Origin: a virus
Lineage: Duplodnaviria > Heunggongvirae > Uroviricota > Caudoviricetes
Strand: one strand, 5' to 3'
DNA: 64,000 bases
IMG/VR virus record: IMGVR_UViG_3300033463_000046
A model generated the notes under the pieces. It worked only from the letters and a program-made list of their open reading frames with translations, did no database searches and was not told the origin of the DNA. This document shows positions 1 to 64,000 of the stretch, in pieces (positions within the stretch are counted from its first letter, which is position 1; every line of letters begins with the position of its first letter). The translations under genes were made by a program, and so were the position numbers.

Positions 1-1970
<1,970 letters not shown>

Positions 1971-2069
1971 GTTTATCAGCTACTTCATTATTCTTACAAT
2001 ATTCTAAAACAGGCTTTCTAAATGCCTTACGTTTTACAATTACCTAACCATCGTAAATAAATATTGCTC

Positions 2070-2264
2070 TCATATTCTAATATGTGCTCTTTTATCCAAT
2101 AACTTCTTTAACTCTTGTGGAGTAACTTCTATTTGCTTCCACTCTTCATATTCATTTAAATCTCCTAATGTTCCATAGTGCAATAGAAATACCCACCTGG
2201 GTACAGATAAATCTATAAAGCACATACTGGGATAATCCATAATTTCTTGAATCCAAACTTTCAT
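2070..2264 (-). CDS. hypothetical small protein
   Basis: 64-aa ORF in track. Confidence 0.35.
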   Translation of the reverse strand: MKVWIQEIMDYPSMCFIDLSVPRWVFLLHYGTLGDLNEYEEWKQIEVTPQELKKLLDKRAHIRI

Positions 2265-2280
2265 AACTAATATTTTTAAT

Positions 2281-2370
2281 TGGTTGGGATAGTAGGATTC
2301 GAACCCACACTTACGCCTTCAGAGGGCTACGGATTTAGAGTCCGCTGTGCTACCATTACACCATATCCCA
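2281..2370 (-). tRNA. suppressor tRNA, anticodon CTA (reads UAG); type II, about 20-nt variable arm; CCA encoded
   Basis: Reverse complement folds as acceptor tgggata/tatccca, D-stem gtgt/gcac, anticodon stem gcgga/tccgt with loop ctCTAaa, long variable arm, T-arm gtggg-ttcgaat-cctac, discriminator a, then cca. Confidence 0.8.
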
Positions 2371-2419
2371 GTATTCCGGTAGCAGAGCTACCGTAACTAC
2401 AAAAATACCTTCCAACAAA

Positions 2420-2839
2420 TTAATTGCAAGAAGGTAAGATTGAGTTCAACTCAGTAAGTCTATCATTTACAACCTTTTTAAGGTATTTCTTAAACTTATG
2501 AATCCCAGCTCTGACTGATTCTAAATTCTCAGAAAATATACAGTCATTAATTTTCTTTACTTCATCTTCTCCCATAAAGTCTAATGTTGCAATAAATAAA
2601 TCATCCGGTAAAGTATTTATATACTCTTGGAATTTCTCTGATTCTATTTTTGCGGAATTATCTTCTAATACTTCGATTCTAATGTTGATTATTTTCTCTC
2701 CATCACTGGAAACAATTGCTTTTACTTTTTTATTTTCAAGATTAAAATCAGCTCCTACTTTCTTTAAAAGTTCTTCAATTTTTGACATAATAAATTTAAT
2801 TTTCTGTTTATATTTCTCATCTGGATTATTTCTATACAA
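2420..2839 (-). CDS. hypothetical protein
   Basis: 139-aa ORF in track. Confidence 0.45.
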   Translation of the reverse strand: MYRNNPDEKYKQKIKFIMSKIEELLKKVGADFNLENKKVKAIVSSDGEKIINIRIEVLEDNSAKIESEKFQEYINTLPDDLFIATLDFMGEDEVKKINDCIFSENLESVRAGIHKFKKYLKKVVNDRLTELNSILPSCN

Positions 2840-3122
2840 GTAATAATATCTTAATTGTTAATTCCAAATTAATTTAATATTAATTTTTGTTAAATATTAT
2901 TTTTACTCTATTTTGCTAAATTTTATGGAGTTAAGCTATACTGGGTACAGGTACTTATATATTTATCCCCCCCCCTATATTGTTAGTGTCTTTTTATATA
3001 TACGTATTCACTATTGCCAAAAATTTTCTGTGGTAGTAGAAAGGGGGTCCACAACCCCCTTAGTCCCCGGCACATACTTGGAATAAAAACAAAATATATT
3101 TACTTAATCACTTTTTAAGCGT

Positions 3123-3689
3123 ATGAAAGAAATAGTATCAAATTCAGCAATTCTGAGTGAGTTCAAGGAGCAGGCTGAGGCTCTTGGTCGTACCGTCAAC
3201 CTCGATGAGGAGAAGCGTGTGGGTTCTAACGGCTACAATATCGGGCAAACATTCACGCTCGATGGCACAATCAAGATTGCCAAGGTCAGCCGTAACGGCG
3301 AAACCACTGGCGTGTTCCTCGCACTCGGAACTAAGGAAGGCACTGACCTTTCCTTGCAGTCCTTGATGGGACTTTCCTCACTGCGTGGCTACGAGATGGA
3401 GGGCGAGGCTGATGACAGCACTGGCAACCACTATGATGCTGAAGTCGCCGCCGACGTCAAGAAGGACTTCGTAGGTTGGAAGAACCTCAAGACGCGTGAC
3501 CTCTATGAGATGGCTGCTCTGATCGAGTCGGGCGATGTCAACCTCAAGGACAAGAAGGTCACTTACAAGGGTCGCGTCTTCCGTAAGTGGACAGCCCGCA
3601 ATGCTGGCACTGACCTGACCACTGGACAGGCTTACGCCGAGGGCGATGCTCGTGTTTCACGCGTTCAGTTGTGGCACGTCGCTGCGTGA
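3123..3689 (+). CDS. hypothetical protein with strikingly GC3-rich codon usage
   Basis: 188-aa ORF. After about 10 AT-rich codons the codons switch to ctc/ggc/gtc/gac; the neighbours are AT-rich. Confidence 0.6.
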   Translation: MKEIVSNSAILSEFKEQAEALGRTVNLDEEKRVGSNGYNIGQTFTLDGTIKIAKVSRNGETTGVFLALGTKEGTDLSLQSLMGLSSLRGYEMEGEADDSTGNHYDAEVAADVKKDFVGWKNLKTRDLYEMAALIESGDVNLKDKKVTYKGRVFRKWTARNAGTDLTTGQAYAEGDARVSRVQLWHVAA

Positions 3690-3735
3690 GAGTAATGGGG
3701 AGAAATCCCCACTCTCACCCCTTTATTTGTAGGTG
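3690..3735 (+). terminator. intrinsic terminator
   Basis: Hairpin gagagt..gggga-GAAA-tcccc..actctc directly after the TGA, followed by a T-rich run. Confidence 0.5.
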
Positions 3736-3739
3736 TGAT

Positions 3740-4575
3740 GCTACTTTGTGTGAAAGGTAAAGTTGGAGGTATGACACTGATAAGCGATGATAACGGAAAA
3801 TCGTACAAGTTGCTCAACCTATGTGTACCTCCATACTTAAACTTTTCTGGATACTTTCAACTGCTCGAAAAGCCGAGAGGTTTCGAAGTGATTCGAGTAG
3901 TTAGATTGTAATACTATTTGTAGGCTGGGTGTTAAACGTTCGCAAAGAGTCGAATAGGCTCGAGCGTCGGCGCACGACTCCGACCCTACAAAACCCTGTT
4001 CTCCCGATTTCAAACAATCTTTGGGAATAGGGCGACCTTTATAGGTCAAACTCCGCTAAAGGCTCCAGGGCCCAAGTGAGCCAATAGTGGAACAACTCAA
4101 CAAACAACAAACAACAACAACAATTTAAAAATTCAAGTTTAACCCGTAGATGTATTTTGTCAATATTCCCTTAATATCAATCTGCTTTCGAGCAGTTTGT
4201 TGTTGAGAATAAACTCAATTTCTTAAGCAGTAATGCTTAGAGTTGCACTCCAGCGAGTGAATAACTTCCCAAGATCTTGAGGGCACCAGTTTCCCACCAA
4301 CTCCAAAGACTCTTTTAGAGCCTTTCTTGGTGGTTTTAGGTGTAAAAGACAACTTTTCTCGCTACAGAGAGAAGACCTTTTATAATGTGTAAATATAGCA
4401 ATAATCTGTACACATTATTAAGTCAGAGAGGATTTTGCTAAAGACTTTAAAAGCGGTTGAACCTCGCATTTACTCTGCAGAGTATTAAGGTCTCGAAGAA
4501 GTTGGAAGGACTTCAAGATCGGAAATGTAGCGCTAGGGCCGAGGAGAAATCCGAAGCTTCTCGGCTCGTTTTTTA
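3740..4575 (+). ncRNA. candidate large structured non-coding RNA
   Basis: About 840 nt with stops in all six frames and GC above the coding regions. Many local hairpins and a (CAA)n tract; bounded by terminators at 3690-3735 and 4538-4575. Confidence 0.3.
4538..4575 (+). terminator. intrinsic terminator
   Basis: Stem gccgag/ctcggc followed by tcgtttttt. Confidence 0.45.
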
Positions 4576-4612
4576 ACAATAACAAAAGCAAAAATTTTTA
4601 AAAACTCTCAGT

Positions 4613-4897
4613 ATGAAACAGAAAATTCAAGTCACAACTGCGGAGATTCATGCTCCTGCACAGGTTGTCCTGCCTAACACGTATTTCGTATCAAAGGCAG
4701 TTAAGGCACAGTTCGCAATCCAGCGTCTAAAGATTGAAGTTGAAGAACAGAAAAAGTTTGTTGCAGAGAATCATCGAGATGATCTCAAGTGCATCGAGAT
4801 TCCAATCGACTTCATCGACCAGGTTGTAGAAACCTCTGGAGATTTCCTCAATGAGCTCATTGATGCTCTCGAAGGTAAAGAATCTGAAAATGAATAA
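4613..4897 (+). CDS. hypothetical protein
   Basis: 94-aa ORF in track. Confidence 0.5.
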   Translation: MKQKIQVTTAEIHAPAQVVLPNTYFVSKAVKAQFAIQRLKIEVEEQKKFVAENHRDDLKCIEIPIDFIDQVVETSGDFLNELIDALEGKESENE

Positions 4898-4899
4898 CC

Positions 4900-6165
4900 C
4901 TTTAAAATTAATTATTCACCAGTTACCATTATAATGCGTAACTTATCATTCTTAAGTCTCGTAAGAGAAACTGAGAATTGTTTTTCTCTCATTGAGAGAA
5001 CTTATGAATACCTACAATTTTACAACATGCCGAGAAACTCTAGTATCTTGGTAATTTGACCAGTTGCCAGGAGAAATTCATGAGTACAAATTGTCCCCAT
5101 CGCCTAGTAGGCGTTTTAGGCTAAAGAAGTCTTGGTCAACACAAGAGTGTTTGTGTAGACTCTGATGCCTAGGGGAATCGTTGGCAGAGAACTGCAGGTT
5201 GAAGTTGAGAATAGTATTCTTAATGAAGTAGCTAGGGGATGTGTGGTAGCGTACATGTCTTTGACTTAAACAGCTAGGAATTAACTTGTCAACACTCTGA
5301 CAATTATTTCCGAACTTCTCAATATGATAAGTGGTATCCTCATGACCGGCCACATTTAAAATGGTTTTAAGAGGTGTAGTAACTGAGAGAAGTAAATCTC
5401 CGGACTTGTAGAAACCGAAAGGGAGTATGTAAGGAGGACTCTTTGCCCAGAAGAGGATAATAAAACTTGGTTAGTCATTAGGACTGGGCTAAATGCACGG
5501 TTTATGATGCTGAAAGAGCCGTAGAGGCATAATGTTATAGACAAGAACATAGGAATTACCAACTCCGAAAATATTGTTTAGGAACATTACATTGAAAGCT
5601 AAGGTCTGTGGATTGCTGTAAAATGTCAACAATCCTACATCGTGGTTGATGGGAGACACAGAGAAACACAGACCAAATACCATTTTGCGTGCAGCGACCT
5701 TCAATGCGTCAAAGCACTTTCCCAAGACAAAGAGGAGCATAATTGGGAATGGTACTTAAATTGCCGTAAAATAAAGAAACGGAGCTTCGCGAGCGGGGAC
5801 CTACGCGCAACCAATCAATGGTATGCTGGCCATCATGGAAACCGCTCACTTTTCTTTGAAAGTATGTTCAAATAACATATTACTCCGATCCAAGTGATCT
5901 CCCTACTTCGGAGGATCCCGCGATTGCTTGCGTACGAAGGCTTTCTTGGGACGAAATGTGGTTATGGCTTTTCAACTACTGATGTAAGTCTTGTAAAAAG
6001 TGGAACTCCCGCCAAAAAAGAGGGCAGTAAGGACCAACTGGAAACTATCTGAGAACCATTTCGGGGCAGCCTTGAGCTGATACCGTTTGGCAGGTTGATG
6101 AACGTAAGGTTAGCTAGGTCTATTGGGAGGTGATGCTATTCCTCCCGCTTTTGTGAGAAACCAAA
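4900..6165 (+). ncRNA. candidate large structured non-coding RNA
   Basis: About 1.27 kb with no frame open beyond about 90 codons and all three stops in every frame. CTAG/TAGG-rich, GC about 45-50%. Ends with hairpin gggagg/cctccc plus gcttttgtg at 6125-6155. Confidence 0.3.
6125..6155 (+). terminator. intrinsic terminator
   Basis: gggagg-tgatgctatt-cctccc then gcttttgtg. Confidence 0.4.
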
Positions 6166-6177
6166 AACTCGAGATAT

Positions 6178-6546
6178 ATGAAGGTAATTGTAACAAGCTG
6201 GATGTTTCCTAATGAAAATGGTGGAAACGATGATAGACCAAAGAGTATTGAGAGAATTTCTTCCTCAATCGAAGACTTAAAAAGATTTCTTAAGGATTAC
6301 TATCCTGAGAAAGATAAATTTGTCTTCAAGAAAACTCTCTTGCATCTGCAAGTGATGGGAACTCCTGATGAGAAGCTCTTCGCCGATAGTGATGATATCA
6401 CTCGTTATTACAACGGTGACGGATTTAAGTATCTGGAAGAATGTCTGAAGGATGACTCTCTTGGTCAGTGTGTTGCTAAGATCTACCGCGAAGGCTGGGA
6501 ACAGCATGCGACGTACTATCTCTTCCAGGTCAGGAATCTTCATTGA
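6178..6546 (+). CDS. hypothetical protein
   Basis: 122-aa ORF in track. Confidence 0.5.
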   Translation: MKVIVTSWMFPNENGGNDDRPKSIERISSSIEDLKRFLKDYYPEKDKFVFKKTLLHLQVMGTPDEKLFADSDDITRYYNGDGFKYLEECLKDDSLGQCVAKIYREGWEQHATYYLFQVRNLH

Positions 6547-6714
6547 CCTGGGAGATATTTCCGAAAATCCAAAAACTCTCAAACATATGAAGAAACTTCA
6601 AATCTCTCCGAAAGGACAAGGCGTCCCGCGCACCAGCTTTGCTGGTGTCGTGGCATGGTGCTTCTGTTCTTATGCTTTCGTGTTATTATGTGCAGTAATT
6701 TACATTTTTGTAAG

Positions 6715-6960
6715 ATGAGACCTAATCCGAAAGCTATGACCCTCATTAATCAGCTTATGGCTGAATCACATGAGGAGACGAAGAAAGCTGCGTATGCTTT
6801 CTTTAATAAGTGTGATTACGCTGATCTCATCAATGATGGATTGTGCGTAGTGGATATGGATCGTCGCGACTCTTTCTTAGAGTATGCGAAAGCTAAAGGT
6901 ATTACACCTTCTGGTGGTGCGTTTACACAGGACATGAAAGCTCAATACTTTTACGTATGA
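6715..6960 (+). CDS. hypothetical protein
   Basis: In-frame ATG at 6715 within track ORF 6655-6960 (MRPNPKAMTLINQL...). The upstream part overlaps a hairpin. Confidence 0.45.
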   Translation: MRPNPKAMTLINQLMAESHEETKKAAYAFFNKCDYADLINDGLCVVDMDRRDSFLEYAKAKGITPSGGAFTQDMKAQYFYV

Positions 6961-7061
6961 AAATTCTAGTCTTGTCAGCAATAATAACAGTAGCGTGCTT
7001 CTTGTTAGGTGCGCTACTTGGTTCATTTGTGTATAAAACCTTTAGAAGATGGCTAAGTTAA
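6957..7061 (+). CDS. small membrane peptide (34 aa)
   Basis: ATGA overlap with the previous stop; MKILVLSAIITVACFLLGALLGSFVYKTFRRWLS. Confidence 0.3.
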   Translation: MKILVLSAIITVACFLLGALLGSFVYKTFRRWLS

Positions 7062-7217
7062 AACACATGACAAGATCACAAGCAATTACAACTGCAGCTC
7101 GTTATGGTCTGCAGCGTGAAATCGCATATGAGATTGATCATAATAATCGTACTCCTGAGGAGGCACTTGCCGAATGGGATATTCTTTAGTATAAAAAATT
7201 TTAAACCAAAAACTCTC

Positions 7218-7649
7218 ATGGATTATAAGGAATTAACAAGAAAACTAAATGAGTTCCGTGAAAAAGCTCGCAAGGAAAGTAGAACTTTCACAAGTGTGCA
7301 GCTTTACGAGGAATTTGAGAAAATCGGCTTTAATGCTTCTATTGCTAAGCGTGTAGCTGCTCTTATGGAGTTTGAAAAAATCGGTACGGCAAAACTATAT
7401 AGTATGCCAGAAAAACCGATTCATCAGGCTCGGATTGAAACCTTGTATAAGGAAGCCCAAAAGTCTCACAAAAAGTACATTGCCAAGCGTGATCGTGTGA
7501 AGACTGAGGACATGACTGAAAAACAAGCTCTGGATATGCTGATCAAGAAGGGTTACAGAATCAAGAAAGCTGTCAAGTTTGACCTAGAGCGTTTCATGGT
7601 TGAGCAGCCTGAGATGTATCGTAGATATTGTATTTATGAATACATTTGA
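7218..7649 (+). CDS. hypothetical protein
   Basis: Internal ATG (MDYKELTRKLNEF...) of track ORF 7104-7649; the upstream part looks non-coding. Confidence 0.5.
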   Translation: MDYKELTRKLNEFREKARKESRTFTSVQLYEEFEKIGFNASIAKRVAALMEFEKIGTAKLYSMPEKPIHQARIETLYKEAQKSHKKYIAKRDRVKTEDMTEKQALDMLIKKGYRIKKAVKFDLERFMVEQPEMYRRYCIYEYI

Positions 7650-7815
7650 GATGGAAGACTTTCTGAAAACAAAGAGAGGCCTCGAGTATCTGCTCGAGAC
7701 CTCTCCTTCTGATATGCCAGTATTAACTGCTGTTCAGAAGGCTAAGGATGATTATCGTGATGCGGAAAATGACTATTTAATGCGTCAAGCTGAAGATACT
7801 TATTGTCATGGCTGA
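7600..7815 (+). CDS. hypothetical small protein
   Basis: 71-aa ORF. Confidence 0.35.
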   Translation: MSSLRCIVDIVFMNTFEMEDFLKTKRGLEYLLETSPSDMPVLTAVQKAKDDYRDAENDYLMRQAEDTYCHG

Positions 7816-8086
7816 AGTTAAACAGTATAATGCGGAATTAGAGTGGGTCAAGCGTGGTCAGTATCGCGCCTACGACGACATGCACTACATTTGTGAGATC
7901 CACACTGAAGAGGAGATTCCTGAAAAGGATATTCTCTTGCTAGTTGAGAACGGTCGAAGGCTGCCTAAAGATGAATGGGACATCCGTTCTAAGCAGTGCT
8001 TTGATGACATATTTAGGGGATATTATACCATTGAGAAAACTGATTATGGTTATCGATATTATGGTGTAGATCCTTACGATGACTAA
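7808..8086 (+). CDS. hypothetical protein
   Basis: 92-aa ORF; ATGA overlap with the upstream ORF. Confidence 0.5.
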   Translation: MAEVKQYNAELEWVKRGQYRAYDDMHYICEIHTEEEIPEKDILLLVENGRRLPKDEWDIRSKQCFDDIFRGYYTIEKTDYGYRYYGVDPYDD

Positions 8087-8099
8087 AATCTTTTGCGGT

Positions 8100-8225
8100 A
8101 TGGATATAAAGTTTTTAAAGGAACATGCTAATAGAATTGATCTTTCTGAAGCTGAGCTTAAAGAGCCAATGACTGAAGAAGATTATGATTTCGAAAGAGC
8201 TTGCGAAATGATTTTCCATATGTAA
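8100..8225 (+). CDS. hypothetical small protein (41 aa)
   Basis: ATG at 8100 to TAA at 8223. Confidence 0.3.
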   Translation: MDIKFLKEHANRIDLSEAELKEPMTEEDYDFERACEMIFHM

Positions 8226-8700
8226 ACGCGCTTGTATCGGCGCTATATAAGAGTGATCAAAGGGCAGAGATCCTAAGGACGTAAGTCCTAAGGTGACGTA
8301 AGGTCAAGCCCGCATCCGAGGTTGATGGACTAGCACTTCGGCCCTACCTTATCTTTTCATCTTTTGTGAAGGAGGTTCTCGATTTTCGTCTTGTTTGGGT
8401 TAATAAGATAGCTAAAGAGAACGGAGTAACCTCTGACTGATCTATGATCGGATATGTCGTAGGCAGGACAAATTCCGATCATTTTCGGCAACTAAGTTGC
8501 CAAAAATGGGTTGAAATTCCCAGACGTTGACAGCGCAATTACTCATTTATGACCCGAGTTATAGTTGACGTCTAAAATCCTATTCATGTTCTAACCTTCA
8601 CGTGGGAATAGGGTGAAAATTGAGATATTGTGATAATATCTTAATGAGTACATATAGAACATTTGCTAAATTCTATAAAATTGTTTATCATTGCATTAGA
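8226..8700. ncRNA. candidate structured non-coding region
   Basis: No ORF. Direct repeats cctaagg/acgtaag and perfect hairpins (ggcaac-ttag-gttgcc). Confidence 0.2.
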
Positions 8701-8731
8701 TAGTTTGATTAAATAATTTAACGTTAAAAAT

Positions 8732-10036
8732 ATGAAAGACAAGATTAAAGAGTTTAGAGACAAAAATCCTATATTGGATTTTGCAGCAGGCTTTATCCCA
8801 GGTGTGGGAGAAGCACAAGATGCTCATGATTTTGTACATGCTGCTAAAAAGAAAGACTTTGGAGGAATGGCATTAGCTTCTTTAGGTTTTATTATTCCAG
8901 GTGTAACTGGAGGACAATTCTTGAAGATACTTAGACCACTAACAAAAACATAGTGGGGAGCTTGGGCTGCTAAACATTTAGATGAGTTGTCTACTGTTAG
9001 ACCAAGACTTGCTGAAGGTGTTGCAAAAAATGAACCAGAAGCTGTAAAGATACATAAGACATTAGAAAAAATAGCTGATGGCAAAGTATATATTCCAGAA
9101 AAACGTGGCATTGTTAAAGATATTGACCCAGATACTCCTATTTTACCATTTGTAGATTAGAGAGGATATAACCTTACTCCTGAAGCTAGAGTAAATGCAG
9201 CTTTAGATTACGCTATAAGTACTGAAAAAGGGCGTGCTGTTCCTGGAATAATGGGAGGAGCAAAGGGAGTGCAAGGTGTAGAAGAATTAATACCAGGATT
9301 CCCAGCTTTTAAGAAAATAAATAATGTTAAAACTAGAATGGGACAATTCACTGGTGCTGACATTATTACTGCATTGTATTATAGTGGTCATGGTAAGATA
9401 AGATCTAGTAATGCTATATATGATGCTATTATGAAAGCTCCAGTATCTGGAAATGCTAAAGAATACGCCAAAGCTTAGTTAGAAGTTGTAGAAGGAATAC
9501 TATAGAAATACAGTAAAAACACTGATAAAGTTGGAGTGTTTAAAGCTACTAAATTAGCTAAGAAAGGTAGAGATAATGTTTCAGAAACAGAAAGAGCACA
9601 TTCATATGGTCTAATTCCAGATGAATTAGTTAATCCTAAAACTGATCAAGCTGTTAAAGATAGAATACATTTGGAAGAATCTTTAAACAATTTGAGTATA
9701 TGGTTTGGTTCTAAAAATGGTAATGGTGTTGCAGAATTTTATGGTCCTATTCCAATGAATTTATATTCTGGAAGTTATGGAGGAAAGAAATTTGGAGGTA
9801 GTGGTGATCATAAATTATTTGGATTTAATAATTCTATATTAGTAAAGAATTAGGATGATCTTGCAATACATATTGCTAATTCTAAAGATAAAACTATGGG
9901 ATTGGTAACTGATATTTAGGATGGTGCTGGTGTGACAAATGACGTAATATTCTAGCCATATAGGTATAGTTTAATAAGACAAAAGAAAGGTGGTCGGATT
10001 TGCCTAACTACTTCGAAGAAGCGAGGACCGTTTTAA
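8732..10036 (+). CDS. hypothetical protein carrying 8 in-frame TAG codons (amber read-through gene)
   Basis: Track ORFs 8732-8953, 9251-9478 and 9536-9853 are collinear in one frame, separated only by TAG triplets. The frame runs to TAA at 10034-10036 (1302 nt = 434 codons from 8732). The C-terminal 60 codons are less certain. Confidence 0.5.
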
Positions 10037-10110
10037 TCCGCCTGGATAATGAATCTACTTTCTGGTGAAAGTCAGTCAGTTAAGCACTTGGACTGCTGGA
10101 TTAAATACAA

Positions 10111-10692
10111 GTGCATTTTAAAACTCTCATTATGCAAATAGTAATTAAAAACAAAAAGTGTTCAATTGACAAAATCAAGAGAGAATATCCTGATTGCGTC
10201 ATTATTGATGTAACGAGTAAAGCTAAGGATGAGTTCAGAAAGCTTAGTCCTTTTTATCCTCATTGCAGTATTCCTGTTAATCCTATTTCTGAACAATTTT
10301 TATTTGGAGCGTCAGTAGAAGGAATTTGGCAAGGTTTGAAAGTATTTGAAGATGAAGGGCCAAGTCTATCTAGTCTTCATAATTCTTCAATGCGTGGATT
10401 AAAGAGAACAACTCGTGTACATGGTCGTTGCTTGGGACATGCTTATGGCGACATAATTGGCAAGAAATATACTTTACTTGGTTACGTAGAAGCTCGTAAG
10501 AAATTGTATGTTCCAGCCTATAAATGGGTGTTAGAGAATAAATGTGCTGATTTAGTTAATAAGATTCGTATCATAGCTCAACATAAGACAGTGATACTTC
10601 TTGATTATAATACTAATGAAGACATTGAAAATGGTAATAAACCGTTATCTCACGCTGCATTAATTAAAAAATATATTAATAAAGAAATTTAA
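10111..10692 (+). CDS. hypothetical protein
   Basis: 193-aa ORF in track. Confidence 0.55.
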   Translation: MHFKTLIMQIVIKNKKCSIDKIKREYPDCVIIDVTSKAKDEFRKLSPFYPHCSIPVNPISEQFLFGASVEGIWQGLKVFEDEGPSLSSLHNSSMRGLKRTTRVHGRCLGHAYGDIIGKKYTLLGYVEARKKLYVPAYKWVLENKCADLVNKIRIIAQHKTVILLDYNTNEDIENGNKPLSHAALIKKYINKEI

Positions 10693-11330
10693 GGTTGAAA
10701 TTCCTTGGACTACTGCCGGCCAATTCTTGTAGTCCTAAAATGCTCCCGTGGTTCACCTGCACGTTGCTTCAGTAATGAGGCGGTGGGAGTGCATGTGTTG
10801 CGAACACTCTATTGAAATATTATAGAGGACTGTGCGACGAACTGACGAACCAAATTTCCCAGCAATGGGCGGCAGGCATCGTGTCGTTAGGATAAACCAG
10901 TAATGGTATAAAGTGGTGAGACCTCTCACTGCACACCCTTTGCCGACTTGTCGGGAGGATGGCTAAAAGAATGCGCATTTATCGAAGTGATACATGGTGT
11001 AAGGACGGGCAGTCCTGATAGTGTTGATCGCTGGGCTCTGACTAAGCTCGGCTTAATCCGTAAGGAGGATAAGAGATAATTGCAAATGTTTCCCGAAGAC
11101 CGCAAATCTGAGAGAGCATTAAGTATGTAGTTTGTAAGCCTATGGGAGTAGCGTCCCACTCAGCCTGCTAAGCTGAGAGAACAGAAATGGTAGGTTTGTA
11201 GAACGGAGATACAGAGAAGTATGTGATTGCAAGCAGAAAATCATGGTGGGGCTGGTCCTGTAGCTGCTCAAAAGGCAGTATGGATACAAGTGCAGCCACC
11301 TCACCTTACAACTAGTCCTTCTTTAAAATA
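10693..11330. ncRNA. candidate structured non-coding region upstream of a tRNA
   Basis: No ORFs and higher GC. Perfect hairpins ggactac..gtagtcc, ctctat..atagag, gtgaga-cc-tctcac, ccgac-tt-gtcgg. Confidence 0.25.
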
Positions 11331-11333
11331 AAG

Positions 11334-11407
11334 AGTCGTTTAGCTCAATTGGTAGGAGCGCAACACTATTAATGTTGAGGCCGTCAGTTCAAGTCTGACA
11401 ACGAATT
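11334..11407 (+). tRNA. tRNA, Asn-like body with anticodon loop ctATTaa (anticodon ATT, atypical)
   Basis: Acceptor agtcgtt/aacgaat (one G-A mismatch), D-arm gctc-aattggta-gagc, anticodon stem caaca/tgttg, T-arm gtcag-ttcaagt-ctgac. Paralogous to tRNAs at 23372 and 30165. Confidence 0.6.
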
Positions 11408-11409
11408 AG

Positions 11410-12210
11410 GATCGCATAAGAAGAAGTAAAAAAAGCAAAAGCGCTGCACACGCTAGATTTAAAATGGTGGTTATCTCCGCTGCCTACCTTTCAAGCTTCG
11501 GCTGTGAGAGGGGAAGATGCGGGTGAGGAGGGGTCGCAAGCCCTGATTCAAGTATTGTGAATAGCAACAGGTATAAGAGGGGGCACCTTCTGTAACTTCC
11601 GGCAGGAGACCTGGGTTTGAAGCAGCTATGAAGTCTAGTGTAGTTTTCGCAAGTTTTTATGAAAGCTTGTCCCCATGACATCTACCAGCAGAAGTGTTGG
11701 TGTGTAAGTACCTCGTAAACAAGGGATATAATGGTGTCACAAAGAGTCATATACTCAGCTCTTTACTTGCCTAGTTAGCTCAGATACTATAAGAGCGTTT
11801 CCTGGATGGAAAAGGTCGGGGGTGTAAATCCTTCACTAGGCACATTGGATTTTTCTTTAAAGCCATTTAGTTCTTCACACTGTGAAGTATGATAGAACGG
11901 AAGGTAGTTTAAGTGACATTGGGATGTGCATATTTTAGTGTCCGAGTTAAAACACGATTTCTTATATAAATCGTATGAGAGGGGCGGATCCTCTCCCTTC
12001 CACAATTCCGAGTTTAAATAAATTGGAGAGTTCGGAACTCCAAAGAGTTTTTGGTAGCCTTGCCGATCGGTGAGGAAGTGTGTTCGCTTGCAAGAAGAAA
12101 CAGTTTCCATACTGGCTTTAGTTATTGTAAGAAAGCGTTCGCGCGTCCCCTCAGTCAGAAATGGCTGAGGGTTTTATTTGGTAATTTATTTACAATAACA
12201 TAAATTTATT
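11410..12210. ncRNA. candidate structured non-coding region
   Basis: About 800 nt without ORFs; track ORFs on the minus strand are short and stop-ridden. GC-rich hairpins. Confidence 0.25.
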
Positions 12211-12214
12211 TAGT

Positions 12215-12766
12215 ATGGAAGAAAAAACAGTAAAATTCAGAGTCCATGCCCAGGGTGAACTTGAATTAGCGGTATCTTGCCCTATAGGCAAATACTATGT
12301 GAACCTGGAAGACCAAATGTTCTATTTTGAACCTAAGTCCGATGAGAAACCTTATGAGTTTATGTCTTCGATTATCTCTATTGTTGTAGCTATGAAGGGT
12401 AGCAAAGTTGCCCAAATGATATTGCATATGCATGCTCATTTTCTTTCTCTCAAGAAGGAGAATGTTACAAAAGTAGACGATGAGAAATATACTTATGACA
12501 TCTCTGTAGAAGGAGAAATGCAGCCTCTTGTCGATTCTGCTTATGGAACGCTGTATGGTAATGCTGAGTACAAGTGCTGCTACTTCGAGTCAGCTCACAA
12601 AGGTTTCATGCAGCCAATAGAGAAAAAGAAATTCGTAAGTGGTTTGAAGAGTGATCTTGCTGGTGATGATGAAGAAAGAAAAGAAGCAGCTGAGACTGTT
12701 TTAGCTGTCATCAAAGAGTTCACAGAACTACATGATGAGGACATTGTTCACGACGAAGCATCGTAA
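12215..12766 (+). CDS. hypothetical protein
   Basis: 183-aa ORF. Confidence 0.55.
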   Translation: MEEKTVKFRVHAQGELELAVSCPIGKYYVNLEDQMFYFEPKSDEKPYEFMSSIISIVVAMKGSKVAQMILHMHAHFLSLKKENVTKVDDEKYTYDISVEGEMQPLVDSAYGTLYGNAEYKCCYFESAHKGFMQPIEKKKFVSGLKSDLAGDDEERKEAAETVLAVIKEFTELHDEDIVHDEAS

Positions 12767-12852
12767 TCTCTAAGTTTTAAACGTTTAACGAATTTTAACT
12801 TTGGCATCTCTCTGACTTGTAGTAGTTTGGGAGGTGCCTTAATTCTGAAACT

Positions 12853-13101
12853 ATGAAACTATTAGAAGGCTTACAAAATCAGATTTCTCACTATATTAAA
12901 GGCACACAAGTCTTTGATAAAAGTGAGTTACTTAGGGTCATTAAAGAACATAACATTGTTTTTGCTAACAGTGTAATGATTGATCAGGATGAACAGGGTG
13001 AACATCTTATTCTGACATTTGATGACCAAATGGTTTGCTTCGAACTAATCTGGAGACAAGAAGGTCCTAGATTTACTCTAATAGAACTAAGATTAGCTTA
13101 G
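12853..13101 (+). CDS. hypothetical protein; ends with tandem TAG TAG
   Basis: 82-aa ORF. TAG at 13099-13101 is immediately followed by TAG at 13102-13104. Confidence 0.5.
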   Translation: MKLLEGLQNQISHYIKGTQVFDKSELLRVIKEHNIVFANSVMIDQDEQGEHLILTFDDQMVCFELIWRQEGPRFTLIELRLA

Positions 13102-13107
13102 TAGGTC

Positions 13108-13193
13108 GGCGTGATGATGGAATTGGTAGACATGCCAGACTTAAAATCTTGTGGGCAGCAATGCCCGTGCGGGTTCGAGTCCCGCTCGCGCTA
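13108..13193 (+). tRNA. tRNA-Leu (anticodon TAA), type II
   Basis: Acceptor ggcgtga/tcgcgct with 2 GU pairs, 3-bp D-stem, anticodon loop ctTAAaa, variable arm gggcagcaatgccc, T-arm gcggg-ttcgagt-cccgc. Confidence 0.7.
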
Positions 13194-13219
13194 CAGTAAA
13201 ACTCTAATTAATAAGAAAT

Positions 13220-14140
13220 ATGCGAAAATTAAACGAAGTATTCTTCGCCAAGGACGGCGAGTATGGTTTGACTGAAACACAGGCAAGCCACCTTTGTGCT
13301 CTCGCAGCTCAAATCAAAGAACAATATGAAGCAACATTGCAGAATGTGAGCTTTGTAAACACTACGATGTCAATTGTAGGTGAGCAAGGAGAACACATAA
13401 CAGATGCAGGTTACACAGACTTGCAAATCATTGAAGAGGCTATTGCTAAGGTCTCAAGTATGAACGCATTTATCAGCTGGTTTGCTGAGGCACGTAAAGA
13501 GCTTGAAGAGTATCGTACTGCACGTACTCGTTACGATCTTACTGGATGGTGTGAGGAAGTTGGGAAGAAATATCCCGATTCTCCTGAGAACCACATTAAT
13601 GATGTAACAATGTCAACTCTCGAAGATATTGTCAACGAGATGAACATTAAGGACAGACAAACTTATCTTGCACTTGAGGCTAAGAGTGCAGTGTATGGTA
13701 AGTTTATCCATCCTCGCAATCCAATGGAACTTGCTCGTAACAAGATGCATAAGATTGCTAAGGCTCCTTATGCAACTCAAGGTAGTGGACGTGACACGCT
13801 CATTTATCATTATGAGCCATCTGTGAATGTTGAGAGTGTTGATACTCTGTACAACAAACTCCAAGCTGAGTATCGTGAAACAGAGCAGAAACTCAATCAC
13901 ATGAAATCCGACTTGCGTAAGAAGTTGGATGCCAAGAACATTGAGGAGAATAACAAGAAGCAAGAGAAGATCGCAGAATATCGCAAAGCTTATGATGATT
14001 ATCATAATGAGCTGACTCAGTTGACCGCAGAGTACAACAAGTGGTTAACTGAAGAGAATGCGAGAATTGCTCAGTATCGCTTCGTTATTCCTGAGAAACT
14101 TGCAGAGACTGAGAAGTATCTGAAGAATCTTGGGAAATAA
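13220..14140 (+). CDS. hypothetical protein
   Basis: 306-aa ORF. Confidence 0.6.
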   Translation: MRKLNEVFFAKDGEYGLTETQASHLCALAAQIKEQYEATLQNVSFVNTTMSIVGEQGEHITDAGYTDLQIIEEAIAKVSSMNAFISWFAEARKELEEYRTARTRYDLTGWCEEVGKKYPDSPENHINDVTMSTLEDIVNEMNIKDRQTYLALEAKSAVYGKFIHPRNPMELARNKMHKIAKAPYATQGSGRDTLIYHYEPSVNVESVDTLYNKLQAEYRETEQKLNHMKSDLRKKLDAKNIEENNKKQEKIAEYRKAYDDYHNELTQLTAEYNKWLTEENARIAQYRFVIPEKLAETEKYLKNLGK

Positions 14141-14492
14141 ATCCTCTAGGATAGGTTAAGAGACTTGACCTTGCCACTATTGGTTTTACAACCTTTGTGT
14201 GGGTCCAAGGTCTAACTCTTATTTGAGAAATGAAGGACTAGCACCCTACATTGTAAGTATCAGGACATTAAAGAATCTGCCCTTATAAGGCGGACTTATT
14301 CGATCAGAGATCGAATGTTACTTCTAGACAGCACATACGAAATACAACTTTTGGCTTTCGAGCTGCCCCAACGGAATTACTCTAAATCTTTCTTGTTGGG
14401 CTCAGTCTAAGTCTCAGTTGTATGTGCTGGTCTCAGTTCCTGATTCAGACTCAGACTGCACGCTGAGTCTTTCAGTTCTACTATCCTAACTA

Positions 14493-14564
14493 GCAGGTGT
14501 AGCACAATGGTTAGTGCATCAGTTTGCCATACTGGGGACGGGAGTTCGATTCTCCTCACCTGCT
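14493..14564 (+). tRNA. tRNA-Gly (GCC)
   Basis: Acceptor gcaggtg/cacctgc, D gcac-aatggtta-gtgc, anticodon loop ttGCCat, T-arm gggag-ttcgatt-ctcct. Confidence 0.8.
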
Positions 14565-14845
14565 CTAACTTTTATGTGGTATAGTGTAAGGGTAGTCTTA
14601 CATTATCTGGATAATGTTAAAATGGGTATAGTTACATGAGATAAGAGTAGTCCAGAATGCTCCTCTGAAGTTATGTACCTTGAAGATGTAGCACGATATG
14701 AGCGTATGCTCATATTGAGAGAGTTCGAGTCTCTCTACCACAACTAGATAATAGAAGTTAAACATTTAAAATAGTTATAATTATGAAGAAGTATTTACGA
14801 AAACGCTTGTTAGGTTACACCGAGATCTAACAGCTCCAATCGTAT

Positions 14846-14936
14846 ATCGGTAAGTGCGTGGAAACAGGCGGATTACATCGGGCTTTTAACCCGAATAGCA
14901 GGGTTCGACTCCCTGTTGGAGCACAAATCAACTCCT
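14846..14936 (+). tRNA. atypically long (91 nt) tRNA-Lys(TTT)-like gene with about 19 extra nt in the D region
   Basis: Perfect acceptor gctccaa/ttggagc; anticodon arm tcggg-ctTTTaa-cccga; T-arm caggg-ttcgact-ccctg. 36 nt lie between acceptor and anticodon stem where 17 are expected. Confidence 0.45.
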
Positions 14937-15460
14937 GCGAGGAAGATTAACGGCAGATTCTATCACTACTGGAGAAGTCATATTCTAGACTAAAACTTCT
15001 CATAACAGTATATTCAAATGGATGTGGTTAGACCTGATGTCAGTCTAGAATGACTGATGGAAGTTGAACATCTTAGAATTCACTGATCACCACCGCTAAC
15101 TGAGGTGGAGGAAGCAAGTTCGACTCTTGCCCTCGCAACATATTCCGAATAGTTATTCATAGTTGCCTATTGGAGACTGACTGCTCCTTTAGGAATGGGT
15201 GATTCAACGTTCAGAGTTAAACTCCTACTGTACAGTCAGATGGTAGGTGCTCCAGAGTTCGCCTGATGGGTTCAAGGAGCATTTTTAAAGAATCAACAAG
15301 TCCATTTACTTAAGTTGCAGTTGTTAAAATAATGAAGCTAACAAAAACAATGAACGCCTTAGTATAAACTTTTTTGAGATAAACTACTTACTCTTGCTTC
15401 AGAGAAGTGCATCTAAGTTGGGAAGACCATTGGGTTATGGTTCCGTTAGAAGATGCAATT

Positions 15461-15532
15461 GCGGGTATAGCACAACGGTTAGTGTAGGAGATTTCCAATC
15501 TTCTGATGTGGGTTCGATTCCCATTACCCGCT
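15461..15532 (+). tRNA. tRNA-Gly (TCC)
   Basis: Acceptor gcgggta/tacccgc, anticodon loop ttTCCaa, T-arm gtggg-ttcgatt-cccat. Confidence 0.8.
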
Positions 15533-15960
15533 CTATAATTTATGATGTATGATACGTAGAATTACAGAAGTTCGAGAAACTACTATTTATGTCGGAGACA
15601 AGCTGATAGTAGTGAAAGAAGAAGTCCACACAATTAGGATTCTTCCAGACACACCCGAGGATTAGCTGCATCTTCCTCGTTAAAATCGCGATGTAGCCGC
15701 AGAGATCCGGCACTGGTGTTAAGCGTCCGGTCATTCTTCGACCAGAATTTTCTTTTGAAATAAAGAAGCTGGCAGAGCTCAAAAGAGTGAATGCCTCTAG
15801 GATGGTAACCTGGAGGCTTTTTCTTTGAAAGTCTGATTTTGCTCATAATAGGTTGGAAAAGTTGAGAATTATCTATAATATCGCATGATATATCAATAGA
15901 TAATTTCTCAACTATTCCGGATTCATGTTGAGAACTAAATTAATTAAACGTTTAATTATT

Positions 15961-17190
15961 ATGAATGAAATTTAGAAATTTAAGCAAGGAAGAAAAGTAC
16001 TTTCTGCTAAATTCGGTGACAATTTTAAAAGAGTTGGCACAGCAAGTAATGGTTTATCTGGTATATATTTCAATCCTGACGATAATCAATTATGGAAAGG
16101 TGGATTAACTGGATATAGTAGAATAGGAGATACATATAGTTATTATTCAGGATTAGGAGGAGGTGTTATTAAAGCTTCTGACTACATTGAAAAGCCTAAG
16201 ACAGGAGTTACTACAAGAACTTCTAGTAATCCAGGTGAAATAGTAGTTAATGGTAAAAGATACGCCTCGAAAGCTGATTGGGTAAAAGAACAAAGAGCAC
16301 AAAGAGAACAACAACCATAGGAAGTAGTAATAACTGGTAGGGCTGGTAAAAGATCTGCTTCTAAAGTCACACCAAGAGGTCAGGGATATTGGGATAAACA
16401 ATACCAAGATTTCTTAGGTAAGATGACTGACGATTAGAAAGCGTGGTTAGCATAGAGAGGTATTGATTATAATTCTGCTCAACAAATGCAAACTTATTTA
16501 GCTAATCATGGTCAAGATCTTGGTAAATGGGGTGCTGATGGTAAATGGGCAGGTGCTTCCCAAGCAGCTTGGGATAATTTCGTTGCAACAACAATGAAGA
16601 ATAATCCTTTACAAACTCCTGTAAGAGATCCACAACCTACAGTTGAACCAGTAGTTGATGCTGCAGACCCATTCGGATATAAGACATCTAATCATTATGG
16701 TGATGGCTTTGCTTTAAAGAATATGGGATTCAGTAATTATGCTGGATTACAAAAATTTGCTATGGGTGATGATCAATTTGCTAAAGACTTACGTGAAAGA
16801 TTTGGTCAAGATGTAAGTCAGTGGGATCAAGCAGCTGTAGAAGGCGCATTGAATGTAAGTGGTCGTTATCGTGGTGGTAGAAGTGGCGACTTTGGTGATA
16901 TGGCTCGTAGTATGCAAGATTGGGCTGCTAAGAAAAATGCTGCATATGATCAAAAAGAATTAGCTTCTAGAACTGGTGCAAGTGGTACAACATATTCTTC
17001 TCCAGAAATGATGAAGAAATTTGAGAGTATTAAAATATCCCCAGAAGTTAAATATGGTTAGAGTACTAAGTTTGATTTTAGTAATATGAAGTTTAATTCT
17101 GGATTTGGTAATACTGGCACTAATACTCTTGGAGATGCTGGGGCAGGTACTATGAACAATCAAAAACAATTAGCATATGCGGATAAGTAA
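15961..17190 (+). CDS. peptidoglycan-binding-domain protein with in-frame TAG codons (recoded)
   Basis: One frame from ATG 15961 through track ORF 16486-17061 to TAA at 17188. In-frame TAG at codon 5 and four more. Motif MQTYLANHGQDLGKWGADGKWAGASQAAWDNFV resembles PG_binding_1. Confidence 0.5.
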
Positions 17191-18235
17191 ATTACAATAC
17201 GGAAATTCACTTTTGGAGGCAAGTAATCGACAAAGAGGAAAAGTTCAAGCTTGGGGTAATAGAGGTATTCAGCAAGTTGGTATGCAAGCTAAACAAGCTG
17301 AAGAAGAAGTTATTCAATATAAAAAAGCTACTGCTCGTGCTAATAAGAAGACAAAGACTCCTATGTAGTCAAATAACTTGGCTAAACTTCAAGACCAATT
17401 ATGGAGAATTGGAGCATTCAAAGGAGTTAAAGATAGAAGAGGAAATGAATCTACATACTAGACTGCTGTTGATGGTATCAAAGGTAATATGACCAATACT
17501 GCTATTGCTAATGCTCAGAAAATGGGTTTCACTATTAACAATGATGGTAGTCTTAGTAAGACATCTGATACATCATCAAAAGTCACAAGTACTGCTAAAA
17601 CACCAGAATAGTCTTCTAAAAAGACTAGATTTATGACATCTAGTGGTCCAATGATGCCTGCTCAAGTAATGGCACAAGCTTCAGAAGCTATTGCTAATAA
17701 CAAGACACTACAAAATACTGCAGACTTCTTAGGACATAATCCTGCTGCTATGGCTTTAGAAGATTTAGATAGAGCTACTTCAAACCGTTTAGCTGAATCA
17801 TTATTTGGTATAAGACCTTTCAAAGGTAGAACTGTTACTCGTTTACCTAATCTATAGACTGAGGAATTAAAGAAATAGGTTTTATTTGCTAGAAGTAAAG
17901 GTTAGAATAACTTTAATTCTGATATGTATAAAGCTATGTATGGTTATAATTATGCGTCTCGTAATGGAAAAGGTGGACAAGATAGAAGTGGATTTTGGAA
18001 TAGAATGGATACTCCTACGGGACGTCTTGAGCATACATTAGGTGCTTATGGTTTTTATGTAGATAATAATGGTGACACAATAGTTGAGGATACATACGAT
18101 TTTAATGTTGGACAAAAATAGGGAGGAGATGGAAGATATGCTGTAACCCGTAATTTCTTAGGAGAATTCGGAAGCAAATCTACTGATCCTAACGAGGGTA
18201 AAATCAAATATAGGATTAATTTAGGTAAATTATGA
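17177..18235 (+). CDS. peptidoglycan-binding-domain protein with multiple in-frame TAG codons (recoded)
   Basis: Track ORFs 17177-17368, 17633-17857 and 17924-18121 share one frame and are separated only by TAGs; the frame ends at TGA 18233-18235. LQDQLWRIGAFKG...DGIKGNMTNTAIANAQKMGF is PG_binding_1-like. Confidence 0.5.
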
Positions 18236-18528
18236 CGAATGATTTGATTTCTAATCCCAGTACTGAAGCAGATTACTACTGTAATTTAATTATTAAAACT
18301 TCTGATGATATCGCTAAAGATATAGGAGTTTCTTATAGTGAATTATGGATAGGAATTATGCTTCTCGTGATTACTATAATAGGCTATTATATTGTAGTAT
18401 CATGTGGTTCCCTCTATTCTAAATATAAAACACTATTTAAGTGGATGTTTTGGATAGGAATAATCTTTATAGGAGTATTGATATTCATCTTTATGAGTAT
18501 AGTATCGACACTCTACGTAAATCCTTGA
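18232..18528 (+). CDS. membrane protein (holin-like candidate)
   Basis: 98 aa with two hydrophobic segments; ATGA overlap with the upstream gene; adjacent to the amidase. Confidence 0.5.
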   Translation: MTNDLISNPSTEADYYCNLIIKTSDDIAKDIGVSYSELWIGIMLLVITIIGYYIVVSCGSLYSKYKTLFKWMFWIGIIFIGVLIFIFMSIVSTLYVNP

Positions 18529-18548
18529 ATAGCCAAGGATTTAATATC

Positions 18549-18621
18549 GCGGGATAACTGGAGGTGGTTCCCAGACTAGGCTCATAACCTAGAAACGTTG
18601 GTTCGAGTCCGACTCCCGCTA
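18549..18621 (+). tRNA. tRNA with CAT anticodon (Met/fMet/Ile-lysidine class)
   Basis: Acceptor gcgggat/ctcccgc (6 of 7 pairs), D ctgg-aggtggttc-ccag, anticodon arm ctagg-ctCATaa-cctag, T-arm gttgg-ttcgagt-ccgac. Confidence 0.65.
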
Positions 18622-18627
18622 CACATC

Positions 18628-18707
18628 GTGGTCGAGTGAAACTGGATAGTTATAAATCACACTAGTCTCATAAGCTAGGAATAACAGGTTCGACTCCTGT
18701 GACCGCA
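18628..18707 (+). tRNA. tRNA-like with CAT anticodon, 80 nt, extended D region
   Basis: Acceptor gtggtcg/tgaccgc (2 GU), anticodon arm ctagt-ctCATaa-gctag, T-arm cagg-ttcgact-cctg. About 7 extra nt lie 5' of the anticodon stem. Confidence 0.45.
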
Positions 18708-18819
18708 ACACTTATTAAAATTATTGTTAAACAACGGTGCTGTCGTGAGACAGTCGTGTTATCCTTTACGTCGCAAGACGTGCTTTGTCATAGGCTTTGG
18801 GGACAGTGGTCTCCTAAAT

Positions 18820-18892
18820 AGCAGTATAGCTTAGCGGCCTAAAGCGCAGCACTCATAATGCTGAGATCGTAGGTTCGAATCCAACTACTGCT
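18820..18892 (+). tRNA. tRNA with CAT anticodon
   Basis: Acceptor agcagta/tactgct, D gctt-agcggccta-aagc, anticodon arm cagca-ctCATaa-tgctg, T-arm gtagg-ttcgaat-ccaac. Confidence 0.75.
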
Positions 18893-18928
18893 ACGCTTTT
18901 GATTTTTGATAGGTATAGCATAAAAAAA

Positions 18929-18962
18929 GGTAGCCATTCGTGAGAACAGCTACCTTATTTTT
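18929..18962. terminator. bidirectional intrinsic terminator
   Basis: ggtagc-cattcgtgagaaca-gctacc flanked by an A-run upstream and ttattttt downstream. Sits between the convergent tRNA array and the amidase gene. Confidence 0.6.
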
Positions 18963-19556
18963 GTAAGTATTTTAAAATACCTTCAACATGAAGTCTTACA
19001 ATATCTTGAAAACCTCTGTCACTAAGGAGATAATCAACATCTGATTTATTATCTTGGAAGAAGTTTTCAGTAAGAACAGCAGGACAAATAGTATGTTTAA
19101 GAACATATAAATGTGCTTCCTTATCTGGATCTCCATCAGAAAAATCAGTGCGCATTCTTTTATCTTGTGCATTATATTTGGCAGCATTATACAAACAGGT
19201 AGCTAAATCATCTGCTTTTGTTTTACCAGGAGTAGTATAAACTTCCCAGCCTGTTCCAGTGTGCCATTTACCATCTGATGATGCAGCATTAACATGAATA
19301 CTTACATATATGCAATCCCCATATACTTTGCATAAATCATTTACAACCTTACAACGTAGACAAAGTTCCTATGATTGAGTAACATTTAAATCATCATCTT
19401 CAATGTCTATAAATACCTAATAACCATAATCCTATAGGATTGCTTTTACTGCTGCAACAATTTCTCTAGAATAAGCGTATTCTTTAAGTCTTTTGTCTGG
19501 TGAACATTTACCAGGTGTACTTTTTAAATGTGCAGTACCTAAAATAATTGTTTTCA
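18955..19556 (-). CDS. N-acetylmuramoyl-L-alanine amidase (Amidase_3-like endolysin) with 3 in-frame TAG codons
   Basis: Minus-strand ATG at 19556. MKTIILGTAHLKSTPGKCSPDKRLKEYAYSREIVAAVKAIL-x-DYGY-x-VFID...VSIHVNAASSDGKWHTGTGWEVYTTPGKTKADD..., where x marks a TAG. This continues into track ORF 18955-19194 and ends at TAA. Shows the Amidase_3 blocks. Confidence 0.75.
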
Positions 19557-19642
19557 TAGTAAAATAGTTATTTAATTTGTTTAACATAAATCTGAATACT
19601 AAATTAGTCAAAATTGTCTCTAACTAAAAATTATTTATTATT

Positions 19643-19861
19643 ATGATAGGAATTTATGTAATAGGAGTCGTTTTAACATTTATTATATCTATTGCTCTTT
19701 GTCGGTATGATGAAAAAAGATATAATAGCGACATGCAATATGAAATGTGTGCTGCAATCTCTCTATTCTCATGGATAGGATTAATAGGATTAGCAATAGC
19801 ATATAGAAATGAAATAAGAACAGTTCTGAGGACACGTAAGTGTAGCAATGTACCACGTTAA
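19643..19861 (+). CDS. small membrane protein
   Basis: 72 aa with two TM-like segments. Confidence 0.45.
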   Translation: MIGIYVIGVVLTFIISIALCRYDEKRYNSDMQYEMCAAISLFSWIGLIGLAIAYRNEIRTVLRTRKCSNVPR

Positions 19862-19994
19862 GAAGTACGCGTGAGTGGTACTACGCTGGTGGGCCGTCTC
19901 ATTAAACATCGAAATCCAAAATCGCGATACGGATTAGAGTCACTATTGAGATAGGAAAGGTGAAAGACCTTTAAGTAAGAACTGTTCTTTCCTC

Positions 19995-20066
19995 GGGAGT
20001 GTAGCGTAATTGGCTAACGTGCCTCCCTGTCACGGAGGAGTTCGGGGTTCGAGTCCCCCACTTCCG
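19995..20066 (+). tRNA. tRNA-Asp (GTC)
   Basis: Acceptor gggagtg/cacttcc, D gcgt-aattggcta-acgt, anticodon arm cctcc-ctGTCac-ggagg, T-loop ttcgagt. Confidence 0.75.
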
Positions 20067-20183
20067 GCTAAAAAACCAGTCCACGAGTTCCGTTGAAAGC
20101 TCGCATAGCATAGGACTTAATTTATACATCGTTAACGGAGATGTATGATTAGCAGGGTTTTGTGGTTATTCCCTGCAAAGCTT

Positions 20184-20257
20184 GCCCCAATAGCTTTAAT
20201 TGGTAGAGCAGCTGACTTGTAATCAGCAGGTTGTCGGTTCGAGTCCGGCTTGGGGCT
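20184..20257 (+). tRNA. tRNA-Thr (TGT)
   Basis: Acceptor gccccaa/ttggggc, D gctt-taattggta-gagc, anticodon arm gctga-ctTGTaa-tcagc, T-arm gtcgg-ttcgagt-ccggc. Confidence 0.85.
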
Positions 20258-20298
20258 CAATTTATTTATTTATTTATTAACTTAATTAATTATTTATT

Positions 20299-20688
20299 AT
20301 GGCTAATTTATTTATTTTAAAAACAGTTCATGACAATGGTGAGTACAACGTTTGCTTAGGAGAATCTTATAGCAAAATTCATTTAACTGGTATTAAAGAT
20401 ATATCAGATAATTGTGCTACACATGAGATTATTCGAGAGTGTGCAGAATATATTAATGAAACTGACCATCCTTTCGATACTTTAGATTTTGTTGTTTCTG
20501 GAGATGGTAATGTTTATGATTTGTCCAGAAATCCTTGGGGATTTGAAACTGGTGTTAAATGTTATTACATAACTTTAGGTGGAAATACTGTTGATAAAAT
20601 TGTCCCTAAAGAGTATGAGAAAGAAGAACTTGATGAAGTTTGGAAGGAACTCATTGATGATCCTGATTTAAATTGGGATTGGGATTAG
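20299..20688 (+). CDS. hypothetical protein
   Basis: 129-aa ORF. Confidence 0.55.
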   Translation: MANLFILKTVHDNGEYNVCLGESYSKIHLTGIKDISDNCATHEIIRECAEYINETDHPFDTLDFVVSGDGNVYDLSRNPWGFETGVKCYYITLGGNTVDKIVPKEYEKEELDEVWKELIDDPDLNWDWD

Positions 20689-20714
20689 TAATTTGTGGAT
20701 TAATTCCACAAACA

Positions 20715-20798
20715 GGGCACGCGCCGAAGTTGGAGAGTCGGGCTTGACTGTAAATCAAGTGCCTTACGGCTGAGTAGGTTCGAATCCTACCGGGCCCA
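20715..20798 (+). tRNA. tRNA-Tyr (GTA), type II
   Basis: Acceptor gggcacg/cgggccc (one mismatch), 3-bp D-stem, anticodon arm cttga-ctGTAaa-tcaag, long variable arm, T-arm gtagg-ttcgaat-cctac. Confidence 0.7.
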
Positions 20799-20827
20799 CA
20801 AAAAATACTTATCAAAAACTCTTAATT

Positions 20828-21088
20828 ATGAAAAGATTCTATTTCAAAAAGCTTAAGGGAAAAGTAAATCCCAATCCACGTAGGTTTACTCTAGACATTT
20901 ATGAGAGGTATCTTACTGAAGAAGACAAAGTTCATGTAATTCATTGCGTGAATAGAGTAGATTTCAATAAGACTTTAAACTTCTTAAAGATGCACATATT
21001 CTTAAACATTAGTACTGATGATAAAGAGTTGTTAATCTATATGCCAAAGAGTTATATCTTAATGGTGGAGAGTGTCTCAGATGTCTGA
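20828..21088 (+). CDS. hypothetical protein
   Basis: 86-aa ORF ending in hairpin gtctcag-atg-tctgagac. Confidence 0.5.
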   Translation: MKRFYFKKLKGKVNPNPRRFTLDIYERYLTEEDKVHVIHCVNRVDFNKTLNFLKMHIFLNISTDDKELLIYMPKSYILMVESVSDV

Positions 21089-21096
21089 GACATTTC

Positions 21097-21171
21097 GGAC
21101 GCTTAGTTCAGCTGGTTCAGAATACTAGTCCTACAAACTAGAGATCGATGGTTCGAATCCATCAGTGTCCA
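21097..21171 (+). tRNA. tRNA, anticodon loop ccTACaa (Val-TAC by standard numbering; C33 atypical)
   Basis: Acceptor ggacgct/agtgtcc, D gttc-agctggttca-gaat, anticodon stem ctagt/actag, T-arm gatgg-ttcgaat-ccatc. Confidence 0.65.
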
Positions 21172-21187
21172 CTTAAACTCTCTCATT

Positions 21188-21469
21188 ATGAAAATATTCA
21201 TTTTAAAAGTTAAAAGAGAAATACTTAGAATGCAGTTAAAGTATCTTTACTTTAGGTTGCTAATAGCAAGAATATCTATTTATGGTTTTATACCAGGATG
21301 TATGAAATGCAACGTTAATCCAATAATGTTTGTGTTACTCTTACTAATGATTCCGGTATTTATTCTTGGAAGTATTCTCAAACCAGTTGCAATTCCTTGT
21401 TATGGTACAATCATAGCTATACTATTGCCGATTGTAGTTATGCAAGAAATATCCTCACATAAGAAATAG
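21188..21469 (+). CDS. small membrane protein
   Basis: 93-aa hydrophobic ORF. Confidence 0.45.
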   Translation: MKIFILKVKREILRMQLKYLYFRLLIARISIYGFIPGCMKCNVNPIMFVLLLLMIPVFILGSILKPVAIPCYGTIIAILLPIVVMQEISSHKK

Positions 21470-21663
21470 GGGTACTATTCTCAGGTACAATACTAGTTAG
21501 GTTCTTAGAGGACTGGCCAGGGCTTGTGTACGGCTTACTAGAGCAGTATGTGCACAAATAAATCCAACAGCTAACTTGGTTTACAATTATTAGAGACTTA
21601 CTTAGAGAGGCTGTTGATCTAAGAAGTCTCAGGTTTTAGATGACTCAGTATTAACTAATACTA

Positions 21664-21900
21664 TTGCTTATGATAGTTATTTATTTGAGTGGTAATCTTT
21701 TAGCCTTATATATGGCTTATAGGATAATACGCCATGAATGTGAATCTGACTTTCATACAAGAGTAGGAATGATTATTGGGATGGCATTCTTTTCTTGGAT
21801 AGCAGTATCTTTAATGCTTACACATTTAAAACTGCATTATAAGTGGGAAATGCAAAGAATGTTAGAAACAGCAATTAAAGAAAAAATTTTACTTCTATAG
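21664..21900 (+). CDS. small membrane protein
   Basis: 78-aa ORF with two TM-like segments. Confidence 0.45.
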   Translation: MLMIVIYLSGNLLALYMAYRIIRHECESDFHTRVGMIIGMAFFSWIAVSLMLTHLKLHYKWEMQRMLETAIKEKILLL

Positions 21901-21906
21901 TAAAGA

Positions 21907-21979
21907 CGGGGCGTGGCGCAGTAGATAGCGCGCGGCATTTGGGATGCTGAGGTCGCAGGTTTGAGCCCTGTCGCCCCGA
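21907..21979 (+). tRNA. tRNA-Pro (TGG)
   Basis: Acceptor cggggcg/cgccccg, D gcgc-agtagata-gcgc, anticodon arm cggca-ttTGGga-tgctg, T-loop tttgagc. Confidence 0.8.
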
Positions 21980-21996
21980 CAATATAAGCTTCTCAT

Positions 21997-22842
21997 TTGA
22001 GGAGCTTTTATTATTTTAGATTTATAGTTATGAAGATGAACACTCTTCTGGCAAAAGTTGATCATGCGTCAGCTTCTGCCGCAGCTATGGTCAAGGACTA
22101 TGCTGCGTTCTTCAAAACCAAGCAAGGAGCATTCCGTGGTGAGAAGAACACGTATTCCGCTGTTAACGGATACGACGAGCGCCCTGAGCGCAACACACAG
22201 ACTCGCGTACAGACAACTGTACAAGAGAAATTAGACTGGTTCGAAGAAAGATACATTCCGTATCTGAAAGAACTATTTAGCATCGAGTCTACTAATTCTG
22301 GAGATGCTTATAAGGTTGAGTTAGTTGTTGATGGAATCTCATTCGGTAAGCTGAGTGCTATCGAGTTGATGAGACTTCGAAACATCTTAACCAGTCGTGA
22401 ACTCAATACTATGTATGAGAACATTCCTGTTCGTAGTGATGCAAAGATCTATGAGAAATGTGATGATGCACAGTATGAAGGTCGAGAGATCTTCCAAACT
22501 CCTGTTCTTAAGTCAGACGAGAGAACAACTGAGAAGGAAGAAATTATCCTGAAGGATCCAAACATCGATCCTCAGCATATGCCTGCTAACTATCGTGCAC
22601 AGGTAACAGTCAAGAACAAGACTGTCAAGGTTGCTGAGACAACACATCAGGAGTTCACTGGTGAATGGACACAACGTAAACGTGCAGAACTCTTACGTCG
22701 TAAGAGTGCTATTCTTAATGCTATCACAGTTGCTTTGAAAGAAGTAAATGAGGTAGAGGCTAAGGAAGCAAATCTGAACGTTGATGCTCTTATTTCTTAC
22801 ATCCACTACGGTGGTCCAGGTAAGAACGTAAAGGTACAGTAA
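21997..22842 (+). CDS. hypothetical protein
   Basis: 281-aa ORF; the start could be the internal MKMNTLL. Confidence 0.55.
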   Translation: MRSFYYFRFIVMKMNTLLAKVDHASASAAAMVKDYAAFFKTKQGAFRGEKNTYSAVNGYDERPERNTQTRVQTTVQEKLDWFEERYIPYLKELFSIESTNSGDAYKVELVVDGISFGKLSAIELMRLRNILTSRELNTMYENIPVRSDAKIYEKCDDAQYEGREIFQTPVLKSDERTTEKEEIILKDPNIDPQHMPANYRAQVTVKNKTVKVAETTHQEFTGEWTQRKRAELLRRKSAILNAITVALKEVNEVEAKEANLNVDALISYIHYGGPGKNVKVQ

Positions 22843-23371
22843 CGAATCGACATATAGCTTTAGCTTTAAACACAACCTTCGGGTCTCAGCTTTATTTGGA
22901 TACTAGATATTTAGATTTAGCATTGTGTCGAAAAGCTTCAGCCTTGAGATTCTTATGTGGAAACCCAACATCTATTTTTTAAACCGTAAATTCGGGGGTT
23001 CGAATCCCCCATTCCCCTCACTTGTCCACGGGTCCGTCTAGTAATAGACAATGGGACATTGTAGTATCACACCGCCTCTGATACTACACGCAACCTAGTA
23101 GTGTGTGTTCTTTCTCATGCTTTGAGATATAAAGTACTAGGAAAGCTTGGAAGGAGAAGAGACGTAGCAGGTTAACTGGGAATGCAGTGCGTATAATGGC
23201 AAAGAGTGAAGGCATTCTAATCCTGAAGATAAGTCCATTAATATCCTGCCTCCTTCCTAAATGGGGAATTAGTTAAGTGGATTAAAACATACGGGAAATT
23301 TAGCTTAAAGATGTTGAACGGTAGAAGCAAACTGTCAGGCTCTCATTGCTAGGATATTTGATTGAGAGTCT

Positions 23372-23444
23372 GGGGGGTCTAGCTCAGTTGGTAGAGCGCA
23401 ACACAGTTAATGTTGAAGTCGGAGGTTCGATTCCTCCGACCTCC
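23372..23444 (+). tRNA. tRNA-Asn-like (GTT) with A33 instead of U33
   Basis: Acceptor gggggtc/gacctcc, D gctc-agttggta-gagc, anticodon arm caaca-caGTTaa-tgttg, T-arm ggagg-ttcgatt-cctcc. Confidence 0.65.
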
Positions 23445-23689
23445 GCTATTATTCCAGTCCGAACTCAGAGCGGACTTTAAAATCTACTGAGCGCACAATG
23501 AGCAAGTGGCGGACAGCTTACTTCGTTGAAGACTGGCGGTTCGGTCGGAGGCTCTTCGGAGTATCAGGGAGAGAAGTGGAATACCTCTCCCTTTCGATTG
23601 ATGTAATTTAGTATTTGATAAAGGAAGCCAAAACTATAAGTATTAACAATACGTTTATAAATTCTGAATTAAAGTTAAGGCTTCCATTT

Positions 23690-23810
23690 GAAGGGGTGGT
23701 GGAATGGTAGACACGTATGTAAGTTGGTGCATATCCTAGTTATTCGTTTGAATCCGTTCTATATTCTAGTTGTTAGAGCGTTGGTTGAGAGTTCGAGTCT
23801 CTCCCCCTTC
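23690..23810 (+). tRNA. atypical 121-nt tRNA-like locus: type II 5' half and canonical T-arm/acceptor separated by extra sequence
   Basis: 5' gaagggg-tg-gtg-gaatggtaga-cac is a Leu/Ser-like start. 3' gagag-ttcgagt-ctctc plus ccccttc is perfectly complementary to gaagggg. The middle about 60 nt does not fold as a standard anticodon or variable arm. Confidence 0.35.
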
Positions 23811-23816
23811 ACAAAT

Positions 23817-23891
23817 TGGACCGGTAGCGCAGGTGGTCAGTTCGCGCCAGACTGAAAATCTGGAGATCGTGGTTCAACTCCACGTCGGTCC
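23817..23891 (+). tRNA. tRNA-Phe (GAA)
   Basis: Acceptor ggaccgg/tcggtcc, anticodon arm ccaga-ctGAAaa-tctgg, T-arm cgtgg-ttcaact-ccacg. The D-loop is slightly long. Confidence 0.7.
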
Positions 23892-23894
23892 GCA

Positions 23895-24596
23895 ATGATT
23901 GACAAAATTGTTAAATATGTACAGGGTAAATTACCTGTAACTGTTACTGAATCAGTATCTACCAATAGTAAATACATTAAGTATTCTGATGGTGGAAAAC
24001 AAGTAAGAGTATCTGATCATTTCGGTAACATTAAGGACAATGTAGATGTAACAATCATTGTTCCTGAGAACCCAGGACAATTTATAGTTGTAATGGGATT
24101 TAAGACTTTTATTTATAGTTCTTTTCAAAAGGTTGCAGAGTTCATTGTTACATATTTAATACTTGAAGATAATGTTCTTGGTAAAGAATCAACTAAGATT
24201 AAAAATCAATCTCAAGTTATCTATGATATGCAGGTAAAGATTGATAATTTAACTTCTGAAAATGTCAAACTTAAAAAGTTAAATGATCAATTACAGGCAT
24301 TAAATAAGAACTTAGCGAGCAACAATAAAGAATTAGAGCTTAGAAAGAAAGTTGAGCGTCAAGCTGCTGAAATTCAAATCTTGAATGAAAAGCAGGCTGA
24401 ATCCAAAAAGTTAATTAAGCAGAAAGATGATGCTATTAAAGAAGCTGCTGATTTACTTGAGGATCTCTCAACAAATCCAGAGTTACGAGAAATGTTATAT
24501 GATCGTAATTCAGGTAAGAAGTATTACATAGATAACTTTTCGGAAGAGATGCAAGATGTTGTTAAAGAATTAATTGCAAATTATTATAGCAAATGA
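23895..24596 (+). CDS. coiled-coil protein, hypothetical
   Basis: 233 aa; the C-terminal half is rich in heptad-like K/E/L. Confidence 0.55.
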   Translation: MIDKIVKYVQGKLPVTVTESVSTNSKYIKYSDGGKQVRVSDHFGNIKDNVDVTIIVPENPGQFIVVMGFKTFIYSSFQKVAEFIVTYLILEDNVLGKESTKIKNQSQVIYDMQVKIDNLTSENVKLKKLNDQLQALNKNLASNNKELELRKKVERQAAEIQILNEKQAESKKLIKQKDDAIKEAADLLEDLSTNPELREMLYDRNSGKKYYIDNFSEEMQDVVKELIANYYSK

Positions 24597-24811
24597 CAGT
24601 CAATGCGGTTAATGTAATACTTGAAAAGGCCTGGGAGATGAAGTCTCAGGCCTTAATATTTACAGACAAATTGTTTGCTATTTGGCCAAAAGACTATGAT
24701 TGGAAGGTATATGACAATTTGAAAATATTATGTATATTTGACAAAACCTCTAAAGCAGAATCATATTTGGATACAGATAGTATCAGAAAAATTGTAATAA
24801 AAGATGAGTAA
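24593..24811 (+). CDS. hypothetical small protein
   Basis: 72 aa; ATGA overlap with the upstream gene. Confidence 0.45.
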   Translation: MTVNAVNVILEKAWEMKSQALIFTDKLFAIWPKDYDWKVYDNLKILCIFDKTSKAESYLDTDSIRKIVIKDE

Positions 24812-26012
24812 CATTCATTGGTTAAAAACCAACAACACTTTTCGAAAGGTTGAAGGAGATTTCAGTACCATTGACTCAGTTCCAGTAGGTATTTATAATA
24901 TTGGATTGAGTATGACAGGTTGGTATCTGGAAAAGTACGCAGACAAATTCACTTTCGATTACAAAATGTACGGATTACAGACAGAGTTCTGTAAGCACGT
25001 ACTGAAGACTTATCACAACACTATTGGTAACTTTGGTATTATGTTAACTGGTACTAAAGGAACTGGTAAAACTGTAACAGCTAAAACTTTAGCAAATGAT
25101 TTTAATCTTCCAGTAATTATTGTCAAGGATATGGGAGATTCTAATCAAAGCATGATTGAGTTCCTGAGTGGATTCAATTTTGATTGTGTTTTATTCCTTG
25201 ACGAGTTTGAGAAGAATTTCTCTGATAAAGATTCTACTATCTTACAAATAATGGATGGTGTCTACAACATTGGTTATCGCAAGATATTCTTGTTAACAAC
25301 TAATGAGATGACAGTAAATGAGAATCTTATTGGTAGACCATCTCGTATTCGTTATGTAAAGAGATTCGGAAACTTGGACATCAAGACTGTTGAAGATTAT
25401 CTTAATGATGAACTTCAAGTTCCAGAGGCTCGTCAAGAGCTTATTGATTTCATTGATACCTTAACTATATCTACTATAGATATTCTTAAGACTATTGTCA
25501 ATGAGGTTAATATCCATGGAATGGCTGGTCTTCTTAAGGCTAAGGAATTCTTTAATGTTAGCACTCTTGAGTTTAACTATTCATGTGTTCGTGGATATGT
25601 TGAGGAAGGAGAAATGATGAATGAGCCTGACAAATATAACATGAAGAATTTCTTAAAGGATGTTGAGAAGTATGAGAATCCTATTTGGGAACCTGGTTTC
25701 TATCGTAGTACTCCGAAGGAACAGTGGACACAATCTCAACAGAAGGAATTTGATGAATGGCAAGAGAATCGTAGAAAGACCTTCAATGGTGTTCAACGTA
25801 TGAATTGTCATGCTAACTGTCGTTTTAACCATCTTAAGGTTGGAGGAGAATTTGATGGAGAAGAAATTGTGATTATTGATATTAAGAAGAATGTTGTTGT
25901 AACTCGTTATGATGACTACTTCTATTGGTATTACATTTCTAATCCTGCTAAGAAACCTTCATTATATGGTGGAGGATCAAGTGAAGACTTTGTAAGATTC
26001 TTAGACTATTAA
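24804..26012 (+). CDS. AAA+ family ATPase
   Basis: Walker A GIMLTGTKGTGKT and Walker B VLFLDEFEK. Confidence 0.7.
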   Translation: MSNIHWLKTNNTFRKVEGDFSTIDSVPVGIYNIGLSMTGWYLEKYADKFTFDYKMYGLQTEFCKHVLKTYHNTIGNFGIMLTGTKGTGKTVTAKTLANDFNLPVIIVKDMGDSNQSMIEFLSGFNFDCVLFLDEFEKNFSDKDSTILQIMDGVYNIGYRKIFLLTTNEMTVNENLIGRPSRIRYVKRFGNLDIKTVEDYLNDELQVPEARQELIDFIDTLTISTIDILKTIVNEVNIHGMAGLLKAKEFFNVSTLEFNYSCVRGYVEEGEMMNEPDKYNMKNFLKDVEKYENPIWEPGFYRSTPKEQWTQSQQKEFDEWQENRRKTFNGVQRMNCHANCRFNHLKVGGEFDGEEIVIIDIKKNVVVTRYDDYFYWYYISNPAKKPSLYGGGSSEDFVRFLDY

Positions 26013-26019
26013 AAATATA

Positions 26020-26490
26020 GAAGAGGGGATGTAGGCTTGAAAGCAGCCATCATCTAAGGAGTTCCGAGTGGAGAGCGTGGGTAAATACCCTTGAACCTGT
26101 AAGACTAGTATGCAGGGAAGATCGCTAAGTGCACCAGGAAGTAGTAGTGTGAGATGTCCTGGGAAACCACACGGATTTGAAGCGCGGATTTCAGCGAGTA
26201 ACCTTCCTCAAGTCTTTGGCAGCATAGCTGCCAAAGCAAGGCTGAAATGCTGAGGGTTCCGAGGTGGCTCAATGTATTATCTATGTTGTCGGAGATTGTT
26301 TATGTGTTAGGCCCGAAAGTACAGGCGGAACCTGGGCTTAAAAGAAAACACTACGTGATAGTGTATGGGAGTATACTCTGAAAGAAGCGGTATATGCTCG
26401 TCAGTTACTGCGAATCACCTCTGTCTGACACTCAATGCACATAAGCGCCGTTGGAGGATTAGGCGTAAAAGCACACCCTCTTCTTTTTAA
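26020..26490 (+). ncRNA. candidate structured ncRNA (about 470 nt) closed by a 9-bp terminal helix
   Basis: 5' gaagaggg (about 26024) pairs with 3' ccctcttc (about 26480) then ttttt. Internal perfect hairpins include ctttggcagc-atag-ctgccaaag. No ORF; GC-rich relative to the flanks. Confidence 0.35.
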
Positions 26491-26495
26491 TTATT

Positions 26496-26873
26496 ATGAA
26501 TTACCGTGATTTTCATCCAGGTGATATAGCTCTTGTATACGGTAGTCCTAAACGAATTGAACGTGTAGATAGAACACACGTTGCTACAAGAGCTGATAAT
26601 GATAATTTAGAACTGTGGGCATATTCTGAAGATCTACGACCTATAATCCACTCTGATAAGCTTTGGCTATTAGATTTGGGTTTTGCATACAAGGACGATT
26701 ATTATATCTATGATGTTAACGACAGGTACGTTGTTTATTGGAAACCAATTAACTGCATTGTAGAAGATCGTGAGGATACACATCCATATCGCAAAAGGTG
26801 TAGAACATTAGGAGATGTCCAACAGTTCTTTTATCAAATTGCTAATTTTGAATTACCATTACATGATAGCTGA
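26496..26873 (+). CDS. hypothetical protein
   Basis: 125-aa ORF. Confidence 0.5.
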   Translation: MNYRDFHPGDIALVYGSPKRIERVDRTHVATRADNDNLELWAYSEDLRPIIHSDKLWLLDLGFAYKDDYYIYDVNDRYVVYWKPINCIVEDREDTHPYRKRCRTLGDVQQFFYQIANFELPLHDS

Positions 26874-27159
26874 TCTTCTTACGATTCCAGAAGAAGTATA
26901 TCAATTTTCTGGAAAGAATAAACCGTGTGAAATAACAGATATTGATCTTCTTGATTATCTTTATGAAGTGCAATCTATGGAATTGCGTCCCAGAATATAT
27001 AGAGGTGATTATGGAGAAAGATTATGGTGTGTAGAAATCTATGACTGGTCTAAGAAGTTTGATAATCATATTAAAACTTTAGTAGGATATGTAACTAGGA
27101 AAGATGCTGTACACTATGCATTGTTATGGTATTTTGAAAGCTCTGTTAAAGAAAGTTAA
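26815..27159 (+). CDS. hypothetical protein
   Basis: 114-aa ORF, frame-shifted overlap with the previous ORF. Confidence 0.45.
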   Translation: MSNSSFIKLLILNYHYMIADLLTIPEEVYQFSGKNKPCEITDIDLLDYLYEVQSMELRPRIYRGDYGERLWCVEIYDWSKKFDNHIKTLVGYVTRKDAVHYALLWYFESSVKES

Positions 27160-27417
27160 AAATCTTGTCTTTTATATACTTAGCTGAGTAGTATAGACTT
27201 ACAACTTGGCAAGGTAGCGAAAAAGGGTTTATAGTAGCGTCCACAAACCAGAAACCCTGAGCCTCGTAAGTACAATTCAGTACGGAAGAGAGCAACAGTC
27301 CATTGGGTAATTCCATAGGAGTGCTGTTAGGTGGACATTTTTAAGACCAATTGATGGTAATTAACAATATAGTAAAGCTCGTAGAACTCTCGTCTGTGAA
27401 GATATAGAGTTCTTATT

Positions 27418-27491
27418 GGGGTCATAGCTCAGTTGACTAGAGCACCTCGTTTGCACCGAGGAGGTCGTGGGTTTGAGTCCCACTGGCTCCA
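27418..27491 (+). tRNA. tRNA-Ala (TGC)
   Basis: Acceptor ggggtca/tggctcc including G3-U70, D gctc-agttgacta-gagc, anticodon arm cctcg-ttTGCac-cgagg, T-loop tttgagt. Confidence 0.8.
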
Positions 27492-27511
27492 CATATCGTT
27501 AATCTATAGAT

Positions 27512-28600
27512 ATGACATTACAAGAAGAGAACGAAAAACTTAGAGAAAAACTAAGTGAGTATGAAGATTTACTGCTAAAAATGATGGAAGGACCGTATTC
27601 AAGTGGTACGATCATTTCAAAAACTGCTCTTAGTATGTATAGAGTAGCAACAGATGCAGGCACAGAAGTAATTATTACTGCACATCCTGAGATTAAAAGG
27701 AGTGACCTCAAAGAAGGGTGCAGAGTAATTATTAACACTAAGATGATTACAAATGTTCTTCCTGTAGAATTAGAAAAGACACCAGAAGAAGTTAAATTTG
27801 ATTTTATTGATTGGAGTCAAATTGCTGGTGTTAGGTCGCAGGTTGAACGAATTAAAGAAGCTGTCAATGCTCCATTACTATTCGGAAAGTATTACAAAGA
27901 ATATGGATTATCTCCATGTAAAGGTATTCTTTTGTATGGACCTCCGGGTTGTGGTAAAACTCTTATTGCAAGAGCAATTGCTACTAACTTCTTAAGAGGT
28001 AAGAACATTACTAAAGATTCTTTCATTTATATGAAAGGAGGAGAAATGTTAAGTCCATATGTAGGTGTTGCTGAAAATAATATTAAATCAGTGTTTACAA
28101 GGGCGAGACGTAATTTTGAGAAGAGTGGTAATAAGTCTGTTATCTTTATTGATGAAGCTGAAGCATTATTACCTGCAAGAGGTTCACGCAGAAGTTCAGA
28201 TGTAGAGACAACAATTGTTCCAACTTTCCTTTCTGAGATGGATGGATTTGAAGACAGCAGTACCTTTGTTATACTAGCAACTAATTACCCAGGACAAATT
28301 GATCCAGCTGTAATAAGACCAGGTAGAATTGATCTCCGAATAGAGATTGGTAGGCCTAATGTCGAGGATGCAGAAGAAATATTTGATCTTTATTTAAATA
28401 AAACCAAATGTGGAACTAACAAGTTAGCTCAGATGGCTGCTAAAAGACTATTTAAGTCTGATGTGGCTAAGAATGTATCAGGAGCACTTATTAAGAATGT
28501 TGTGGATAGAGCCACATTATCAGCAGTTAAACGTGCTGTAAATGGTGACAATAGTGGAGTAAACGAGAAAGACATAATCGTAGCAATAGAAGAGTTATGA
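27512..28600 (+). CDS. AAA ATPase (classical AAA domain, CDC48/FtsH-like)
   Basis: GILLYGPPGCGKTLIARAIA, Walker B VIFIDEAEAL, second region ATNYPGQIDPAVIRPGRIDLRIEIGRPN. Confidence 0.8.
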   Translation: MTLQEENEKLREKLSEYEDLLLKMMEGPYSSGTIISKTALSMYRVATDAGTEVIITAHPEIKRSDLKEGCRVIINTKMITNVLPVELEKTPEEVKFDFIDWSQIAGVRSQVERIKEAVNAPLLFGKYYKEYGLSPCKGILLYGPPGCGKTLIARAIATNFLRGKNITKDSFIYMKGGEMLSPYVGVAENNIKSVFTRARRNFEKSGNKSVIFIDEAEALLPARGSRRSSDVETTIVPTFLSEMDGFEDSSTFVILATNYPGQIDPAVIRPGRIDLRIEIGRPNVEDAEEIFDLYLNKTKCGTNKLAQMAAKRLFKSDVAKNVSGALIKNVVDRATLSAVKRAVNGDNSGVNEKDIIVAIEEL

Positions 28601-28863
28601 AGCAAGACAAATTAAAAGCAGCTACACTTCAGCAAACTAGAGAGGAAGATCTTAAATCCGAGTTTGAAGCAATTAAAAACAAGGATGTTGAGAAAGCAAC
28701 AACTAAGATTGTTAATATTAAAATCAGAGTAGGATGTGGCTGTGGAGGTTCTTATGACAGATATCATGTAGAAGTTCCAATTGATTCTGAAATTGAAGAC
28801 GGAGACTACTTTGATGGCTTTGAAGATTGGATGGATAATATTGAGGATGGATGGGTTTATTAG
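28597..28863 (+). CDS. hypothetical protein with CxC-rich segment
   Basis: 88 aa; ATGA overlap with the upstream gene. Confidence 0.45.
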   Translation: MKQDKLKAATLQQTREEDLKSEFEAIKNKDVEKATTKIVNIKIRVGCGCGGSYDRYHVEVPIDSEIEDGDYFDGFEDWMDNIEDGWVY

Positions 28864-29225
28864 AGTATTTAATATTGGTGGCATTATGTGCTGCTAGTAT
28901 TAGTTACACTATCAGCTACACCTCAATATTTCTTGGTTTTAGAGAATGGATTTCAAAGTTCCATCATAAGTTAGAAGAACTTATCCATTGTCCTTATTGT
29001 TTGAGTCATTACATAATACTTACAATAATGTTTACTACTAAGGATATTAGTAGTAAATTAGTACCAATAACAGATTTTATTATATATAATTTCTTATTTA
29101 CTTGGTTTTGTATTGTATGTATTACTAGTCTTTTACACTGCATAATGCTTATAGCATATCGTCCTATTATGCAATATATGGCTGATAGGAAAATTGCTAA
29201 AATCAAATTTAAAAAGGGGAAATAA
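28851..29225 (+). CDS. membrane protein
   Basis: 124 aa with multiple TM segments. Confidence 0.5.
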   Translation: MGLLEYLILVALCAASISYTISYTSIFLGFREWISKFHHKLEELIHCPYCLSHYIILTIMFTTKDISSKLVPITDFIIYNFLFTWFCIVCITSLLHCIMLIAYRPIMQYMADRKIAKIKFKKGK

Positions 29226-29238
29226 TTTTCCCCTAAAT

Positions 29239-29312
29239 GCGCCGGTAGTTCAGTAGGTTAGAATGGTGGTCTCCAAAACCATTGGTCGTGGGTTCGAATC
29301 CTTCCCGGCGTG
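29239..29312 (+). tRNA. tRNA-Trp (CCA)
   Basis: Acceptor gcgccgg/ccggcgt, D gttc-agtaggtta-gaat, anticodon arm gtggt-ctCCAaa-accat, T-arm gtggg-ttcgaat-ccttc. Confidence 0.75.
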
Positions 29313-29351
29313 CTACGCTTCTGCCTAAGAAGCGCGTACGAGAGTTTTTGA

Positions 29352-29385
29352 TAGTGCTTGCTCGTGAGAGTAGGCACTAGTTTTT
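29352..29385 (+). terminator. intrinsic terminator
   Basis: tagtgc-ttgctcgtgagagtag-gcacta followed by gttttt. A second hairpin cgcttc/gaagcg lies upstream at 29316-29337. Confidence 0.5.
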
Positions 29386-29405
29386 GAAAAAATTAATAAC
29401 AAGAT

Positions 29406-29699
29406 ATGGATAGTAGCCGTTTGAGAGGATTCTTAAAAGTACATGTATTTAAAGGATCTTTTTCTTTAAGAAAAGTTTCCGATGATGGAAATTTAAAAGT
29501 GTTTAGATCAGGTAGTATAATAGCAGCATGTTCCAGCGATACAGAAGTATCTAGAAAAGCTGTATTAGACTACGCTTTATCTGTAAGAGATAGTTTGTAC
29601 GCTCCTTATTTATTCCAAGGATTATCTGAGGAAGAGACATTGAAGATGATTGAGAGAAGAATCTTTAATATTAAGGAGGGCGGTGCATACTTTCTTTAA
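29406..29699 (+). CDS. hypothetical protein
   Basis: 97-aa ORF. Confidence 0.5.
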   Translation: MDSSRLRGFLKVHVFKGSFSLRKVSDDGNLKVFRSGSIIAACSSDTEVSRKAVLDYALSVRDSLYAPYLFQGLSEEETLKMIERRIFNIKEGGAYFL

Positions 29700-29837
29700 A
29701 AATCTATTCCGAACCAGTTGGCATTACGACGGTGGACCACAAGGAGAAGGACGTACGCTTCAGGCTTGTTGAATGCTGGTGTAAAGAGCCTCCAGTACTT
29801 ATGTATAATGCAACTTACTGTACAGGGTTCGGAATTT

Positions 29838-29912
29838 GGGGAGAAAGCTTAAGTGGTATACAGCAGAGGCCTGTTAAGCCTAAGATAGTGGGTTCGAATC
29901 CCTCTCTCCCCG
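29838..29912 (+). tRNA. tRNA-Asn (GTT)
   Basis: Acceptor ggggaga/tctcccc, anticodon arm gaggc-ctGTTaa-gcct, T-arm gtggg-ttcgaat-ccctc, 3-bp D-stem. Confidence 0.7.
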
Positions 29913-30164
29913 CTTTCTCCGTCCAAGTGGTGGGACGTATAAATAACACCATTCGTTCAGGCACCAACTGGGTACCACAGACTGCCGCACTAACGACATG
30001 AGTGCTGAAATGTTAACCACGTTCTAAAGAAGCATAAGATGTGGGTATGTGACTAGAGCAGAAACTCTAGCAGAACTGTTTGAAGAGGCACACGAATCGA
30101 CAGCGAATAGGACATGTGCTACCGTTACGATGAGAATAAGTTGACGGATGTTAGTGTCCTTTAT

Positions 30165-30236
30165 GGCTCTTTAGCTCAGTGGTAGAGCATCGCGCTGTTA
30201 ACGCGACGGTCGTCAGTTCGATCCTGACAGGGGCCT
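30165..30236 (+). tRNA. tRNA-Asn (GTT)
   Basis: Acceptor ggctctt/aggggcc with GU pairs, D gctc-agtggta-gagc, anticodon arm tcgcg-ctGTTaa-cgcga, T-arm gtcag-ttcgatc-ctgac. Confidence 0.8.
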
Positions 30237-30251
30237 CAACATTTATTAATT

Positions 30252-30491
30252 ATGAAGCAAATGACTGTACTTGCAAGAAAAATGACTGACTTGGAGAAGA
30301 GCAGACTTCGTAAATTTAAGAAGAATCATAAAGGTGCTAAAGCTTATTATTCTACAGACTATTCGTTAGGTGTAGGATATGATATTATAGCATCTACGCT
30401 CGATCTAACTCAAGAAAGAAATCGTCTCCTTATAGACGAAAGTAACAGTAAGTTTATTACTGATGAAGAAAACGAATTAAAGAATTTTTAA
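30252..30491 (+). CDS. hypothetical small protein
   Basis: 79-aa ORF. Confidence 0.45.
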   Translation: MKQMTVLARKMTDLEKSRLRKFKKNHKGAKAYYSTDYSLGVGYDIIASTLDLTQERNRLLIDESNSKFITDEENELKNF

Positions 30492-31013
30492 ATGGAACAA
30501 ATTTATTATGGTGTAGCTGTATTTGTATACAGCCTATTTATTGTCCGATTTATCCTTAGTTGGGTAGGTGGTGACTTTGATTTGGATATGGATGCCGATG
30601 GAGATATTGATTTAGGAGATGTAGTATCTTTTAAAGGTGCTACTCACTTTTTAATGGGATTTTCCGGTTGGTTGTCTGTGAAAAGTTTTACAACTCACAA
30701 TGTTATGTGGTATGATTATCTTATTGCATTTGCATTGGGAGTTATTTTCGTGATAATACTTTACTTCGTATACAAATTCATGATGTCTCTAGAAAAGAAG
30801 CCGCAAGTGCTTACAGGTAAACAATTGATTGGCAAGACTGCTAAGGTCTATTTAAGAACGGGTTATGATAGTATAGATGATACGTGCAAATATGTCATTA
30901 CCGTTGACAATAATGTCGGGACTATGGAGTATCCTGCTAAATCCAAATCTGTGTACAATGTAGGTGACAGTGTGACTATTTCTGATTTTGCAAACGCTTA
31001 TTACATTATTTAA
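30492..31013 (+). CDS. NfeD-like membrane protein (partner of SPFH/flotillin)
   Basis: 173 aa with N-terminal TM helices plus a C-terminal beta-rich soluble domain. Sits immediately upstream of the flotillin gene. Confidence 0.5.
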   Translation: MEQIYYGVAVFVYSLFIVRFILSWVGGDFDLDMDADGDIDLGDVVSFKGATHFLMGFSGWLSVKSFTTHNVMWYDYLIAFALGVIFVIILYFVYKFMMSLEKKPQVLTGKQLIGKTAKVYLRTGYDSIDDTCKYVITVDNNVGTMEYPAKSKSVYNVGDSVTISDFANAYYII

Positions 31014-31016
31014 AAA

Positions 31017-32990
31017 ATGACATTGACAACAATGATTATCGCGGCAGTTATTGTACTGCTTGTGATTTTAACAATTATCGGACTCTTGTCTCGTTATCGC
31101 AAGTGTCCAAGTGACCAACTCTTAGTTGTGTTTGGTAAAGTGGGTGGAAAATCTGCTGCCAAGATATATCCTGGAGGTGGTGTGTTTGTATGGCCTGTCA
31201 TTCAGGACTACAAAGTTATGTCGATGAAACCATTTCAGATTAACTCGGAAGTAGTTGGTCCTGATAGTGGTATGATTCAGACTCATGTGAAGGTAGCTTT
31301 AACTACTGCAATCTCTCAAGATCCCACTATTCAGCAAAATGCTGCTGCTCGTTTCTTAAGTGCTGACAAACAAGAAATTCAGAAACAGATTCAAACCATT
31401 CTTGAAGGTGAAGTAAGATTAATTATTGCTTCATTGTCAATTGAGGAGATTAACTCCAATCGAGATGCCTTTAAGACTAAGGTTAAAGATAGTCTTGGTA
31501 CTGAACTTGCTAAGGTTGGTTATGATATAACTAATATTAACATTCAGGAAATCACTGATGAACAAGACTACATTAAAAATCTATCTAAGAAGAAGGAAAC
31601 GGAGGCAAGAGCTAATGCTGAGGCTGATATTGCTGACAAGGAAAAAGATGGAGCTATTAGAAAAGCTAAGATTAGACAAGAGCAGGAAATCCAAGTAGCA
31701 ACTGCTGATAAGGAAAGAGAGACTACAGTTTCTCAAACTAAGCAGGAGCAGGCTGTAAGAGTAGCAGAAATTGAGAAAGAACAGGAAACTCAGATTGCCG
31801 AAACTCAGAAGGCAAAGGAAGTACAGCTTTCCGAAATTGAGAAGGAGAAGCAGACTGGTATCGCTAACCAGAAGGCTCTTCAGACTGCTGCTGTAGCAAA
31901 TGCTGATGCAGATGCTGAATCTAAGAAAGCAGAGGCTGATGCTCGTAAGGTTGCAGCTGTTGCTGAACAGAAGGCAAAGGCTGAATCTTCTAAGGCAGAA
32001 TCTGAAGCAACTCAGCGTAAAGCTGTAGCCGCTGCTCAGGCAGATGCTGAAGCTACTGAGAACGAGAAGGAAGCTTTAAAGCAGACTCGTATTGCTGAAG
32101 CTAATCAGAAGAAGGAAGCTGATATTGCTAAGGCAACTCAGGAGAAGGAAGCAAAGAAAGCTGAGTATGAGTCACAGAAGCAGATTCGTAAGGCTAAGGC
32201 TGACCAGGATGCAGGTGTAGCTGAGCAGAATGCAAAGATTCTTGTTGCTGAGGCTCGTGCGAAGGCTGGTCAGGCAGAAGCTGATGCTGACAAGACTGTC
32301 CAGGTTGCTAAGATTGAAGCTGATATGAAGGCTGCTAAGACTAAGCAAGAACGTCAGTTAGAGGTTAACGAGGCTGAAGCCAAGGCAGTTGAAGCTAAGT
32401 TAAATGCTGAGCAGGTTGTTCCAGCCGAGCAGTCTAAGAAGAAGACTATCATCGAAGCAGAAGCTATTAAAGAGAAGGCAATTCTCGAAGCTGAAGCAGA
32501 GAAACAGCGTATTCTTAAGAAGGCTGAAGCCGATTCTGAGGAAATCAAACTGAAGAAGTTAGCAGAAGCTGAGGGTACAAAGCAGATTAAGCTGGCTGAA
32601 GCTGAGGGTCAGAAGGCTCTGTGGTTTGCAGAGGCAGAGGCTCTTCAGAAGAAGGAAATGGCTCCTGCACTTGCTCTGGAGAAGATGGTACAGTCATTCG
32701 GTGGTAACCCAGATCTTCTTGTTCAATACAAGATGGTTGACCAGTATAAGGGTATTGCTGAAGCTTCTGAGAAGATGCTTGAGCATATTCAGCTTGGTAA
32801 TGTCACTGTTTATGGTGACGCTACAACTGGTGCGAAGTTTGCTAAGAGCTTTATTGAGATGTTCACTCCTGGTCTTGACATCGTTCAGAATGGTTTCAAA
32901 GACAAGTTTAAGGAAGTGTTCGGTCTTGATAAGAAGTCTGAAGAACTTCCCGAAGAGAAAACTGACGAAAACTTCGAGGAGGTTAAGTAA
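31017..32990 (+). CDS. flotillin-like SPFH/band-7 protein with long E/A/K coiled-coil
   Basis: 657 aa. N-terminal TM IIAAVIVLLVILTIIGLL, SPFH block LLVVFGKVGG...GPDSGMIQTHVKVALT, then about 300 aa of EA-rich heptad repeats. Confidence 0.75.
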   Translation: MTLTTMIIAAVIVLLVILTIIGLLSRYRKCPSDQLLVVFGKVGGKSAAKIYPGGGVFVWPVIQDYKVMSMKPFQINSEVVGPDSGMIQTHVKVALTTAISQDPTIQQNAAARFLSADKQEIQKQIQTILEGEVRLIIASLSIEEINSNRDAFKTKVKDSLGTELAKVGYDITNINIQEITDEQDYIKNLSKKKETEARANAEADIADKEKDGAIRKAKIRQEQEIQVATADKERETTVSQTKQEQAVRVAEIEKEQETQIAETQKAKEVQLSEIEKEKQTGIANQKALQTAAVANADADAESKKAEADARKVAAVAEQKAKAESSKAESEATQRKAVAAAQADAEATENEKEALKQTRIAEANQKKEADIAKATQEKEAKKAEYESQKQIRKAKADQDAGVAEQNAKILVAEARAKAGQAEADADKTVQVAKIEADMKAAKTKQERQLEVNEAEAKAVEAKLNAEQVVPAEQSKKKTIIEAEAIKEKAILEAEAEKQRILKKAEADSEEIKLKKLAEAEGTKQIKLAEAEGQKALWFAEAEALQKKEMAPALALEKMVQSFGGNPDLLVQYKMVDQYKGIAEASEKMLEHIQLGNVTVYGDATTGAKFAKSFIEMFTPGLDIVQNGFKDKFKEVFGLDKKSEELPEEKTDENFEEVK

Positions 32991-33140
32991 TGAGTTTATA
33001 CAAGTAAAGTATTATCCCTCTCTGAAAAGGGAGGGAACATGGGTCAATTAGTTCAACGGCTAGAATGAAGGTTTGTGGCACCTAAGACGTAGGTTCGACT
33101 CCTACATTGACCCCAATTAATTTTTAAAACGTTTTAAATT

Positions 33141-33338
33141 ATGGGATGGTTAAGCAAGAAAAAGAAATCTGAAGAAGATGAGAAGAAAGAATCTCTCATC
33201 AAGGAAGGAAAAGAACTCGGTCTCAATCTTGAGAAGAGTATGAGTGTTTATGAAATGGAACATCGAATCTCTGAGGAGAAGGAGAAGCAGAAGCCAACTC
33301 CTAAACCTCAGCCATCACCAAGACGAGGTGAGCACTAA
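33141..33338 (+). CDS. hypothetical small K/E-rich protein
   Basis: 65-aa ORF; the 3' end overlaps the next ORF in another frame. Confidence 0.3.
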   Translation: MGWLSKKKKSEEDEKKESLIKEGKELGLNLEKSMSVYEMEHRISEEKEKQKPTPKPQPSPRRGEH

Positions 33339-34293
33339 GATTGAGAAAATCCGATTTGCTATTATGCATAACCCTACGCTTATTCCTGCATTATTGAGGG
33401 ATACGTCGGTGAATAAAGGGTTAATCTACAGGGAATTGCGTAAAGCTCTTCCTTGTAGAATCGGAATAGAATTCGAAATGGGAGCAAGTTTTCTTACAGG
33501 TTTTCAATCCAAGTACAGTCAACCAAAAGCAACTGATAAAGAGATGCAAGAGCATTATGGAGTATTAGAAATAAGATCCGACAGTTCTTCCGTCACTTTA
33601 AATCAAGCCTTAACCAGAAGGGACAGAGTTCGCAGACAGCTTAATGATCCATTTATGGACGAGCCTGCTGACGATGCTGATCCTGATAGGTTGATTGAAA
33701 CTAGAGTATCTATTAAAGATTATTCTCAACTTGTTGGACTTTACAAATTTATGCAAGATTTACCTGAATTTTGTACTCTACACGAAGGAGGAGGAATTCA
33801 TATTCATATTGATATGTCTATGTTTCCGTATGAGAATACCAATAAAGAGAATGAAATTCATAAATGGATTACTCATAGATTGAATGAAGTAGGAAGCTTG
33901 TTCCCTGTTTATAAAGGAAAATATAATCGTAAGTTGGTAGGGATACGAGCAAAATCTACATGGGTGAATATTAGTAGACTACATACGCTTGAATTTCGTA
34001 CCCCGCCACTTACTTTTGACTACTACACACTTATGAGTTGGATAGTTGGAATTGTAAAGTTCCGTAATAAGCTGATTCATGAGTGTAGACTAAGGTCTAA
34101 GCTTTCTGCTAAGAATACAGTGGAAACTATAAATCAACTTATGATAGACCTTAATGAGATGCAGTGTAATCCACCAACCACCAATGTCATGGATGGTTAT
34201 GTTGCTGTAGCCAACAATAACAGAAGTGACGGAACTTATTGGACTTTCACTCAAGCTGACTCTGGCACCGTATGGACAGCTGAATCTCGTTAA
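33244..34293 (+). CDS. hypothetical protein
   Basis: 349-aa ORF in track. Confidence 0.55.
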   Translation: MFMKWNIESLRRRRSRSQLLNLSHHQDEVSTKIEKIRFAIMHNPTLIPALLRDTSVNKGLIYRELRKALPCRIGIEFEMGASFLTGFQSKYSQPKATDKEMQEHYGVLEIRSDSSSVTLNQALTRRDRVRRQLNDPFMDEPADDADPDRLIETRVSIKDYSQLVGLYKFMQDLPEFCTLHEGGGIHIHIDMSMFPYENTNKENEIHKWITHRLNEVGSLFPVYKGKYNRKLVGIRAKSTWVNISRLHTLEFRTPPLTFDYYTLMSWIVGIVKFRNKLIHECRLRSKLSAKNTVETINQLMIDLNEMQCNPPTTNVMDGYVAVANNNRSDGTYWTFTQADSGTVWTAESR

Positions 34294-34560
34294 GAAATGC
34301 TTTAGAAAGGACATTGCCGTCTTTTTAAAGTATTTTAACTTTGACATTAGGCAAGATGTCAGTAGTTTATCGTAGCACAGCTGAGGAATTGCAAACCTTG
34401 GTAATACTGCTATATCGTGCGGGTCTAGGCACACCACACATACCTAAGTGGTTAAATAAATGGGAAAAGCCTGGCTGGAGCTTTGTATGTTGTAGTCAGG
34501 TGCAATGGAGGAGTGGGAGAGTGGTTTATTCCAGCTGTCTTGAAAATTTATAATCTAATT

Positions 34561-35007
34561 ATGAATCCTTGGTCATCTAATTACAAATCGCATCAAGGGA
34601 ATGTAGGATTAGGTAGAGCTATAGCATACTATACAGCTCAATGTGTACCTGTCTTACTCCCACTAAATGATACTTAGAAGTATGATTTAGCAGTCGATAA
34701 AGATGGTAAGTTACAAAGAGTATCTGTAAAGACAACTCAAGGAAAGAATAAAACAGGAACTTATTATACTGTTCAATTAAAGAATAGTGGAGGAGCCTCT
34801 GGAAAGTCTGTTATAAGACATTTCGATAATAGTTCTTGTGATATTTTATTCATTGTAACTGTAGAAGGAACTATGTATGAAATACCTTCCTCTTTAATAA
34901 ATGTTAGTGCTCAACTAACTTTAACTGAAGATTGGGATGATTATATAGTCACATTAGATTGGGGTACGAGTGCTCCTGAGGAAACTCAGGAAGTAGAAGC
35001 AGGCTAA
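34561..35007 (+). CDS. PD-(D/E)XK-type nuclease-like protein with one in-frame TAG (recoded)
   Basis: MNPWSSNYKSHQGNVGLGRAIAYYTAQCVPVLLPLNDT-TAG-KYDLAVDKDGKLQRVSVKTTQGK... The frame reads through TAG at 34675-34677 to TAA at 35005. The G-x-G...YDL...VxVK pattern is typical of Hjc/Mrr-like nucleases. Confidence 0.5.
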
Positions 35008-35377
35008 TTCGGTGAAGGTTATAGCCCTATAAATATAAATAACGCCGAGCTAAATTAAGAGAACTATCGAGATTGGTAGGGATAGTACTGAAGTAGGGTA
35101 CCGATAAGCATGGGTCACAAAACCCTGAATATGTCGCAATCTATCCTATAGTTCTCTTATAAATGTGTACAGACTATACACCTGCAACCTAAACACTTTA
35201 TGTGCATGGTTAAGACATAGTCGGTCTGTTCGTAAGAACAGAGGAAAACAGCCGACCGCTAACACCGGTCCGTCGGTTCGAATCCGGCCTCCTCCGCTAT
35301 CCGAGGTTGAGGTACATACTCGATTTGTACTGTAATTGGAGGTGGTTCCTTAATAGTTTAAGGGTGTAGGATTGATT

Positions 35378-35495
35378 GGTGATATAAGACGGTATGTTGG
35401 TTAACCGAACCCTGTAGGAGGGCATAGTAGGATGTAAGCACCGTTACTTACTTAATAATACTACTATTACGAAGGTTCAATTCCTTCTATCACCA
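35378..35495 (+). tRNA. atypical 118-nt tRNA-like locus (perfect acceptor halves ggtgata/tatcacc, canonical T-arm)
   Basis: T-arm gaagg-ttcaatt-ccttc. The intervening about 85 nt contains hairpin gtaag-caccgtta-cttac but no standard D or anticodon arms. Confidence 0.3.
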
Positions 35496-35500
35496 CCTTC

Positions 35501-35588
35501 GGAGAGTTGGGTGAGTGGTTTAAACCACCGACCTGCTAAGTCGGTGTCCGCTAACAACGGGCCACTAGTTCGAATCTAGTACTCTCCG
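35501..35588 (+). tRNA. tRNA-Ser (GCT), type II
   Basis: Acceptor ggagagt/actctcc, D ggtg-agtggtttaaa-ccac, anticodon arm ccgac-ctGCTaa-gtcgg, variable hairpin ccg-ctaacaa-cgg, T-arm actag-ttcgaat-ctagt. Confidence 0.8.
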
Positions 35589-35605
35589 CAATAAATTTTT
35601 AATCT

Positions 35606-35776
35606 ATGGTACTAACAACTTATTTAGTAGGAGTTATTGTTGCCCTTTACCTTATAGGAAAACTCTTATATGAAAGAGATGAAAGTGAAGGTGGTGTAGT
35701 ATGTTATACATTTGCCATTTTCTCATGGGTGACAGTATTAATATTAGTGATTGCCAAAAAGTTTGATAGATTATGA
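35606..35776 (+). CDS. small membrane protein (56 aa)
   Basis: MVLTTYLVGVIVALYLIGKLLYERDESEGGVVCYTFAIFSWVTVLILVIAKKFDRL. Confidence 0.3.
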   Translation: MVLTTYLVGVIVALYLIGKLLYERDESEGGVVCYTFAIFSWVTVLILVIAKKFDRL

Positions 35777-35865
35777 GCTGGCAGGAAATAATCTTCTATT
35801 GTGCTATAATAGCTGGACAAATAGCTATTATTTGGATATTATTTAACGAAAGAAATTTTTAAAAT

Positions 35866-36102
35866 ATGGAGGTAAATAATCGAATTGTAGAAATTCTTAA
35901 AGACAAATTGATGGTTGATGAAATCAGCTCTGATGATAATTTAATAATTGATCTGAAAGCAGATAGTCTTGACATAATCGAGTTAGTCATGGAATTAGAA
36001 CATGAATTTGATATTGTTATCTTAGACGAAGAAGTAGATCCTAACTTTGATAGTGTAGGTCATTTAATAGATTTCATACAAACCAAAGTAAATAACAAAT
36101 AA
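35866..36102 (+). CDS. acpP: acyl carrier protein
   Basis: 78 aa, acidic, with motif DLKADSLDIIELVMELEHEFDIVILDEE containing the phosphopantetheine-attachment DSL. Confidence 0.75.
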   Translation: MEVNNRIVEILKDKLMVDEISSDDNLIIDLKADSLDIIELVMELEHEFDIVILDEEVDPNFDSVGHLIDFIQTKVNNK

Positions 36103-36209
36103 TGGAAAATATAATTAATATTAACGAACCTTGTATTCAAGATCTTATAATCCAGAAAGGAGAATAGGATTTATGTCTTACGACAAAAGATGGTCAAATT
36201 GAGTATAAA

Positions 36210-38168
36210 TTGTTTTTAGGTGACAAAGATTCGGTGATGTTAACTCTCAACTTTGGAGATGTCTCCAGTATAGGTTGGGGTGGTACAGATAACTGGGGTA
36301 AAGATAAGCTTCCTCTATACTTAGAAAGTAATAAAGGTGCTGAGAATTATGACAGTGTATTTGTTGATAATATCACTATTCAGGAGTATGCCGGAGAAGG
36401 AAATTGGTGTAAATGCGAACTTATAAATAAAGGTAAAACGGTTCATTACGTGGCTGTAAACGAAAATCGATTGGATAAGGAACGCGTAGCATATTTCTGG
36501 CATACTACTACTGACTCTGTAGTTAATAATGGATTTAATAAAGGAAAACCAGTTGCAAAGAAATGGTGTGTGACTGTTATTCAAAATCCAGGAAAAGCAC
36601 AAGAATAGCCAAAAGAAGAAGAAAAGAAAGTTGATCTCGGAAAATATCTTTATTCAGTAGGATTATTATCGGATTTACATATTTGTAAAGCTAATAATAA
36701 TGATTCGTTAAACTGGTGGGATGAAGATGACTTTAAGAGAGCAATGAATTTATATGTAAATGATAAAAATATTAAGTTTATTGCATCTTGTGGTGATATT
36801 TCCGAAGCACAAACTAATGATAATATTAAACACCCAGAATCAACAGCAGAAACTGATTATGCTGAGTTTACAGAAATGTATGATGTACCTTATTGGCAAG
36901 TAGCAGGATTAAGATTCTTTAGTCCATTAGGTAATCATGATTTCTATGGAATGTTTGAAGGTAGACAAGGAGACACAATAACTAAAAAGAAAAACTCAGA
37001 AACTATAAACGGTTACAATGCTGGAGTAAAAGAACGTATAGGTAATTGGATTACAGGACAACAAATAAATGGAATTGTTCCAGGTAGAGGAAGAATTCAA
37101 TTTGAACTTGAGAATGGTAAGAGTACTGCAAATGGTCAAGCAGATATGAGATTCTTCTCATATAACGATTATGTAGACTTGTACGCAAAAGAAAATGGTT
37201 ATACAGGTTCAATATGGGATTCTTCTAAAGGTGGAATATCTGACAAAGCAATCGAAACTGCAAAGAAATATGTCAATAGTAATTGGAATAAAGTAAAAGA
37301 CAATTTAACTATGTGGAATGATGGCGGAGGTCACGGTCGTAATGGTTATTCTAAATTAAACTATTGGATGAAAAAAGACAATGATATTTACATATTCTTA
37401 TCAGTAGATTATGGCGATGATATATGGGGCATTAAAAGTGGTTGGCATGATAGAATGATTCATGCAAGAACTATTATTAATCTTAATGAAGATGATCCAT
37501 ATGTCAAGAGAATGAAAGAGTATGTTGGAGATACTGGTTATTCAAAAGCTGATGAAGCTTATAACTATCAGTATTATAGTCCTAACACTCTTATATGGTT
37601 GAAGGAACTTCTTGAGAATAATAAGGATAAGAAGATTTACATCTTCACTCATCACTTTATGCCTAATCGTGTTGGTAATGGTGTTGGACTTGCTAAAGAT
37701 GGAAATTGGTATTACTCTGTAATCAATCCTGATGGAGTAAAAGAGAATGGTTATAATAAGGGATCTAATGCATTAACTGGTATTGAGTTCTGGTTTATTG
37801 ATAAGCTTATGAATCAATATAATAATGTGATATGGTTCAGTGGTCATTCTCATATAAGTTTTGCATCTGGTGCTAACTTTGATAATCATGATTACTCTAT
37901 AGTAAATCCATCTGAGAAAAGTGAATATGTATATACTAAGAGTAATACAATTCCAACTAAAGAATCAGCATGGTGTGTAGCACTTCCATCACTTTCTAAA
38001 CCAAGAGGTATTGATAATGGTCAATCAGTAAGACATTATGAAGATGCTGAAATGGGTATTATGGAAGTATATGAGAAAGGTGTTAAGATAAAAGGATATA
38101 AAATCCGAGAAAATAACAAAGATGTCAACGAGTTACTTGTTGAAAAAGAAATTCAATTAATCAATTAA
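36210..38168 (+). CDS. calcineurin-like metallophosphoesterase with N-terminal extension; one in-frame TAG (recoded)
   Basis: Track ORFs 36210-36608 and 36744-38168 are in the same frame (534 nt apart), joined through TAG 36606-36608. The connecting segment encodes GLLSDLHI (motif I). Downstream: GNHDF and GHSH motifs. Confidence 0.6.
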
Positions 38169-38273
38169 CAATTATGAAACGTTTGTGAACACGTAACAAG
38201 GGTCCGGACAATCAAGTTAATATTTTGACTATTCGTAGATAATTTATTAACTAATTTTTAAAATGATTGTATT

Positions 38274-38546
38274 ATGAGACCAAATGTATTTAAATTTCAA
38301 AGTGATATTAAGATCTTAGTTGCTAAACAGAAAGGGACTGGAGATTGCGGAGTATGGATGCATCCAATGTACTGTGCTTATTATTTAATAAAGCATAATG
38401 TTCAAGAAATTGATAAGTTCATTGAAGATGATATTAAGAAATCCTATAAAGCATTACCAGATGAATATTCTAAGAAAGCTTTTCGCAAGAAAGTCGAAGA
38501 CTACTATATTCAATACGGAGAAGAGACTGTACGTGCTGATAGATAA
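38274..38546 (+). CDS. hypothetical protein
   Basis: 90-aa ORF. Confidence 0.45.
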   Translation: MRPNVFKFQSDIKILVAKQKGTGDCGVWMHPMYCAYYLIKHNVQEIDKFIEDDIKKSYKALPDEYSKKAFRKKVEDYYIQYGEETVRADR

Positions 38547-38802
38547 AGAACTTGATTCAATCTATGGATGTGTTCAAGGAGGACACGTAGTAGCTGAATG
38601 GCTTTTAAAGCATCCTCAGCAAGATTGGAACAATAGTTACCTTATCTATGTGTCAGCAGATGTAATAATGTGGAAAGAGAAATTAGATATTCTCGAAATA
38701 GATTATACAGAGTTTCGTGAACCTGACCTTAATAATAAGGTAACAGCATTAGCAATTCTGAATAATGACAGACTCTTTAAGAAACTAAGATTGATAAAAT
38801 AA
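38398..38802 (+). CDS. hypothetical protein (start uncertain, overlaps previous ORF)
   Basis: 134-aa ORF in another frame; the plausible start is near 38540. Confidence 0.4.
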   Translation: MFKKLISSLKMILRNPIKHYQMNILRKLFARKSKTTIFNTEKRLYVLIDKELDSIYGCVQGGHVVAEWLLKHPQQDWNNSYLIYVSADVIMWKEKLDILEIDYTEFREPDLNNKVTALAILNNDRLFKKLRLIK

Positions 38803-38943
38803 TATCTTCCGAGGTAGTGGCGAGGAGCAGCTAGTTGACAACAAGACGTAGCTGTGCGAACAAAGCGTAGGGGCTGAATACAACCGAGAAGTTGTACGAG
38901 AGCTGTGTAGGAAGATACCCTCTATCTGCAGGTAGAGGGACTT

Positions 38944-39015
38944 GATCGTATAGCTCAATGATAGAGCAGCGGTCCTCAAAACCGAAGGTTTAGGGTTTGA
39001 ATCCCTATACGATCA
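38944..39015 (+). tRNA. tRNA with anticodon loop ccTCAaa (anticodon UCA, reads UGA/UGG); candidate opal suppressor or Trp-UCA
   Basis: Acceptor gatcgta/tacgatc, D gctc-aatgata-gagc, anticodon stem cggt/accg (4 bp), T-arm taggg-tttgaat-cccta. Position 33 is C. Confidence 0.6.
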
Positions 39016-39094
39016 CTCCCCACTGTGAAGTGGCATCTCCTTTCATTAAAAACAAATGTCACTAAATTTCTCGGGACTCAGAGGAGTCCCACTT

Positions 39095-39168
39095 GGGTAC
39101 ATAGCTCAGTAGGTTAGAGCACTGCCCTGATAAGGCAGAGGTCACAGGTTCAAGTCCTGTTGTACCCA
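39095..39168 (+). tRNA. tRNA-Ile (GAT)
   Basis: Acceptor gggtaca/tgtaccc, D gctc-agtaggtta-gagc, anticodon arm ctgcc-ctGATaa-ggcag, T-arm acagg-ttcaagt-cctgt. Confidence 0.85.
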
Positions 39169-39169
39169 C

Positions 39170-39319
39170 ATGACGAAACAAGAAGCAGTTAAAGAAATAC
39201 GTTCTAAGACAGGAGTACCACTAACGTGGTGCAAAGAAGCTTACGATAAATGTAAAGGTGATATACAATTGTCTGTAGAATGGATACATAAGCACTATGG
39301 TAATCATTGGGCTATGTAA
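39170..39319 (+). CDS. hypothetical small protein (49 aa)
   Basis: MTKQEAVKEIRSKTGVPLTWCKEAYDKCKGDIQLSVEWIHKHYGNHWAM. Confidence 0.3.
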   Translation: MTKQEAVKEIRSKTGVPLTWCKEAYDKCKGDIQLSVEWIHKHYGNHWAM

Positions 39320-39458
39320 GACTTCCAAGAGAGTACAAGGCTAAAACCGGGATTGGACACTTACCCTACGTGTAGGGGGAGGACAGTATAGCCAATAAAG
39401 TAAGGATGAAACCGCCTGAAGCCGTGGAAGACGTATGATTCATATATTACTCTCATTA

Positions 39459-39532
39459 GGGCCCTTAGCTCAGTTGGTCAGAGCAGCAGACTCATAATCT
39501 GAAGGTCGGGGGATCATAACCCTCAGGGCCCA
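39459..39532 (+). tRNA. tRNA-like with CAT anticodon and non-canonical T-loop (atcataa)
   Basis: Acceptor gggccct/agggccc perfect, D gctc-agttggtca-gagc, anticodon arm gcaga-ctCATaa-tctga, T-stem ggggg/ccctc but loop ATCATAA. Confidence 0.5.
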
Positions 39533-39550
39533 CCCTAAACTTATAAATAT

Positions 39551-40672
39551 ATGAGTGAAAAGAAATGGTCAGTAAAGTATCGAGATCATAGCTTCCGCGG
39601 TAAACGCGGAAAGAAGGGAGGTTCACAATTCCCACGTCATGCTATGAAACTATTTGAGGGAACTCATTTAGGAATGAAGAAAAAGTATTATTCAAAGAGT
39701 CACATGGGTGCTGGTTGGCATTACGGTGGTGCTGGTCTTAACTCTAAGTATATTATAGGACTCTTGAATAAATTTGTAGGTAAACCCTACGAAGATTTCA
39801 AACAGATATTCGATAACAAACTTAGACAAATTAAAAAGAAGTATGACATTCATTGGTGTAAGTTAGAAGATTATTTACACGATGAACCAAAGACCTGTTA
39901 TTGGAAACAAGAGTTTTATCTTGATGATAATGGTTTGATTCAGCGTTGTAAATTAATTTCTCGTCACAGTATGTGGCTTAAACTCACCAAGAAACAACAA
40001 AAGTTTAATGAGAGAGTTAAAATACCTAATCTAGGAGTATGTAGAGATGATGTTCATTATCCAGTAAAGAAAAGTTACTGGGGCAATTATGAAGATGAAT
40101 CATCTACATTTGGAATGCATAAGCATAAAAAGAAAGGTCCGATTCTTCTCGGAGAATTTTGGGTAATAGTTAATAAAAAAGTATTAAAATTACCAGTATA
40201 TACATATAATGATGGTTATATGGTTGAGTATTATAATTATCAAGATACTCATTATGATTATCGTTTGAGAAAGTATATAACAACTCCATTTGAAGATTAT
40301 GTTCCTTATTATGCCAAGTATGATGAATCTATTCGTAAGAAGCGTGCTCAAGTAGTTAATGATTGGATACCTATTAAAACTAACATTAGTAATAAAATGA
40401 AGGGACAAGACTGTTGGGTTATTGCTGATAATCCAGAAGTTATTGATGCTAAAAGGAATATCCATAATTTAGAAGTACAACTTAGGAAACAGCAAGGTTC
40501 TGAGAATATCGAAGCATTGATTAAAAAATTAGAAGAAGAGCGAAAGAAAATAGAATCTCTTCCGGCAAAGAAACATATCAATTTAGGTTATGGTAAATTT
40601 TATCTCTTTGTAAAGAAAGCTGATTATGAAAGAAAAATTGAAAGATTGGTGGCGAAAAATCAACCATGCTAA
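39551..40672 (+). CDS. hypothetical protein
   Basis: 373-aa ORF. Confidence 0.6.
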   Translation: MSEKKWSVKYRDHSFRGKRGKKGGSQFPRHAMKLFEGTHLGMKKKYYSKSHMGAGWHYGGAGLNSKYIIGLLNKFVGKPYEDFKQIFDNKLRQIKKKYDIHWCKLEDYLHDEPKTCYWKQEFYLDDNGLIQRCKLISRHSMWLKLTKKQQKFNERVKIPNLGVCRDDVHYPVKKSYWGNYEDESSTFGMHKHKKKGPILLGEFWVIVNKKVLKLPVYTYNDGYMVEYYNYQDTHYDYRLRKYITTPFEDYVPYYAKYDESIRKKRAQVVNDWIPIKTNISNKMKGQDCWVIADNPEVIDAKRNIHNLEVQLRKQQGSENIEALIKKLEEERKKIESLPAKKHINLGYGKFYLFVKKADYERKIERLVAKNQPC

Positions 40673-40887
40673 ATATCAACACTACTTTGAAGAGTGGTAT
40701 TCAAATCTAACGGAGGGCCAACTTAGTTGGCTCTCTGCTCATTTTTAGTAATGCTGGTCAACGAGTGAAAGCTGTAGAGCAGGGCAACTAGTATTAGTCC
40801 CATGAAATAACCTCGATGGTTATGAAGCTGGTGAGTGTAACTAAGTAAGGTATAGGAAAGCTATACACGATGGAAGGCATTACTAAC

Positions 40888-40958
40888 GTGCTCATAGCTC
40901 AATGGTAGAGCCTCGGACTTTTAATCCGGTGATCTGGGTTCGATTCCCAGTGGGCACA
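40888..40958 (+). tRNA. tRNA-Lys (TTT)
   Basis: Acceptor gtgctca/tgggcac, D gctc-aatggta-gagc, anticodon arm tcgga-ctTTTaa-tccgg, T-arm ctggg-ttcgatt-cccag. Confidence 0.85.
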
Positions 40959-41153
40959 CAATGGGCAAATCAAACCCCTCACTTATATATCAACGTATAG
41001 CGTAAACACGTAAGAATATATAAACATAGAGTCCCTGATTATTTGTCCTTGGAGATATAAACATTGAACCTGGTTTGACCGCGCGGAGTTGTAGGGGTCG
41101 CTCCCCGAAAAAACATCCAGTTTGCCCAGTCAATATGTTTTATCTCCTAAAAA

Positions 41154-41225
41154 GCCCCTATGGCAGAAGGGTTTATGCACCAGACTCTTAATCTGGCTAT
41201 CAAGGTTCGAGTCCTTGTGGGGGTA
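41154..41225 (+). tRNA. tRNA-Lys (CTT)
   Basis: Acceptor gccccta/tgggggt (2 GU), anticodon arm ccaga-ctCTTaa-tctgg, T-arm caagg-ttcgagt-ccttg. Confidence 0.7.
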
Positions 41226-41245
41226 CAATAAAAAATTTTAAAGAT

Positions 41246-41464
41246 ATGATTAGTTATGAAGGTCATGGATGTTCAGCTGTTGTTGCTGTTTTAATATTAG
41301 TAGCAGCTGCACTATTCTTACAGGCATGGTTAGTCCAATTATTATGGAATTGGTTAGTTCCTATGTTTTGGACAAGTGCACCTATCTTAACTTACTGGCA
41401 ATCATTTGGTTGCTGTGTATTGTTGGGAATTATAGGTAGCAAATTTAGATCCTCTAGTAAATAA
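41246..41464 (+). CDS. small membrane protein
   Basis: 72 aa with two TM segments. Confidence 0.45.
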   Translation: MISYEGHGCSAVVAVLILVAAALFLQAWLVQLLWNWLVPMFWTSAPILTYWQSFGCCVLLGIIGSKFRSSSK

Positions 41465-41482
41465 TTAAACTGTCGGAAAATA

Positions 41483-42550
41483 ATGATGTACAGAGTAATT
41501 ACAATTGTTTACACTAGGCGAAAACTGTCAGCATTAGAAATAGCTGAACAGAAGAAGTACCTATTTATTTGTGACTATGAAGTAAAGATTGGAGATATGT
41601 TAGATTCTCCTGTCTACGCTACTCCATGTCAGGTTGTGGATGTTACTTGGAAGAGTTCTAAACCAATGAACCCTCGAGGGCAATATCTAAAAACTCTCAT
41701 TGTAGAAAGAATTAACGGTAAATCAGTAAATGATGAACCAGAAGTTATTAATCCATCTAAAAGTAAAGAAATGAAGGACAATTCAATGTTCAGTGGAATT
41801 ATGTCTAAGTATTCTGGACAATTCATTCCACAAAAGGAAGACAAAGTGCGTATGTCACTTAATGGTCTATTGTGTGTTCCTCAGGATGGAGAGTATGTTG
41901 GTGTAAATGGAGAAGAGCTTGTATCTTTCCCACCAGAAATGACTCTTCAGATTCCTGTGTATTCTATTATTAAAGCTAACTCAGCTGTAGTTCCTGGAGA
42001 CATTATCAAGAATGGTAACAACTATTCTAAGGTAATTGGAATTAATCCTGATGGAAGCTTAAAGATCTTGTCGTTTACCGGTTTCACTCACAATAAGAAG
42101 CCTGTTACAGACTTCATTATGGGTGCTGCTACTACTCGTGTGCTTATCAATATGTTTAACTTCGATGAGAAGTCTGGATTCAATCCTATCTTCTTTGCTA
42201 TGGCAAGTGGAGAATCTATCGATGTTAACTCATTGATGATGCTTTCTATGACTCCTCAGGGTAAGAACCTCTTCAGCAATGCTGGTGGTGGTTTCAATCC
42301 TGCTATGTTATGGATGCTTGATAAGAACCGTCAAGAGAATGGTGGTGGAATGGACATGATGTCAATGTTTATGATGTCCTCTATGATGGGCGGACAGAAT
42401 CCATTTGGTAACATGTTTGGAGCAGCTCCTCAACCAGCTCCTCAGCCAGCAACTAAACCAGCTGAGCCATCTGCAGATGAAGCCTTGAATATTATTCTCA
42501 AGGATCCTGATGCTTTAGCTAAATTAAAGGACGCATTAAAAGCTGAGTAA
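41483..42550 (+). CDS. hypothetical protein with Met/Gly-rich low-complexity C-terminus
   Basis: 355-aa ORF. Confidence 0.6.
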   Translation: MMYRVITIVYTRRKLSALEIAEQKKYLFICDYEVKIGDMLDSPVYATPCQVVDVTWKSSKPMNPRGQYLKTLIVERINGKSVNDEPEVINPSKSKEMKDNSMFSGIMSKYSGQFIPQKEDKVRMSLNGLLCVPQDGEYVGVNGEELVSFPPEMTLQIPVYSIIKANSAVVPGDIIKNGNNYSKVIGINPDGSLKILSFTGFTHNKKPVTDFIMGAATTRVLINMFNFDEKSGFNPIFFAMASGESIDVNSLMMLSMTPQGKNLFSNAGGGFNPAMLWMLDKNRQENGGGMDMMSMFMMSSMMGGQNPFGNMFGAAPQPAPQPATKPAEPSADEALNIILKDPDALAKLKDALKAE

Positions 42551-42551
42551 T

Positions 42552-43367
42552 ATGGGTGGTGGTAGTTACGATCCGATAGCGTCTCGTAGTAGATCTACGA
42601 CGTATTATCAAAATAGGTCTCGAGAAGAAGTATTCTCTCAGCGTCATATGGATCCTTTAATGAATCCGAAGGGTGTAGCATATCGTGAAGCCCGTGACTC
42701 TGAAGAACATCCAGAATCGTTCCCAATTATTATTGCTCTCGATGAGACTGGTAGTATGGGACGTATTCCCGAAATTATTATCAAGAAGATTCTTCCTGAC
42801 ATTATGGAATCCATAATGAATGCAGGAGTTAAGGATCCTCAAGTAATGTTTATGGGAATTGGAGACTGTGCTAACTATGAAGAGGCTCCTCTTCAAGTTG
42901 GTCAGTTTGAAAGTTCCGACGAACTTATAGAAAAGTGGCTTACTAAAGTCTACTTGGAACATAAGGGAGGCGGAAACGGTTTCGAGTCCTATCCTCTAGC
43001 ATGGTATTTTGCTGCTCACCATATCGTTACAGATTCGTGGGAAAAGAGACAGCAGAAAGGTGTTCTTATCACTATTGGTGATGAGAGTTATCAGCAACGT
43101 CTCTTAGCAGAACAGATTACACGCTATATTGGCGACACCCCCGAAGTCGATATAGTTGCGTCTGAACTGCTTGAACGTGTTCGTGAACAGTGGAATGTAT
43201 TCCATATCCATTGTAATGGTGGCAGCTACCGTGCTTCTGAAACTAAATGGGAGAAACTCCTCGGTCCAAATCTCGTTGTCTCCGTAGATAATGATGGTAT
43301 GGATATTAAGGATATTATCCCTCGTATTGTAGTTGGTTGTTATCGTAAACCAGAAGATGATGCGTAA
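42552..43367 (+). CDS. von Willebrand factor A (vWA) domain protein
   Basis: MIDAS-like IIIALDETGSMG (D-x-S-x-S) followed by a Rossmann-like fold pattern. Confidence 0.65.
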   Translation: MGGGSYDPIASRSRSTTYYQNRSREEVFSQRHMDPLMNPKGVAYREARDSEEHPESFPIIIALDETGSMGRIPEIIIKKILPDIMESIMNAGVKDPQVMFMGIGDCANYEEAPLQVGQFESSDELIEKWLTKVYLEHKGGGNGFESYPLAWYFAAHHIVTDSWEKRQQKGVLITIGDESYQQRLLAEQITRYIGDTPEVDIVASELLERVREQWNVFHIHCNGGSYRASETKWEKLLGPNLVVSVDNDGMDIKDIIPRIVVGCYRKPEDDA

Positions 43368-44487
43368 AACTCAAATAGTACTGGGAGCCCTTTTCGGAGA
43401 CGAAGGAAAGGGTTCCACAGTACAGTTTCTTTGTAAAGAACAATTAAGAAAAGGAATTACACCTTTAGTTATAAGGTTTAGTGGAGGACCACAAGCAGGA
43501 CATCGTGTAATGTATAATGGTATTGATCACGTATGTTCTCTTTTAGGTTCAGGTGTTCTATTGGGCTGTCCTACATATCTTGATAAAGATGTTATGATTG
43601 ATCCAATTTCTCTAATGAAAGAAGTGCAATCTCTTCAACAATTCGGAATAAACCCAGACATATACGTTCATCCATATTGCCGAGTTATTTTCCCTGATGA
43701 TATTATAAAGAATCAGAGTAATAAAAAGACAATACAGGATGGTACTTGTGGTTGTGGCATATTTGAATGTTTTGATAGAAATCGTAAAAATCCAGATATA
43801 CTTAGATGTATTGCTAGTGCAACTGTAGCTCCTGAGGATTATGTAGATCTTTATGGAGTTAAACACAATAGAGAGCAGTTTATTGAAGCGTGTAAATGGA
43901 TGGATAACTATTGTCATATTCGTATGCTAGAAGAATTGGCAGAGATGCATAGTTCTCTAATATTTGAAGGAAGTCAAGGATTATTACTTGATATGGAAGG
44001 TGGTTTTATGCCTAATTGTACTCCTAGTATGGTTGGCTTAAATGGAGTAAGAGAAGAATTTCTTGAAAATGCTGAAGTTTTCTTAGTAATGAGAAGTTAT
44101 CTTACTCGACATGGTAATGGTTATGATCCTGTTGGTGAATCATTTGTACGAAAGTATTTTACAAACTTAGAAGAACCTACAAATTTGAATGATGGTCCAC
44201 AAGGACAATTCAAACTTGGTGTCCTTGATTTAGATCTAGTAATTCGCTCTTTTGACCGAAATCGTTTGGACAATTATAAAAGAATGTATAATATTGAATA
44301 CAACGCAGTGATAACACACATGGATTGTAGTCCATATCCGACTATTATTCCTGCATTCTTCAATTATAGTAAAATTGATTATATTGATATTGATAAAGCA
44401 ATGCAATATTGTTTTAGGCACATATCTCTTAAAAATACTTACTTAGGACTAGGTCCTGAGTCTGAAATCGTCCTCTTCAATAGATAA
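43357..44487 (+). CDS. adenylosuccinate synthetase family protein (PurA/PurZ-like)
   Basis: LGALFGDEGKGSTVQF (PurA P-loop GDEGKGK-like), FSGGPQAGHRV (GG-N-AGH block), FEGSQGLLLDMEGG (FEGAQG block). Starts at ATG 43357, overlapping the vWA stop. Confidence 0.65.
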   Translation: MMRKTQIVLGALFGDEGKGSTVQFLCKEQLRKGITPLVIRFSGGPQAGHRVMYNGIDHVCSLLGSGVLLGCPTYLDKDVMIDPISLMKEVQSLQQFGINPDIYVHPYCRVIFPDDIIKNQSNKKTIQDGTCGCGIFECFDRNRKNPDILRCIASATVAPEDYVDLYGVKHNREQFIEACKWMDNYCHIRMLEELAEMHSSLIFEGSQGLLLDMEGGFMPNCTPSMVGLNGVREEFLENAEVFLVMRSYLTRHGNGYDPVGESFVRKYFTNLEEPTNLNDGPQGQFKLGVLDLDLVIRSFDRNRLDNYKRMYNIEYNAVITHMDCSPYPTIIPAFFNYSKIDYIDIDKAMQYCFRHISLKNTYLGLGPESEIVLFNR

Positions 44488-44518
44488 TTTAATTTTTGAA
44501 CTTGAAATTCAAATTGTT

Positions 44519-44626
44519 ATGAAAAGAGTAAAGCATTTGATTGGAAGAATAGGCCGCGCTTATCTTAATGGTATGGTTGAAATGTATCGTCCAGCCTTAG
44601 AGCATAACGTTCCTATTATTTTCTAA
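44519..44626 (+). CDS. hypothetical small protein (35 aa)
   Basis: MKRVKHLIGRIGRAYLNGMVEMYRPALEHNVPIIF. Confidence 0.25.
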   Translation: MKRVKHLIGRIGRAYLNGMVEMYRPALEHNVPIIF

Positions 44627-44658
44627 TCTCGCAATGCGGAGTGACGATCCGCATTACT

Positions 44659-44732
44659 GCTCCCATAGACGAATTGGTCAAGTCGTCACACTCTCAATGT
44701 GGAGATTCCGAGTTCGATCCTCGGTGGGAGTA
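44659..44732 (+). tRNA. tRNA-Glu (CTC), probable
   Basis: Acceptor gctccca/tgggagt, 3-bp D-stem with long loop, anticodon arm tcaca-ctCTCaa-tgtgg, T-arm ccgag-ttcgatc-ctcgg. Confidence 0.6.
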
Positions 44733-44826
44733 CAAAGTCCGAAGAAATTCGGCCAACCAGTCGGGATCCCCAGAGGTGGTAGTTATCTGTGCACGGAAGG
44801 ACGCCATCGTGTTGGCTGGTTGAGAT

Positions 44827-44899
44827 GCCCCTTTAGTTCAGTGAATAGAACGCTTCGCTACGAACGAAGAGGTCAGCGGTTTGAATCCGTTAAGGGGTA
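44827..44899 (+). tRNA. tRNA-Arg (ACG)
   Basis: Acceptor gcccctt/aaggggt, D gttc-agtgaata-gaac, anticodon arm cttcg-ctACGaa-cgaag, T-arm agcgg-tttgaat-ccgtt. Confidence 0.85.
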
Positions 44900-45013
44900 C
44901 AATGAGGAGTACTTACCTCAGCACTCTTGGCGATAGCCCTTGAAAGCCATTTACACTGCAATGTATTTCGGCAAGTATCGTGATGTTATCAAAAGAGATG
45001 TAGTTGCAGCTAC

Positions 45014-45117
45014 ATAGGTGTAGTTCATGGGAATAGAACGTTGCTCAGCAGCAGACGGTAAGAAGTTATCGTGGTGTGGTGACGAGAAAGAACCAGGTTC
45101 GAGTCCTGGCACCTAGC
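45014..45117 (+). tRNA. atypical ~103-nt tRNA-like locus
   Basis: 5' ataggtg-ta-gttc-atgggaata-gaac (canonical acceptor plus D-arm). 3' ccagg-ttcgagt-cctgg plus cacctag. The middle region does not form a standard anticodon arm. Confidence 0.3.
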
Positions 45118-45341
45118 AATTTGTTTACAAAATTAAGAATGTGAGAATAATGCACTCACATGAAATCCTACAAGCATTAGTAGGGAGTCTTTATGCGTAC
45201 AAGACTATAACAAAGACACACGTTTTTGAGACAACGTAATAAACTCACGTTTAGAGTAACGTAATAAGCTCCAACTTTGTGGTAAGTTGTAAATACAAGC
45301 CAAGAGCCTTCTCAAATGGAGGCTCACTTTTATTGACTCTT

Positions 45342-46508
45342 ATGCATAAGATATTATATTTACTAATCGCAGCACTAATGCTCGTCGGATGTTCACATGA
45401 GACAGGTATAGATAATACCGAATATGTGACAAATAAGTATAACACCGCATTTGTGCAAACATTTGGACAACCTGCTCCTAATCAGACTTGGGGATTCTCA
45501 GAGTCCGCAAATACTAGGACAACTCAGCCAGAAAGTAATATGTGGGAGAGCTGGGGATACGTTGTTCCAAGTGCTATTACTGCAGATGAAATTACAGAGG
45601 TAAAGAAGGTATTTGATAAGAAGGGTGAAGCTTCTTATGAGTCATTAGTAGATTGGGATTGCTTCTTTGTTCAGCATGTTTATGGTAATCATGGTAATAT
45701 GGATTATTTATGTTCATATTTACCTGGAGGAAAAGAAGAGACGATTTATCCAGACTGGAACAATTGGCAACCTACAGTCGTTACTAATTACGACGACCAT
45801 ATCTTTAACTTTAATGCAACAAGTGGAAGTATTCAACTAATGGTTGAAAGTTCTACTCAGAGATTTGGTTTCCATTCATCTCAAGATAGTCAAATGCACT
45901 ATTGGTTTAGGATGGAAGAGATTAATGGTGCTTATTATGTAGGTATTGATTACGAAGCAACTGGACAATGGGATAATCAAAAAGAGGCTCGTGACTTTAT
46001 CTACAATGACTGGGTAATCAAGATTGTTCCAGGAAAAGGAAGTACTCCTCCAGTTAACAATGTAAGAATTATGGTGGAAGACTTATCTGCTTCTAGTGGA
46101 ACTGACTTTGATTTTAATGACGCAGTATTTGATGTAAACATTGTTAATGGTAATGCTGAATGTATTTTACAGGCTGCAGGAGGTATTCTACCATTAAAGA
46201 TTGAGGGATATGAAGTACATCAATTATTTGGTCAACCTGAACAAGAAGAGTACCCAATGATTAATACTGGTGCTGGACCTACACATGCTCCTGTTCCATT
46301 TACACTTACAGGTAAATCTAATCCTAAGGACATCCATATATATGTAAATAAGAATGGTAATTGGATTGAAATATCTGCAAATAAGGGACAACCTGCTTCC
46401 AAGATTGCAACTTGGCAAAATAAAGCGTGGTGTACTGAAAGGCAACCAATTTCTGAGAGATATCCTGGATTCCCATTATGGGTAAGTAATCCAGACATCG
46501 TTTGGTGA
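45342..46508 (+). CDS. lipoprotein, hypothetical
   Basis: MHKILYLLIAALMLVGCSHE, a signal peptide with lipobox LVGC. The track ORF starts 21 codons upstream (45279). Confidence 0.6.
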   Translation: MHKILYLLIAALMLVGCSHETGIDNTEYVTNKYNTAFVQTFGQPAPNQTWGFSESANTRTTQPESNMWESWGYVVPSAITADEITEVKKVFDKKGEASYESLVDWDCFFVQHVYGNHGNMDYLCSYLPGGKEETIYPDWNNWQPTVVTNYDDHIFNFNATSGSIQLMVESSTQRFGFHSSQDSQMHYWFRMEEINGAYYVGIDYEATGQWDNQKEARDFIYNDWVIKIVPGKGSTPPVNNVRIMVEDLSASSGTDFDFNDAVFDVNIVNGNAECILQAAGGILPLKIEGYEVHQLFGQPEQEEYPMINTGAGPTHAPVPFTLTGKSNPKDIHIYVNKNGNWIEISANKGQPASKIATWQNKAWCTERQPISERYPGFPLWVSNPDIVW

Positions 46509-46523
46509 GTAATCACCAAACCT

Positions 46524-46597
46524 GGCCCTGTGGTCTAATAGGTAAGGACGTCACTCTTTCAAGGTGGAAATGCCGGGTTCGATTCCCGCCGGGGCTG
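46524..46597 (+). tRNA. tRNA-Glu (TTC)
   Basis: Acceptor ggccctg/cggggct (2 GU), D gtct-aataggtaa-ggac, anticodon arm tcact-ctTTCaa-ggtgg, T-loop ttcgatt. Confidence 0.7.
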
Positions 46598-46617
46598 CTA
46601 ACTTAAAATTATAGATT

Positions 46618-47199
46618 ATGTTAAAGGTTGGAGATTATGTAACGCTCAAAAAAGGACTTGTTCTAGGCAAGAAATATGGAACTGTGACTTTTGGTCTTAG
46701 ACATTCTCAATATAATGGAATGTTATTAAAGATAGTTAAGATCAGTTCTACAGGAACCGCATATTGTACTCATTCTGGTTATGCATGTGAATGTGGAACT
46801 ATACATGAAAGTATGCTAAATACTGCTAAGTTTAAAGAAGGTGATAAAGTTCATATTTGGAACCTTCGTTTAACTAGTAAGAGTTATACTGTAGGAATGA
46901 TACAATATGCTGATCAAGAAGCTACTGTTGAAAAAGTAAAGATGGGTGAGGATGGATTTGCATATCTTTTGGATATTGACGAACATCTAAACCTATGGCC
47001 AGAACAAGCACTTAGTAATGAAGACAGTTTACTAGAAGACTTAAAAGATTCTCTAGACAATGAAAATCGATTACAAAAACAAGAGACTCTTATCCGCAAC
47101 GGAGAAGGAATCAAAGGAAGTCGAGTACTTGGTAGGCTCGGCAAAACTTCAATTCGAAGCAGACCTCTTAGAAACCCGCAGAGGGTTAGAGGAAAGTAA
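46618..47199 (+). CDS. hypothetical protein
   Basis: 193-aa ORF; the C-terminal third overlaps the next ORF in another frame. Confidence 0.5.
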   Translation: MLKVGDYVTLKKGLVLGKKYGTVTFGLRHSQYNGMLLKIVKISSTGTAYCTHSGYACECGTIHESMLNTAKFKEGDKVHIWNLRLTSKSYTVGMIQYADQEATVEKVKMGEDGFAYLLDIDEHLNLWPEQALSNEDSLLEDLKDSLDNENRLQKQETLIRNGEGIKGSRVLGRLGKTSIRSRPLRNPQRVRGK

Positions 47200-47338
47200 G
47201 GCTAAGGTTGAAGATCTTAAAACAGAACATCCTTTGGATGTAAAAGCTATTATTGAAGCCGAAATTGATGTGGAAGCATATCAAGACGGAATTAGTCGCC
47301 TAACTAAGTTAGGAAAAGAATTAGGTTTTATTGAGTAA
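47060..47338 (+). CDS. hypothetical protein
   Basis: 92-aa ORF. Confidence 0.4.
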   Translation: MKIDYKNKRLLSATEKESKEVEYLVGSAKLQFEADLLETRRGLEESKAKVEDLKTEHPLDVKAIIEAEIDVEAYQDGISRLTKLGKELGFIE

Positions 47339-47727
47339 TGGAACAAGATCCAAAGAGAGCGGCGCAAGAAATGTTCGTAAAGTTCATGGAGACGACGCTT
47401 AAACATTCTAGGATTTGTGTGCCACAGCCTCTTCCTTTAGTAGAAGAGAAGGCCACAAAACGTCTGGACACAGACGACCTTATATCCTGGAAGGTTATTT
47501 TGAAAGAGTGGGAGAAGGTATCACCAGAGGGTAAGAAAGAGATTTCTTTACTTTTAACTCTCAACTCCTATGATTTAATCGAGTGTATTAATCTCAGAGA
47601 AAAGCTTGCCGATGAAGCTAGGGACACTGGAGACTATGTTCATCAGCATCCAGAATTCGGAAAGTCTGATGAGCAGATCGATAGTGAAAGCATCGTTGAC
47701 GATTTTAAAAGCATGCTAGGCATGTAA
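47338..47727 (+). CDS. hypothetical protein
   Basis: 129-aa ORF. Confidence 0.5.
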   Translation: MEQDPKRAAQEMFVKFMETTLKHSRICVPQPLPLVEEKATKRLDTDDLISWKVILKEWEKVSPEGKKEISLLLTLNSYDLIECINLREKLADEARDTGDYVHQHPEFGKSDEQIDSESIVDDFKSMLGM

Positions 47728-47977
47728 TTCTGCAGAGCGTCATTACTGTTTTCGACGTTAAATTTAAGCAGTAGGTGATTCTCGGCCTCTTAAGTACAAT
47801 GATTGTATGATAGTTAACAGCCCTCGCAAAGGGCGAGAAGTTAGTCATTCAAAGCTAAACCTTAGTCCGAATAAGGGAGCCTTTCTAGCATCAAATGTTA
47901 GAAACTGCAAGCAAGGATGCATTATTAATAGCCTCATGAACTATTAATATTAGGAATGCCCATTTAGTTGGGCATTT

Positions 47978-48058
47978 GCCCCTTTGGCGTAATTGGTAGC
48001 CGCGCTAGACTTAGGATCTAGTCCTTCTTGGGTAGGAGTTCGAGTCTCCTAGGGGGCA
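47978..48058 (+). tRNA. tRNA-Leu (TAG), type II
   Basis: Acceptor gcccctt/agggggc, 3-bp D-stem, anticodon arm ctaga-ctTAGga-tctag, variable arm, T-arm aggag-ttcgagt-ctcct. Confidence 0.75.
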
Positions 48059-48077
48059 CTACTAATTTTTTAAATCT

Positions 48078-48203
48078 ATGGTAATTAATTGTCCAAAATG
48101 TAAAGAACCGACAGAATTCAGAATATCAGACGCACAAGACTCTGAAGGAGAAGTATTTAAGTGTCTGTATTGTGGTTATAAATTTAGATATGCAGAAAGA
48201 TGA
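48078..48203 (+). CDS. small zinc-ribbon protein (41 aa)
   Basis: CPKC...CLYC pairs. Confidence 0.35.
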   Translation: MVINCPKCKEPTEFRISDAQDSEGEVFKCLYCGYKFRYAER

Positions 48204-48430
48204 GTAAAGGTAGAGGAACCCTTGTGGTTCGACAAAAGGCTGCGTTAGCCAGGTTGGAGGAAGCCTACGAAAAGTTTAAGGCTGCCAAAGAAGACAAGAA
48301 ACCTTGGGATTCAACGCGAAATGGTAGAGTAATTCGCCATCAGGGACGTAAGTATGCTGATGAATGTGCGCGTATGGCCAATGAGATTAAGATTCTCAAG
48401 GCTAAACTCTCTAAGCAATTCAAGACATGA
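48200..48430 (+). CDS. hypothetical protein
   Basis: 76-aa ORF; ATGA overlap with the upstream ORF. Confidence 0.45.
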   Translation: MSKGRGTLVVRQKAALARLEEAYEKFKAAKEDKKPWDSTRNGRVIRHQGRKYADECARMANEIKILKAKLSKQFKT

Positions 48431-48582
48431 TTGCTTCTGAAACTCCATTTAAGGAGTTTGAATACGATGATAATGGCGAGTTAGTATGTTCCAAATGTGG
48501 ATCAAGGGACATATCTTTAATTCCAAAAATGTACACAACTTATTATATGTGCAATGGATGCGGAAACGAAGAAAGGATATGA
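48427..48582 (+). CDS. small zinc-ribbon protein (51 aa)
   Basis: CSKCGS...CNGCG. Confidence 0.35.
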   Translation: MIASETPFKEFEYDDNGELVCSKCGSRDISLIPKMYTTYYMCNGCGNEERI

Positions 48583-48787
48583 AGCTAATTTGCAAAGAAT
48601 TAAACAAAGGCAAACAGCTAATTTGGAGATTCTAAAAATCTTGAATATGATTGTTAATCGGTTTCCAGACTTGAGATTTACTCAAATTTTAACAAATCTT
48701 AACTTAGATAAAGACTTGTTTTATGAAGAAAGTGTGGATACATTAGAACATATCAAGAAACAACTTGAAGGGAAGATCTCGTTATGA
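48554..48787 (+). CDS. hypothetical protein
   Basis: 77-aa ORF overlapping the previous one in another frame. Confidence 0.4.
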   Translation: MDAETKKGYEANLQRIKQRQTANLEILKILNMIVNRFPDLRFTQILTNLNLDKDLFYEESVDTLEHIKKQLEGKISL

Positions 48788-49369
48788 GGTCTTCCTATTA
48801 AATGGGGCTGACAGGATTAGACGGATAATGAAGGTAATAAGAACATGCAAAGGCTGTATGGAAAGACATACAAATCAATTAAATGGCAAGAACAATGTTT
48901 CTTTCGCCATCACAAGCTACAGAGTAGCTGCGTGAGGCGTGGGGTCGTGATTAACCCTATCATCCAATAATCACAAAGTCTACGATTCTCAGTGTCTCCG
49001 ACTATAAACACAGCAACTGAGTGGTGGCAGGTGCGACTTCGGTCAATCCCCCAGTCATTGCCTAAGACTTTAAAAAAGGCACTGGTGAAGAAAACACTCC
49101 AAATTGAAAAGCATGTACAATTCTTATAGAATAGTTGTTGCGGACGGCGGTTCGATTCCGCCCAGTTCCACTCCTGTGATCTGACGGAGCATGCGGTCAC
49201 TAAAAGGCATGCGTCAATTCTCACTTAGACTCAAGAAGTGATAGGTTGTACAACTGAAGGGAATGAATTTTTTGCAGGTAAGGAAACCGCCATCTCAAGT
49301 TTTCTAATCTATAAATCATAAAACTAGAGAAAAGGGTAAGTAGGTGTACGGGACACCTACGTAAATATA

Positions 49370-49443
49370 CTCCGATTGGTGTGAGTTGGTTTAGCCACCG
49401 GTCTGCAAAACCGGGCACGTCAGTTCGAATCTGACATCGGAGT
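49370..49443 (+). tRNA. tRNA-Cys (GCA)
   Basis: Acceptor ctccgat/atcggag, anticodon arm ccggt-ctGCAaa-accgg, T-arm gtcag-ttcgaat-ctgac. The D region is 2 nt long. Confidence 0.7.
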
Positions 49444-49464
49444 CAATAGCTAATTATTAGCACT

Positions 49465-49794
49465 ATGAAATTTAAAGATAACTTAAACTGTGTTCACTGC
49501 GAGCTCAACAATTGGGACTATGATAAAGATGGCCTCATGTATCCGATCGCCTATGAGCTTGCTTTTAAATTCTATGGAACAGATGTAACTGCTTGTATTA
49601 CAGCTGAGGAGTTACAAAATGATGCTGAAGGCGCTTTTGCTTCTGTAGAAACTGATGGCGAATTGTTAACCTCTTTTGAAGAAGTCTTTGAAGACAATGA
49701 TTACTTCAGAGACAAAGTCAGAGAAGTATGTAAAGAATGCTGGGATGATAACCTTAACAGCAATGACTACGATTATCAAGGATTAAAGTTATGA
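49465..49794 (+). CDS. hypothetical protein
   Basis: 109-aa ORF. Confidence 0.5.
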   Translation: MKFKDNLNCVHCELNNWDYDKDGLMYPIAYELAFKFYGTDVTACITAEELQNDAEGAFASVETDGELLTSFEEVFEDNDYFRDKVREVCKECWDDNLNSNDYDYQGLKL

Positions 49795-49931
49795 AGTACG
49801 TAGTTGAGTACGAGTATGGTCCAATGGACGACAAGCAGTTAAACGAATACTGCGAAGAGAATCAGTGTGAACTGGTTACAATTGTAAGAGATCAATTTGA
49901 TGTGTATGCTCATTATTTTAGATTAATCTAA
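49791..49931 (+). CDS. hypothetical small protein (46 aa)
   Basis: ATGA overlap with the upstream ORF. Confidence 0.3.
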   Translation: MKYVVEYEYGPMDDKQLNEYCEENQCELVTIVRDQFDVYAHYFRLI

Positions 49932-49954
49932 TACAAATTAAATTTTTTAATGAA

Positions 49955-50614
49955 ATGAAGAAATTTTTAGGTTTCTTAATGTTAATGTGTATGAGCCTAA
50001 TCATGGCATCATGCAATGGTTGTAGTCAACCACAAGATCAGCCAAGTGTCGATTCTACTTTGATTGATACTATTAGTATTAAAAATGTTATTGATGTAGA
50101 TCACGCAATTGCTACAGATAGACAAGCAATGTATATGAACTATAAAGATGATTATCGTTGGTTTGAAACGGAAATTCTTCTTCCAGAGTTTATAGATTCT
50201 GATAGTGCAACAAGTAACCCAGAAATGGTTGTAAATATTTTACAAAGCATTGTTGAGAAGGGTAATGGTGCTGATGTGTGGGTACACAAATTCCAACACT
50301 TTAATGATGGAACAATTGTACACGACTCTATTCAAGGTTTTTGGATTGAAAATTATGCACTAAATGATGAAGTAATTAAACTTAATTATACAGAAGCTTG
50401 GGATAGAATGATGGCTGTTAATTATCCTAAACCACATTCAAAACATGTTACTTTAAGAAATCCTATTGGTCCTGTTGCAGTTAATACACAATGGATCTTT
50501 GGTAATATTCATGAACAAATCTGGATTGATGCTGTAACAGGTAATGCTAGAAATTCTAATCCAGCATTCCCAGAAGAGAAAGGATTTAAGATGCCACTGG
50601 GAGAGTGGCCCTAA
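49955..50614 (+). CDS. lipoprotein, hypothetical
   Basis: MKKFLGFLMLMCMSLIMASCNG, a signal peptide with a lipobox. Confidence 0.6.
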   Translation: MKKFLGFLMLMCMSLIMASCNGCSQPQDQPSVDSTLIDTISIKNVIDVDHAIATDRQAMYMNYKDDYRWFETEILLPEFIDSDSATSNPEMVVNILQSIVEKGNGADVWVHKFQHFNDGTIVHDSIQGFWIENYALNDEVIKLNYTEAWDRMMAVNYPKPHSKHVTLRNPIGPVAVNTQWIFGNIHEQIWIDAVTGNARNSNPAFPEEKGFKMPLGEWP

Positions 50615-50708
50615 TTTTACCATAATTAAATAATTTAGAAAGGTTAATGTTTTAGGAGCCGGGTTCGCTCAGACCGGACTTTAACCTTGCCCCTATAAGG
50701 GGGCTAAA

Positions 50709-50780
50709 CTGGCCCTTTGTGTAATGGTTAGCACACGGGACTTTGACTCCCGTAGTACAGGTTCGAATCCTGTAGGGCCA
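50709..50780 (+). tRNA. tRNA-Gln (TTG)
   Basis: Acceptor tggccct/agggcca (U1-A72), D gtgt-aatggtta-gcac, anticodon arm cggga-ctTTGac-tcccg, T-arm acagg-ttcgaat-cctgt. Confidence 0.85.
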
Positions 50781-50827
50781 ACGTTCTGTTTGAACATAGG
50801 TTTTAAGTTTTTAGTTATTTATTTGCG

Positions 50828-50852
50828 GGGAGACAGCGGTCTCCCAATTTTT
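50828..50852 (+). terminator. intrinsic terminator
   Basis: gggagac-agcg-gtctccc followed by aattttt. Confidence 0.5.
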
Positions 50853-50926
50853 GGGCTTTGTGGTGTAAATGGCTAACACACTTCTCTTGCAAGGAAGAGT
50901 TTAGGGTTCGAATCCCTCATCGTCCA
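50853..50926 (+). tRNA. tRNA-like (anticodon loop ctTGCaa, Ala-like); acceptor pairing unresolved
   Basis: D gtgt-aaatggcta-acac, anticodon arm cttct-ctTGCaa-ggaag, T-arm taggg-ttcgaat-ccctc. No good complement to the 3' acceptor atcgtcc was found. Confidence 0.35.
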
Positions 50927-50928
50927 CT

Positions 50929-51072
50929 ATGAAAAAGCGATACCAATACTGGAGTAAAGAAGGTCTAGTATGGACTGATTGGTTTAATTGGGATTCTGAC
51001 TATATGCCAGAATTACAAATGAATGACCACAGAATCTTTTGTAGACTAAAAAACGAATATAAAGATGATTAA
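50929..51072 (+). CDS. hypothetical small protein (47 aa)
   Basis: MKKRYQYWSKEGLVWTDWFNWDSDYMPELQMNDHRIFCRLKNEYKDD. Confidence 0.3.
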   Translation: MKKRYQYWSKEGLVWTDWFNWDSDYMPELQMNDHRIFCRLKNEYKDD

Positions 51073-51412
51073 CATGATAAGTGTTAAGGAGGGAAAAATT
51101 ATAGACTTTGGAGATTACTTAGTAATAGCAGTCAAAGAAGAAGAGAGGAGAGCTTGTACTGGATGTTATTTCTCCAAAACAAACTGTTCTAAGATAATGA
51201 ATTGTCCTTCTAATAAATTAATCTTTAAAAAGATACAATACACTATGAAGGTTAAGTGTATAAAAGAATTACAGACCAAACACACAACATTTAAAGTGAA
51301 TGAAGAATATAATGCTCAAAAGGTTAATGAGCATTGGTATTGTGTTGATGCTGTAGGAATAAAAAACATAGACTTTAACGAACATTTTAAGCTAGAGGAG
51401 GGTGGCCTCTAG
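51065..51412 (+). CDS. hypothetical protein
   Basis: 115-aa ORF. Confidence 0.5.
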   Translation: MINMISVKEGKIIDFGDYLVIAVKEEERRACTGCYFSKTNCSKIMNCPSNKLIFKKIQYTMKVKCIKELQTKHTTFKVNEEYNAQKVNEHWYCVDAVGIKNIDFNEHFKLEEGGL

Positions 51413-51807
51413 TCAGCCGTAGCTCAGCTACGGTGAATGCTCCGAAGCTAGCAACTATCAAACTAGTTAGGAGCCATAATAAGATTGGTGGGTGTTTTAT
51501 TATGTTACACTAACCCACGAACCTCTTTTATATTGGGATAAATAATTGAGGTTTTCAGGATAGCATATCCCCATTAGCTATATGGTGAACAAGAAACGTA
51601 CAAATGGTTAGTCCTTATTCCGGATTTATTCGGAAGTACTTGTTCTCTGCCGACATAAGACTGTTATACGTAAACACGAGCGTGAACATATAGTTAATGT
51701 TTTTTAGCTCAAAGTAAAAAATTTTTACATCTATCCATTTGGACTATTTATAAATATTTAATATAATTGTATTAGATAAAACAAGTTTAATTCTAATACT
51801 AAATTAT

Positions 51808-52347
51808 ATGATAAGTGAAATAAAAATATGTCCGATTCATGGAGAAACAGAATTTCATTATTATGAAAAGCAAGGAAGATCAGGACAATGGAAATGTTTA
51901 AAATGTGAAGCAGAAAATGCTGTATTAAAAAAGCAAAAATACAAGTATAAAGCTGTTTTGCAAAAAGGTGGAAAATGTGAAATATGTGGATATGATAAAA
52001 ATGTAGGAGCATTAGAATTCCATCATATTGATCCATCTACTAAAAGTTTTACTATTTCTGATACTCAACACTCTTGGGAAGATACCTTAAAAGAGTTAGA
52101 TAAGTGTATACTAATATGTGCTAATTGCCATAGAGAAATACATAATCCATTGGCCACTTTCGAAAATATAGAAAGAATTTTAGAAGAACATAATAAAAAG
52201 ATTTCTAAACCAAAAGAATTTCCATACACCCTAGAGGAGCTTTTACAAAAAAGGTCTGAATGCAATAATTGGGAGGAAGTTGCTAAATTTTATGGAGTAA
52301 GTTTAGCTACAATTAAGAGACATAAAAAAATACTTGAAGAAAAATAA
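51808..52347 (+). CDS. HNH endonuclease with N-terminal zinc ribbon
   Basis: CPIHGETEF...CLKCEAEN; core EFHHIDPSTKSF...CANCHREIH. Extremely AT-rich. Confidence 0.75.
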   Translation: MISEIKICPIHGETEFHYYEKQGRSGQWKCLKCEAENAVLKKQKYKYKAVLQKGGKCEICGYDKNVGALEFHHIDPSTKSFTISDTQHSWEDTLKELDKCILICANCHREIHNPLATFENIERILEEHNKKISKPKEFPYTLEELLQKRSECNNWEEVAKFYGVSLATIKRHKKILEEK

Positions 52348-52421
52348 GCATCCTTAGCTCAACTGCATAGAGCATAGCACTTCTAATGCTACGGTTCCGG
52401 GTTGGAGCCCCGGAGGATGTA
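52348..52421 (+). tRNA. tRNA-Arg (TCT) with unusual T-loop ttggagc
   Basis: Acceptor gcatcct/aggatgt, D gctc-aactgcata-gagc, anticodon arm tagca-ctTCTaa-tgcta, T-stem ccggg/cccgg. Confidence 0.7.
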
Positions 52422-52445
52422 CAATCACTTTAACATTTATTAATT

Positions 52446-52679
52446 ATGGCAAAAGTTAAAACACATTGGACAAAGACGTCTCCTTGGGGACATTATGGTA
52501 TGACTCATGACAGATTGTCAGCGAGAACAAACAGAACTACACAAGTAATTCGTCAGGCTCGGGCACTTGGCGTATGTGGTAAACATGCTGGTTCCAAGCC
52601 ATTAGGTAGACTTCTTAAAGGTATTCGTACTGTAGAGATGGCTGTCAGAGCTATGAAAGTAGCAGCAAATAAGTCCTGA
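52446..52679 (+). CDS. hypothetical basic protein, GC-richer than its neighbours
   Basis: 77-aa ORF between two tRNAs. Confidence 0.4.
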   Translation: MAKVKTHWTKTSPWGHYGMTHDRLSARTNRTTQVIRQARALGVCGKHAGSKPLGRLLKGIRTVEMAVRAMKVAANKS

Positions 52680-52782
52680 TAAAACCGTAAATTCGTGATC
52701 ACACGGTATTAAACAGGCAGGCGTTTCACGTGCGCTTGAACTCCTGGGATCCAGGTTTGTTCGTAGGGGAGTGAAACCCTAT

Positions 52783-52854
52783 ACTCTGATAGCTCAATGG
52801 ATAGAGCATCAGTTTCCTAAACTGAGTATCTACGTTCGATTCGTAGTCGGAGTA
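52783..52854 (+). tRNA. tRNA-Arg (CCT)
   Basis: Acceptor actctga/tcggagt, D gctc-aatggata-gagc, anticodon arm tcagt-ttCCTaa-actga, T-arm ctacg-ttcgatt-cgtag. Confidence 0.8.
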
Positions 52855-52886
52855 CCACATTCTTGATTGTTTTTTCATTTATTTTT

Positions 52887-52922
52887 CCCTCTCTTGTCTG
52901 TGAAGACAGGGGAGGGTTTTTT
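52887..52922 (+). terminator. strong intrinsic terminator
   Basis: ccctctc..gtctg-tgaa-gacag..ggaggg followed by tttttt. Confidence 0.65.
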
Positions 52923-52927
52923 GTGTT

Positions 52928-53467
52928 ATGGAATCAATAACTATTGATGGAAAACTTTACAAACTAGTTCCTGTTGATAATCCTTTCGAGCAACTCGATA
53001 GGGGTTATGAGTTTTCAACACTTGCTGCAAAAGAGAAGGCAGACCTCTATAAAAGCAAGTACAATGATTACAAAAATATTCCGACAAATGAACTAGTAAG
53101 CCGTATTATTAAGATTGACCAAATGTCTGAGTTAGATTACTGTTTGTATGCAGTTGATACTTGGACAAATTGGGAAGAACTTTATAAAGCGGTAAAAACC
53201 CAGATTCATTGTCCTTACAAGTCTTTAACACAATTTAGACAAATGGGACTAGACTTAGTAAAAGAATCATTTGAGAGAAAAGAATCTATCGCTACTGGCT
53301 ACTTTGAAGTTAAGTATTATGATGGGTATGAGGATAATGACCATGAATGGTGCTATCCTGAAATTTCTCTTAATGTTGTCTTTTATGGAGCGACACATCA
53401 ATTAGATAATAAGGATAGAGATTATTTAGTTCCTGGAGATGATCAAACTTACAACAACGCAGGCTAG
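52928..53467 (+). CDS. hypothetical protein
   Basis: 179-aa ORF. Confidence 0.55.
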   Translation: MESITIDGKLYKLVPVDNPFEQLDRGYEFSTLAAKEKADLYKSKYNDYKNIPTNELVSRIIKIDQMSELDYCLYAVDTWTNWEELYKAVKTQIHCPYKSLTQFRQMGLDLVKESFERKESIATGYFEVKYYDGYEDNDHEWCYPEISLNVVFYGATHQLDNKDRDYLVPGDDQTYNNAG

Positions 53468-53867
53468 AGCTGTTGCCTCTAAAATCAGAGAGAGACTTAT
53501 AGATCATGATTCGCAAGTGAGAAAAGATCTAAGAGAAGAATACATGAACTCTGATGATTACAAAAACATGCTCAAAGAAGCACACGAAGTTGCTATCACT
53601 ATGCGTCAAGCTAGTCTAAAACTCGGAATAACTATGGGAGTAGGTATATCTGGAAGATATAGTACTCATTATATTTATGAGGAGGAGGACGTTAAAAAAG
53701 TGGAAGAAAATATTGTAAGTCCACTTGTTGACAAATATGTTGAAGAGCATCGTAATTTTAAAGGTATCCCATCTGAGGATAAATTAGTTACTGACTTGAT
53801 TTTTGAGTCATTAACAAGTGAAGGAATTGAAGACTTAATGAACAAATTTATAGAACAATATCTATGA
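53439..53867 (+). CDS. hypothetical protein
   Basis: 142-aa ORF. Confidence 0.5.
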   Translation: MIKLTTTQARAVASKIRERLIDHDSQVRKDLREEYMNSDDYKNMLKEAHEVAITMRQASLKLGITMGVGISGRYSTHYIYEEEDVKKVEENIVSPLVDKYVEEHRNFKGIPSEDKLVTDLIFESLTSEGIEDLMNKFIEQYL

Positions 53868-54367
53868 AAGAGAAAATCGTAACCGTAGTTAGTGAATTTA
53901 CAGACTTTAAGGGTTTGGTTCACAAGTTTGTAGTAGCTGCTGTAAGCATGCCAGTAGATGCCGAAATCGATATTTACGAGGACGACAAAATTGTTGGCTG
54001 GACAAGTGCTGAGAAGGCAGTTAAGTTAGGAGTAGCTGTATGTAATCCAACAGATGAGTACAGTGAAGAAAAGGGTAAGATGATTGCTATTAACAAAGCT
54101 CGTAACAGTGTTGACTATGCTTTGTATGCAACACTTCCTGGCATGATTAACACCGCTGTAGTCAATGCTCTTATCAAGCAAGAGGTAGAGTTCATCAAGA
54201 ACAATCCTGCTAGAGTTATTCCTGGCTACATTGATGAGAAAGAGAAGTTTGAGAAGCGTCAAGCTTTCACTGCTGCTCTAGATGCCCTTACTGAGGAGGA
54301 ACGCTCAGTATATGAGGCAATGAAAGAACATAAGTTCCCAAAGGTTGAGGCCCTACTCAACGCTTAA
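53864..54367 (+). CDS. hypothetical protein
   Basis: 167-aa ORF; ATGA overlap with the upstream ORF. Confidence 0.55.
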   Translation: MKEKIVTVVSEFTDFKGLVHKFVVAAVSMPVDAEIDIYEDDKIVGWTSAEKAVKLGVAVCNPTDEYSEEKGKMIAINKARNSVDYALYATLPGMINTAVVNALIKQEVEFIKNNPARVIPGYIDEKEKFEKRQAFTAALDALTEEERSVYEAMKEHKFPKVEALLNA

Positions 54368-54506
54368 TGCTTTTTAGTTGTTTTAGGTTGGCACCTCAAG
54401 AACGAAGGATAGTAGTTCTTGGCTGAAAAACAACTTGGAGTGCCCGACGAAAGACGGGAATTAACATAGTTTAACTTGGAATCTCTGACTATGCAGAGTA
54501 AATTAG

Positions 54507-54839
54507 ATGGTTGAGTACATCAAATTGCCCAATGGTCGATGTGACTTGAAGTTTCACCAGCAAATGAAGAATTTCAAAGGAATCTTCAAATTGAATCATG
54601 GTAAGAAACATTTTGAGCTTCACATCGACAAGAACAATCAGGTCTATGACGTATTACAATGTATTGTTAAGACCTGGAAGGCTATCGAGAAAGGCAAACG
54701 TAAGTTTACAGTACCTGATGTGATAGTCAAGAAGCGTGCAGTAGAGTTATTCAGTCTTGTTAAGGGACGACCGATAAAGTCAGCCGTTGAGAAGATTAAA
54801 ACCATTTTAGATCGTGCTTCAGTTGAGGGTAATCTCTAA
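54507..54839 (+). CDS. hypothetical protein
   Basis: 110-aa ORF. Confidence 0.5.
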   Translation: MVEYIKLPNGRCDLKFHQQMKNFKGIFKLNHGKKHFELHIDKNNQVYDVLQCIVKTWKAIEKGKRKFTVPDVIVKKRAVELFSLVKGRPIKSAVEKIKTILDRASVEGNL

Positions 54840-54987
54840 ACCCTATGGCTATTATCCGGAATTCTCGATAAGATGAAAATGGAGGTTGGCTAACCTAATA
54901 ATAGTACAGGCCGTAAGGTGACAATAGGAGGGAATAATGTATTGGAAGCATGGACATTTGAACCTCCTATTTTTAACTAAATTTATT

Positions 54988-55416
54988 ATGGCAGAAATAT
55001 CTTGCTACACAGATGGCGCTTATAGCCCACTTCGAGACAAAGGCGGAATCGGAATAGTATTTGTAAAAAATGGTAATGTGATTCACAAATTTAGTAAGAT
55101 GTTTGAAAAAACAACTAACAATAAATGTGAAATCATGGCTGTAATTTATGCTTTACATGCTATTAGCAAACCCATTGACAAATTAACTATTTATTCGGAT
55201 TCCCAGTACGTAATTGGATGCGCTACTCTAGGATGGAAGCGAAAAAAGAATCCAGAATATTGGGCTCTATATGATAGGACTTTAGAAAAGGCTAAAGGCT
55301 TTTGTCCGAATATCGAGTTTAAGTGGGTTCGTGGTCATACATCTAACAAAGATTTCGATTCTCAGATGAATGATTTAGCCGATAAATTAGCAGTAGAAGC
55401 CAGTAACGAAATTTAA
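54988..55416 (+). CDS. rnhA: ribonuclease H (RNase HI)
   Basis: MAEISCYTDGAY...GIGIVF...CEIMAVIYAL...IYSDSQYV...VRGHTSNKDFDSQMNDLADKLA: DEDD catalytic residues in RNase H order. The internal ATG was chosen over the track start 54937. Confidence 0.75.
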   Translation: MAEISCYTDGAYSPLRDKGGIGIVFVKNGNVIHKFSKMFEKTTNNKCEIMAVIYALHAISKPIDKLTIYSDSQYVIGCATLGWKRKKNPEYWALYDRTLEKAKGFCPNIEFKWVRGHTSNKDFDSQMNDLADKLAVEASNEI

Positions 55417-55418
55417 TT

Positions 55419-55532
55419 ATGAAAGCAAAAAACAGAATGAAGTATCTCATTGGTAAACAGAACTGGTGGGATAAATTACCTAAAGATGTTCAAGCCGCAA
55501 CTACCCGTCCAGGATCAGTTAAGACAGCATGA
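55419..55532 (+). CDS. hypothetical small protein (37 aa)
   Basis: Short ORF. Confidence 0.25.
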   Translation: MKAKNRMKYLIGKQNWWDKLPKDVQAATTRPGSVKTA

Positions 55533-55681
55533 TTTGGTTCTTAGTCCTATTAGTAATTATACTATTGGCTGGAAAAGTTTTCTTCGATGTGAAGTTTGAC
55601 TTTAAGAAACAGTATGGTGTTATCTGGTATTCTTATAAGGGTAAGAGAGACGGGCTCGTATTATGGGGATCTAAGTACTAA
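55529..55681 (+). CDS. small membrane protein (50 aa)
   Basis: MIWFLVLLVIILLAGKVFF... Confidence 0.3.
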   Translation: MIWFLVLLVIILLAGKVFFDVKFDFKKQYGVIWYSYKGKRDGLVLWGSKY

Positions 55682-55683
55682 CT

Positions 55684-56148
55684 ATGACTACCATTAGGAA
55701 GTTAGTAAATGATTTGAACACTCTTTGTGACAGATTAGATGAAGATTATAATATTAACTATGGTGGTTGTTGTTTTGTTGCGTACATTCTAATGAAGAAT
55801 TTTGAATCTATTGGTATAAATCCTATTCTAGTAATAGAAAGTGATTGTAATGAAATCGATGGAGGAGAATTTCTTGATAAAGTACATGATAGAAATACAG
55901 AGTGTAGTGGCTTAGGTTTTAACACTTGCTATCATTACTTCGTATCAATTCCGAAAATTGGTTATGTAAATGCTGGAGATTATTGTAGAGATAGTCTTAA
56001 CAAATTTAGAGGTTTATCTTCTAAAGATGTTCAATGGATTTACAAAACTGGTGATTGGAATAGTTGTTATGAAACAAAAAACAACGCTATGGTTGGTAGA
56101 AGAATTAAACAAGTCTTCCGAAAATATGAGGACTTATTTAAAGGATGA
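55684..56148 (+). CDS. hypothetical protein
   Basis: 154-aa ORF. Confidence 0.55.
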   Translation: MTTIRKLVNDLNTLCDRLDEDYNINYGGCCFVAYILMKNFESIGINPILVIESDCNEIDGGEFLDKVHDRNTECSGLGFNTCYHYFVSIPKIGYVNAGDYCRDSLNKFRGLSSKDVQWIYKTGDWNSCYETKNNAMVGRRIKQVFRKYEDLFKG

Positions 56149-56383
56149 TGAGGTAGTCGGTGTAAATGATAAATTTATATATCATATTGAAACATATGTA
56201 ACTTGGAAAGGTGGAGTTGCTCTTTTTGATGAGAAATGGTATTCGACTGATAAACCATTAAAGTTTAAGAAGAAAGACAATGTCTTAAAAAGGAAAAAGT
56301 ATAAGTTATTCAGAATAGTTACACTTGATTACGCACCTCAGAGCTATTTAGAAAGAAATGGGTATTATGAAGATAAATGGTAA
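56126..56383 (+). CDS. hypothetical protein
   Basis: Internal ATG (MRTYLKDDEVVGVNDKF...) of track ORF 55970-56383. Confidence 0.4.
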   Translation: MRTYLKDDEVVGVNDKFIYHIETYVTWKGGVALFDEKWYSTDKPLKFKKKDNVLKRKKYKLFRIVTLDYAPQSYLERNGYYEDKW

Positions 56384-56690
56384 AACTTATTTAATAATAT
56401 CTGCCATTCTGATAGCTTCATTCTTACTGGGTTACGTCTTAGGGTGCAATAAAAAACCTAAAGAAATCGTTGTACCTTCCACTCCTGTGACGATAATCAA
56501 AGATTCTATAATCAGAGAAGAAATCGTTAAGGAGAATGAAGTTATCAAATGGAAGATAAAAGACGCCAAAAAACAGTATGATAAAGAGGTATCTATTATT
56601 CTGTCTAATACTGATAGTGCCAATCTTATCTATTTCTCAGACTACGTCCGACAGTATCAAAATCAGCACGGAGCAATTAAGAGTGACTAA
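56358..56690 (+). CDS. membrane-anchored hypothetical protein
   Basis: 110 aa with an N-terminal TM segment. Confidence 0.5.
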   Translation: MGIMKINGKTYLIISAILIASFLLGYVLGCNKKPKEIVVPSTPVTIIKDSIIREEIVKENEVIKWKIKDAKKQYDKEVSIILSNTDSANLIYFSDYVRQYQNQHGAIKSD

Positions 56691-56937
56691 CTTGATATTT
56701 GCAGAGCATAGCAAATTATCTAAGGAAAATACTCTTCTTAAATCTCAAATTGTTAATCTTGAAAAGGTTGATAGTATTTGGGTACATACTGATTCTGTTC
56801 GTAGAGAACAAATAACTCAGTATGCTACTGTTGTAAAACAGCAAGAGAATCAAATTAAAAAGGTTAAAAAATGGTCTAGAATCAAAGATTACGTAATTGG
56901 TGGACTAACTATTCTTAGTGTATGCCTGTTATTGTAA
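56578..56937 (+). CDS. hypothetical membrane protein
   Basis: 119 aa; overlaps the previous ORF in another frame. Confidence 0.4.
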   Translation: MIKRYLLFCLILIVPILSISQTTSDSIKISTEQLRVTNLIFAEHSKLSKENTLLKSQIVNLEKVDSIWVHTDSVRREQITQYATVVKQQENQIKKVKKWSRIKDYVIGGLTILSVCLLL

Positions 56938-57091
56938 ATTTTAAAGACAAAGATGGTTTTAGATATAAACATCCTGAACGTAGTTGTAAACGTTGCACAA
57001 AGTATCCATGTCTGCCAAAAATGAGTTTACTCAATGGGGATTTTGCTGCATATGGTTGTACTATGTTTGAGGATAATAATACCTTTGAAGT

Positions 57092-57409
57092 ATGACCGAA
57101 GTTACTTATCATGTTAAGTTTCTTGCGGAAAGTATGGATTGTATGAATTATCATTCATATGTTTTTGAGAATCTTGATTATACTGATTGGGATAACCATT
57201 ATATAATGTGTGTAAGATTTCCAAATTGGGATCAAGCACCATTTAATATTGGTGATGTTGGTTTTCTTAATGTAAGGTATGTAGAAGCAGGAATTGATAA
57301 ATGGTTTGATGGAAAAGACTTCAATTTTTATCGCTATACTAATGTAATATTTATGAAATTTATATTAGAAAAACCAATGGTGATAACGAATGAAGTTATT
57401 TTAGATTAA
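57092..57409 (+). CDS. hypothetical protein
   Basis: 105-aa ORF. Confidence 0.5.
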   Translation: MTEVTYHVKFLAESMDCMNYHSYVFENLDYTDWDNHYIMCVRFPNWDQAPFNIGDVGFLNVRYVEAGIDKWFDGKDFNFYRYTNVIFMKFILEKPMVITNEVILD

Positions 57410-57453
57410 AAATTTAAAGATAATAATTATGACGTAAAAAGAGAAAGTAATTT

Positions 57454-58323
57454 ATGGCTAATATTTTAGGCGAAAAATTAAAGGAGAAGTTAGCTGAAAA
57501 AGCAAACGACATTACTACTTATGTATGGAAAGGACCAAAGGTTAATGGAGTTCAAGAAGAAGTAAAGCTTATTGACGCAAGTTTTGAGCAACTTCAGAAA
57601 TATTATGAGCATTGTGAACAAATGCTTTATAATACTGATTCTAAGAATCCAGGTCGTGTAACCTTACAGAAGATCGTTGATGACCAAATACAAAGATGTC
57701 GTGCAGAACTTCTTATCAGATGGCTTCGTTCCGAGAAGCATTATACTAATACTAGTTGTTTAGAAGATTTAAAGAATATTATTCATAACAATCGTGAGGT
57801 ATTCACAAATGAATCCATAAAGGTTATTCCTATTAGCGAAGTTATGAGTGGTCTTCCAATTGAATTCGAGAGAATTCCAATTAGTCTAGTTATGGATGCT
57901 TGTCTTGATTCGCTTGGTCAATTCGATAATTCTCATTTAACTCTTAGTTTCATTGTTAAGATGGGCTTATGGTTTACTAACCAAGAGATGCAAAAGGATT
58001 TATATCGTAAAGACCCTGTGACTGGCAAGGCAATGAACCGTCTGGAGATCGTTAGCAAGGAACTTCGTTTGAATCCTTCTATAGTTCTTAAGGTTAGTGA
58101 CACTGGACTTACTTATGCTGAGTTCCGTTCTATGTGTCGTCTTAAGAGAGATAAGTATGCTAATCTAACTAGCGATCAATTAAGACTACTATCTAACAAA
58201 GTATTATACCGATTCCAAGATCAGTGTGCTAAACAGGCACAGCAATGGCTGGATAAGGAAGAGGAAATTAAGAAGGTCGCTGAGTCTAAAGGCTGGGATG
58301 TTACCCGTGCCGTAGATGCGTGA
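57454..58323 (+). CDS. hypothetical protein
   Basis: 289-aa ORF. Confidence 0.6.
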   Translation: MANILGEKLKEKLAEKANDITTYVWKGPKVNGVQEEVKLIDASFEQLQKYYEHCEQMLYNTDSKNPGRVTLQKIVDDQIQRCRAELLIRWLRSEKHYTNTSCLEDLKNIIHNNREVFTNESIKVIPISEVMSGLPIEFERIPISLVMDACLDSLGQFDNSHLTLSFIVKMGLWFTNQEMQKDLYRKDPVTGKAMNRLEIVSKELRLNPSIVLKVSDTGLTYAEFRSMCRLKRDKYANLTSDQLRLLSNKVLYRFQDQCAKQAQQWLDKEEEIKKVAESKGWDVTRAVDA

Positions 58324-59590
58324 TCTATTCGAGCCTATTTCTCGGGATGAGAGGCAGGCAGAATCAGTTCGAAAGTGGTTAAAAGCTAAAGGCAGAGGAA
58401 CTCTCGAGTGTTGTACAGGATATGGTAAAACTCGTTGTGCTTTTATTATTATAAAGAAAGTACTATCTCGCTATCCTAATTTAAAGATATGGGTGGTAGT
58501 TCCTACAGAGCTTTTAAAGAAGCAGTGGGAAAAATTGATAGAAGAAAATCAATTACAATTCAGCGTTGAAGTATATATTATAAACTCCGCTGCAAAAAAT
58601 GGAGGACAATGTGATTTTCTTATTATTGATGAAATACATACAGCAGGGGCAAACCTGCTGATTCAAGTATTTGAAACGATCAAATACAAATTAATCCTCG
58701 GCCTTACTGCTACTTTCGAAAGATTAGACGAACGACATAAACTTATTGCTAAATATTGTCCTATAGTTGATACTGTAACACTTCAAGAAGCACAATTGAA
58801 TGGTTGGGTATCTAACTATAAAGAGTATCTGGTATTGATTGATGTAGAAGATATTAATGTTTACCAAGACTATAACAAGCAATTCACAGAGCATTTTGAA
58901 TTCTTTAACTATGATTTCAATTTAGCAATGAGTATGTTAGGTCCGCAAGGTTTTAAGAAAAAGATTGAATATAGGGATGAGTTGTGTAAGGATAATCCTG
59001 ATATGAAGTCTGAAATACTTAAAGCTATTACGTACCACGCAAATGGTTTTATTAGAGCCATACAAAATCGTAAAAAGTTCGTCTATGAACATCCAGAAAA
59101 AATCCGATTAACACAAGAGATTATTAACCATCGTCCCAATAGTAAGATTGTAACCTTTTCAGCAAATACTAAGATGGCTGAAGCTATTGGTGTAGGGTAT
59201 ATCTATACAGGCAAAGAAGGTAAAAAGAAGAATCGTATAACTCTTCAGGAGTTTTCTGCTATGCCTAGCGGAGTTCTTAATACCTGTAAACTTGCTGAAG
59301 CTGGTATGGATATACCTGGATTGTCAGTCGGAATAATGTTAGGAGTTAATTCTAGCGAGACAAAAGCACAACAAACAAGAGGACGTATCATAAGAAAAGA
59401 AGGTGATAAGGAAGCTGAATATTTTACCCTTGTAATTAATGATACAATAGAAAGTAAATGGTGGCAGAACTCTCATAAAAACGATACTAACATTATTAAA
59501 ATTGATTCTGAGAATCTAATTAAAGTTCTCAATGGAGAACCATATGAAACTTACACAAAGAAATTAAAGAATTACACTTATCGATTTTAA
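58316..59590 (+). CDS. superfamily-2 DNA/RNA helicase (DEAH-like)
   Basis: Motif I CCTGYGKT, motif II FLIIDEIHTAG, motif III LTATFER. Confidence 0.7.
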   Translation: MRDLFEPISRDERQAESVRKWLKAKGRGTLECCTGYGKTRCAFIIIKKVLSRYPNLKIWVVVPTELLKKQWEKLIEENQLQFSVEVYIINSAAKNGGQCDFLIIDEIHTAGANLLIQVFETIKYKLILGLTATFERLDERHKLIAKYCPIVDTVTLQEAQLNGWVSNYKEYLVLIDVEDINVYQDYNKQFTEHFEFFNYDFNLAMSMLGPQGFKKKIEYRDELCKDNPDMKSEILKAITYHANGFIRAIQNRKKFVYEHPEKIRLTQEIINHRPNSKIVTFSANTKMAEAIGVGYIYTGKEGKKKNRITLQEFSAMPSGVLNTCKLAEAGMDIPGLSVGIMLGVNSSETKAQQTRGRIIRKEGDKEAEYFTLVINDTIESKWWQNSHKNDTNIIKIDSENLIKVLNGEPYETYTKKLKNYTYRF

Positions 59591-59593
59591 ATT

Positions 59594-59821
59594 ATGGAGA
59601 CTTATTATACTAAAAAGGAATATAATGAGATGAAATCCATACTCAATCGTAAGCTCAAAGCTGCTGAAAAGAAACTTACTGCTGCTGAGAAGGAAAATGA
59701 ACTTCTTAAGACACAGGTTAAAGGTTTAGAGCAGAAAATCCATGACCTTGAGTATCCTCTTGAGGTAACAGTGGACTTAGAAGAGCCTACAGAGGAGGAG
59801 ACCCACGTAACCGAAGAATAA
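59594..59821 (+). CDS. small coiled-coil protein
   Basis: 75-aa ORF. Confidence 0.45.
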   Translation: METYYTKKEYNEMKSILNRKLKAAEKKLTAAEKENELLKTQVKGLEQKIHDLEYPLEVTVDLEEPTEEETHVTEE

Positions 59822-59886
59822 GTTCGTAACTGACGCAAACTTTTCGGTGTATAGAGATTAGTTAATAATCATTTAAATCTATACAC

Positions 59887-60492
59887 GTGAGGAATTTAGA
59901 AATTGAACAGCAACTCATATTCTGTGAGAAATATAGTATTAATCCCAGTGAGTTGTTACTACTGGAAATTATTCTGCTAGCTCAAGAGGACGATGATCCT
60001 GAGCTAGTCCAATTATATTTTAAATCTCGTATGTGTGCTCGTGGTAGCACAATAGATCTTTTACAAGGTTTGCAAGATGCAGGCGTAATACTTAAGACAT
60101 ATAAAATCCCTGAGAAGGGACAAAAGTTTGACATATTCTCAGTACCTATCAATAAGAATTTAGTGAAAGATTTTCACAAAAGTTCTTTTGAAATGGGAGA
60201 AGAACTGTTTGAGAATTATCCACTCTCTACAGTTGTCAATGGTCTTGAGTATAAATTACGAAGAATTAGTAAGAAGTTTGATTCTCTTGAAGATGCTTAT
60301 AGAGCATATGGTAAAGCTATTAGGTGGAAACCTGAAGCCCATGAGAGAGTACTCGAACTTATAAAGCAGGGCAAGGAGAATGGTTATCAATTTACTAATC
60401 TGGGAGACTTTATAGTTGACCACGATTGGTTAAATATGGAAGCCATTTCTAAAGATGGTGTCATGTCTAACTCTAATATGACCATGCTATGA
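59887..60492 (+). CDS. hypothetical protein (replication module)
   Basis: 201-aa ORF immediately upstream of the DnaB-like helicase. Confidence 0.5.
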   Translation: MRNLEIEQQLIFCEKYSINPSELLLLEIILLAQEDDDPELVQLYFKSRMCARGSTIDLLQGLQDAGVILKTYKIPEKGQKFDIFSVPINKNLVKDFHKSSFEMGEELFENYPLSTVVNGLEYKLRRISKKFDSLEDAYRAYGKAIRWKPEAHERVLELIKQGKENGYQFTNLGDFIVDHDWLNMEAISKDGVMSNSNMTML

Positions 60493-61577
60493 CAATAGCG
60501 GAGAAACTCCGCAATGAAATAGATAGAGGTAGATTAGGATTAAATCATGGCATATCTATGGGTCTTCCTAAACTTGAAAGTGTTATTGATGGAGTAACTA
60601 AGGAAACTTATACTCTAATCATTAGTAATTCAGGTGCAGGTAAGACTTCTTTTGCCTTGTATGCGTATGTTTATAAACCTATCATGGAACATCTAGATGA
60701 TGATGACTTTAAAGTTCTCTATTTCTCAATGGAAATGAATGAAGTTAGTTTGTATATCAAGCTACTTTCTATTTATATCTTTGAAACATATGGAATAGAG
60801 TTATCTTATAAAGAAATTTTATCTAGAAAACGTGAATATATATTATCTGATGAACACTACCACTTAATATTGGAGTGTATGCCTTGGATAGAGAAAGTTA
60901 GTCAGAAACTTGAGATATATGATAAATCTTTAAATGCTAAGAGAGCTTATGCAATTCTTAAGACTCGTCTTGAAGCATTAGGAGAGTTTGAGGAAACTGA
61001 GACTCGAATGGTATATCATCCCAAGAATCCTAATTTAATCTATGCAGTAGTCTTTGATCATATTGGTCTAATTAAACCTACTTCTGGTAATCTTAAAGCG
61101 GAAATTGATACTTTATCAGCGTATCTCGTAACTTTAAGAGAGAAGTGCCTTATTTCTCCTGTAGTGATACAGCAAGCTAATAGGGAGCAAGGTAACATAG
61201 AAAGATTTAAACAAGGTAAGAGTGCATTTACTATTAATGATGCAAAAGATTCAGGTAATACTGTACAGGATTGTAATGTGATGATTGCATTATATAATCC
61301 TTTCAGAGATGGTTTAAAGACATATAAAAAGTATAACATTGAAATCCTACAATCTAATTTCCGAAGTATTATGGTACTGAAAAATAGATATGGTGATTGT
61401 GACGTTGAGATTGGTTGTAACTTCTTCGGAGCAATTAATATGTTTCATGAGCTTCCAAAGCCAGATGAAATATATGATTATCAACGTTATACAGATGCTA
61501 ATTACCTATTAGAAAAAGAAGATGAAGTTAAGCAAGTAGATGAAACATCGATTAGTAACTTTGATTTTATTTTATAA
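60489..61577 (+). CDS. DnaB-family replicative helicase (RecA-like C-terminal domain)
   Basis: Walker A LIISNSGAGKTSF, Walker B VVFDHIGLI, VVIQQANRE (DnaB VxxSQLNR-like). Confidence 0.7.
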   Translation: MTIAEKLRNEIDRGRLGLNHGISMGLPKLESVIDGVTKETYTLIISNSGAGKTSFALYAYVYKPIMEHLDDDDFKVLYFSMEMNEVSLYIKLLSIYIFETYGIELSYKEILSRKREYILSDEHYHLILECMPWIEKVSQKLEIYDKSLNAKRAYAILKTRLEALGEFEETETRMVYHPKNPNLIYAVVFDHIGLIKPTSGNLKAEIDTLSAYLVTLREKCLISPVVIQQANREQGNIERFKQGKSAFTINDAKDSGNTVQDCNVMIALYNPFRDGLKTYKKYNIEILQSNFRSIMVLKNRYGDCDVEIGCNFFGAINMFHELPKPDEIYDYQRYTDANYLLEKEDEVKQVDETSISNFDFIL

Positions 61578-61578
61578 T

Positions 61579-62277
61579 ATGGCTGCAGAAACAATTGCAC
61601 TTGTAGGAGAATCTGGTACTGGTAAAAGTACCGCTTTAAGAAATCTCAATCCTGAAGAAACATTTATTATATCAACTACTGGTAAACCACTTCCATTCCG
61701 TGCTTGGAAGAAGAAGTATACACCACTTAAGAAAGATGAGGAAGGTAACTGGTCTGGTAACTATTATGTAAGTTCTAAATGGGATGCTATCATTAAGATA
61801 CTTACTATTGTTAACAAGAAGATGCCTCATATTAAGCAAGTAGTAATAGATGATTTCCAATATGTATTATCTTATGAATTTGTAGATAGAGCGACTGAAG
61901 TTGGTTATACCAAATTCTCAGAATTAGCTCAACATGCTATGGAGATATTAAGATATTCAGAGCAAATGAGAGATGATTGTAAAATGATTTTCTTAACTCA
62001 CTCTGAGAATGTTGGAGACGCTATGAATCCTAAATATGTCATTAAGACTGTAGGAAAGCTTCTTGCTGAGAAGGTAACTCTAGAAGGCCTATTTACTTAT
62101 ATCTTCTTTACTAAGGTGACAGAAGGTGATGATGGTAAGATGCAATATAAACTATTAACTAATAGTGATGGTACTTGTATTGCTAAAACATCATTCGGTA
62201 TGTTTGAAGATATGGAGATTGATAATGATTTAGCTGAGATTATTAAAGTTATTGATGCTTATAATGAAGGTGAATAA
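61579..62277 (+). CDS. P-loop NTPase (Sak4-like or AAA-like ATPase)
   Basis: MAAETIALVGESGTGKST Walker A; hhhDD Walker B VVIDDF. Confidence 0.55.
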   Translation: MAAETIALVGESGTGKSTALRNLNPEETFIISTTGKPLPFRAWKKKYTPLKKDEEGNWSGNYYVSSKWDAIIKILTIVNKKMPHIKQVVIDDFQYVLSYEFVDRATEVGYTKFSELAQHAMEILRYSEQMRDDCKMIFLTHSENVGDAMNPKYVIKTVGKLLAEKVTLEGLFTYIFFTKVTEGDDGKMQYKLLTNSDGTCIAKTSFGMFEDMEIDNDLAEIIKVIDAYNEGE

Positions 62278-62846
62278 TGAAATTGGATATTTTAATGCAC
62301 TATGATGTCGATGAGACAACAGGCGAGATAAAGTTTATTGGTAAGGAAGAAATTACAGTTGACTCTGCTGGTAGCAGCAAGTCATCTACTACCAAGAAGA
62401 GCACTTCTAAAGTAGATGAGAATCCAGAGCCTCTGATTACGCTTGAGGCTAACAAGTTAGTTCTAACTAAGGGAGCAGTTGAAGCACTCGATCCGTGTGA
62501 AGACTGTCGTATAGACATCAAGTATAAGAAGAAGGACAAGAAGCTCGTACCAGTGATTGGTACTGATGCTGCTTTTGGAACTAAAGCAGGTAATAAGTTA
62601 ACAAAGACTAACACAGTTAGTTATCGTGGTGCAGCTAATGATAAGTTAGCAGCTTATGGTACAGTATTTAAACTTGTACCAACTGAAGAAGATGGTATCT
62701 TCTATATGGTTGGAGATAAGACACCACATGAGCCTGAAGCTCCAAAAGAATTAGTAGATATAGAGTCTGAACTAGAGGTTCCTAGTTTAGAAGACTTAGA
62801 AAACGCAGATGATAAAGAATTAGGAAGTTTTGATTTTAATCTTTAA
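62277..62846 (+). CDS. hypothetical protein
   Basis: 189-aa ORF. Confidence 0.5.
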   Translation: MKLDILMHYDVDETTGEIKFIGKEEITVDSAGSSKSSTTKKSTSKVDENPEPLITLEANKLVLTKGAVEALDPCEDCRIDIKYKKKDKKLVPVIGTDAAFGTKAGNKLTKTNTVSYRGAANDKLAAYGTVFKLVPTEEDGIFYMVGDKTPHEPEAPKELVDIESELEVPSLEDLENADDKELGSFDFNL

Positions 62847-62851
62847 TCATT

Positions 62852-63544
62852 ATGGCATTTAATTTTGGTATTGACGACAAACCAGCTGTAAGAAGCACTA
62901 GACAGCAATTAAAGCCCTGGAACATTTACGATGTAAAGTTTACAGGTTGTGAGATTCGTGAGTTCAATGGTAAGAAGGATCCTTCTGCCCACTATAAGGT
63001 ACTCGCTATTAACTTCGAGAATGAGGATGGAGTATTCTCTGTAACAAACTTCTTCCCGAAGGAGGGTGACGATGAGCGTCATTCTTATGATGGTAAGAAC
63101 GGTGGAAAGGTAGAGATGCCTTCTAACTTCGAGACACTTATGGCAATTGTTAAGCAGACCGCTATGGTTCTTAATCCCAAGGGATTTGAGGCTATGCAGG
63201 CTGCAAGTTCTAAGTTCAAGAGCTTTGATGATGTAGCTGCTGCTCTTATCAAGATTACCGATAAGGTAAAGGGTACAGAGACAAAACTTAAGTTGATTGG
63301 TCGCAATCGTGACGGTAAGGTTGTAGCTGAGATTCCTCGTATCCTTGGTATCAACAAGGAAGGAGAAGCTTTCGTAGCTGACAATTATATTGGCAGTAAG
63401 TTATTCTTTTCTGATTATGAGGAGGGTAAGAGAGCTGAGTATCTTGGTAGCAAACCTACCGATATGAGCAAAAAGGATGATCTTGGAGAAATCGCAGATG
63501 AACAAGAAAAGAATGACGATGAATTCGATTTAGCCAATCTTTAA
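62852..63544 (+). CDS. putative single-stranded DNA-binding protein (acidic C-terminal tail)
   Basis: 230 aa ending ...EQEKNDDEFDLANL. Sits in the replication gene block. The fold is not verifiable from sequence alone. Confidence 0.35.
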   Translation: MAFNFGIDDKPAVRSTRQQLKPWNIYDVKFTGCEIREFNGKKDPSAHYKVLAINFENEDGVFSVTNFFPKEGDDERHSYDGKNGGKVEMPSNFETLMAIVKQTAMVLNPKGFEAMQAASSKFKSFDDVAAALIKITDKVKGTETKLKLIGRNRDGKVVAEIPRILGINKEGEAFVADNYIGSKLFFSDYEEGKRAEYLGSKPTDMSKKDDLGEIADEQEKNDDEFDLANL

Positions 63545-63563
63545 TAAATAATACTCCCTAGTA

Positions 63564-64000
63564 ATGCTTGACTTTACTATTGAGCCTAAGATTACTAGGG
63601 AGTTCCTATTATCGAAGGCTAATCAAGAAACTTATATGTCTTACTACCTAGGTATACCAGTAAAGAAAGGATTGTTTACTAATCCATTGAGAAGTGATAA
63701 TCACGTTACTTGCTCATTTTTTACTGGAAAATCTGGAACATTATATTTTAAGGATTTTGCCACTGGAGAATGTTTATCATTTGAAAGTGTAGTGATGAAG
63801 AAATTTGGTTGCAAATATTATGAAGCATTAAAAGTAATCGCAAGAGATTTTGGATATATCAAAGGAGAAAGTAAGCCTAAAGTAATACCTATTCAGCCAA
63901 AATTTGATGAAGAACGTCAGACTATTATTCAAGCTGAGGTAAAAGAATATACTCCCGCAGAACTTAAATGGTGGGAAAGCTTTGGTATAACGAAATCTAT
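63564..64000 (+). CDS. hypothetical protein, 3' end off window (possible primase-like Cys-rich N-terminus)
   Basis: The ORF from ATG 63564 is open to the window end. Contains HVTCSFFTGKSGTLYF...GECLSF. Confidence 0.4.
   Translation, partial: MLDFTIEPKITREFLLSKANQETYMSYYLGIPVKKGLFTNPLRSDNHVTCSFFTGKSGTLYFKDFATGECLSFESVVMKKFGCKYYEALKVIARDFGYIKGESKPKVIPIQPKFDEERQTIIQAEVKEYTPAELKWWESFGITKS

Follow-up and report, generated by a model that had tools for sequence, protein, structure and literature searches.

The GTPase-associated centre (GAC) of 23S rRNA is the L11-binding domain that holds the thiostrepton loop (H42–H44, positions 1051–1108). The 1998 work of Conn, Gutell and Draper and the crystal structures of 1999 are said to identify the 1072/1092/1099 triple as a covarying tertiary contact of this 1051–1108 domain. 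Ribosomal protein uL11 binds the isolated 1051–1108 RNA, and Munishkin and Wool reportedly found in 1997 that isolated oligoribonucleotides of the GAC and of the sarcin–ricin loop (SRL) bind EF-G. Among toxins, Tre23 ADP-ribosylates H44 at 1095–1098, and VapC toxins and ricin target the SRL (PMC8661411). Mimicry of rRNA is established for leaders of ribosomal-protein mRNAs, in which the L10(L12)4 leader mimics H42 and the L11 operon leader carries the L1 site (PMC10931766). Extra-ribosomal rRNA look-alikes have so far been known only as such short regulatory sites in ribosomal-protein mRNAs.

Phages carry structured RNAs of other kinds. The stable non-coding species 1 and species 2 RNAs come from the tRNA region of phage T4. 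GOLLD and ROOL are reported to be likewise phage-borne and often to adjoin tRNA genes (PMC12286853). In phage ΦTE a pseudo-ToxI RNA reportedly imitates a host RNA and neutralizes a toxin (PMC3475682). Here we describe an RNA that brings rRNA mimicry and phage carriage together at one locus.

A bounded non-coding element

The window (the whole stretch of DNA analysed, 64,000 nt) holds a single copy of an element of about 470 nt, inside a 483-nt intergenic gap between ORFs at 24804–26012 and 26496–26873. Its limits are set by the following features.

26019–26488, + strand: whole element, a stand-alone RNA mimicking the GAC (and SRL), from the 5′ arm of helix P1 to the U-tract; an intergenic G+C peak with no ORF
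26019–26027, + strand: 5′ arm of P1, AGAAGAGGG, matching the distal stem of 23S H42 (E. coli 1047–1055); 9 bp with 26476–26484, covarying
26476–26484, + strand: 3′ arm of P1, CCCUCUUCU, equivalents of E. coli 1104–1112, pairing with 26019–26027
26484–26488, + strand: U-tract after P1, read from the sequence; the scan called no terminator there

The first-pass annotation had proposed a discrete folded RNA, free of ORFs and bounded by an end-to-end 9-bp helix. The helix is present, AGAAGAGGG (26019–26027) being perfectly complementary to CCCTCTTCT (26476–26484), with TTTT following; the T run at 26484–26488 consists of the last P1 base plus TTTT. The annotation had also taken helix and T-tract together as strong evidence, but these grounds were weak. 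Perfect 9-mer inverted pairs at 380–520-nt spacing number 32 in the window against about 57 expected from Markov resamples; such a complement is therefore expected by chance, and the closing helix alone is weak evidence. A signal scan recognized neither promoter nor terminator beside the window copy. At 26476–26488 it found no short G+C-rich hairpin directly before the U-tract, as an intrinsic terminator would have; the two arms of P1 lie far apart, closing 448 nt, and form no local hairpin, and the ATG of the next ORF lies 3′ of the U-tract, at 26496.

What upheld the helix was comparison of homologues. Five diverged syntenic homologues of the window preserve P1 through compensatory changes, and across 104 family sequences all 8 counted pairs show compensatory double changes, with 88% of cells paired. 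The changes in homologues and family together validate the closing helix, and with it the proposal of a discrete folded RNA bounded by that helix. Apart from pairing, P1 sequences show no constraint.

Protein coding, recoding included, is ruled out. Each reading frame of the element contains 5–12 stops of at least two kinds, so no frame would be opened by any single stop-codon reassignment, and most indels between homologues have lengths not divisible by three; the annotation's statement that no ORF, even a recoded one, runs through the element thus stands. G+C content is 0.44–0.48 in the element against 0.30–0.37 in its flanks. Similarity to rRNA, G–U pairs and co-orientation with tRNA genes across the family fix the + strand. 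The minimum-free-energy z-score of that strand is an unremarkable −1.17 and the − strand folds ‘better’ (−2.74), which counts against the explanation we favour below. The element is a non-coding, stand-alone RNA of the + strand. The first-pass annotation had missed the RNA's identity, a split copy of the 23S rRNA GAC with an embedded sarcin–ricin-like hairpin.

Likeness to the GTPase-associated centre

Taken together, the two ends of the element correspond to the GAC, helices 42–44 at E. coli 1048–1111, with H43 at the 5′ end and H44 at the 3′ end. In a BLAST comparison with E. coli 23S rRNA, window positions 26027–26060 match 1055–1088 at 29 of 34 positions and 26463–26476 match 1091–1104 at 12 of 14. 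The Rfam LSU model gives a weak local match (model positions 1096–1145, E 0.054). Between U1090 and G1091 an insert of 396 nt branches from H44. The parts of the domain are as follows.

26029–26053, + strand: H43-like hairpin, E. coli 1057–1081; identity to E. coli, LSU model match, covariation
26038–26044, + strand: H43 loop UGAAAGC; G stands where E. coli has A1067, and C1072 is at 26044
26054–26062, + strand: GAC junction C1082-U-A-A-G1086, then G1087, A1088, G1089 and U1090; family covariation, 1084–1090 nearly invariant
26063–26065, + strand: 5′ arm of P-ins, UCC, the start of the insert helix branching from H44; pairs with GGA at 26456–26458
26456–26458, + strand: 3′ arm of P-ins, GGA; family pairing and double changes
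26459–26462, + strand: family-specific linker before G1091, UUAG in the window, UUUG or UUUA in most members
26463–26474, + strand: H44-like hairpin G1091–C1102, GC-GUAAAA-GC-A-C; A1095 at 26467, the family-specific A1101 at 26473

The window has the H43 stem (1057–1065 with 1073–1081) and its 7-nt loop, which reads UGAAAGC where the family consensus is UAGAAGC. The H44 pattern (G1091–C1100, C1092–G1099, hexaloop GUAAUA, G1087–C1102) is found as GC-GUAAAA-GC at 26463–26474.

To follow these parts beyond the window we pooled 108 distinct relatives or cores, with inserts of 41–396 nt, from viral contigs, cultured phages, plasmids, metagenome-assembled genomes (MAGs) and genomes. The family counts rest on pattern scans and counting, an insert of 0–396 nt at the apex of P-ins being awkward for a single covariance model. 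Many invariant alignment columns were fixed by the search patterns used, an ascertainment bias. Over the proposed pairs, 91.3% of cells are paired, compared with 67.1% in shuffles and 32–52% in slid controls; covariation likewise scores higher (0.60 against 0.14), and double changes occur at 20 of 25 pairs. The H43 stem is 92% paired in 104 sequences, with double changes at six of its eight pairs; 1057:1081 alternates between AU and CG, and 1058:1080 takes four pair types (98% paired). H44 is paired throughout the family (100%), CG being replaced by UA in three members. Of the 108 members, 97 can form at least three contiguous P-ins pairs, where shuffling the partners leaves about 17, and all four P-ins pairs show double changes.

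The tertiary contacts covary as well. At the triple 1072·(1092:1099), 105 members have C·CG and the other three U·UA, without exception (108/108). Pair 1082:1086 is CG in 52, UA in 38 and AU in 9, and U1060 occurs with A1088 in 106 of 108. At the level of sequence covariation, then, the element reproduces the GAC fold, tertiary base triple included. An unconstrained RNAalifold prediction from six sequences had mispaired the GAC strands, and the pairings that it proposed, UCUAA with UUGGA and UCC with GGA (26173–26175), are contradicted by the wider family.

Some bases depart from rRNA. Unbiased subsets retain A at 1067 in 85% and at 1095 in 75%, the window having G at 1067; bases contacted by factors and thiopeptides are thus relaxed relative to rRNA, a second point against the explanation favoured below. 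Among 24 members not ascertained through the 3′ pattern, the linker is UUUG in 13, UUUA in 9, and UUAG and CUUG in one each. A1101 is present in 24 of 24 members, compared with U in 82 of 84 true 23S genes. A bona fide LSU rRNA gene or fragment was rejected on three grounds: there is no contiguous 23S sequence, H44 is split by the insert, and A1101 replaces U1101. No other significant 23S similarity was detected in the element or around the stand-alone loci.

The same features bear on whether the element is host 23S rDNA that a phage captured, now a functionless and decaying relic. Its sequence is clearly rRNA-derived and its size changes quickly at the locus, yet we regard this account as barely credible. 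Compensatory changes have preserved the fold in over 100 diverged copies from unrelated phages and plasmids, whose strand relation to tRNA genes is constant. They also have in common derived features absent from rRNA: precise excision of 1048–1111 with a new closing helix, an insert between 1090 and 1091, A at 1101 and the linker UUUG.

The insert and its sarcin–ricin-like hairpin

The 396-nt insert of the window is the longest seen in the family. Its fold is a consensus of six homologues constrained by the family-supported pairs, which replaced the unconstrained RNAalifold prediction.

26068–26071, + strand: 5′ arm of helix Pa, GUGG, pairing with CCAC at 26167–26170 and enclosing insert domain I; moderate support
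26072–26166, + strand: insert domain I, from the constrained consensus fold of six homologues
26167–26174, + strand: 3′ arm of Pa, CCAC, then 5′ arm of helix Pb, ACGG; compensatory forms in homologues
26188–26248, + strand: helix AUUUCAG (26188–26194) with CUGAAAU (26242–26248), in 6/6 homologues with two one-sided changes (helix 13)
26309–26339, + strand: SRL-like hairpin, stem 26309–26314 with 26334–26339; motif excess over chance and covarying stem
26349–26363, + strand: small hairpin CACUA-CGUGA-UAGUG, within the insert's 3′ part; double changes at 4/4 pairs in six homologues (helix 21)
26375–26425, + strand, limits approximate: long, irregular hairpin within the insert's 3′ part (helix 22), 86% paired, with double changes at 6 of its 12 pairs; moderate support, from six sequences in two clades only
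26448–26451, + strand: 3′ arm of Pb, CCGU, pairing with ACGG; compensatory forms in homologues

The motifs AGUGGAAG and CCACA(C/G)GGAA are common to a large-insert subfamily, with the compensatory form GAGG/CCUC in L117; because the pairs are few, support for Pa is only moderate. ACGG/CCGU of Pb becomes AGGG/CCCU in L203, L275 and L117 and AAGG/CCUU in L153. Domain I contains the helix AGCG (26074–26077) with CGCU (26123–26126) and a hairpin at 26134–26162; among six homologues, double changes occur at 3 of 4 pairs of its helix 8 and 3 of 10 of its helix 11. The perfect hairpin that the first-pass annotation had noticed, CTTTGGCAGC-ATA-GCTGCCAAAG at 26214–26236, exists and is enclosed by the helix at 26188–26248. 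As a ground for a folded RNA it fails: none of the five syntenic homologues has this lineage-specific insertion, not even the closest (L011).

Within the insert lies a likeness to a second rRNA element. The hairpin at 26309–26339 has the bulged-G arrangement of the SRL (H95), AGUA (26318–26321) with GAA (26328–26330), a C–G closing pair and the loop AGGC (26323–26326), and is followed by UUAA. Counted as GUAC-N4-GGA with a flanking stem of at least 6 bp, such hairpins occur in 11 of 111 inserts, the window's included, against 0.38 expected by chance. All 11 come from the 19 inserts that reach 240 nt; shorter ones have none. Their stems are 92% paired compared with 66% in shuffles (covariation 0.68 against 0.20). 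L009 agrees with E. coli 2651–2668 at 16 of 18 positions, and the exact GUACGAGAGGA is found in L289, L203, L016 and Methylobacterium pVL1_2. These four also have the GAGA tetraloop (G2659–A2662), the site of sarcin, ricin and EF-G, where the window has AGGC. Judged by its bases, strict recognition of the EF-G, ricin or Tre23 type is not obviously preserved in the window copy. Beyond H43, H44 and the SRL, BLAST against E. coli 23S found nothing significant, and an insert colinear with domains II and III (H46 and others) was rejected. In the window and its subfamily, one RNA carries look-alikes of both rRNA elements that form the ribosomal docking site for translational GTPases.

Could the insert be the working part, a cargo RNA unrelated to ribosomal ligands, and the GAC fold a mere sturdy scaffold, possibly stabilized by uL11? 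Insert diversity speaks for it, with lengths from 41 to 396 nt and at least two recurrent types, as does the syntenic relative L001, which keeps part of the insert-like sequence without GAC modules. At the window's syntenic locus the size varies from 396 to 355 or 87 nt, to an element of about 150 nt without GAC modules (in L001 this has motifs in common with domain I), or to no GAC element. Against it, the GAC modules are the only features common to all members, the bases of tertiary contacts are conserved far beyond the needs of a generic clamp, and some members have an insert of only 41–54 nt or, like L088, none. Moreover, the insert module best conserved in several independent lineages is the SRL, itself an rRNA functional element. 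We consider the scaffold account unlikely.

A family of RNAs in mobile elements and its possible role

An independent scan with the 3′ module returned more than 120 matches in viral contigs, with the H43 module 41–365 nt upstream in 92 of 120. Complete copies occur in the cultured phages GAP32, pf16 and Aeromonas 4_4572, in Aromatoleum and Methylobacterium plasmids, and in MAGs and genomes. The insert-free relative L088 scores 69 bits as LSU 1074–1162, inside a tRNA array. A tRNA gene lies within 200 nt of 56 of the 108 elements and within 500 nt of 62, on the same strand in all 62; tmRNA is also among the neighbours, so that the element sits with phage translation genes.

In the Rfam search that the first-pass annotation had recommended, members matched no family as such, no family reached the gathering threshold in the window or at 15 family loci, and up to an E value of 10 nothing relevant covered the element except the weak local LSU match. 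RNase P, group I and II introns, GOLLD, ROOL, 6S, SRP and tmRNA were rejected for lack of a covariance-model match. Searches with the element or its 12-kb surroundings matched no GenBank phage; a first motif derived from the insert matched the same contig only, and a 3′ motif at the insert/H44 boundary gave only chance matches. The deposited records inspected carry no annotation of the element. In a search of mainly open-access literature we found no published description of a phage or plasmid mimic of the GAC, SRL or rRNA, and an earlier one may exist. This is a large RNA family of phages and plasmids for which we found neither an Rfam match nor a published description.

In the window's clade P1 and the U-tract end 8–12 nt before the ATG of a small ORF, as expected if the element were a cis-acting leader through which uL11 or uL10–bL12 binding controls translation or termination of the 125-aa ORF at 26496, 12 nt after P1. 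Mimicry in mRNA leaders is, after all, the one use of rRNA look-alikes that is established (PMC10931766). Downstream neighbours vary across the family, however: the ORFs are unrelated, very often a tRNA gene follows at 0–7 nt, and sometimes nothing does. None of the members examined adjoins rplK, rplA or rplJ. Their neighbours are AAA ATPases, small ORFs, tRNAs or, in Nitrospira, SSB and SLT genes (a mobile-element context, not a ribosomal-protein operon), and no Rfam ribosomal-leader family is matched. Moreover, uL11 is not known to be an autoregulator. We consider the cis-acting account unlikely.

With moderate confidence, we favour a stand-alone GAC-fold RNA that would work in trans, as a decoy for the factor-binding site of the ribosome. 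P1 takes the place of H42, the 5′ end forms H43 and the 1082–1090 junction, and the 3′ end H44. The RNA may then serve as a decoy or sponge for whatever recognizes the GAC site. Its likeliest direct ligand would be uL11, since that protein recognizes exactly the GAC fold, possibly together with uL10–bL12, although uL11 binding could be disturbed by U1101A and by the interruption of H44 in its 5′ strand. As a particle resembling the stalk base, or as naked RNA, it might divert GAC- or SRL-directed proteins from host ribosomes during infection, the candidates being host toxins, RelA and translational GTPases. For many members, transcription together with adjacent tRNAs and release by tRNA-processing enzymes is probable. 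Tentatively, and short of calling it probable, we suggest that phages and plasmids from many bacterial phyla carry a ‘ribosome-in-pieces’, a free-standing replica of the factor-binding site with the GAC in every member and an SRL added in large forms such as the window's, which would assemble with host uL11 or stalk proteins into a decoy, either neutralizing rRNA-directed abortive-infection toxins or hijacking or blunting translational GTPases or the RelA-dependent stringent response. Neither a ribosomal-protein, translation-factor nor toxin partner gene was found in the window, and no ribosomal protein or translation factor is among the neighbours.

Instead of a free decoy, the RNA might be a spare part or modifier that joins 50S subunits or assembly intermediates to make phage-specialized ribosomes. 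Possible routes include competing for or delivering stalk proteins, or replacing a damaged GAC. Ribosomes can exchange their stalk proteins uL11, uL10 and bL12, and the GAC fold and the company of tRNAs and tmRNA would suit such a role. We still hold it to be very unlikely: the element has no sequence able to dock on 50S, P1 is unconstrained beyond pairing, the lower part of H42 with its kink-turn is not conserved, and phage-encoded ribosomal proteins are absent nearby.

Whatever its function, more than 100 phages and plasmids carry a whole 23S tertiary domain as a gene of its own, cut out of the rRNA, closed anew and maintained by selection, in some with a second functional element. Evolution has thereby sampled a natural compact model of the GAC that tolerates insertions of 41 to 396 nt at one position of H44. 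The family would be of use to annotation pipelines, which otherwise leave the elements unannotated or may score them as isolated LSU rRNA fragments, as with L088, and the cultured carriers GAP32, pf16 and Aeromonas 4_4572 allow deletion and assay. If the decoy reading is right, these RNAs would interfere with host translation or defence in a new, RNA-based way, would form a previously unrecognized class of mobile-element counter-measure built from rRNA, and would explain a recurrent unannotated gap in phage tRNA arrays.

The closest relative remains the 23S GAC itself, with the same helices, junction and loop sequences and the same covarying contacts. Unlike it, the element lies outside any rRNA gene, is phage- or plasmid-borne, is closed by its own helix of free sequence, and has H44 interrupted by a helical insert of 41–396 nt between 1090 and 1091, with A1101 for U1101, a UUUG linker and less conserved A1067 and A1095. 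The SRL (23S H95, E. coli 2653–2667) has the same bulged-G AGUA/GAA and C–G-closed tetraloop, and its E. coli stem fits the same register; here the loop reads AGGC in the window and GGGA or AGAA in other copies, and the stem, not fixed in sequence, is followed by a conserved UUAA. Like the element, GOLLD, ROOL and the T4 species 1 and 2 RNAs are structured, non-coding, phage-borne and often beside tRNA genes, but they lack rRNA similarity, and the element has no Rfam match to GOLLD, ROOL or others. Pseudo-ToxI follows the same logic as the decoy reading, although it mimics an antitoxin repeat rather than rRNA, and for the present family toxin targets are only candidates. Ribosomal-protein mRNA leaders, too, are extra-ribosomal copies of an rRNA site that binds protein (PMC10931766). 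They are short cis-regulatory segments of host operons that reproduce a local motif, whereas the element, found in mobile elements and tRNA arrays and unlinked to ribosomal-protein genes, reproduces a whole tertiary domain, plus the SRL.

A probable mimic of the GTPase-associated centre

The ~470-nt non-coding element at 26019-26488 (+ strand) very probably specifies a mimic of the 23S rRNA GTPase-associated centre (GAC) with a module resembling the sarcin-ricin loop (SRL), and belongs to a large family for which we found no description. A permissive Rfam search returned a single weak local match, of 26027-26076 to positions 1096-1145 of the LSU rRNA model. Compared with E. coli 23S rRNA, 26027-26060 is identical to 1055-1088 (hairpin H43 and the junction after it) at 29 of 34 positions, and 26463-26476 to 1091-1104 (hairpin H44) at 12 of 14. 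These end matches indicate that the two ends of the element jointly form the GAC, with the closing helix P1 replacing H42. The intervening 26063-26462 is an insertion within the 5′ strand of H44.

Landmarks of the element (+ strand; equivalents in E. coli 23S numbering; L-handles are loci compared with the element)
26020: G1048 equivalent
26034: G1062 equivalent
26054:26058: C1082:G1086 equivalent
26062: U1090 equivalent
26463: G1091 equivalent
26474: C1102 equivalent
26063-26065 with 26456-26458: insert-closing helix, UCC with GGA, pairing the insert ends
26068-26071 with 26167-26170: junction helix, GUGG with CCAC; compensatory GAGG/CCUC in L117
26171-26174 with 26448-26451: junction helix, ACGG with CCGU; compensatory AGGG/CCCU in L203, L275 and L117, AAGG/CCUU in L153
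26309-26339: SRL-like hairpin (stem, AGUAC-AGGC-GGAAC, stem, then UUAA), the best-defined inner module

Support for the junction helices is drawn from the wider large-insert subfamily.

The first-pass annotation had proposed a discrete folded RNA on the strength of a closing helix, a T-tract, perfect internal hairpins and the lack of an ORF. AGAAGAGGG (26019-26027) is indeed perfectly complementary to CCCTCTTCT (26476-26484), a run of T ends at 26488, a perfect 10-bp hairpin lies at 26214-26236, and every frame contains 5-12 stop codons of at least two kinds, so that no single stop reassignment opens a frame. Together with indels between homologues that are mostly not multiples of three, these stops rule out protein coding, recoded or not. 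Taken alone, the closing helix proves little; perfect 9-mer inverted pairs at similar spacing number 32 in the window versus ~57 expected. Single-sequence folding energy is uninformative or misleading here, because the − strand scores better (MFE z-score of −2.74 versus −1.17 for the + strand, 26020-26492) despite all other evidence for the + strand. Neither a σ70-type promoter nor an intrinsic terminator was called adjoining the element. Given the weakness of these single-sequence signals, the case for an RNA had to rest on comparison with relatives. The hairpin at 26214-26236 is missing from all five relatives, including the 88%-identical L011, and is present in the Logan contigs L007 and L008, which are identical to the window; it is an insertion specific to this lineage.

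Conservation of the fold

We scored a core alignment of 104 sequences (76 ungapped columns) against the GAC secondary structure together with P1 and the insert-closing helix. Columns fixed by the search patterns are uninformative, and the statistics rest on those that vary freely. Core pairing holds in 91.3% of cells, compared with 67.1% after shuffling (reached by 0 of 500 shuffles) and 32-52% with partners slid, and the covariation score is 0.60 versus 0.14. Both sides change in 20 of 25 core pairs; several P1 positions take all four Watson-Crick pair types, 1058:1080 occurs as UA, GC, AU and CG, and 1082:1086 as CG, UA and AU. What argues most tellingly for the fold, as far as sequence comparison can, is that nucleotide 1072 in the H43 loop tracks the H44 pair 1092:1099, being C with C-G in 105 members and U with U-A in three (L011, L017 and L026), with no exceptions. 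We take this to be the base triple that joins the two hairpins in the rRNA domain, reportedly described by Conn, Gutell and Draper in 1998 and said to be seen in the 1999 crystal structures of Conn et al. and Wimberly et al. The insert-closing helix has at least three contiguous pairs in 97 of 108 members, versus ~17 with shuffled partners.

Family members also carry features of their own. Position 1101 is A in 24 of 24 members versus U in 82 of 84 true 23S genes, and a UUU(G/A) linker, missing from rRNA, precedes G1091. That the element might be a decaying fragment of rRNA is excluded by the covariation and by such shared derived features. Collectively, the comparisons show a stand-alone RNA gene in which selection maintains the whole GAC fold across many mobile elements, the large forms adding an SRL-like module, and in this way they bear out the initial reading of a discrete folded RNA.

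Of 111 inserts, 11 contain the SRL-like module (0.38 expected by chance); these represent about six lineages and all belong to the 19 inserts that reach 240 nt or more. A Methylobacterium plasmid outside this count has the module as well. In each of the 11 the flanking stem measures 6 bp or more; the stem is 92% paired versus 66%, with a covariation score of 0.68 versus 0.20. The E. coli SRL shares the register of the module, and homologue L009 matches its positions 2651-2668 at 16 of 18. The tetraloop is AGGC in both the window and L011; elsewhere it is GAGA (L289, L203, L016 and pVL1_2), GGGA (four copies) or AGAA (two copies). The bulged-G module is thus kept in the window, but the canonical loop is not.

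Six full-length copies at the window's locus split into two clades that are ~58% identical. Their consensus fold, with the GAC pairs as constraint, comprises 117 pairs with 91.7% of cells paired, and 33 of these pairs changed on both sides, versus 5-12 such pairs and 38-45% pairing in slid controls. Support for the finer inner helices is moderate, because it comes from six sequences in two clades and the fold was derived from the same alignment.

Genomic context and distribution

A tRNA gene lies within 200 nt of the element in 56 of 108 members (often at 0-7 nt) and within 500 nt in 62, and all 62 nearby tRNA genes share the element's strand. This co-orientation, the rRNA similarity and G-U pairs fix the + strand, and the same-strand neighbours suggest that the element is co-transcribed with tRNAs and freed by tRNA-processing enzymes.

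The window comes from a metagenomic contig of 196.7 kb (ENA ERZ27257207 k141_8582193) that looks like a large phage. Its single copy of the element occupies a 483-nt gap, in which G+C rises to 0.44-0.48 versus 0.30-0.37 in the surroundings.

Neighbouring features in the window
24804-26012: AAA-ATPase ORF, upstream neighbour
26496-26873: 125-aa ORF, downstream neighbour
48804-49173: phage-borne tmRNA (73 bits)

With 33 tRNA genes in 64 kb, 32 of them on the + strand, and the tmRNA, the region is unusually rich in translation RNAs, to which the GAC-like element adds one more non-coding gene. Other contents include AAA ATPases, helicases and many ORFs without known function.

Syntenic loci were reached through ATPase homologues at graded distances. 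Full-length relatives accompany ATPases of 86% (L009), 83% (L285), 74% (L011) and 72% (L287 and L289) identity, and the GAC element is absent at the syntenic loci of relatives with ATPase identity of 67% or less. Two shorter elements occupy the same position.

L010:3704-3790: 87-nt mini version; ATPase 82% identical
L001:5186-5340 (IMGVR_UViG_3300028048_000050): ~150-nt element with its own 12-bp closing helix; ATPase 66% identical

The mini version retains P1, the 3′ strand of H43 and the H44 loop region, and is probably degenerate since the 5′ strand of H43 is missing; element size changes very fast at this one locus. The ~150-nt element is missing the GAC modules and has in common with 26093-26207 (insert domain I) the series AACCUGUAA…GCARG…AAGUGCAC…AGUAAC…CCUUCC. 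This may be a separate RNA that also sits inside the window's insert, or else what remained once the GAC frame was lost. In the same phage, a GIY-YIG-type ORF (L001:5856-6209) with two in-frame TAG codons (…NDY*RSR…, …NEL*TYGH…) suggests that TAG is reassigned; the window's own ORFs are normal in the standard code.

Scanning viral contigs for the 5′ junction motif yielded seven more unrelated lineages, and an independent 3′ (H44) motif scan at least 120 loci, with an H43 module 41-365 nt upstream in 92 of the 120 listed. GTDB genomes returned mostly true 23S genes (archaea, Nitrospira, Dehalococcoidia and others), so rRNA itself has the UCUAAGGAG junction as a natural variant; stand-alone copies came from gut Clostridia and Eubacteriales bins, Flintibacter muris, Muribaculaceae, Ca. 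Limenecus and Nitrospira. The Ca. Limenecus bin (L087:4000-5450) holds two different members, with inserts of ~283 and 115 nt, 1.2 kb apart in one tRNA array, the only duplication seen in the family. Complete copies lie in unannotated gaps of the cultured phages Cronobacter GAP32, Pseudomonas pf16 (between tRNA-Asn and tRNA-Pro) and Aeromonas 4_4572, and on plasmids of Aromatoleum aromaticum EbN1 and Methylobacterium indicum; BLAST with the 5′ module alone matched Serratia BF, several Erwinia jumbo phages and Xanthomonas XbC2. After pooling, the family numbers 108 distinct cores whose inserts span 41-396 nt, the window's being the longest.

A second widespread insert type (L366 from pf16, L368 from Aeromonas 4_4572, L369 from the Aromatoleum plasmid, L242, L092 and L137) ends in CACCCCG-N4-CGGUAAGGC-N5-YCCC directly ahead of a UUUGG linker, unlike the window's SRL-bearing type. 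Stand-alone Nitrospira/Nitrospirota copies (L094:2790-3060, L070, L089, L110 and L090) share a conserved insert of their own, and a U-tract comes after their long P1. The Nitrospira copies adjoin SSB and SLT-transglycosylase genes, or SF1 helicase and Uma2 genes, a mobile context that is integrated or conjugative-element-like, and neither phage nor ribosomal-protein operon. A cis-regulatory leader would suit the window's clade, where the element stands directly upstream of an ORF, but does not fit the contexts across the family.

Possible roles and precedents

We infer that the RNA would work in trans by imitating the site where factors bind the ribosome, as a decoy or sponge whose likeliest direct ligand is uL11; the likeliest benefit would be diversion of a host factor or toxin directed at the GAC or SRL. 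The 58-nt domain is bound by the protein uL11 even in isolation, A1067 and A1095 are the sites at which thiostrepton binds the complex of uL11 and RNA, and RelA activation needs uL11. Isolated GAC and SRL oligonucleotides reportedly bind EF-G (Munishkin and Wool, 1997). The toxin Tre23 ADP-ribosylates H44 at 1095-1098 and thereby impairs EF-G GTPase activity, and the SRL is attacked by VapC20/26 and ricin (PMC8661411). Such ligands and toxins favour the decoy, which is plausible and to which we would give even chances. In unbiased subsets, A1067 is A in 85% and A1095 is A in 75% of members, and the window has G at 1067 and a non-GNRA SRL-like loop; this relaxation counts against a strict factor or toxin decoy. 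Selection appears strongest on the fold and tertiary core, a pattern that uL11 recognition would fit best.

Two other roles fare less well. Minimal and insert-free members contradict the idea of a scaffold carrying a cargo insert, as does the nature of the module conserved in the insert, and a ribosome-associated spare part is opposed by the lack of a docking determinant.

Elsewhere in the window, an ORF at 10111-10692 matches DUF6939 (E 1e-61) and is weakly similar to the NADAR antitoxin of DarT1 (E 3.5e-4); its product may be an ADP-ribose-removing enzyme. It would be of interest if the RNA's role concerns ADP-ribosylating toxins.

No family in Rfam 15 matches the element, nor did other members match, except the insert-free L088 in a tRNA array, which registers simply as a piece of LSU rRNA. 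The deposited phage and plasmid records inspected carry no annotation over these stretches, and a non-exhaustive literature search found no account of a phage or plasmid rRNA, GAC or SRL mimic. The nearest precedents are ribosomal-protein mRNA leaders, which are themselves rRNA mimics, and pseudo-ToxI, which reportedly exemplifies RNA mimicry as a phage counter-defence.

What the first reader, a model, noticed from the sequence alone, without database searches (positions are those of the whole stretch)
36210..38168. Metallophosphoesterase split by a single TAG; motif I lies across the apparent intergenic gap
The two track ORFs are in-frame across TAG 36606-36608. The connecting segment encodes GLLSDLHI, the first metal-binding motif. 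It only exists if translation proceeds through TAG into the downstream ORF, which holds GNHDF and GHSH. This gives independent support for amber read-through.
Basis: seen in the sequence. Interest (0 to 1): 0.55.

Follow-up and report, generated by a model that had tools for sequence, protein, structure and literature searches.

The report
Phage phosphoesterase gene read through TAG
The two "ORFs" are one 688-codon phage metallophosphoesterase gene containing two in-frame TAG codons that this gut phage evidently reads as an amino acid (most likely glutamine), a correct call but an example of an already described phage genetic-code change.

Summary
TAG 36606-36608 joins ORF 36210-36608 in frame to ORF 36744-38168. 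GLLSDLHI (36660-36683, the DxH metal motif) lies between that TAG and the first ATG. No ATG, GTG, TTG, CTG or ATN codon precedes the motif's Asp and His.

It also has a second in-frame TAG at 36165-36167.

Evidence for one translated gene:
- DNA-verified, TAG-free relatives (64-74% identical) are continuous across both sites.
- The two closest relatives keep both TAGs. They carry four more where the window has CAG, CAA, CAG and AAA.
- dN/dS is 0.13-0.17 in every segment.
- Four other window genes contain in-frame TAGs. In one, a Pfam domain spans the TAG.
- A Gln-like tRNA(CUA) lies at 2281-2370.

PF00149 does not span the TAG. It starts 17 codons after it and 29 codons before the Met.

This is genome-wide TAG-to-Gln reassignment (code 15), already described for crAss-like and Lak gut phages, not gene-specific read-through. 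The protein combines an Ig-like beta-sandwich, a linker and a phosphodiesterase-like domain, and belongs to an uncharacterised huge-phage family. Interest is low to moderate.

The parts
36102..38168 (+). One gene of 688 sense codons plus a TAA stop. It encodes an N-terminal beta-sandwich, a linker and a metallophosphoesterase. ATG 36102 overlaps the TAA stop of the upstream ACP gene (TAATG).
   Evidence: Translation. The N-terminus MENIININEPCIQD matches the homologue N-termini MDNVININEPCIQD. Homologues of 680-700 aa cover 99-100% of the query. dN/dS is 0.085-0.17 in all four segments.
36165..36167 (+).
   Evidence: TAG is also at this position in L001 and L002. TAG-free relatives have ACN, TCN or GTN codons (T, S or V) here.
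36168..36605 (+). N-terminal Ig-like, possibly BACON-like, beta-sandwich domain (residues 23-168).
   Evidence: AlphaFold2 model, pLDDT 87.6, all-beta. Weak Foldseek matches to Ig-like or BACON-type domains of Bacteroides glycoside hydrolases, 3zmr and 2mw1, with TM about 0.4.
36606..36608 (+). In-frame TAG no. 2 (codon 169), the TAG of the finding. It lies in the charged or P/T/E-rich inter-domain linker.
   Evidence: It is conserved as TAG in L001 and L002. It aligns to a variable linker in the homologues.
36609..36743 (+). The 'intergenic gap' of the standard-code annotation. It encodes the linker, beta-strand 1 and motif I of the phosphoesterase.
   Evidence: dN/dS is 0.15-0.17 against L001 and L002. 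Residues 11-20 have pLDDT 98 and strand E13-19 falls here. No usable start codon precedes D191 and H193.
36660..36683 (+). Motif I, GLLSDLHI. D191 and H193 are metal ligands.
   Evidence: D22 and H24 (post-TAG numbering) are invariant in 44 homologues. The Pfam PF00149 alignment starts at V186.
36789..36797 (+). Motif II, CGD (G231, D232).
   Evidence: Invariant G62 and D63.
36930..36944 (+). Motif III, GNHDF (residues 277-281).
   Evidence: Invariant G108, N109, H110 and D111.
37650..37655 (+). Motif IV histidines, H517 and H518.
   Evidence: Invariant H348 and H349.
37842..37853 (+). Motif V/VI, GHSH (residues 581-584).
   Evidence: Invariant G412, H413, S414 and H415.
2281..2370 (-). Amber-suppressor tRNA with anticodon CUA, 90 nt. 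It is Gln-like (U1:A72, A73, D-arm matching the phage tRNA-Gln(UUG) apart from a one-base shorter D-loop) and has an extra insert of about 17 nt in the variable region.
   Evidence: ARAGORN. Rfam tRNA, 64.2 bits. Fold and comparison with the other tRNAs of the window. The family is conserved in four other viral contigs, with covarying acceptor and extra-arm stems.
35866..36102 (+). Acyl carrier protein gene immediately upstream, with stop and start overlapping. It contains no TAG.
   Evidence: phrog_5934, acyl carrier protein, E 1.8e-12. A PP-binding gene sits at the same position in L001.
34561..35007 (+). Neighbouring PD-(D/E)XK endonuclease gene with an in-frame TAG at 34675 (codon 39). This is an independent case of a translated TAG.
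   Evidence: The Pfam PF11645 alignment covers residues 12-118 (46.3 bits) and so spans the TAG.
8732..10036 (+). Gene with 7 in-frame TAGs.
   Evidence: Coding potential on both sides of the TAGs.
15961..17190 (+). Gene with 5 in-frame TAGs.
17177..18235 (+). Gene with 7 in-frame TAGs.

Best explanation
Positions 36102-38168 are a single intact gene of a large, tRNA-rich gut phage that uses TAG as a sense codon in a subset of its genes. This is genetic code 15, TAG = Gln.

Proposed mechanism:
1. A ribosome starting at ATG 36102 meets UAG at codons 22 and 169.
2. If only the host's release factor 1 acts, translation ends after 21 residues and no enzyme is made.
3. Once the phage's own tRNA(CUA) (2281-2370) is expressed, both UAGs are decoded, most likely as glutamine. 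The tRNA is presumably charged by the host glutaminyl-tRNA synthetase.
4. The result is a 688-residue protein. It has an N-terminal Ig-like beta-sandwich, a short charged linker containing the second UAG, and a 519-residue calcineurin-like metallophosphoesterase.
5. The first beta-strand and the DxH metal motif of that enzyme are encoded upstream of the first canonical start codon.

Shown here: the frame, continuity in homologues, purifying selection across both TAGs, invariance of all metal motifs, the fold, the presence of a suppressor tRNA, and TAG use in other genes.

Inferred: Gln as the inserted residue, the charging enzyme, late-stage timing, and the substrate. The best guess for function is a phosphodiesterase of the GpdQ / purple-acid-phosphatase / Rv0805 type, possibly virion-associated.
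For: One frame and no alternative start:
- The segments are in frame, and no start codon lies between TAG2 and D191/H193.

Homologues:
- 238 homologues were found. Many of 680-700 aa cover 99-100% of the query.
- DNA-verified TAG-free relatives (L003, L008-L012; 64-74% identical) have uninterrupted ORFs with sense codons at both sites.
- The closest relatives come from two other assemblies (L001 and L002; 84-85% identical). They keep TAG at both sites and have four extra in-frame TAGs aligned to the window's CAG, AAA, CAA and CAG.
- dN/dS is 0.13-0.17 before TAG1, between the TAGs and in the 'gap', and 0.085-0.10 downstream.

Enzyme identity:
- All metallophosphoesterase motifs are invariant in 44 homologues.
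- The PF00149 hit appears only when the post-TAG segment is included.
- The AlphaFold2 model has pLDDT 86.7 and pTM 0.91, with beta-strand 1 at post-TAG residues 13-19.
- Foldseek's best matches are GpdQ, purple acid phosphatases and Rv0805.

Window-wide recoding:
- In-frame stops with coding potential on both sides number 16 for TAG, 2 for TAA and 0 for TGA.
- Eight of the 11 confident ORFs that 'end' in TAG are internal pieces of bridged genes. The other three have a TAA or TGA 0-4 codons downstream.
- The PDDEXK_5 Pfam domain spans TAG 34675.

Suppressor tRNA and Gln identity:
- The tRNA(CUA) scores 64.2 bits in Rfam, and its nearest relative in the window is tRNA-Gln(UUG).
- Across the family's DNA loci, conserved TAG columns are dominated by real Gln codons. 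One column has Q in 25 of 32 sequences against a background Q frequency of 2.3%.

Literature:
- Code 15 with a tRNA(CUA), patchy TAG use and clustered tRNAs is described for Lak megaphages (PMC6784885).
- It is described for many gut phage clades (bioRxiv 10.1101/2021.08.26.457843).
- It has been confirmed by proteomics in crAss-like phages (PMC9523058).
Against: - There is no protein-level evidence for this phage.
- The two TAGs of this gene sit at variable positions (T, S or V in homologues at site 1; a linker at site 2). They do not themselves identify the inserted residue.
- The tRNA(CUA) has an unusual insert of about 17 nt in the variable region. Its charging by GlnRS is therefore an assumption.
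- No RF2, GlnRS or other code-switch gene was found among the window ORFs scanned.
- Pfam gave no hit on the 652-aa recoded protein submitted first, so HMM support is marginal and depends on the input.
- The TAG-rich genes have no annotation, so 'late or structural' timing is taken from the literature and not shown here.
Confidence: 0.9

Rival explanations
1. Decaying or split gene. The TAGs are genuine nonsense mutations, and only fragments are made: a 146-residue N-terminal piece and a 474-residue piece lacking motif I.
For: Under the standard code the gene is split. The ATG-36744 ORF is long and open. Database gene callers produced such truncated models for relatives (P0040, P0043, P0061, P0108).
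Against: - dN/dS is 0.13-0.17 in every segment, including the 45-codon gap. Gaps against the relatives are rare (at most 1 in the gap, 5 downstream).
- The same two TAGs, plus four more at Gln or Lys positions, occur in two independent assemblies.
- The truncated product would lack beta-strand 1 and the invariant D and H of motif I.
- Four other genes in the window show the same pattern.
Confidence: 0.03
2. Two separate genes. An N-terminal-domain protein ends at TAG 36606, and an independent phosphoesterase starts at a non-canonical start codon inside the gap.
For: The family is modular. Some homologues have only 20-35 residues ahead of the linker, and P0100 starts 8 residues before motif I.
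Against: - No ATG, GTG, TTG, CTG or ATN codon lies between the TAG and D191/H193. The first is ATT 36681, after the motif.
- Every complete homologue with this N-terminal domain is a single ORF.
- TAG1 would still interrupt the upstream protein at codon 22.
Confidence: 0.02
3. Gene-specific programmed read-through. TAG 36606 is a leaky stop placed at a domain boundary, so that two isoforms are made, as with the Q-beta A1 protein or retroviral gag-pol: the beta-sandwich alone and the fusion with the enzyme.
For: TAG2 sits exactly in the inter-domain linker and is conserved in the three closest sequences.
Against: - TAG1 at codon 22 would block both isoforms unless it too is decoded.
- L001 and L002 carry further TAGs inside both domains.
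- TAGs occur 5-7 times per gene elsewhere in the window.
- A dedicated suppressor tRNA is encoded.
- No read-through signal was looked for beyond this.
Confidence: 0.05
4. TAG is decoded, but not as glutamine. Candidates are pyrrolysine (ARAGORN's label) or Ser, Leu or Tyr, as the long extra arm of the tRNA(CUA) might suggest.
For: - ARAGORN labels the tRNA 'Pyl'.
- The tRNA is 90 nt, with a conserved insert of about 17 nt in the variable region that resembles a type II tRNA.
- Several TAG columns in the family align to T, N, R or P.
- A published isotype prediction for phage suppressor tRNAs found about 30% non-Gln (PMC10879173).
Against: - The tRNA lacks tRNA-Pyl architecture. It has a normal 7-nt D-loop, a 5-bp anticodon stem and two bases between the acceptor and D stems.
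- No pyl genes were found among the scanned ORFs.
- U1:A72 and A73 are conserved in all five family members and shared with the phage's own tRNA-Gln. The D-arm also matches it apart from a one-base shorter D-loop.
- At conserved positions, TAG aligns to real CAA or CAG codons. In close relatives three of four swaps are to CAR. One column has Q in 25 of 32 sequences.
Confidence: 0.07

Closest known systems
Genetic code 15 (TAG to Gln) in gut phages: Lak megaphages, crAss-like phages and the Garnet, Amethyst, Sapphire and Agate clades (PMC6784885; bioRxiv 10.1101/2021.08.26.457843; PMC9523058)
   Same: - In-frame TAGs fragment genes under code 11.
- TAG is used only in some gene blocks and is absent from others.
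- The phage encodes a tRNA(CUA).
- Many tRNAs are clustered in one region.
- TAG aligns with Gln in homologues.
- The helicase is related to those of phages of Bacteroidota, so the host probably uses the standard code.
   Different: - The window has 37% G+C against about 26% for the published Lak genomes.
- No DNA or protein match for this gene exists in the INPHARED phage collection.
- No RF2 was seen in the window.
- The suppressor tRNA carries an extra arm.
- Lineage membership is not established.
Calcineurin-like metallophosphoesterases of the GpdQ / purple acid phosphatase / Rv0805 type (PF00149; PDB 3d03, 1ute, 3ib7)
   Same: - All six metal-binding motifs are present (DxH, GD, GNHD, H, GH, GHxH).
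- The Pfam score is above the cut-off.
- The predicted core fold matches, with Foldseek probability 1.00 and target TM-score 0.55-0.60.
   Different: - Sequence identity to the solved structures is only 7-10%.
- About 235 residues of insertions lie between motifs III and IV.
- A C-terminal beta-rich extension is present.
- An N-terminal Ig-like domain is joined through a linker.
- No PHROG family and no PDB sequence match were found.
- The substrate is unknown.
supE-type amber suppressors (tRNA-Gln with CUA anticodon)
   Same: - CUA anticodon on a tRNA-Gln-like body with U1:A72, G10 and U35.
- The D-arm matches the phage tRNA-Gln(UUG) apart from a one-base shorter D-loop.
   Different: - It is 88-90 nt long, with a conserved insert of about 17 nt in the variable region that forms a short, covarying stem.
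- The discriminator base is A73.
Programmed stop-codon read-through (Q-beta A1 coat extension, MuLV gag-pol)
   Same: A UAG separates two protein modules, and the downstream module is made only if the UAG is decoded.
   Different: - Here several UAGs occur per gene and in several genes.
- A dedicated suppressor tRNA is encoded.
- UAG swaps with Gln codons in relatives.
- This is reassignment, not a local leaky stop.

Membership tests
Calcineurin-like metallophosphoesterase superfamily (Pfam PF00149) | Score at or above the Pfam gathering threshold | tested here: met
   31.3 bits (cut-off 21.5) for the post-TAG 519 aa. 23.2 bits for the recoded N-terminal 320 aa. No hit for the ATG-36744 ORF alone or for the 652-aa recoded protein. 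PF00149 is also precomputed for many homologues.
Calcineurin-like metallophosphoesterase superfamily (Pfam PF00149) | Conserved metal-ligand motifs DxH, GD, GNH[DE], H, GH and GHxH | tested here: met
   D22, H24, G62, D63, G108, N109, H110, D111, H348, H349, G412, H413, S414 and H415 are invariant in 44 sequences.
Calcineurin-like metallophosphoesterase superfamily (Pfam PF00149) | Two-sheet beta-sandwich core flanked by helices (the metallophosphoesterase fold; description from general knowledge) | tested here: met
   AlphaFold2 model, pLDDT 86.7 and pTM 0.91. Foldseek matches to GpdQ, purple acid phosphatases, Rv0805 and Mre11 have probability 0.96-1.00.
Calcineurin-like metallophosphoesterase superfamily (Pfam PF00149) | Metal-dependent phosphoester hydrolysis | not testable with these tools
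   Needs an enzyme assay of the recoded (TAG to CAG) protein.
Phage genetic code 15 (TAG to Gln) | In-frame TAGs inside conserved genes that are under purifying selection | tested here: met
Phage genetic code 15 (TAG to Gln) | TAG positions align with Gln in homologues that lack the TAG | tested here: met
   In close relatives, three of four swaps are to CAG or CAA. Conserved TAG columns have Q in 25 of 32, 9 of 20 and 8 of 20 sequences, against a background of 2.3%. The two TAGs of this gene lie at variable positions and are not informative themselves.
Phage genetic code 15 (TAG to Gln) | A phage-encoded suppressor tRNA with anticodon CUA | tested here: met
   Window 2281-2370, minus strand. 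Found by ARAGORN and by Rfam at 64.2 bits.
Phage genetic code 15 (TAG to Gln) | TAG is not used as the sole terminator of genes | tested here: met
   Of 61 confident plus-strand ORFs, only three truly end at TAG. Each has a TAA or TGA 0, 2 or 4 codons downstream.
Phage genetic code 15 (TAG to Gln) | Peptides with Gln at TAG positions | not testable with these tools
   Needs proteomics, as was done for crAss-like phages in PMC9523058.
Lak megaphages ('Grandevirales') | Genome of 476-660 kb with about 26% G+C | tested here: not met
   The window has 37.1% G+C against 25.8-26.7% for the published Lak genomes. Genome size cannot be judged from 64 kb. A 67%-identical homologue occurs on a contig of up to 467 kb.
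Lak megaphages ('Grandevirales') | Sequence relatedness to published Lak genomes | tested here: inconclusive
   The gene has no blastn or tblastn match in the INPHARED collection. Whether that collection holds Lak genomes was not checked. The helicase matches unannotated faecal phage contigs and, distantly, crAss-like and Flavobacterium phages.
Pyrrolysine decoding of UAG | tRNA-Pyl architecture: a very small D-loop, a 6-bp anticodon stem, a 3-nt variable loop and one base between the acceptor and D stems (features recalled from general knowledge) | tested here: not met
   The tRNA has a 7-nt D-loop, a 5-bp anticodon stem, two bases between the acceptor and D stems, and a variable region of about 20 nt.
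Pyrrolysine decoding of UAG | pylS and pylBCD genes | tested here: inconclusive
   None were found among the roughly 50 window ORFs scanned with Pfam. The rest of the genome was not seen.

The most novel reading that the evidence does not exclude
The amber suppressor of this phage belongs to a conserved family of 88-90-nt tRNA(CUA) genes found in at least five unrelated viral contigs. These tRNAs have a Gln-like body plus a covarying extra arm. If the arm changes which synthetase charges the tRNA, or serves as a processing or regulatory handle that times suppression, then two things would follow. UAG in these phages might not simply mean Gln. The two UAGs in this gene, one at codon 22 and one exactly at the domain boundary, would be deliberate translational gates and not neutral Gln codons.
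Probability: 0.1. Interest if true: 0.6.

Novelty: new member of a known kind. Interest (0 to 1): 0.25.

Why it matters
- Practical: the gene must be annotated with code 15. Standard-code calling splits it into two bogus proteins and removes the catalytic DxH motif. Public databases already hold such truncated models of relatives (P0040, P0043, P0061, P0108).
- Evidence: together with the neighbouring PD-(D/E)XK gene, it is clean internal evidence that this tRNA-rich phage reads TAG as sense in only some genes. That fits the published idea that recoding gates late gene expression.
- Biology: the protein family (Ig-like domain, linker, and a phosphodiesterase with large insertions) appears restricted to large gut phages and is uncharacterised. 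It is a reasonable candidate for a virion-borne or host-modifying phosphodiesterase.
- Limit: none of this changes current understanding of phage recoding.

Tried and rejected
Searches that found nothing:
- blastn and tblastn of the gene against 50,697 GenBank phage records gave no match.
- PHROGs has no family for either domain, nor for the three TAG-rich genes.
- A PDB sequence search gave no match.
- Pfam on the 652-aa recoded protein gave no hit, although sub-sequences did. I took this as a filter or bias effect, not as evidence against the domain.
- The search for related loci for two other TAG-rich genes found no relatives in IMG/VR. TAG-to-residue statistics therefore rest on the phosphoesterase family alone.
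- No RF2, aaRS or pyl genes were found among the scanned window ORFs.

Ideas considered and rejected:
- Independent non-canonical initiation: no start codon is available.
- Pseudogene: excluded by dN/dS.
- Assembly error: the same TAGs occur in two other assemblies.
- Pyrrolysine: the tRNA architecture does not fit.
- TGA recoding: no in-frame TGA has coding potential on both sides, despite a tRNA(UCA) in the window.

Ideas left untested:
- A functional link to the upstream ACP gene, for example an ACP phosphodiesterase. The pairing is seen only in the closest relative (L001) and not at the P0036 locus.

Caveat on database proteins:
- Q residues in P0001 and P0002 come from code-15 gene calling and are circular evidence. 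I used only codons read from the DNA.
Full report
**What is at the coordinates**

- ORF 36210-36608 ends in TAG 36606-36608. ORF 36744-38168 is in the same frame, 45 codons downstream.
- The intervening segment reads PKEEEKKVDLGKYLYSVGLLSDLHICKANNNDSLNWWDEDDFKRA.
- GLLSDLHI is encoded at 36660-36683. GNHDF (36930-36944) and GHSH (37842-37853) lie downstream.
- Listing every codon between the TAG and ATG 36744 shows that the only ATG, GTG, TTG, CTG or ATN codon is ATT 36681. It lies after the Asp and His of the motif. No independent initiation could therefore produce a protein that contains motif I.
- By chance alone, a stop-free 45-codon gap in the same frame has a probability of about 0.038 x 1/3 on this strand.

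- In the same frame, an ATG at 36102 overlaps the TAA stop of the upstream gene (TAATG).
- That ATG opens MENIININEPCIQDLIIQKGE, followed by a second in-frame TAG at 36165-36167 and then DLCLTTKDGQIEYKLFLGDK….
- The 'TTG 36210' start is therefore an artefact of ORF listing. The gene is 36102-38168, with 688 sense codons and TAG at codons 22 and 169.
- The upstream gene (35866-36102) is an acyl carrier protein (phrog_5934, E 1.8e-12).

**Homologues show one continuous protein**

- A search with the 688-residue translation, with X at both TAGs, found 238 homologues. Many are 680-700 residues long and cover 99-100% of the query.
- They share the N-terminus (MDN(V/I)…IN(I/E)…PCIQD) and run without interruption through both sites.
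- Database proteins can be translated with code 15, so I checked DNA directly.
- P0001 and P0002 (84-85% identical; loci L002 and L001; two different assemblies) do not translate with table 11.
- Their DNA has TAG at the same two positions. It has four further in-frame TAGs that align with CAG (36381), AAA (36429), CAA (36582) and CAG (37569) of the window.
- More distant relatives fetched as DNA (L003, L008-L012; 64-74% identical) have no TAG in the gene. They have T or V at site 1 and a P/T/E-rich linker at site 2.
- Several database entries begin just after motif I (P0040 'MCKANNYEST…', P0043, P0061, P0108). These are evidently standard-code truncations of relatives, the same artefact as in this window.

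**Selection**

- Codon alignments of the window gene with L001 and L002 give dN/dS of 0.16 before TAG1, 0.13-0.15 between the TAGs, 0.15-0.17 in the 45-codon 'gap' and 0.085-0.10 downstream.
- Alignment gaps are rare, at most one in the 'gap' segment and five downstream.
- All four segments are therefore translated in this frame. This excludes a pseudogene and excludes an untranslated spacer.

- Pfam Metallophos (PF00149) hits the post-TAG 519 residues at residues 17-134 (profile positions 3-98; 31.3 bits against a cut-off of 21.5).
- It hits the recoded N-terminal 320 residues at 186-294 (23.2 bits).
- It does not hit the ATG-36744 ORF alone. It also did not hit the 652-residue recoded protein I submitted first.
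- The alignment therefore starts 17 codons after the TAG and 29 codons before Met215.
The TAG lies in the linker in front of the domain.
- In an alignment of 44 family members, the following are invariant (post-TAG numbering): D22, H24, G62, D63, G108, N109, H110, D111, H348, H349, G412, H413, S414 and H415.

**Structure**

- An AlphaFold2 model of the 519-residue module has pLDDT 86.7 and pTM 0.91. Residues 13-19 (YLYSVGL) form the first core strand, with pLDDT about 98.
- Foldseek against the PDB finds the glycerophosphodiesterase GpdQ, purple acid phosphatases, Rv0805 and, more weakly, 5'-nucleotidase and Mre11. Sequence identity is 7-10%.
- The domain has large insertions between motifs III and IV and a beta-rich C-terminal extension.
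- Residues 23-168 model as an all-beta sandwich with pLDDT 87.6. Matches to Ig-like or BACON-type domains of Bacteroides enzymes are weak.
- There is no PHROG family, no PDB sequence match and no hit in GenBank phages.
- A search of 1.8 billion cluster representatives gave only 283 hits, many of them multi-domain proteins.

**Is TAG reassigned throughout the window?**

- Using codon usage trained on long standard ORFs, I counted in-frame stops with coding potential and no other stop in the 40 codons on either side. There are 16 TAGs, 2 TAAs and 0 TGAs.
- With TAG read as sense, three further genes emerge: 8732-10036 (7 TAGs), 15961-17190 (5 TAGs) and 17177-18235 (7 TAGs).
- A fourth gene, 34561-35007, has one TAG at codon 39. 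The Pfam PDDEXK_5 domain aligns to residues 12-118, across that TAG (46.3 bits).
- Of 61 confident plus-strand ORFs, 11 end in TAG under the standard code. Eight of these are internal pieces of the bridged genes. The other three have a TAA or TGA 0, 2 or 4 codons further on.
- Most genes of the window contain no TAG at all.

**The decoding apparatus**

- The window holds 34-35 tRNA genes and a tmRNA.
- One tRNA, at 2281-2370 on the minus strand, has anticodon CUA (Rfam 64.2 bits).
- ARAGORN's 'Pyl' label reflects only the anticodon. The tRNA has an ordinary D-arm, a 5-bp anticodon stem and an encoded CCA end.
- Its closest relative among the window's tRNAs is tRNA-Gln(UUG) at 50710-50782. The two share U1:A72, A73 and the D-arm apart from a one-base shorter D-loop. 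The CUA tRNA carries an extra insert of about 17 nt in the variable region.
- The same 88-90-nt tRNA(CUA) occurs in four other IMG/VR contigs. Their acceptor stems covary, and there is one compensatory change in the extra stem. It is a real, conserved gene family.

**Which amino acid?**

- I translated 33 DNA loci of the phosphoesterase family with TAG marked separately. Internal TAG columns that are conserved are dominated by genuine Gln codons: Q in 25 of 32, 9 of 20 and 8 of 20 sequences, against a background Q frequency of 2.3%. Variable columns show mixed residues.
- Among the closest relatives, three of four TAG swaps are to CAG or CAA.
- With the Gln-like tRNA, this makes Gln the best-supported reading.
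- Some more distant relatives appear to end the gene with TAG. The reassignment is therefore lineage-specific.

**Context and comparison with what is known**

- The window's DnaB-like helicase is 74.5% identical to one on an unannotated human-faecal phage contig. It is distantly related to helicases of crAss-like, Bacteroides and Flavobacterium phages.
- A 67%-identical, TAG-free homologue of the phosphoesterase lies among DnaK, DnaJ, HSP20 and TROVE genes and occurs on contigs of up to 467 kb.
- The picture matches what is published. Lak megaphages use code 15, show TAG in some regions only, have about 30-35 tRNAs concentrated in specific regions, and carry several suppressor tRNAs, including one with CUA (PMC6784885).
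- Recoding is widespread in gut phages that infect standard-code hosts, and is proposed to delay expression of late genes (bioRxiv 10.1101/2021.08.26.457843).
- TAG = Gln has been confirmed by proteomics in crAss-like phages (PMC9523058).
- I do not file this phage as a Lak phage. Its G+C content is 37% against about 26%, and I found no sequence link to published genomes.

**Mechanism, with steps marked**

Shown:
- one gene and one frame
- two UAGs
- all segments under purifying selection
- catalytic motif I upstream of any start codon
- a suppressor tRNA encoded in cis
- other genes that use UAG as sense

Inferred:
- Before the phage tRNA(CUA) accumulates, host RF1 stops translation at codon 22. 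Afterwards both UAGs are read as Gln and the 688-residue enzyme is made.
- The tRNA is charged by host GlnRS.
- The protein is a late, possibly virion-associated phosphodiesterase. This rests on its fold relatives, its Ig-like N-terminal domain and the lack of an obviously hydrophobic, signal-peptide-like N-terminus (by eye; no predictor was run).
- The TAG-rich neighbouring genes have no annotation. The 'late gene' label is therefore borrowed from the literature.

**Verdict**

The phenomenon is already known. This is a new example in an undescribed gene family and phage lineage, which makes it useful for annotation but not surprising.

Noticed in passing
window 2281-2370 (-); L038 2321-2409, L039 103-192, L040 5232-5319, L041 681-768: The amber-suppressor tRNA(CUA) is 88-90 nt long. 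It has a Gln-like body plus a conserved insert of about 17 nt in the variable region. Five viral contigs share it, with covarying acceptor stems and one compensatory change in the extra stem. L040 also has an ordinary 73-nt tRNA(CUA).
   Followed up: partly
window 34507-35297 (+): A type II tRNA, probably tRNA-Ser(UGA), appears to be split by a group I intron of about 700 nt. The 5' exon starts at 34507 and the 3' exon ends near 35297. Rfam Intron_gpI matches 34929-35242 at 46 bits (gathering score 50, E 1.5e-8). The intron carries the PD-(D/E)XK endonuclease ORF 34561-35007, which itself contains in-frame TAG 34675. The exact splice sites were not determined.
   Followed up: partly
window 11244-11761 (+): A full-length but sub-threshold match to GOLLD RNA (RF02032; 54 bits against a gathering score of 150; E 2.7e-11). 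It encloses a tRNA called Asn(ATT) at 11334-11407.
   Followed up: no
window 38944-39016 (+): A tRNA with anticodon UCA (an opal suppressor, labelled SeC by ARAGORN), with C instead of U at position 33. It lies 0.8 kb downstream of the gene. No in-frame TGA in the window has coding potential on both sides, so TGA does not appear to be recoded here.
   Followed up: partly
window 48804-49173 (+): A phage-encoded tmRNA (Rfam 73.3 bits; tag peptide GKNNVSFAITSYRVAA) lies within the tRNA-rich region. In total the 64 kb hold 34-35 tRNA genes.
   Followed up: no
window 20686-20691, 28861-28872, 53465-53482 (+): The only three genes that truly end at TAG have a TAA or TGA 0, 2 or 4 codons downstream. 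They terminate at almost the same place whether or not TAG is read through.
   Followed up: partly
window 14833-14924 (+) and 35379-35498 (+): Two odd tRNA-like elements. The first is a 92-nt 'tRNA-Ala(GGC)' called by ARAGORN but not by Rfam, whose fold suggests a different anticodon arm plus an insertion. The second is a 120-nt stretch with matching acceptor strands (GGTGATA…TATCACC-ACC) and a T-arm, called by neither tool. Both may be intron-containing tRNAs.
   Followed up: no
window 24804-26012, 27512-28600, 31017-32990, 43333-44487, 10111-10692, 54937-55416, 58316-59590, 60489-61577: Recognisable TAG-free genes in the window:
- two AAA ATPases
- a 657-residue SPFH/Band 7 (flotillin-like) protein
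- an adenylosuccinate synthetase
- a DUF6939 protein with weak similarity to a NADAR antitoxin
- RNase H
- a ResIII/DEAD helicase
- a DnaB-like helicase
   Followed up: partly
L014, L017, L020, L021, L025, L026, L028-L030, L032: In many more distant relatives, the phosphoesterase gene appears to terminate with TAG itself. Within this one gene family, some phage lineages therefore use TAG as stop and others as sense.
   Followed up: no

What the first reader, a model, noticed from the sequence alone, without database searches (positions are those of the whole stretch)
38944..39015. Possible second suppressor: tRNA with UCA anticodon (cognate to UGA)
The folded tRNA has a 4-bp anticodon stem and a 7-nt loop ccTCAaa. 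By standard numbering this gives anticodon UCA, which reads UGA (and UGG). The canonical tRNA-Trp(CCA) is present separately at 29239-29312. C33 instead of U33 is unusual, so the assignment needs confirmation. If real, the phage carries both amber and opal decoding capacity.
Basis: seen in the sequence. Interest (0 to 1): 0.6.

Follow-up and report, generated by a model that had tools for sequence, protein, structure and literature searches.

The report
Conserved UGA-reading tRNA in amber-recoded phage
A ~197 kb gut phage that already reads the stop codon TAG as an amino acid also carries a well-preserved tRNA built to read a second stop codon, TGA, yet TGA still ends genes wherever we could look. 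It is therefore a spare or low-level suppressor tRNA of a kind recently described in similar phages, and not evidence of a second change of genetic code.

Summary
ARAGORN and Rfam (64.1 bits) both call a 72-nt tRNA at 38944-39015(+) with loop CCUCAAA: C33, anticodon UCA, A37.

It is a maintained gene. Five homologues from other metagenomes sit in the same slot. Three base pairs show changes on both sides, and every copy keeps the anticodon arm, C33, the G27·A43 mismatch and A73, while the flanks diverge.

Its core is tRNA-Trp-like. The acceptor end (G1-C72, A73) does not fit the bacterial Trp identity set.

The window is part of a 196.7 kb contig with about 35 tRNAs, a tmRNA and a CUA suppressor tRNA. 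TAG is clearly read through in several genes.

TGA is not. In the 64 kb window no coding stretch contains an in-frame TGA, and TGA ends about 28% of genes. Two TGA terminators align exactly with TAA in orthologues. Genomes with and without the tRNA use TGA stops equally. No release factor or aaRS was seen in the roughly 80 kb examined.

So "opal decoding capacity" is potential only. The best reading is an accessory, probably low-efficiency UGA reader, as reported for Zeta crAss-like phages carrying both CTA and TCA suppressors.

The parts
38944..39015 (+). tRNA gene with anticodon UCA (opal-suppressor type): Trp-like core, 4-bp anticodon stem, C33, discriminator A73, no encoded CCA
   Evidence: ARAGORN; Rfam RF00005 64.1 bits; conserved with compensatory changes in L023/L024/L025/L027/L028
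38974..38980 (+). Anticodon loop CCUCAAA: C32, C33 (38975) in place of the near-universal U33, U34-C35-A36 (38976-38978), A37, A38
   Evidence: invariant in all six copies. A metagenome scan with positions 33-36 left free returned only CUCA
38969..38985 (+). Anticodon arm GCGGU/ACCGA: four Watson-Crick pairs plus a conserved G27·A43 mismatch ('unpinned at the top')
   Evidence: pair 26:42 of the alignment is unpaired in all 4 distinct sequences, while the other four pairs never vary
38918..38939 (+). 9-bp hairpin (CCCUCUAUC-UGCA-GGUAGAGGG) ending 4 nt before the tRNA 5' end; one of many such hairpins upstream of tRNAs in this array; role unknown (processing or transcription signal is an inference)
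   Evidence: -13.9 kcal/mol; array mean -7.9 vs -3.8 for random 35-mers, p about 1e-6; identical in L025
39020..39044 (+). Spacer element after the tRNA: hairpin CCACU-GUGA-AGUGG followed by CAUCUCCUUUC. Conserved in L023 (with compensatory changes) and L027, absent in L025 and L028. No Rfam match.
39095..39169 (+). tRNA-Ile(GAU), the syntenic right-hand neighbour of the UCA tRNA in every genome that has it
2281..2370 (-). Partner suppressor: 90-nt tRNA with anticodon CUA, a Gln-like scaffold and an extra variable-region hairpin
29239..29313 (+). Canonical tRNA-Trp(CCA) of the array (U33, 5-bp anticodon stem, G73); not a recent duplicate of the UCA tRNA
8732..10036 (+). Gene with 7 in-frame TAG codons (434 aa when TAG is read as sense); shows the genome is amber-recoded
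   Evidence: the in-frame TAGs are kept in L017-L019; the collection's gene caller calls the full 434-aa product
15925..18235 (+). Two adjacent genes with 5 and 7 in-frame TAG codons; the second (17177-18235) ends in TGA
45342..46508 (+). Gene ending in TGA whose orthologues in the UCA-carrying genomes L023/L024 end in TAA at the same aligned position: TGA is a true terminator here
7104..7649 (+). Gene ending in TGA; 40%-identical orthologues in L017/L019 end in TAA at the same aligned position

Best explanation
This is a functional, selectively maintained phage tRNA gene of tRNA-Trp ancestry whose anticodon UCA pairs with UGA. It is an opal-suppressor-type tRNA carried as an accessory by an amber-recoded (TAG = sense) gut phage of about 197 kb. 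Inferred mechanism: it is transcribed with the co-oriented tRNA array, trimmed at both ends, given CCA by a nucleotidyltransferase (none is encoded in the gene), and probably modified at A37, since A36-A37-A38 is the usual context for isopentenylation. It is then charged, most likely with Trp because TrpRS reads C35 and A36, and competes with release factor 2 at UGA codons. TGA still terminates about a quarter of the phage's own genes and is never seen in-frame in the window. The tRNA is therefore not the adaptor of a TGA-to-Trp code change in the sequence examined. It more probably gives low-level or conditional UGA readthrough, affecting host termination, buffering nonsense mutations, or persisting from or preparing for switches between opal and amber recoding. 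Its non-standard features could set its efficiency: C33, the acceptor end A73/G1-C72 and the 4-bp anticodon stem. Shown: gene, structure, anticodon, conservation, Trp-like core, TAG recoding, TGA used as a stop. Inferred: expression, charging, amino acid, readthrough and its purpose.
For: Real tRNA. Purifying selection: six copies from five samples in the same slot (UCA, then Ile-GAU, then Met-CAU where the contig reaches that far); 94% of cells paired; three pairs changed on both sides (3:70 UA to CG, 5:68 GC to UA, 49:65 UA to CG), reached by 5 of 500 shuffles and 0 in all slid controls; the anticodon arm, C33, G27·A43, D-loop and A73 are invariant while the flanks diverge. Trp ancestry: BLAST against GenBank phages hits mainly annotated tRNA-Trp. 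Positions 8-48 match the Trp consensus except G19A and UC to CU at 33-34. The body motif with 33-34 left degenerate is Trp(CCA) in 72 of 73 bacterial species-genome hits. Canonical U33-UCA tRNAs with the same anticodon arm occur in four IMG/VR contigs. A 4-bp anticodon stem unpinned at 27:43 raises UGA reading by tRNA-Trp (PMC13092985). C33 is compatible with function in yeast tRNA-Leu(GAG) (PMC13492127). Not a code change: no in-frame TGA with coding signal in the window. Terminators are TAA 25, TGA 10, TAG 1. TGA aligns with TAA in orthologues. TGA terminator share is 26% in UCA-carrying loci vs 30% in loci lacking it, p = 0.62. Precedent: Zeta crAss-like phages of 155-190 kb with tRNA blocks carry both CTA and TCA suppressors while using only one (ctkor1 amber, Lera opal) (PMC12386605).
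Against: No direct evidence of expression, charging or readthrough. The acceptor end lacks most bacterial Trp determinants (G73, A1-U72, G2-C71, G3-C70, G4-C69; PMC9976931), and C34 is replaced, so host TrpRS may charge it poorly. C33 replaces the U-turn uridine and might lower ribosomal performance. The gene is missing from sister genomes (L026, L021, L022, L004), so it is dispensable. An efficient suppressor would be expected to select against TGA terminators, which is not seen. Only about 80 kb of 196.7 kb was examined, and the codon-model test for in-frame TGA was run on the 64 kb window alone.
Confidence: 0.55

Rival explanations
1. Dual recoding: the phage uses both TAG and TGA as sense codons in different gene sets, with TGA-containing genes (for example structural or lysis genes) lying in the ~116 kb of the contig outside the examined region. 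This tRNA would be their dedicated adaptor.
For: The tRNA is under clear purifying selection. Recoded stops cluster in particular modules in other phages (Borges preprint). Only 41% of the contig was seen. A conserved 4-bp anticodon stem is a UGA-reading feature.
Against: The late-type, TAG-rich genes in the window contain 21 in-frame TAGs and no in-frame TGA, and one of them ends in TGA. The collection's gene caller read in-frame TAG as sense on this contig. TGA is a frequent, orthologue-verified terminator. No RF1 or TrpRS was seen in 80 kb. The papers read reported each recoded phage as using only one of the two recodings. Sister genomes manage without the tRNA.
Confidence: 0.12
2. A maintained tRNA-shaped RNA that does not act mainly in decoding. 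It could be a decoy or resistant substitute in the conflict with host tRNA-targeting nucleases, or a tRNA kept for another role, with C33 and A73 making it a poor translation substrate.
For: Phage tRNAs are proposed to carry anticodon-loop changes that escape host anticodon nucleases (PMC10264068). This array has other loop oddities: Val C33, Asn A33, and four Asn tRNAs with different loops. The acceptor end does not fit bacterial Trp identity. There is no detectable effect on TGA terminator usage.
Against: Every feature needed for decoding is conserved: 7-nt loop, A37-A38 after A36, intact acceptor and T arms, and a compensated 19:56 tertiary pair in most copies. A decoy for a Trp-targeting nuclease would be expected to keep CCA. 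C33 barely affects a natural yeast tRNA.
Confidence: 0.2
3. Decaying pseudogene or chance tRNA-like sequence derived from tRNA-Trp by two loop mutations.
For: C33 is rare. There is one anticodon-stem mismatch. L027 has a C4·A69 mismatch and an uncompensated C56. The gene is absent from some relatives.
Against: 64 bits to the tRNA model. Three compensatory pair changes and an invariant anticodon arm across genomes whose flanks have diverged. The same loop is found in six copies from five samples.
Confidence: 0.03
4. Selenocysteine tRNA, as ARAGORN labels it.
For: Anticodon UCA.
Against: It has a standard 7-bp acceptor and 5-bp T-stem, a 4-bp D-stem, a 5-nt variable loop, 72 nt in total and A73. 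tRNA-Sec has an 8+5 arrangement, a 6-bp D-stem, a long extra arm and G73 (established knowledge). Rfam's best match is the general tRNA model.
Confidence: 0.01

Closest known systems
Suppressor tRNA pairs (CTA + TCA) of Zeta crAss-like phages such as ctkor1 and Lera (PMC12386605)
   Same: Gut phage genomes of 155-190 kb with blocks of 20-34 tRNAs. Both amber and opal suppressor tRNAs are present while only one stop codon is actually recoded (ctkor1: amber). tRNAscan-SE typed Lera's Sup-TCA as Trp or Arg, the same two isotypes my BLAST hits fall into.
   Different: Membership of this contig in that family is untested: the helicase is only about 30% identical to crAss-like Bacteroides phages.
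Phage Sup-tRNA(UCA) of TGA-recoded (code 4) phages, e.g. the Jade clade (Borges et al. preprint, 10.1101/2021.08.26.457843)
   Same: Phage-encoded tRNA with anticodon UCA, predicted to insert Trp.
   Different: Those genomes have in-frame TGA in structural and lysis genes, and sometimes RF1 and TrpRS next to the tRNA. Here TGA is a terminator and neither gene was seen in ~80 kb. This tRNA has C33; four IMG/VR UCA tRNAs with the same arm have U33.
Bacterial tRNA-Trp(CCA)
   Same: D-arm, anticodon stem, positions 35-38 and variable loop are nearly identical to the consensus. A9, C35, A36 and G5-C68 are present.
   Different: UC to CU at positions 33-34. A19/U56 in place of G19/C56. A73 in place of G73 (G in 68 of 70 bacterial tRNAs with this body). 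G1-C72, A2-U71, U3-A70 and C4-G69 in place of the bacterial determinants.
Blastocrithidia-like tRNA-Trp with a 4-bp anticodon stem (PMC13092985)
   Same: A Trp-type tRNA whose top anticodon-stem pair (27:43) is unpaired, a feature shown to increase UGA reading; here it is conserved in all copies.
   Different: Those tRNAs keep anticodon CCA and read UGA by C:A wobble. This one is fully cognate (UCA).
Natural non-U33 tRNAs: yeast tRNA-Leu(GAG) with C33 and Candida tRNA-Ser(CAG) with G33 (as described in PMC13492127)
   Same: A conserved departure from U33 in an otherwise functional elongator tRNA. The Candida case is tied to an ambiguous-decoding stage of a codon reassignment.
   Different: Those are eukaryotic sense-codon readers. 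No functional data exist for this tRNA.
Unannotated tRNA of coliphage AV110 (Mosigvirus, OR352940.1)
   Same: Best BLAST hit (84.7% over positions 5-61): the same anticodon 5' stem and loop CCUCUAA with C33, U34, C35.
   Different: Its anticodon is UCU (Arg), its discriminator G73, and its D-loop and acceptor differ.

Membership tests
tRNA (Rfam RF00005), canonical type I elongator | Cloverleaf with 7-bp acceptor, D arm, anticodon arm and T arm; score above the Rfam gathering threshold | tested here: met
   64.1 bits vs 29, full-length match to model positions 1-71; ARAGORN call
tRNA (Rfam RF00005), canonical type I elongator | U33 (U-turn) and a 5-bp anticodon stem | tested here: not met
   C33, and a G27·A43 mismatch leaving 4 bp; both are fixed in all six copies
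Opal suppressor tRNA (Sup-UCA) | Triplet UCA at positions 34-36 of a 7-nt anticodon loop | tested here: met
   Loop CCUCAAA; the only possible register
Opal suppressor tRNA (Sup-UCA) | Demonstrated readthrough of UGA, or aminoacylation | not testable with these tools
   Needs a reporter assay, tRNA sequencing or proteomics
Adaptor of a TGA-recoded (code 4) phage genome | In-frame TGA in conserved genes, aligned with Trp in homologues | tested here: not met
   Codon-model scan of the 64 kb window: the only 4 flagged TGAs lie in a stretch (209-1331) that has stops of all three kinds, against 19 clean TAGs. TGA ends 10 of 36 genes. TGA aligns with TAA in orthologues. The flanks were checked only through the collection's gene calls, and 116 kb was not examined.
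Adaptor of a TGA-recoded (code 4) phage genome | Depletion of TGA as a terminator | tested here: not met
   TGA share is 26% in UCA-carrying loci vs 30% in loci lacking the tRNA, Fisher p = 0.62
Amber-recoded (code 15-like) phage genome (context) | In-frame TAG inside coding stretches; TAG rare as a terminator; CUA suppressor tRNA present | tested here: met
   19 in-frame TAGs with coding signal on both sides. Four genes restored. In-frame TAGs kept in relatives. TAG ends 1 of 36 genes. CUA tRNA at 2281-2370. The amino acid inserted at TAG was not determined.
Bacterial tRNA-Trp identity set (PMC9976931, Table 1) | G73; A1-U72, G2-C71, G3-C70, G4-C69, G5-C68; A9; C34, C35, A36 | tested here: not met
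   Present: A9, C35, A36, G5-C68 (U5-A68 in L023). Absent: G73 (A73), A1-U72 (G1-C72), G2-C71, G3-C70, G4-C69, C34. A73 with G1-C72 matches the archaeal/eukaryal Trp set instead.
tRNA-Trp lineage (ancestry, not identity) | Sequence similarity of the D arm, anticodon stem and variable region to tRNA-Trp above other isotypes | tested here: met
   Most of the listed top phage hits are annotated tRNA-Trp, with some Arg. Alignment. 72 of 73 bacterial hits to the body motif are Trp(CCA).
Bacterial tRNA-Arg identity | A20 together with C35 and U/G36 | tested here: not met
   The D-loop AAUGAUA gives U20; position 36 is A
tRNA-Sec (selC) | 8+5 acceptor/T helix, 6-bp D-stem, long variable arm, about 90 nt or more | tested here: not met
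   7+5 arrangement, 4-bp D-stem, 5-nt variable loop, 72 nt
Theta (HDV-like) ribozyme-associated phage tRNA (PMC10879173) | Minimal HDV-like ribozyme starting at the tRNA 3' end | tested here: inconclusive
   A permissive Rfam scan of 38780-39110 found no ribozyme. I did not confirm that Rfam 15 holds a theta model. The spacer has a conserved hairpin of unknown nature.
Zeta crAss-like phages (genome-level membership) | Phylogenetic placement by terminase, capsid or polymerase genes | not tested
   No such marker lies in the accessible 80 kb. The helicase is about 30% identical to crAss-like Bacteroides phages.

The most novel reading that the evidence does not exclude
The fixed C33, together with A73 and the 4-bp anticodon stem, is an adaptive tuning of a fully cognate UGA reader. 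It would keep readthrough low or conditional so that the tRNA can coexist with TGA terminators. That would be a naturally captured 'ambiguous intermediate' of stop-codon reassignment in a phage that has already reassigned TAG, analogous to G33 in Candida tRNA-Ser(CAG). Alternatively, the genome really uses two reassigned stop codons in different modules.
Probability: 0.15. Interest if true: 0.7.

Novelty: new member of a known kind. Interest (0 to 1): 0.38.

Why it matters
Phage suppressor tRNAs are the tools of stop-codon recoding, which is thought to time late-gene expression and lysis. Why some phages keep a suppressor for a stop codon they still use as a stop is an open question raised in the 2025 Zeta crAss-like paper. 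This locus gives a clean, conserved example with three unusual, invariant features: C33, the acceptor end A73/G1-C72, and a 4-bp anticodon stem. There are natural presence/absence comparators among sister genomes. That makes the question testable with C33U and A73G mutants in a UGA reporter. For annotation, it warns that a Sup(UCA) tRNA alone should not trigger code 4 translation. This contig needs TAG read as sense (code 15-like), not code 4.

Tried and rejected
1. ORF-length comparison under codes 11, 4 and 15. Lifting any stop lengthens ORFs, so the comparison does not discriminate. I replaced it with a codon-model test.

2. All-frame tblastn census of stops inside alignments. Off-frame and antisense alignments between closely related DNA swamped it, and my identity filter then removed the true frames. 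I replaced it with the orthologue-terminator test.

3. Positional conservation in IMG/VR relatives at about 65% identity. That slot holds only tRNA-Ile there.

4. Viral-contig scans for the D-arm plus UCA, and for the exact C33 anticodon arm. No hits.

5. Contrast with contigs carrying U33-UCA tRNAs. L032 is an unrelated 67% GC contig and L030 is too short, so this was uninformative.

6. Phage Lera (PV725988). It is not in the local collection, and the paper's supplement is only an ORF table. I could not compare its Sup-TCA sequence.

7. PHROGs and Pfam on the TAG-recoded genes. No annotation.

8. IMG/VR relatives of two TAG-recoded genes, to look for amber/opal switching. None found.

9. Rfam search of the spacer for a theta or HDV-like ribozyme. 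Nothing.

10. Walking further along the contig. Look-ups are limited to window proteins, so only about 7 kb on the left and 10 kb on the right could be added. I judged further expensive searches unlikely to be decisive.

11. Considered and rejected: selenocysteine tRNA (structure), Arg identity (no A20), Cys or Gly identity (no U73), and recent duplication of the phage's own Trp(CCA) (too dissimilar).

Full report
**1. The observation**

ARAGORN finds 34 tRNAs and a tmRNA in the window, including a 73-nt gene at 38944-39016(+) with anticodon tca. Rfam's tRNA model matches 38944-39015 from end to end at 64.1 bits (gathering score 29). That score is mid-range for the 33 tRNAs Rfam finds here.

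Read directly, the gene has these features:
- a 7-bp acceptor stem (GAUCGUA/UACGAUC);
- D-stem GCUC/GAGC with D-loop AAUGAUA;
- anticodon stem GCGGU/ACCGA, meaning four Watson-Crick pairs under a G27·A43 mismatch;
- loop C32-C33-U34-C35-A36-A37-A38;
- a 5-nt variable loop;
- T-arm UAGGG-UUUGAAU-CCCUA;
- discriminator A73 and no encoded CCA.

The sequence allows no other register for the anticodon hairpin. Both the MFE and the centroid fold keep it. ARAGORN's 'SeC' label only restates the anticodon. The 7+5 helix, 4-bp D-stem and short variable loop exclude a selenocysteine tRNA.

**2. What the contig is**

The window is positions ~43,981-107,980 of a 196,700-bp metagenome contig, ENA ERZ27257207 k141_8582193. 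GC content is 37%. It has no close relative among GenBank phages.

Its replicative helicase is about 30% identical to those of crAss-like Bacteroides phages and 74% identical to an unannotated human-gut 'Bacteriophage sp.' record. Homologues of a window gene lie on many contigs of 135-195 kb. This is therefore a clade of large gut phages that carry tRNA arrays.

**3. Which stop codons are read through**

I trained a codon model on the long ORFs. It finds 19 in-frame TAGs with a same-frame coding signal on both sides. It flags only 4 TGAs, all in a stretch (209-1331) that also contains in-frame TAA and TAG stops.

Reading TAG as sense restores genes of 434, 421, 352 and 688 aa, with 7, 5, 7 and 2 in-frame TAGs. 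The collection's own gene caller made the same calls. The in-frame TAGs of the first gene are kept in related contigs.

Of 36 + strand genes, 25 end in TAA, 10 in TGA and 1 in TAG. One TAG-rich gene ends in TGA.

Where orthologues reach the C-terminus, the TGA terminators of 7104-7649 and 45342-46508 align exactly with TAA. The second case involves genomes that also carry the UCA tRNA.

Backup stops after TGA lie 0-20 codons downstream, no closer than after TAA. No release factor or aminoacyl-tRNA synthetase appears among the Pfam matches for contig positions 37.1-117.5 kb.

The phage is therefore amber-recoded, and TGA is a working terminator in everything I could read.

**4. Is the tRNA maintained?**

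Yes. The same gene sits in the same slot, immediately upstream of tRNA-Ile(GAU), in:
- L025 (194.6 kb contig, identical sequence);
- L023 and L024 (190 kb contig and a fragment);
- two JGI metagenome fragments, L027 and L028.

tRNA-Met(CAU) follows Ile wherever the contig extends that far.

Between the window and L023 the flanks are heavily diverged. Inside the tRNA only six bases differ, and they form three compensated pairs: U3-A70 to C3-G70, G5-C68 to U5-A68, and U49-A65 to C49-G65.

On the four distinct sequences:
- 94% of cells pair.
- Three pairs change on both sides. Five of 500 shuffles reach this, and none of the slid controls does.
- The D-arm, the whole anticodon arm (with C33 and UCA), the G27·A43 mismatch and A73 never vary.

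With only four distinct sequences the statistics are modest. The contrast with the flanks is nevertheless plain.

A metagenome scan that left positions 33-36 free returned only CUCA.

The gene is absent from that slot in L026 (191.6 kb), L021, L022 and L004. It is thus an accessory gene of one sub-clade.

**5. C33**

U33 is missing in 9 of 136 well-formed tRNAs across the clade's loci, and five of those nine are copies of this gene. In the window, Val(UAC) at 21097 also has C33 and Asn(GUU) at 23373 has A33.

C33 is therefore genuine and specific, and does not indicate a wrong fold.

I found no C33-UCA arm of this sequence in IMG/VR. There was none among 73 bacterial-genome hits to the body motif. 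The best GenBank phage hit, an unannotated tRNA of coliphage AV110, has the same 5' stem and loop CCUCUAA, with C33 and anticodon UCU.

From the literature:
- Yeast tRNA-Leu(GAG) naturally has C33 with little functional cost.
- G33 in Candida tRNA-Ser(CAG) lowers decoding efficiency and was linked to the CUG reassignment (PMC13492127).
- Phage tRNAs are proposed to carry anticodon-loop changes that evade host anticodon nucleases (PMC10264068).

**6. Ancestry and amino-acid identity**

BLAST against GenBank phages returns mostly annotated tRNA-Trp, with some Arg. Positions 8-48 equal the Trp consensus except for G19A and the UC to CU change at 33-34.

The body motif GAGCAGCGGUC-YY-CAAAACCGAAGG is Trp(CCA) in 72 of 73 hits across 185,579 species genomes. 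The discriminator was G73 in 68 of the 70 tRNAs where it could be read. The one exception to the CCA anticodon is a U33-UCA tRNA in a Saccharibacteria MAG. Four IMG/VR contigs hold U33-UCA tRNAs with the same arm.

The D-loop G18-A19 is matched by U56 in the T-loop. The same pattern occurs in Arg(ACG), Pro(UGG) and Ala(UGC) of this array. L027 breaks the pattern, with C56.

Against the published bacterial Trp identity set (PMC9976931), the tRNA keeps A9, C35, A36 and G5-C68. It lacks G73, A1-U72, G2-C71, G3-C70, G4-C69 and C34. A73 with G1-C72 is the archaeal/eukaryal Trp pattern.

Arg identity is unlikely (U20, A36). Cys and Gly are unlikely (no U73).

Trp is my best guess for the amino acid. 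This is an inference, and host TrpRS may charge the tRNA poorly.

**7. The 4-bp anticodon stem**

A 2026 study shows that tRNA-Trp with the 27:43 pair unpaired reads UGA better, including in E. coli (PMC13092985). The same paper notes that suppressor tRNAs exist in 0.3% of standard-code bacterial genomes.

The conserved G27·A43 here fits a UGA-reading role, although this tRNA is already fully cognate to UGA.

**8. Interpretation**

The tRNA is a real, maintained UGA-cognate tRNA of Trp descent. It is not the adaptor of a TGA recoding in the sequence I could read.

TGA terminator usage does not differ between loci from genomes with the tRNA (26%) and without it (30%; p = 0.62). This argues that the tRNA is weak, conditional or tolerated.

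This is the situation described for Zeta crAss-like phages. Those genomes are 155-190 kb with large tRNA blocks. Some have both CTA and TCA suppressors but use only one: ctkor1 uses amber and Lera uses opal. The authors discuss host perturbation and frequent switching between opal and amber as explanations (PMC12386605).

I therefore favour an accessory, low-level opal suppressor (0.55). The alternatives are a non-decoding or decoy role (0.2), dual recoding in unseen genes (0.12), a pseudogene (0.03) and tRNA-Sec (0.01).

**9. Limits**

About 116 kb of the contig was out of reach. There are no expression or charging data. Only four distinct sequences support the covariation. The amino acid inserted at TAG was not determined. 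Family placement of the phage is untested.

Noticed in passing
window 2281-2370 (-); L017 4811-4900 (-); L031 11911-12007; L029 ~1575-1640: The CUA suppressor tRNA (90 nt) has an extra hairpin in the variable region whose 7-nt loop reads C-U-CUG-A-A, like a tRNA-Gln(CUG) anticodon loop. An IMG/VR UCA tRNA on the same D-arm/T-arm scaffold (L031) has its extra arm at the same place with loop C-U-CCA-A-A, a tRNA-Trp anticodon-arm mimic. L029 has another U-CCA-AA loop on a different stem. The decoy loop tracks the amino acid expected for each suppressor. This suggests a device to keep GlnRS/TrpRS recognition after the real anticodon changed. I found no paper describing it.
   Followed up: partly
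window 21097-21172 and 23373-23446: Two other well-formed tRNAs lack U33: Val(UAC) has loop CCUACAA (C33) and Asn(GUU) has CAGUUAA (A33).
   Followed up: partly
window 11333-11408, 23373-23446, 29838-29912, 30165-30237: Four Asn-type tRNAs with different anticodon loops, including an AUU anticodon (ARAGORN only) and a copy found only by Rfam that has a 4-bp stem with a G·A mismatch. This could reflect diversification against a tRNA-targeting nuclease.
   Followed up: no
window, 3-6 nt upstream of many tRNAs (e.g. 38918-38939, 39073-39090, and upstream of 21097, 33042, 47978): Stable hairpins sit just 5' of about half the tRNAs: mean MFE -7.9 vs -3.8 kcal/mol for random 35-mers, p about 1e-6. 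The hairpin before tRNA-Ile shows compensatory changes in L023 and L027.
   Followed up: partly
window 39020-39044: The spacer after the UCA tRNA holds a GUGA-loop hairpin with compensatory changes in L023, followed by a conserved CAYCUCCUUUC. It is absent where UCA and Ile abut (L025, L028). It matches no Rfam family and is not evidently a theta ribozyme.
   Followed up: partly
window 48804-49171; L023 19634-19997; L025 18598-18954; L004 7186-7566: A phage-encoded tmRNA with tag peptide GKNNVSFAITSYRVAA, identical in L023 and L025. The more distant relatives L004 and L005 carry a permuted tmRNA. A tmRNA beside stop-codon suppressors could rescue ribosomes that read through to mRNA ends; this is speculation.
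   Followed up: no
window 14833-14924; L025 11211-11300: ARAGORN-only calls of 90-92 nt labelled 'tRNA-Ala(GGC)', with weak anticodon stems and A33. In L025 this sits where the window has tRNA-Lys(UUU). It may be an interrupted or aberrant tRNA.
   Followed up: no
L020 61-135: In the closest relative by the neighbouring protein (88% identity), the region upstream of tRNA-Met holds a 121-aa ORF and a 75-nt tRNA with loop CAUGAGG (A33, anticodon UGA) and no long variable arm. The window has the UCA and Ile tRNAs there instead.
   Followed up: no
L007 297-373 (Escherichia phage AV110, OR352940.1 ~146.2 kb): A cultured T4-like coliphage has an unannotated tRNA with a Trp-like body, C33 and anticodon UCU. 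C33 tRNAs therefore also occur in isolated phages.
   Followed up: partly
L035 (Candidatus Saccharibacteria MAG, CAZDQI010000004.1): A Trp-type tRNA with U33 and anticodon UCA, G73, in a Patescibacteria MAG. This fits the newly reported UGA-to-Trp lineage in that phylum.
   Followed up: no
window 38274-38546 and 38398-38802: Two overlapping + strand ORFs in different frames lie upstream of the tRNA. Only the first was called by the collection's gene caller, yet the 3' end of the second is conserved in L023 and L025.
   Followed up: no
window 31017-32990, 43333-44487; L016 6860-8335; L001 6316-6552: Genes interspersed with or flanking the tRNA array include an SPFH/Band-7 protein, an adenylosuccinate synthetase homologue, a Cpn60 chaperonin and an acyl-carrier-like PP-binding protein. 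Relatives have an RNA ligase in the array.
   Followed up: no
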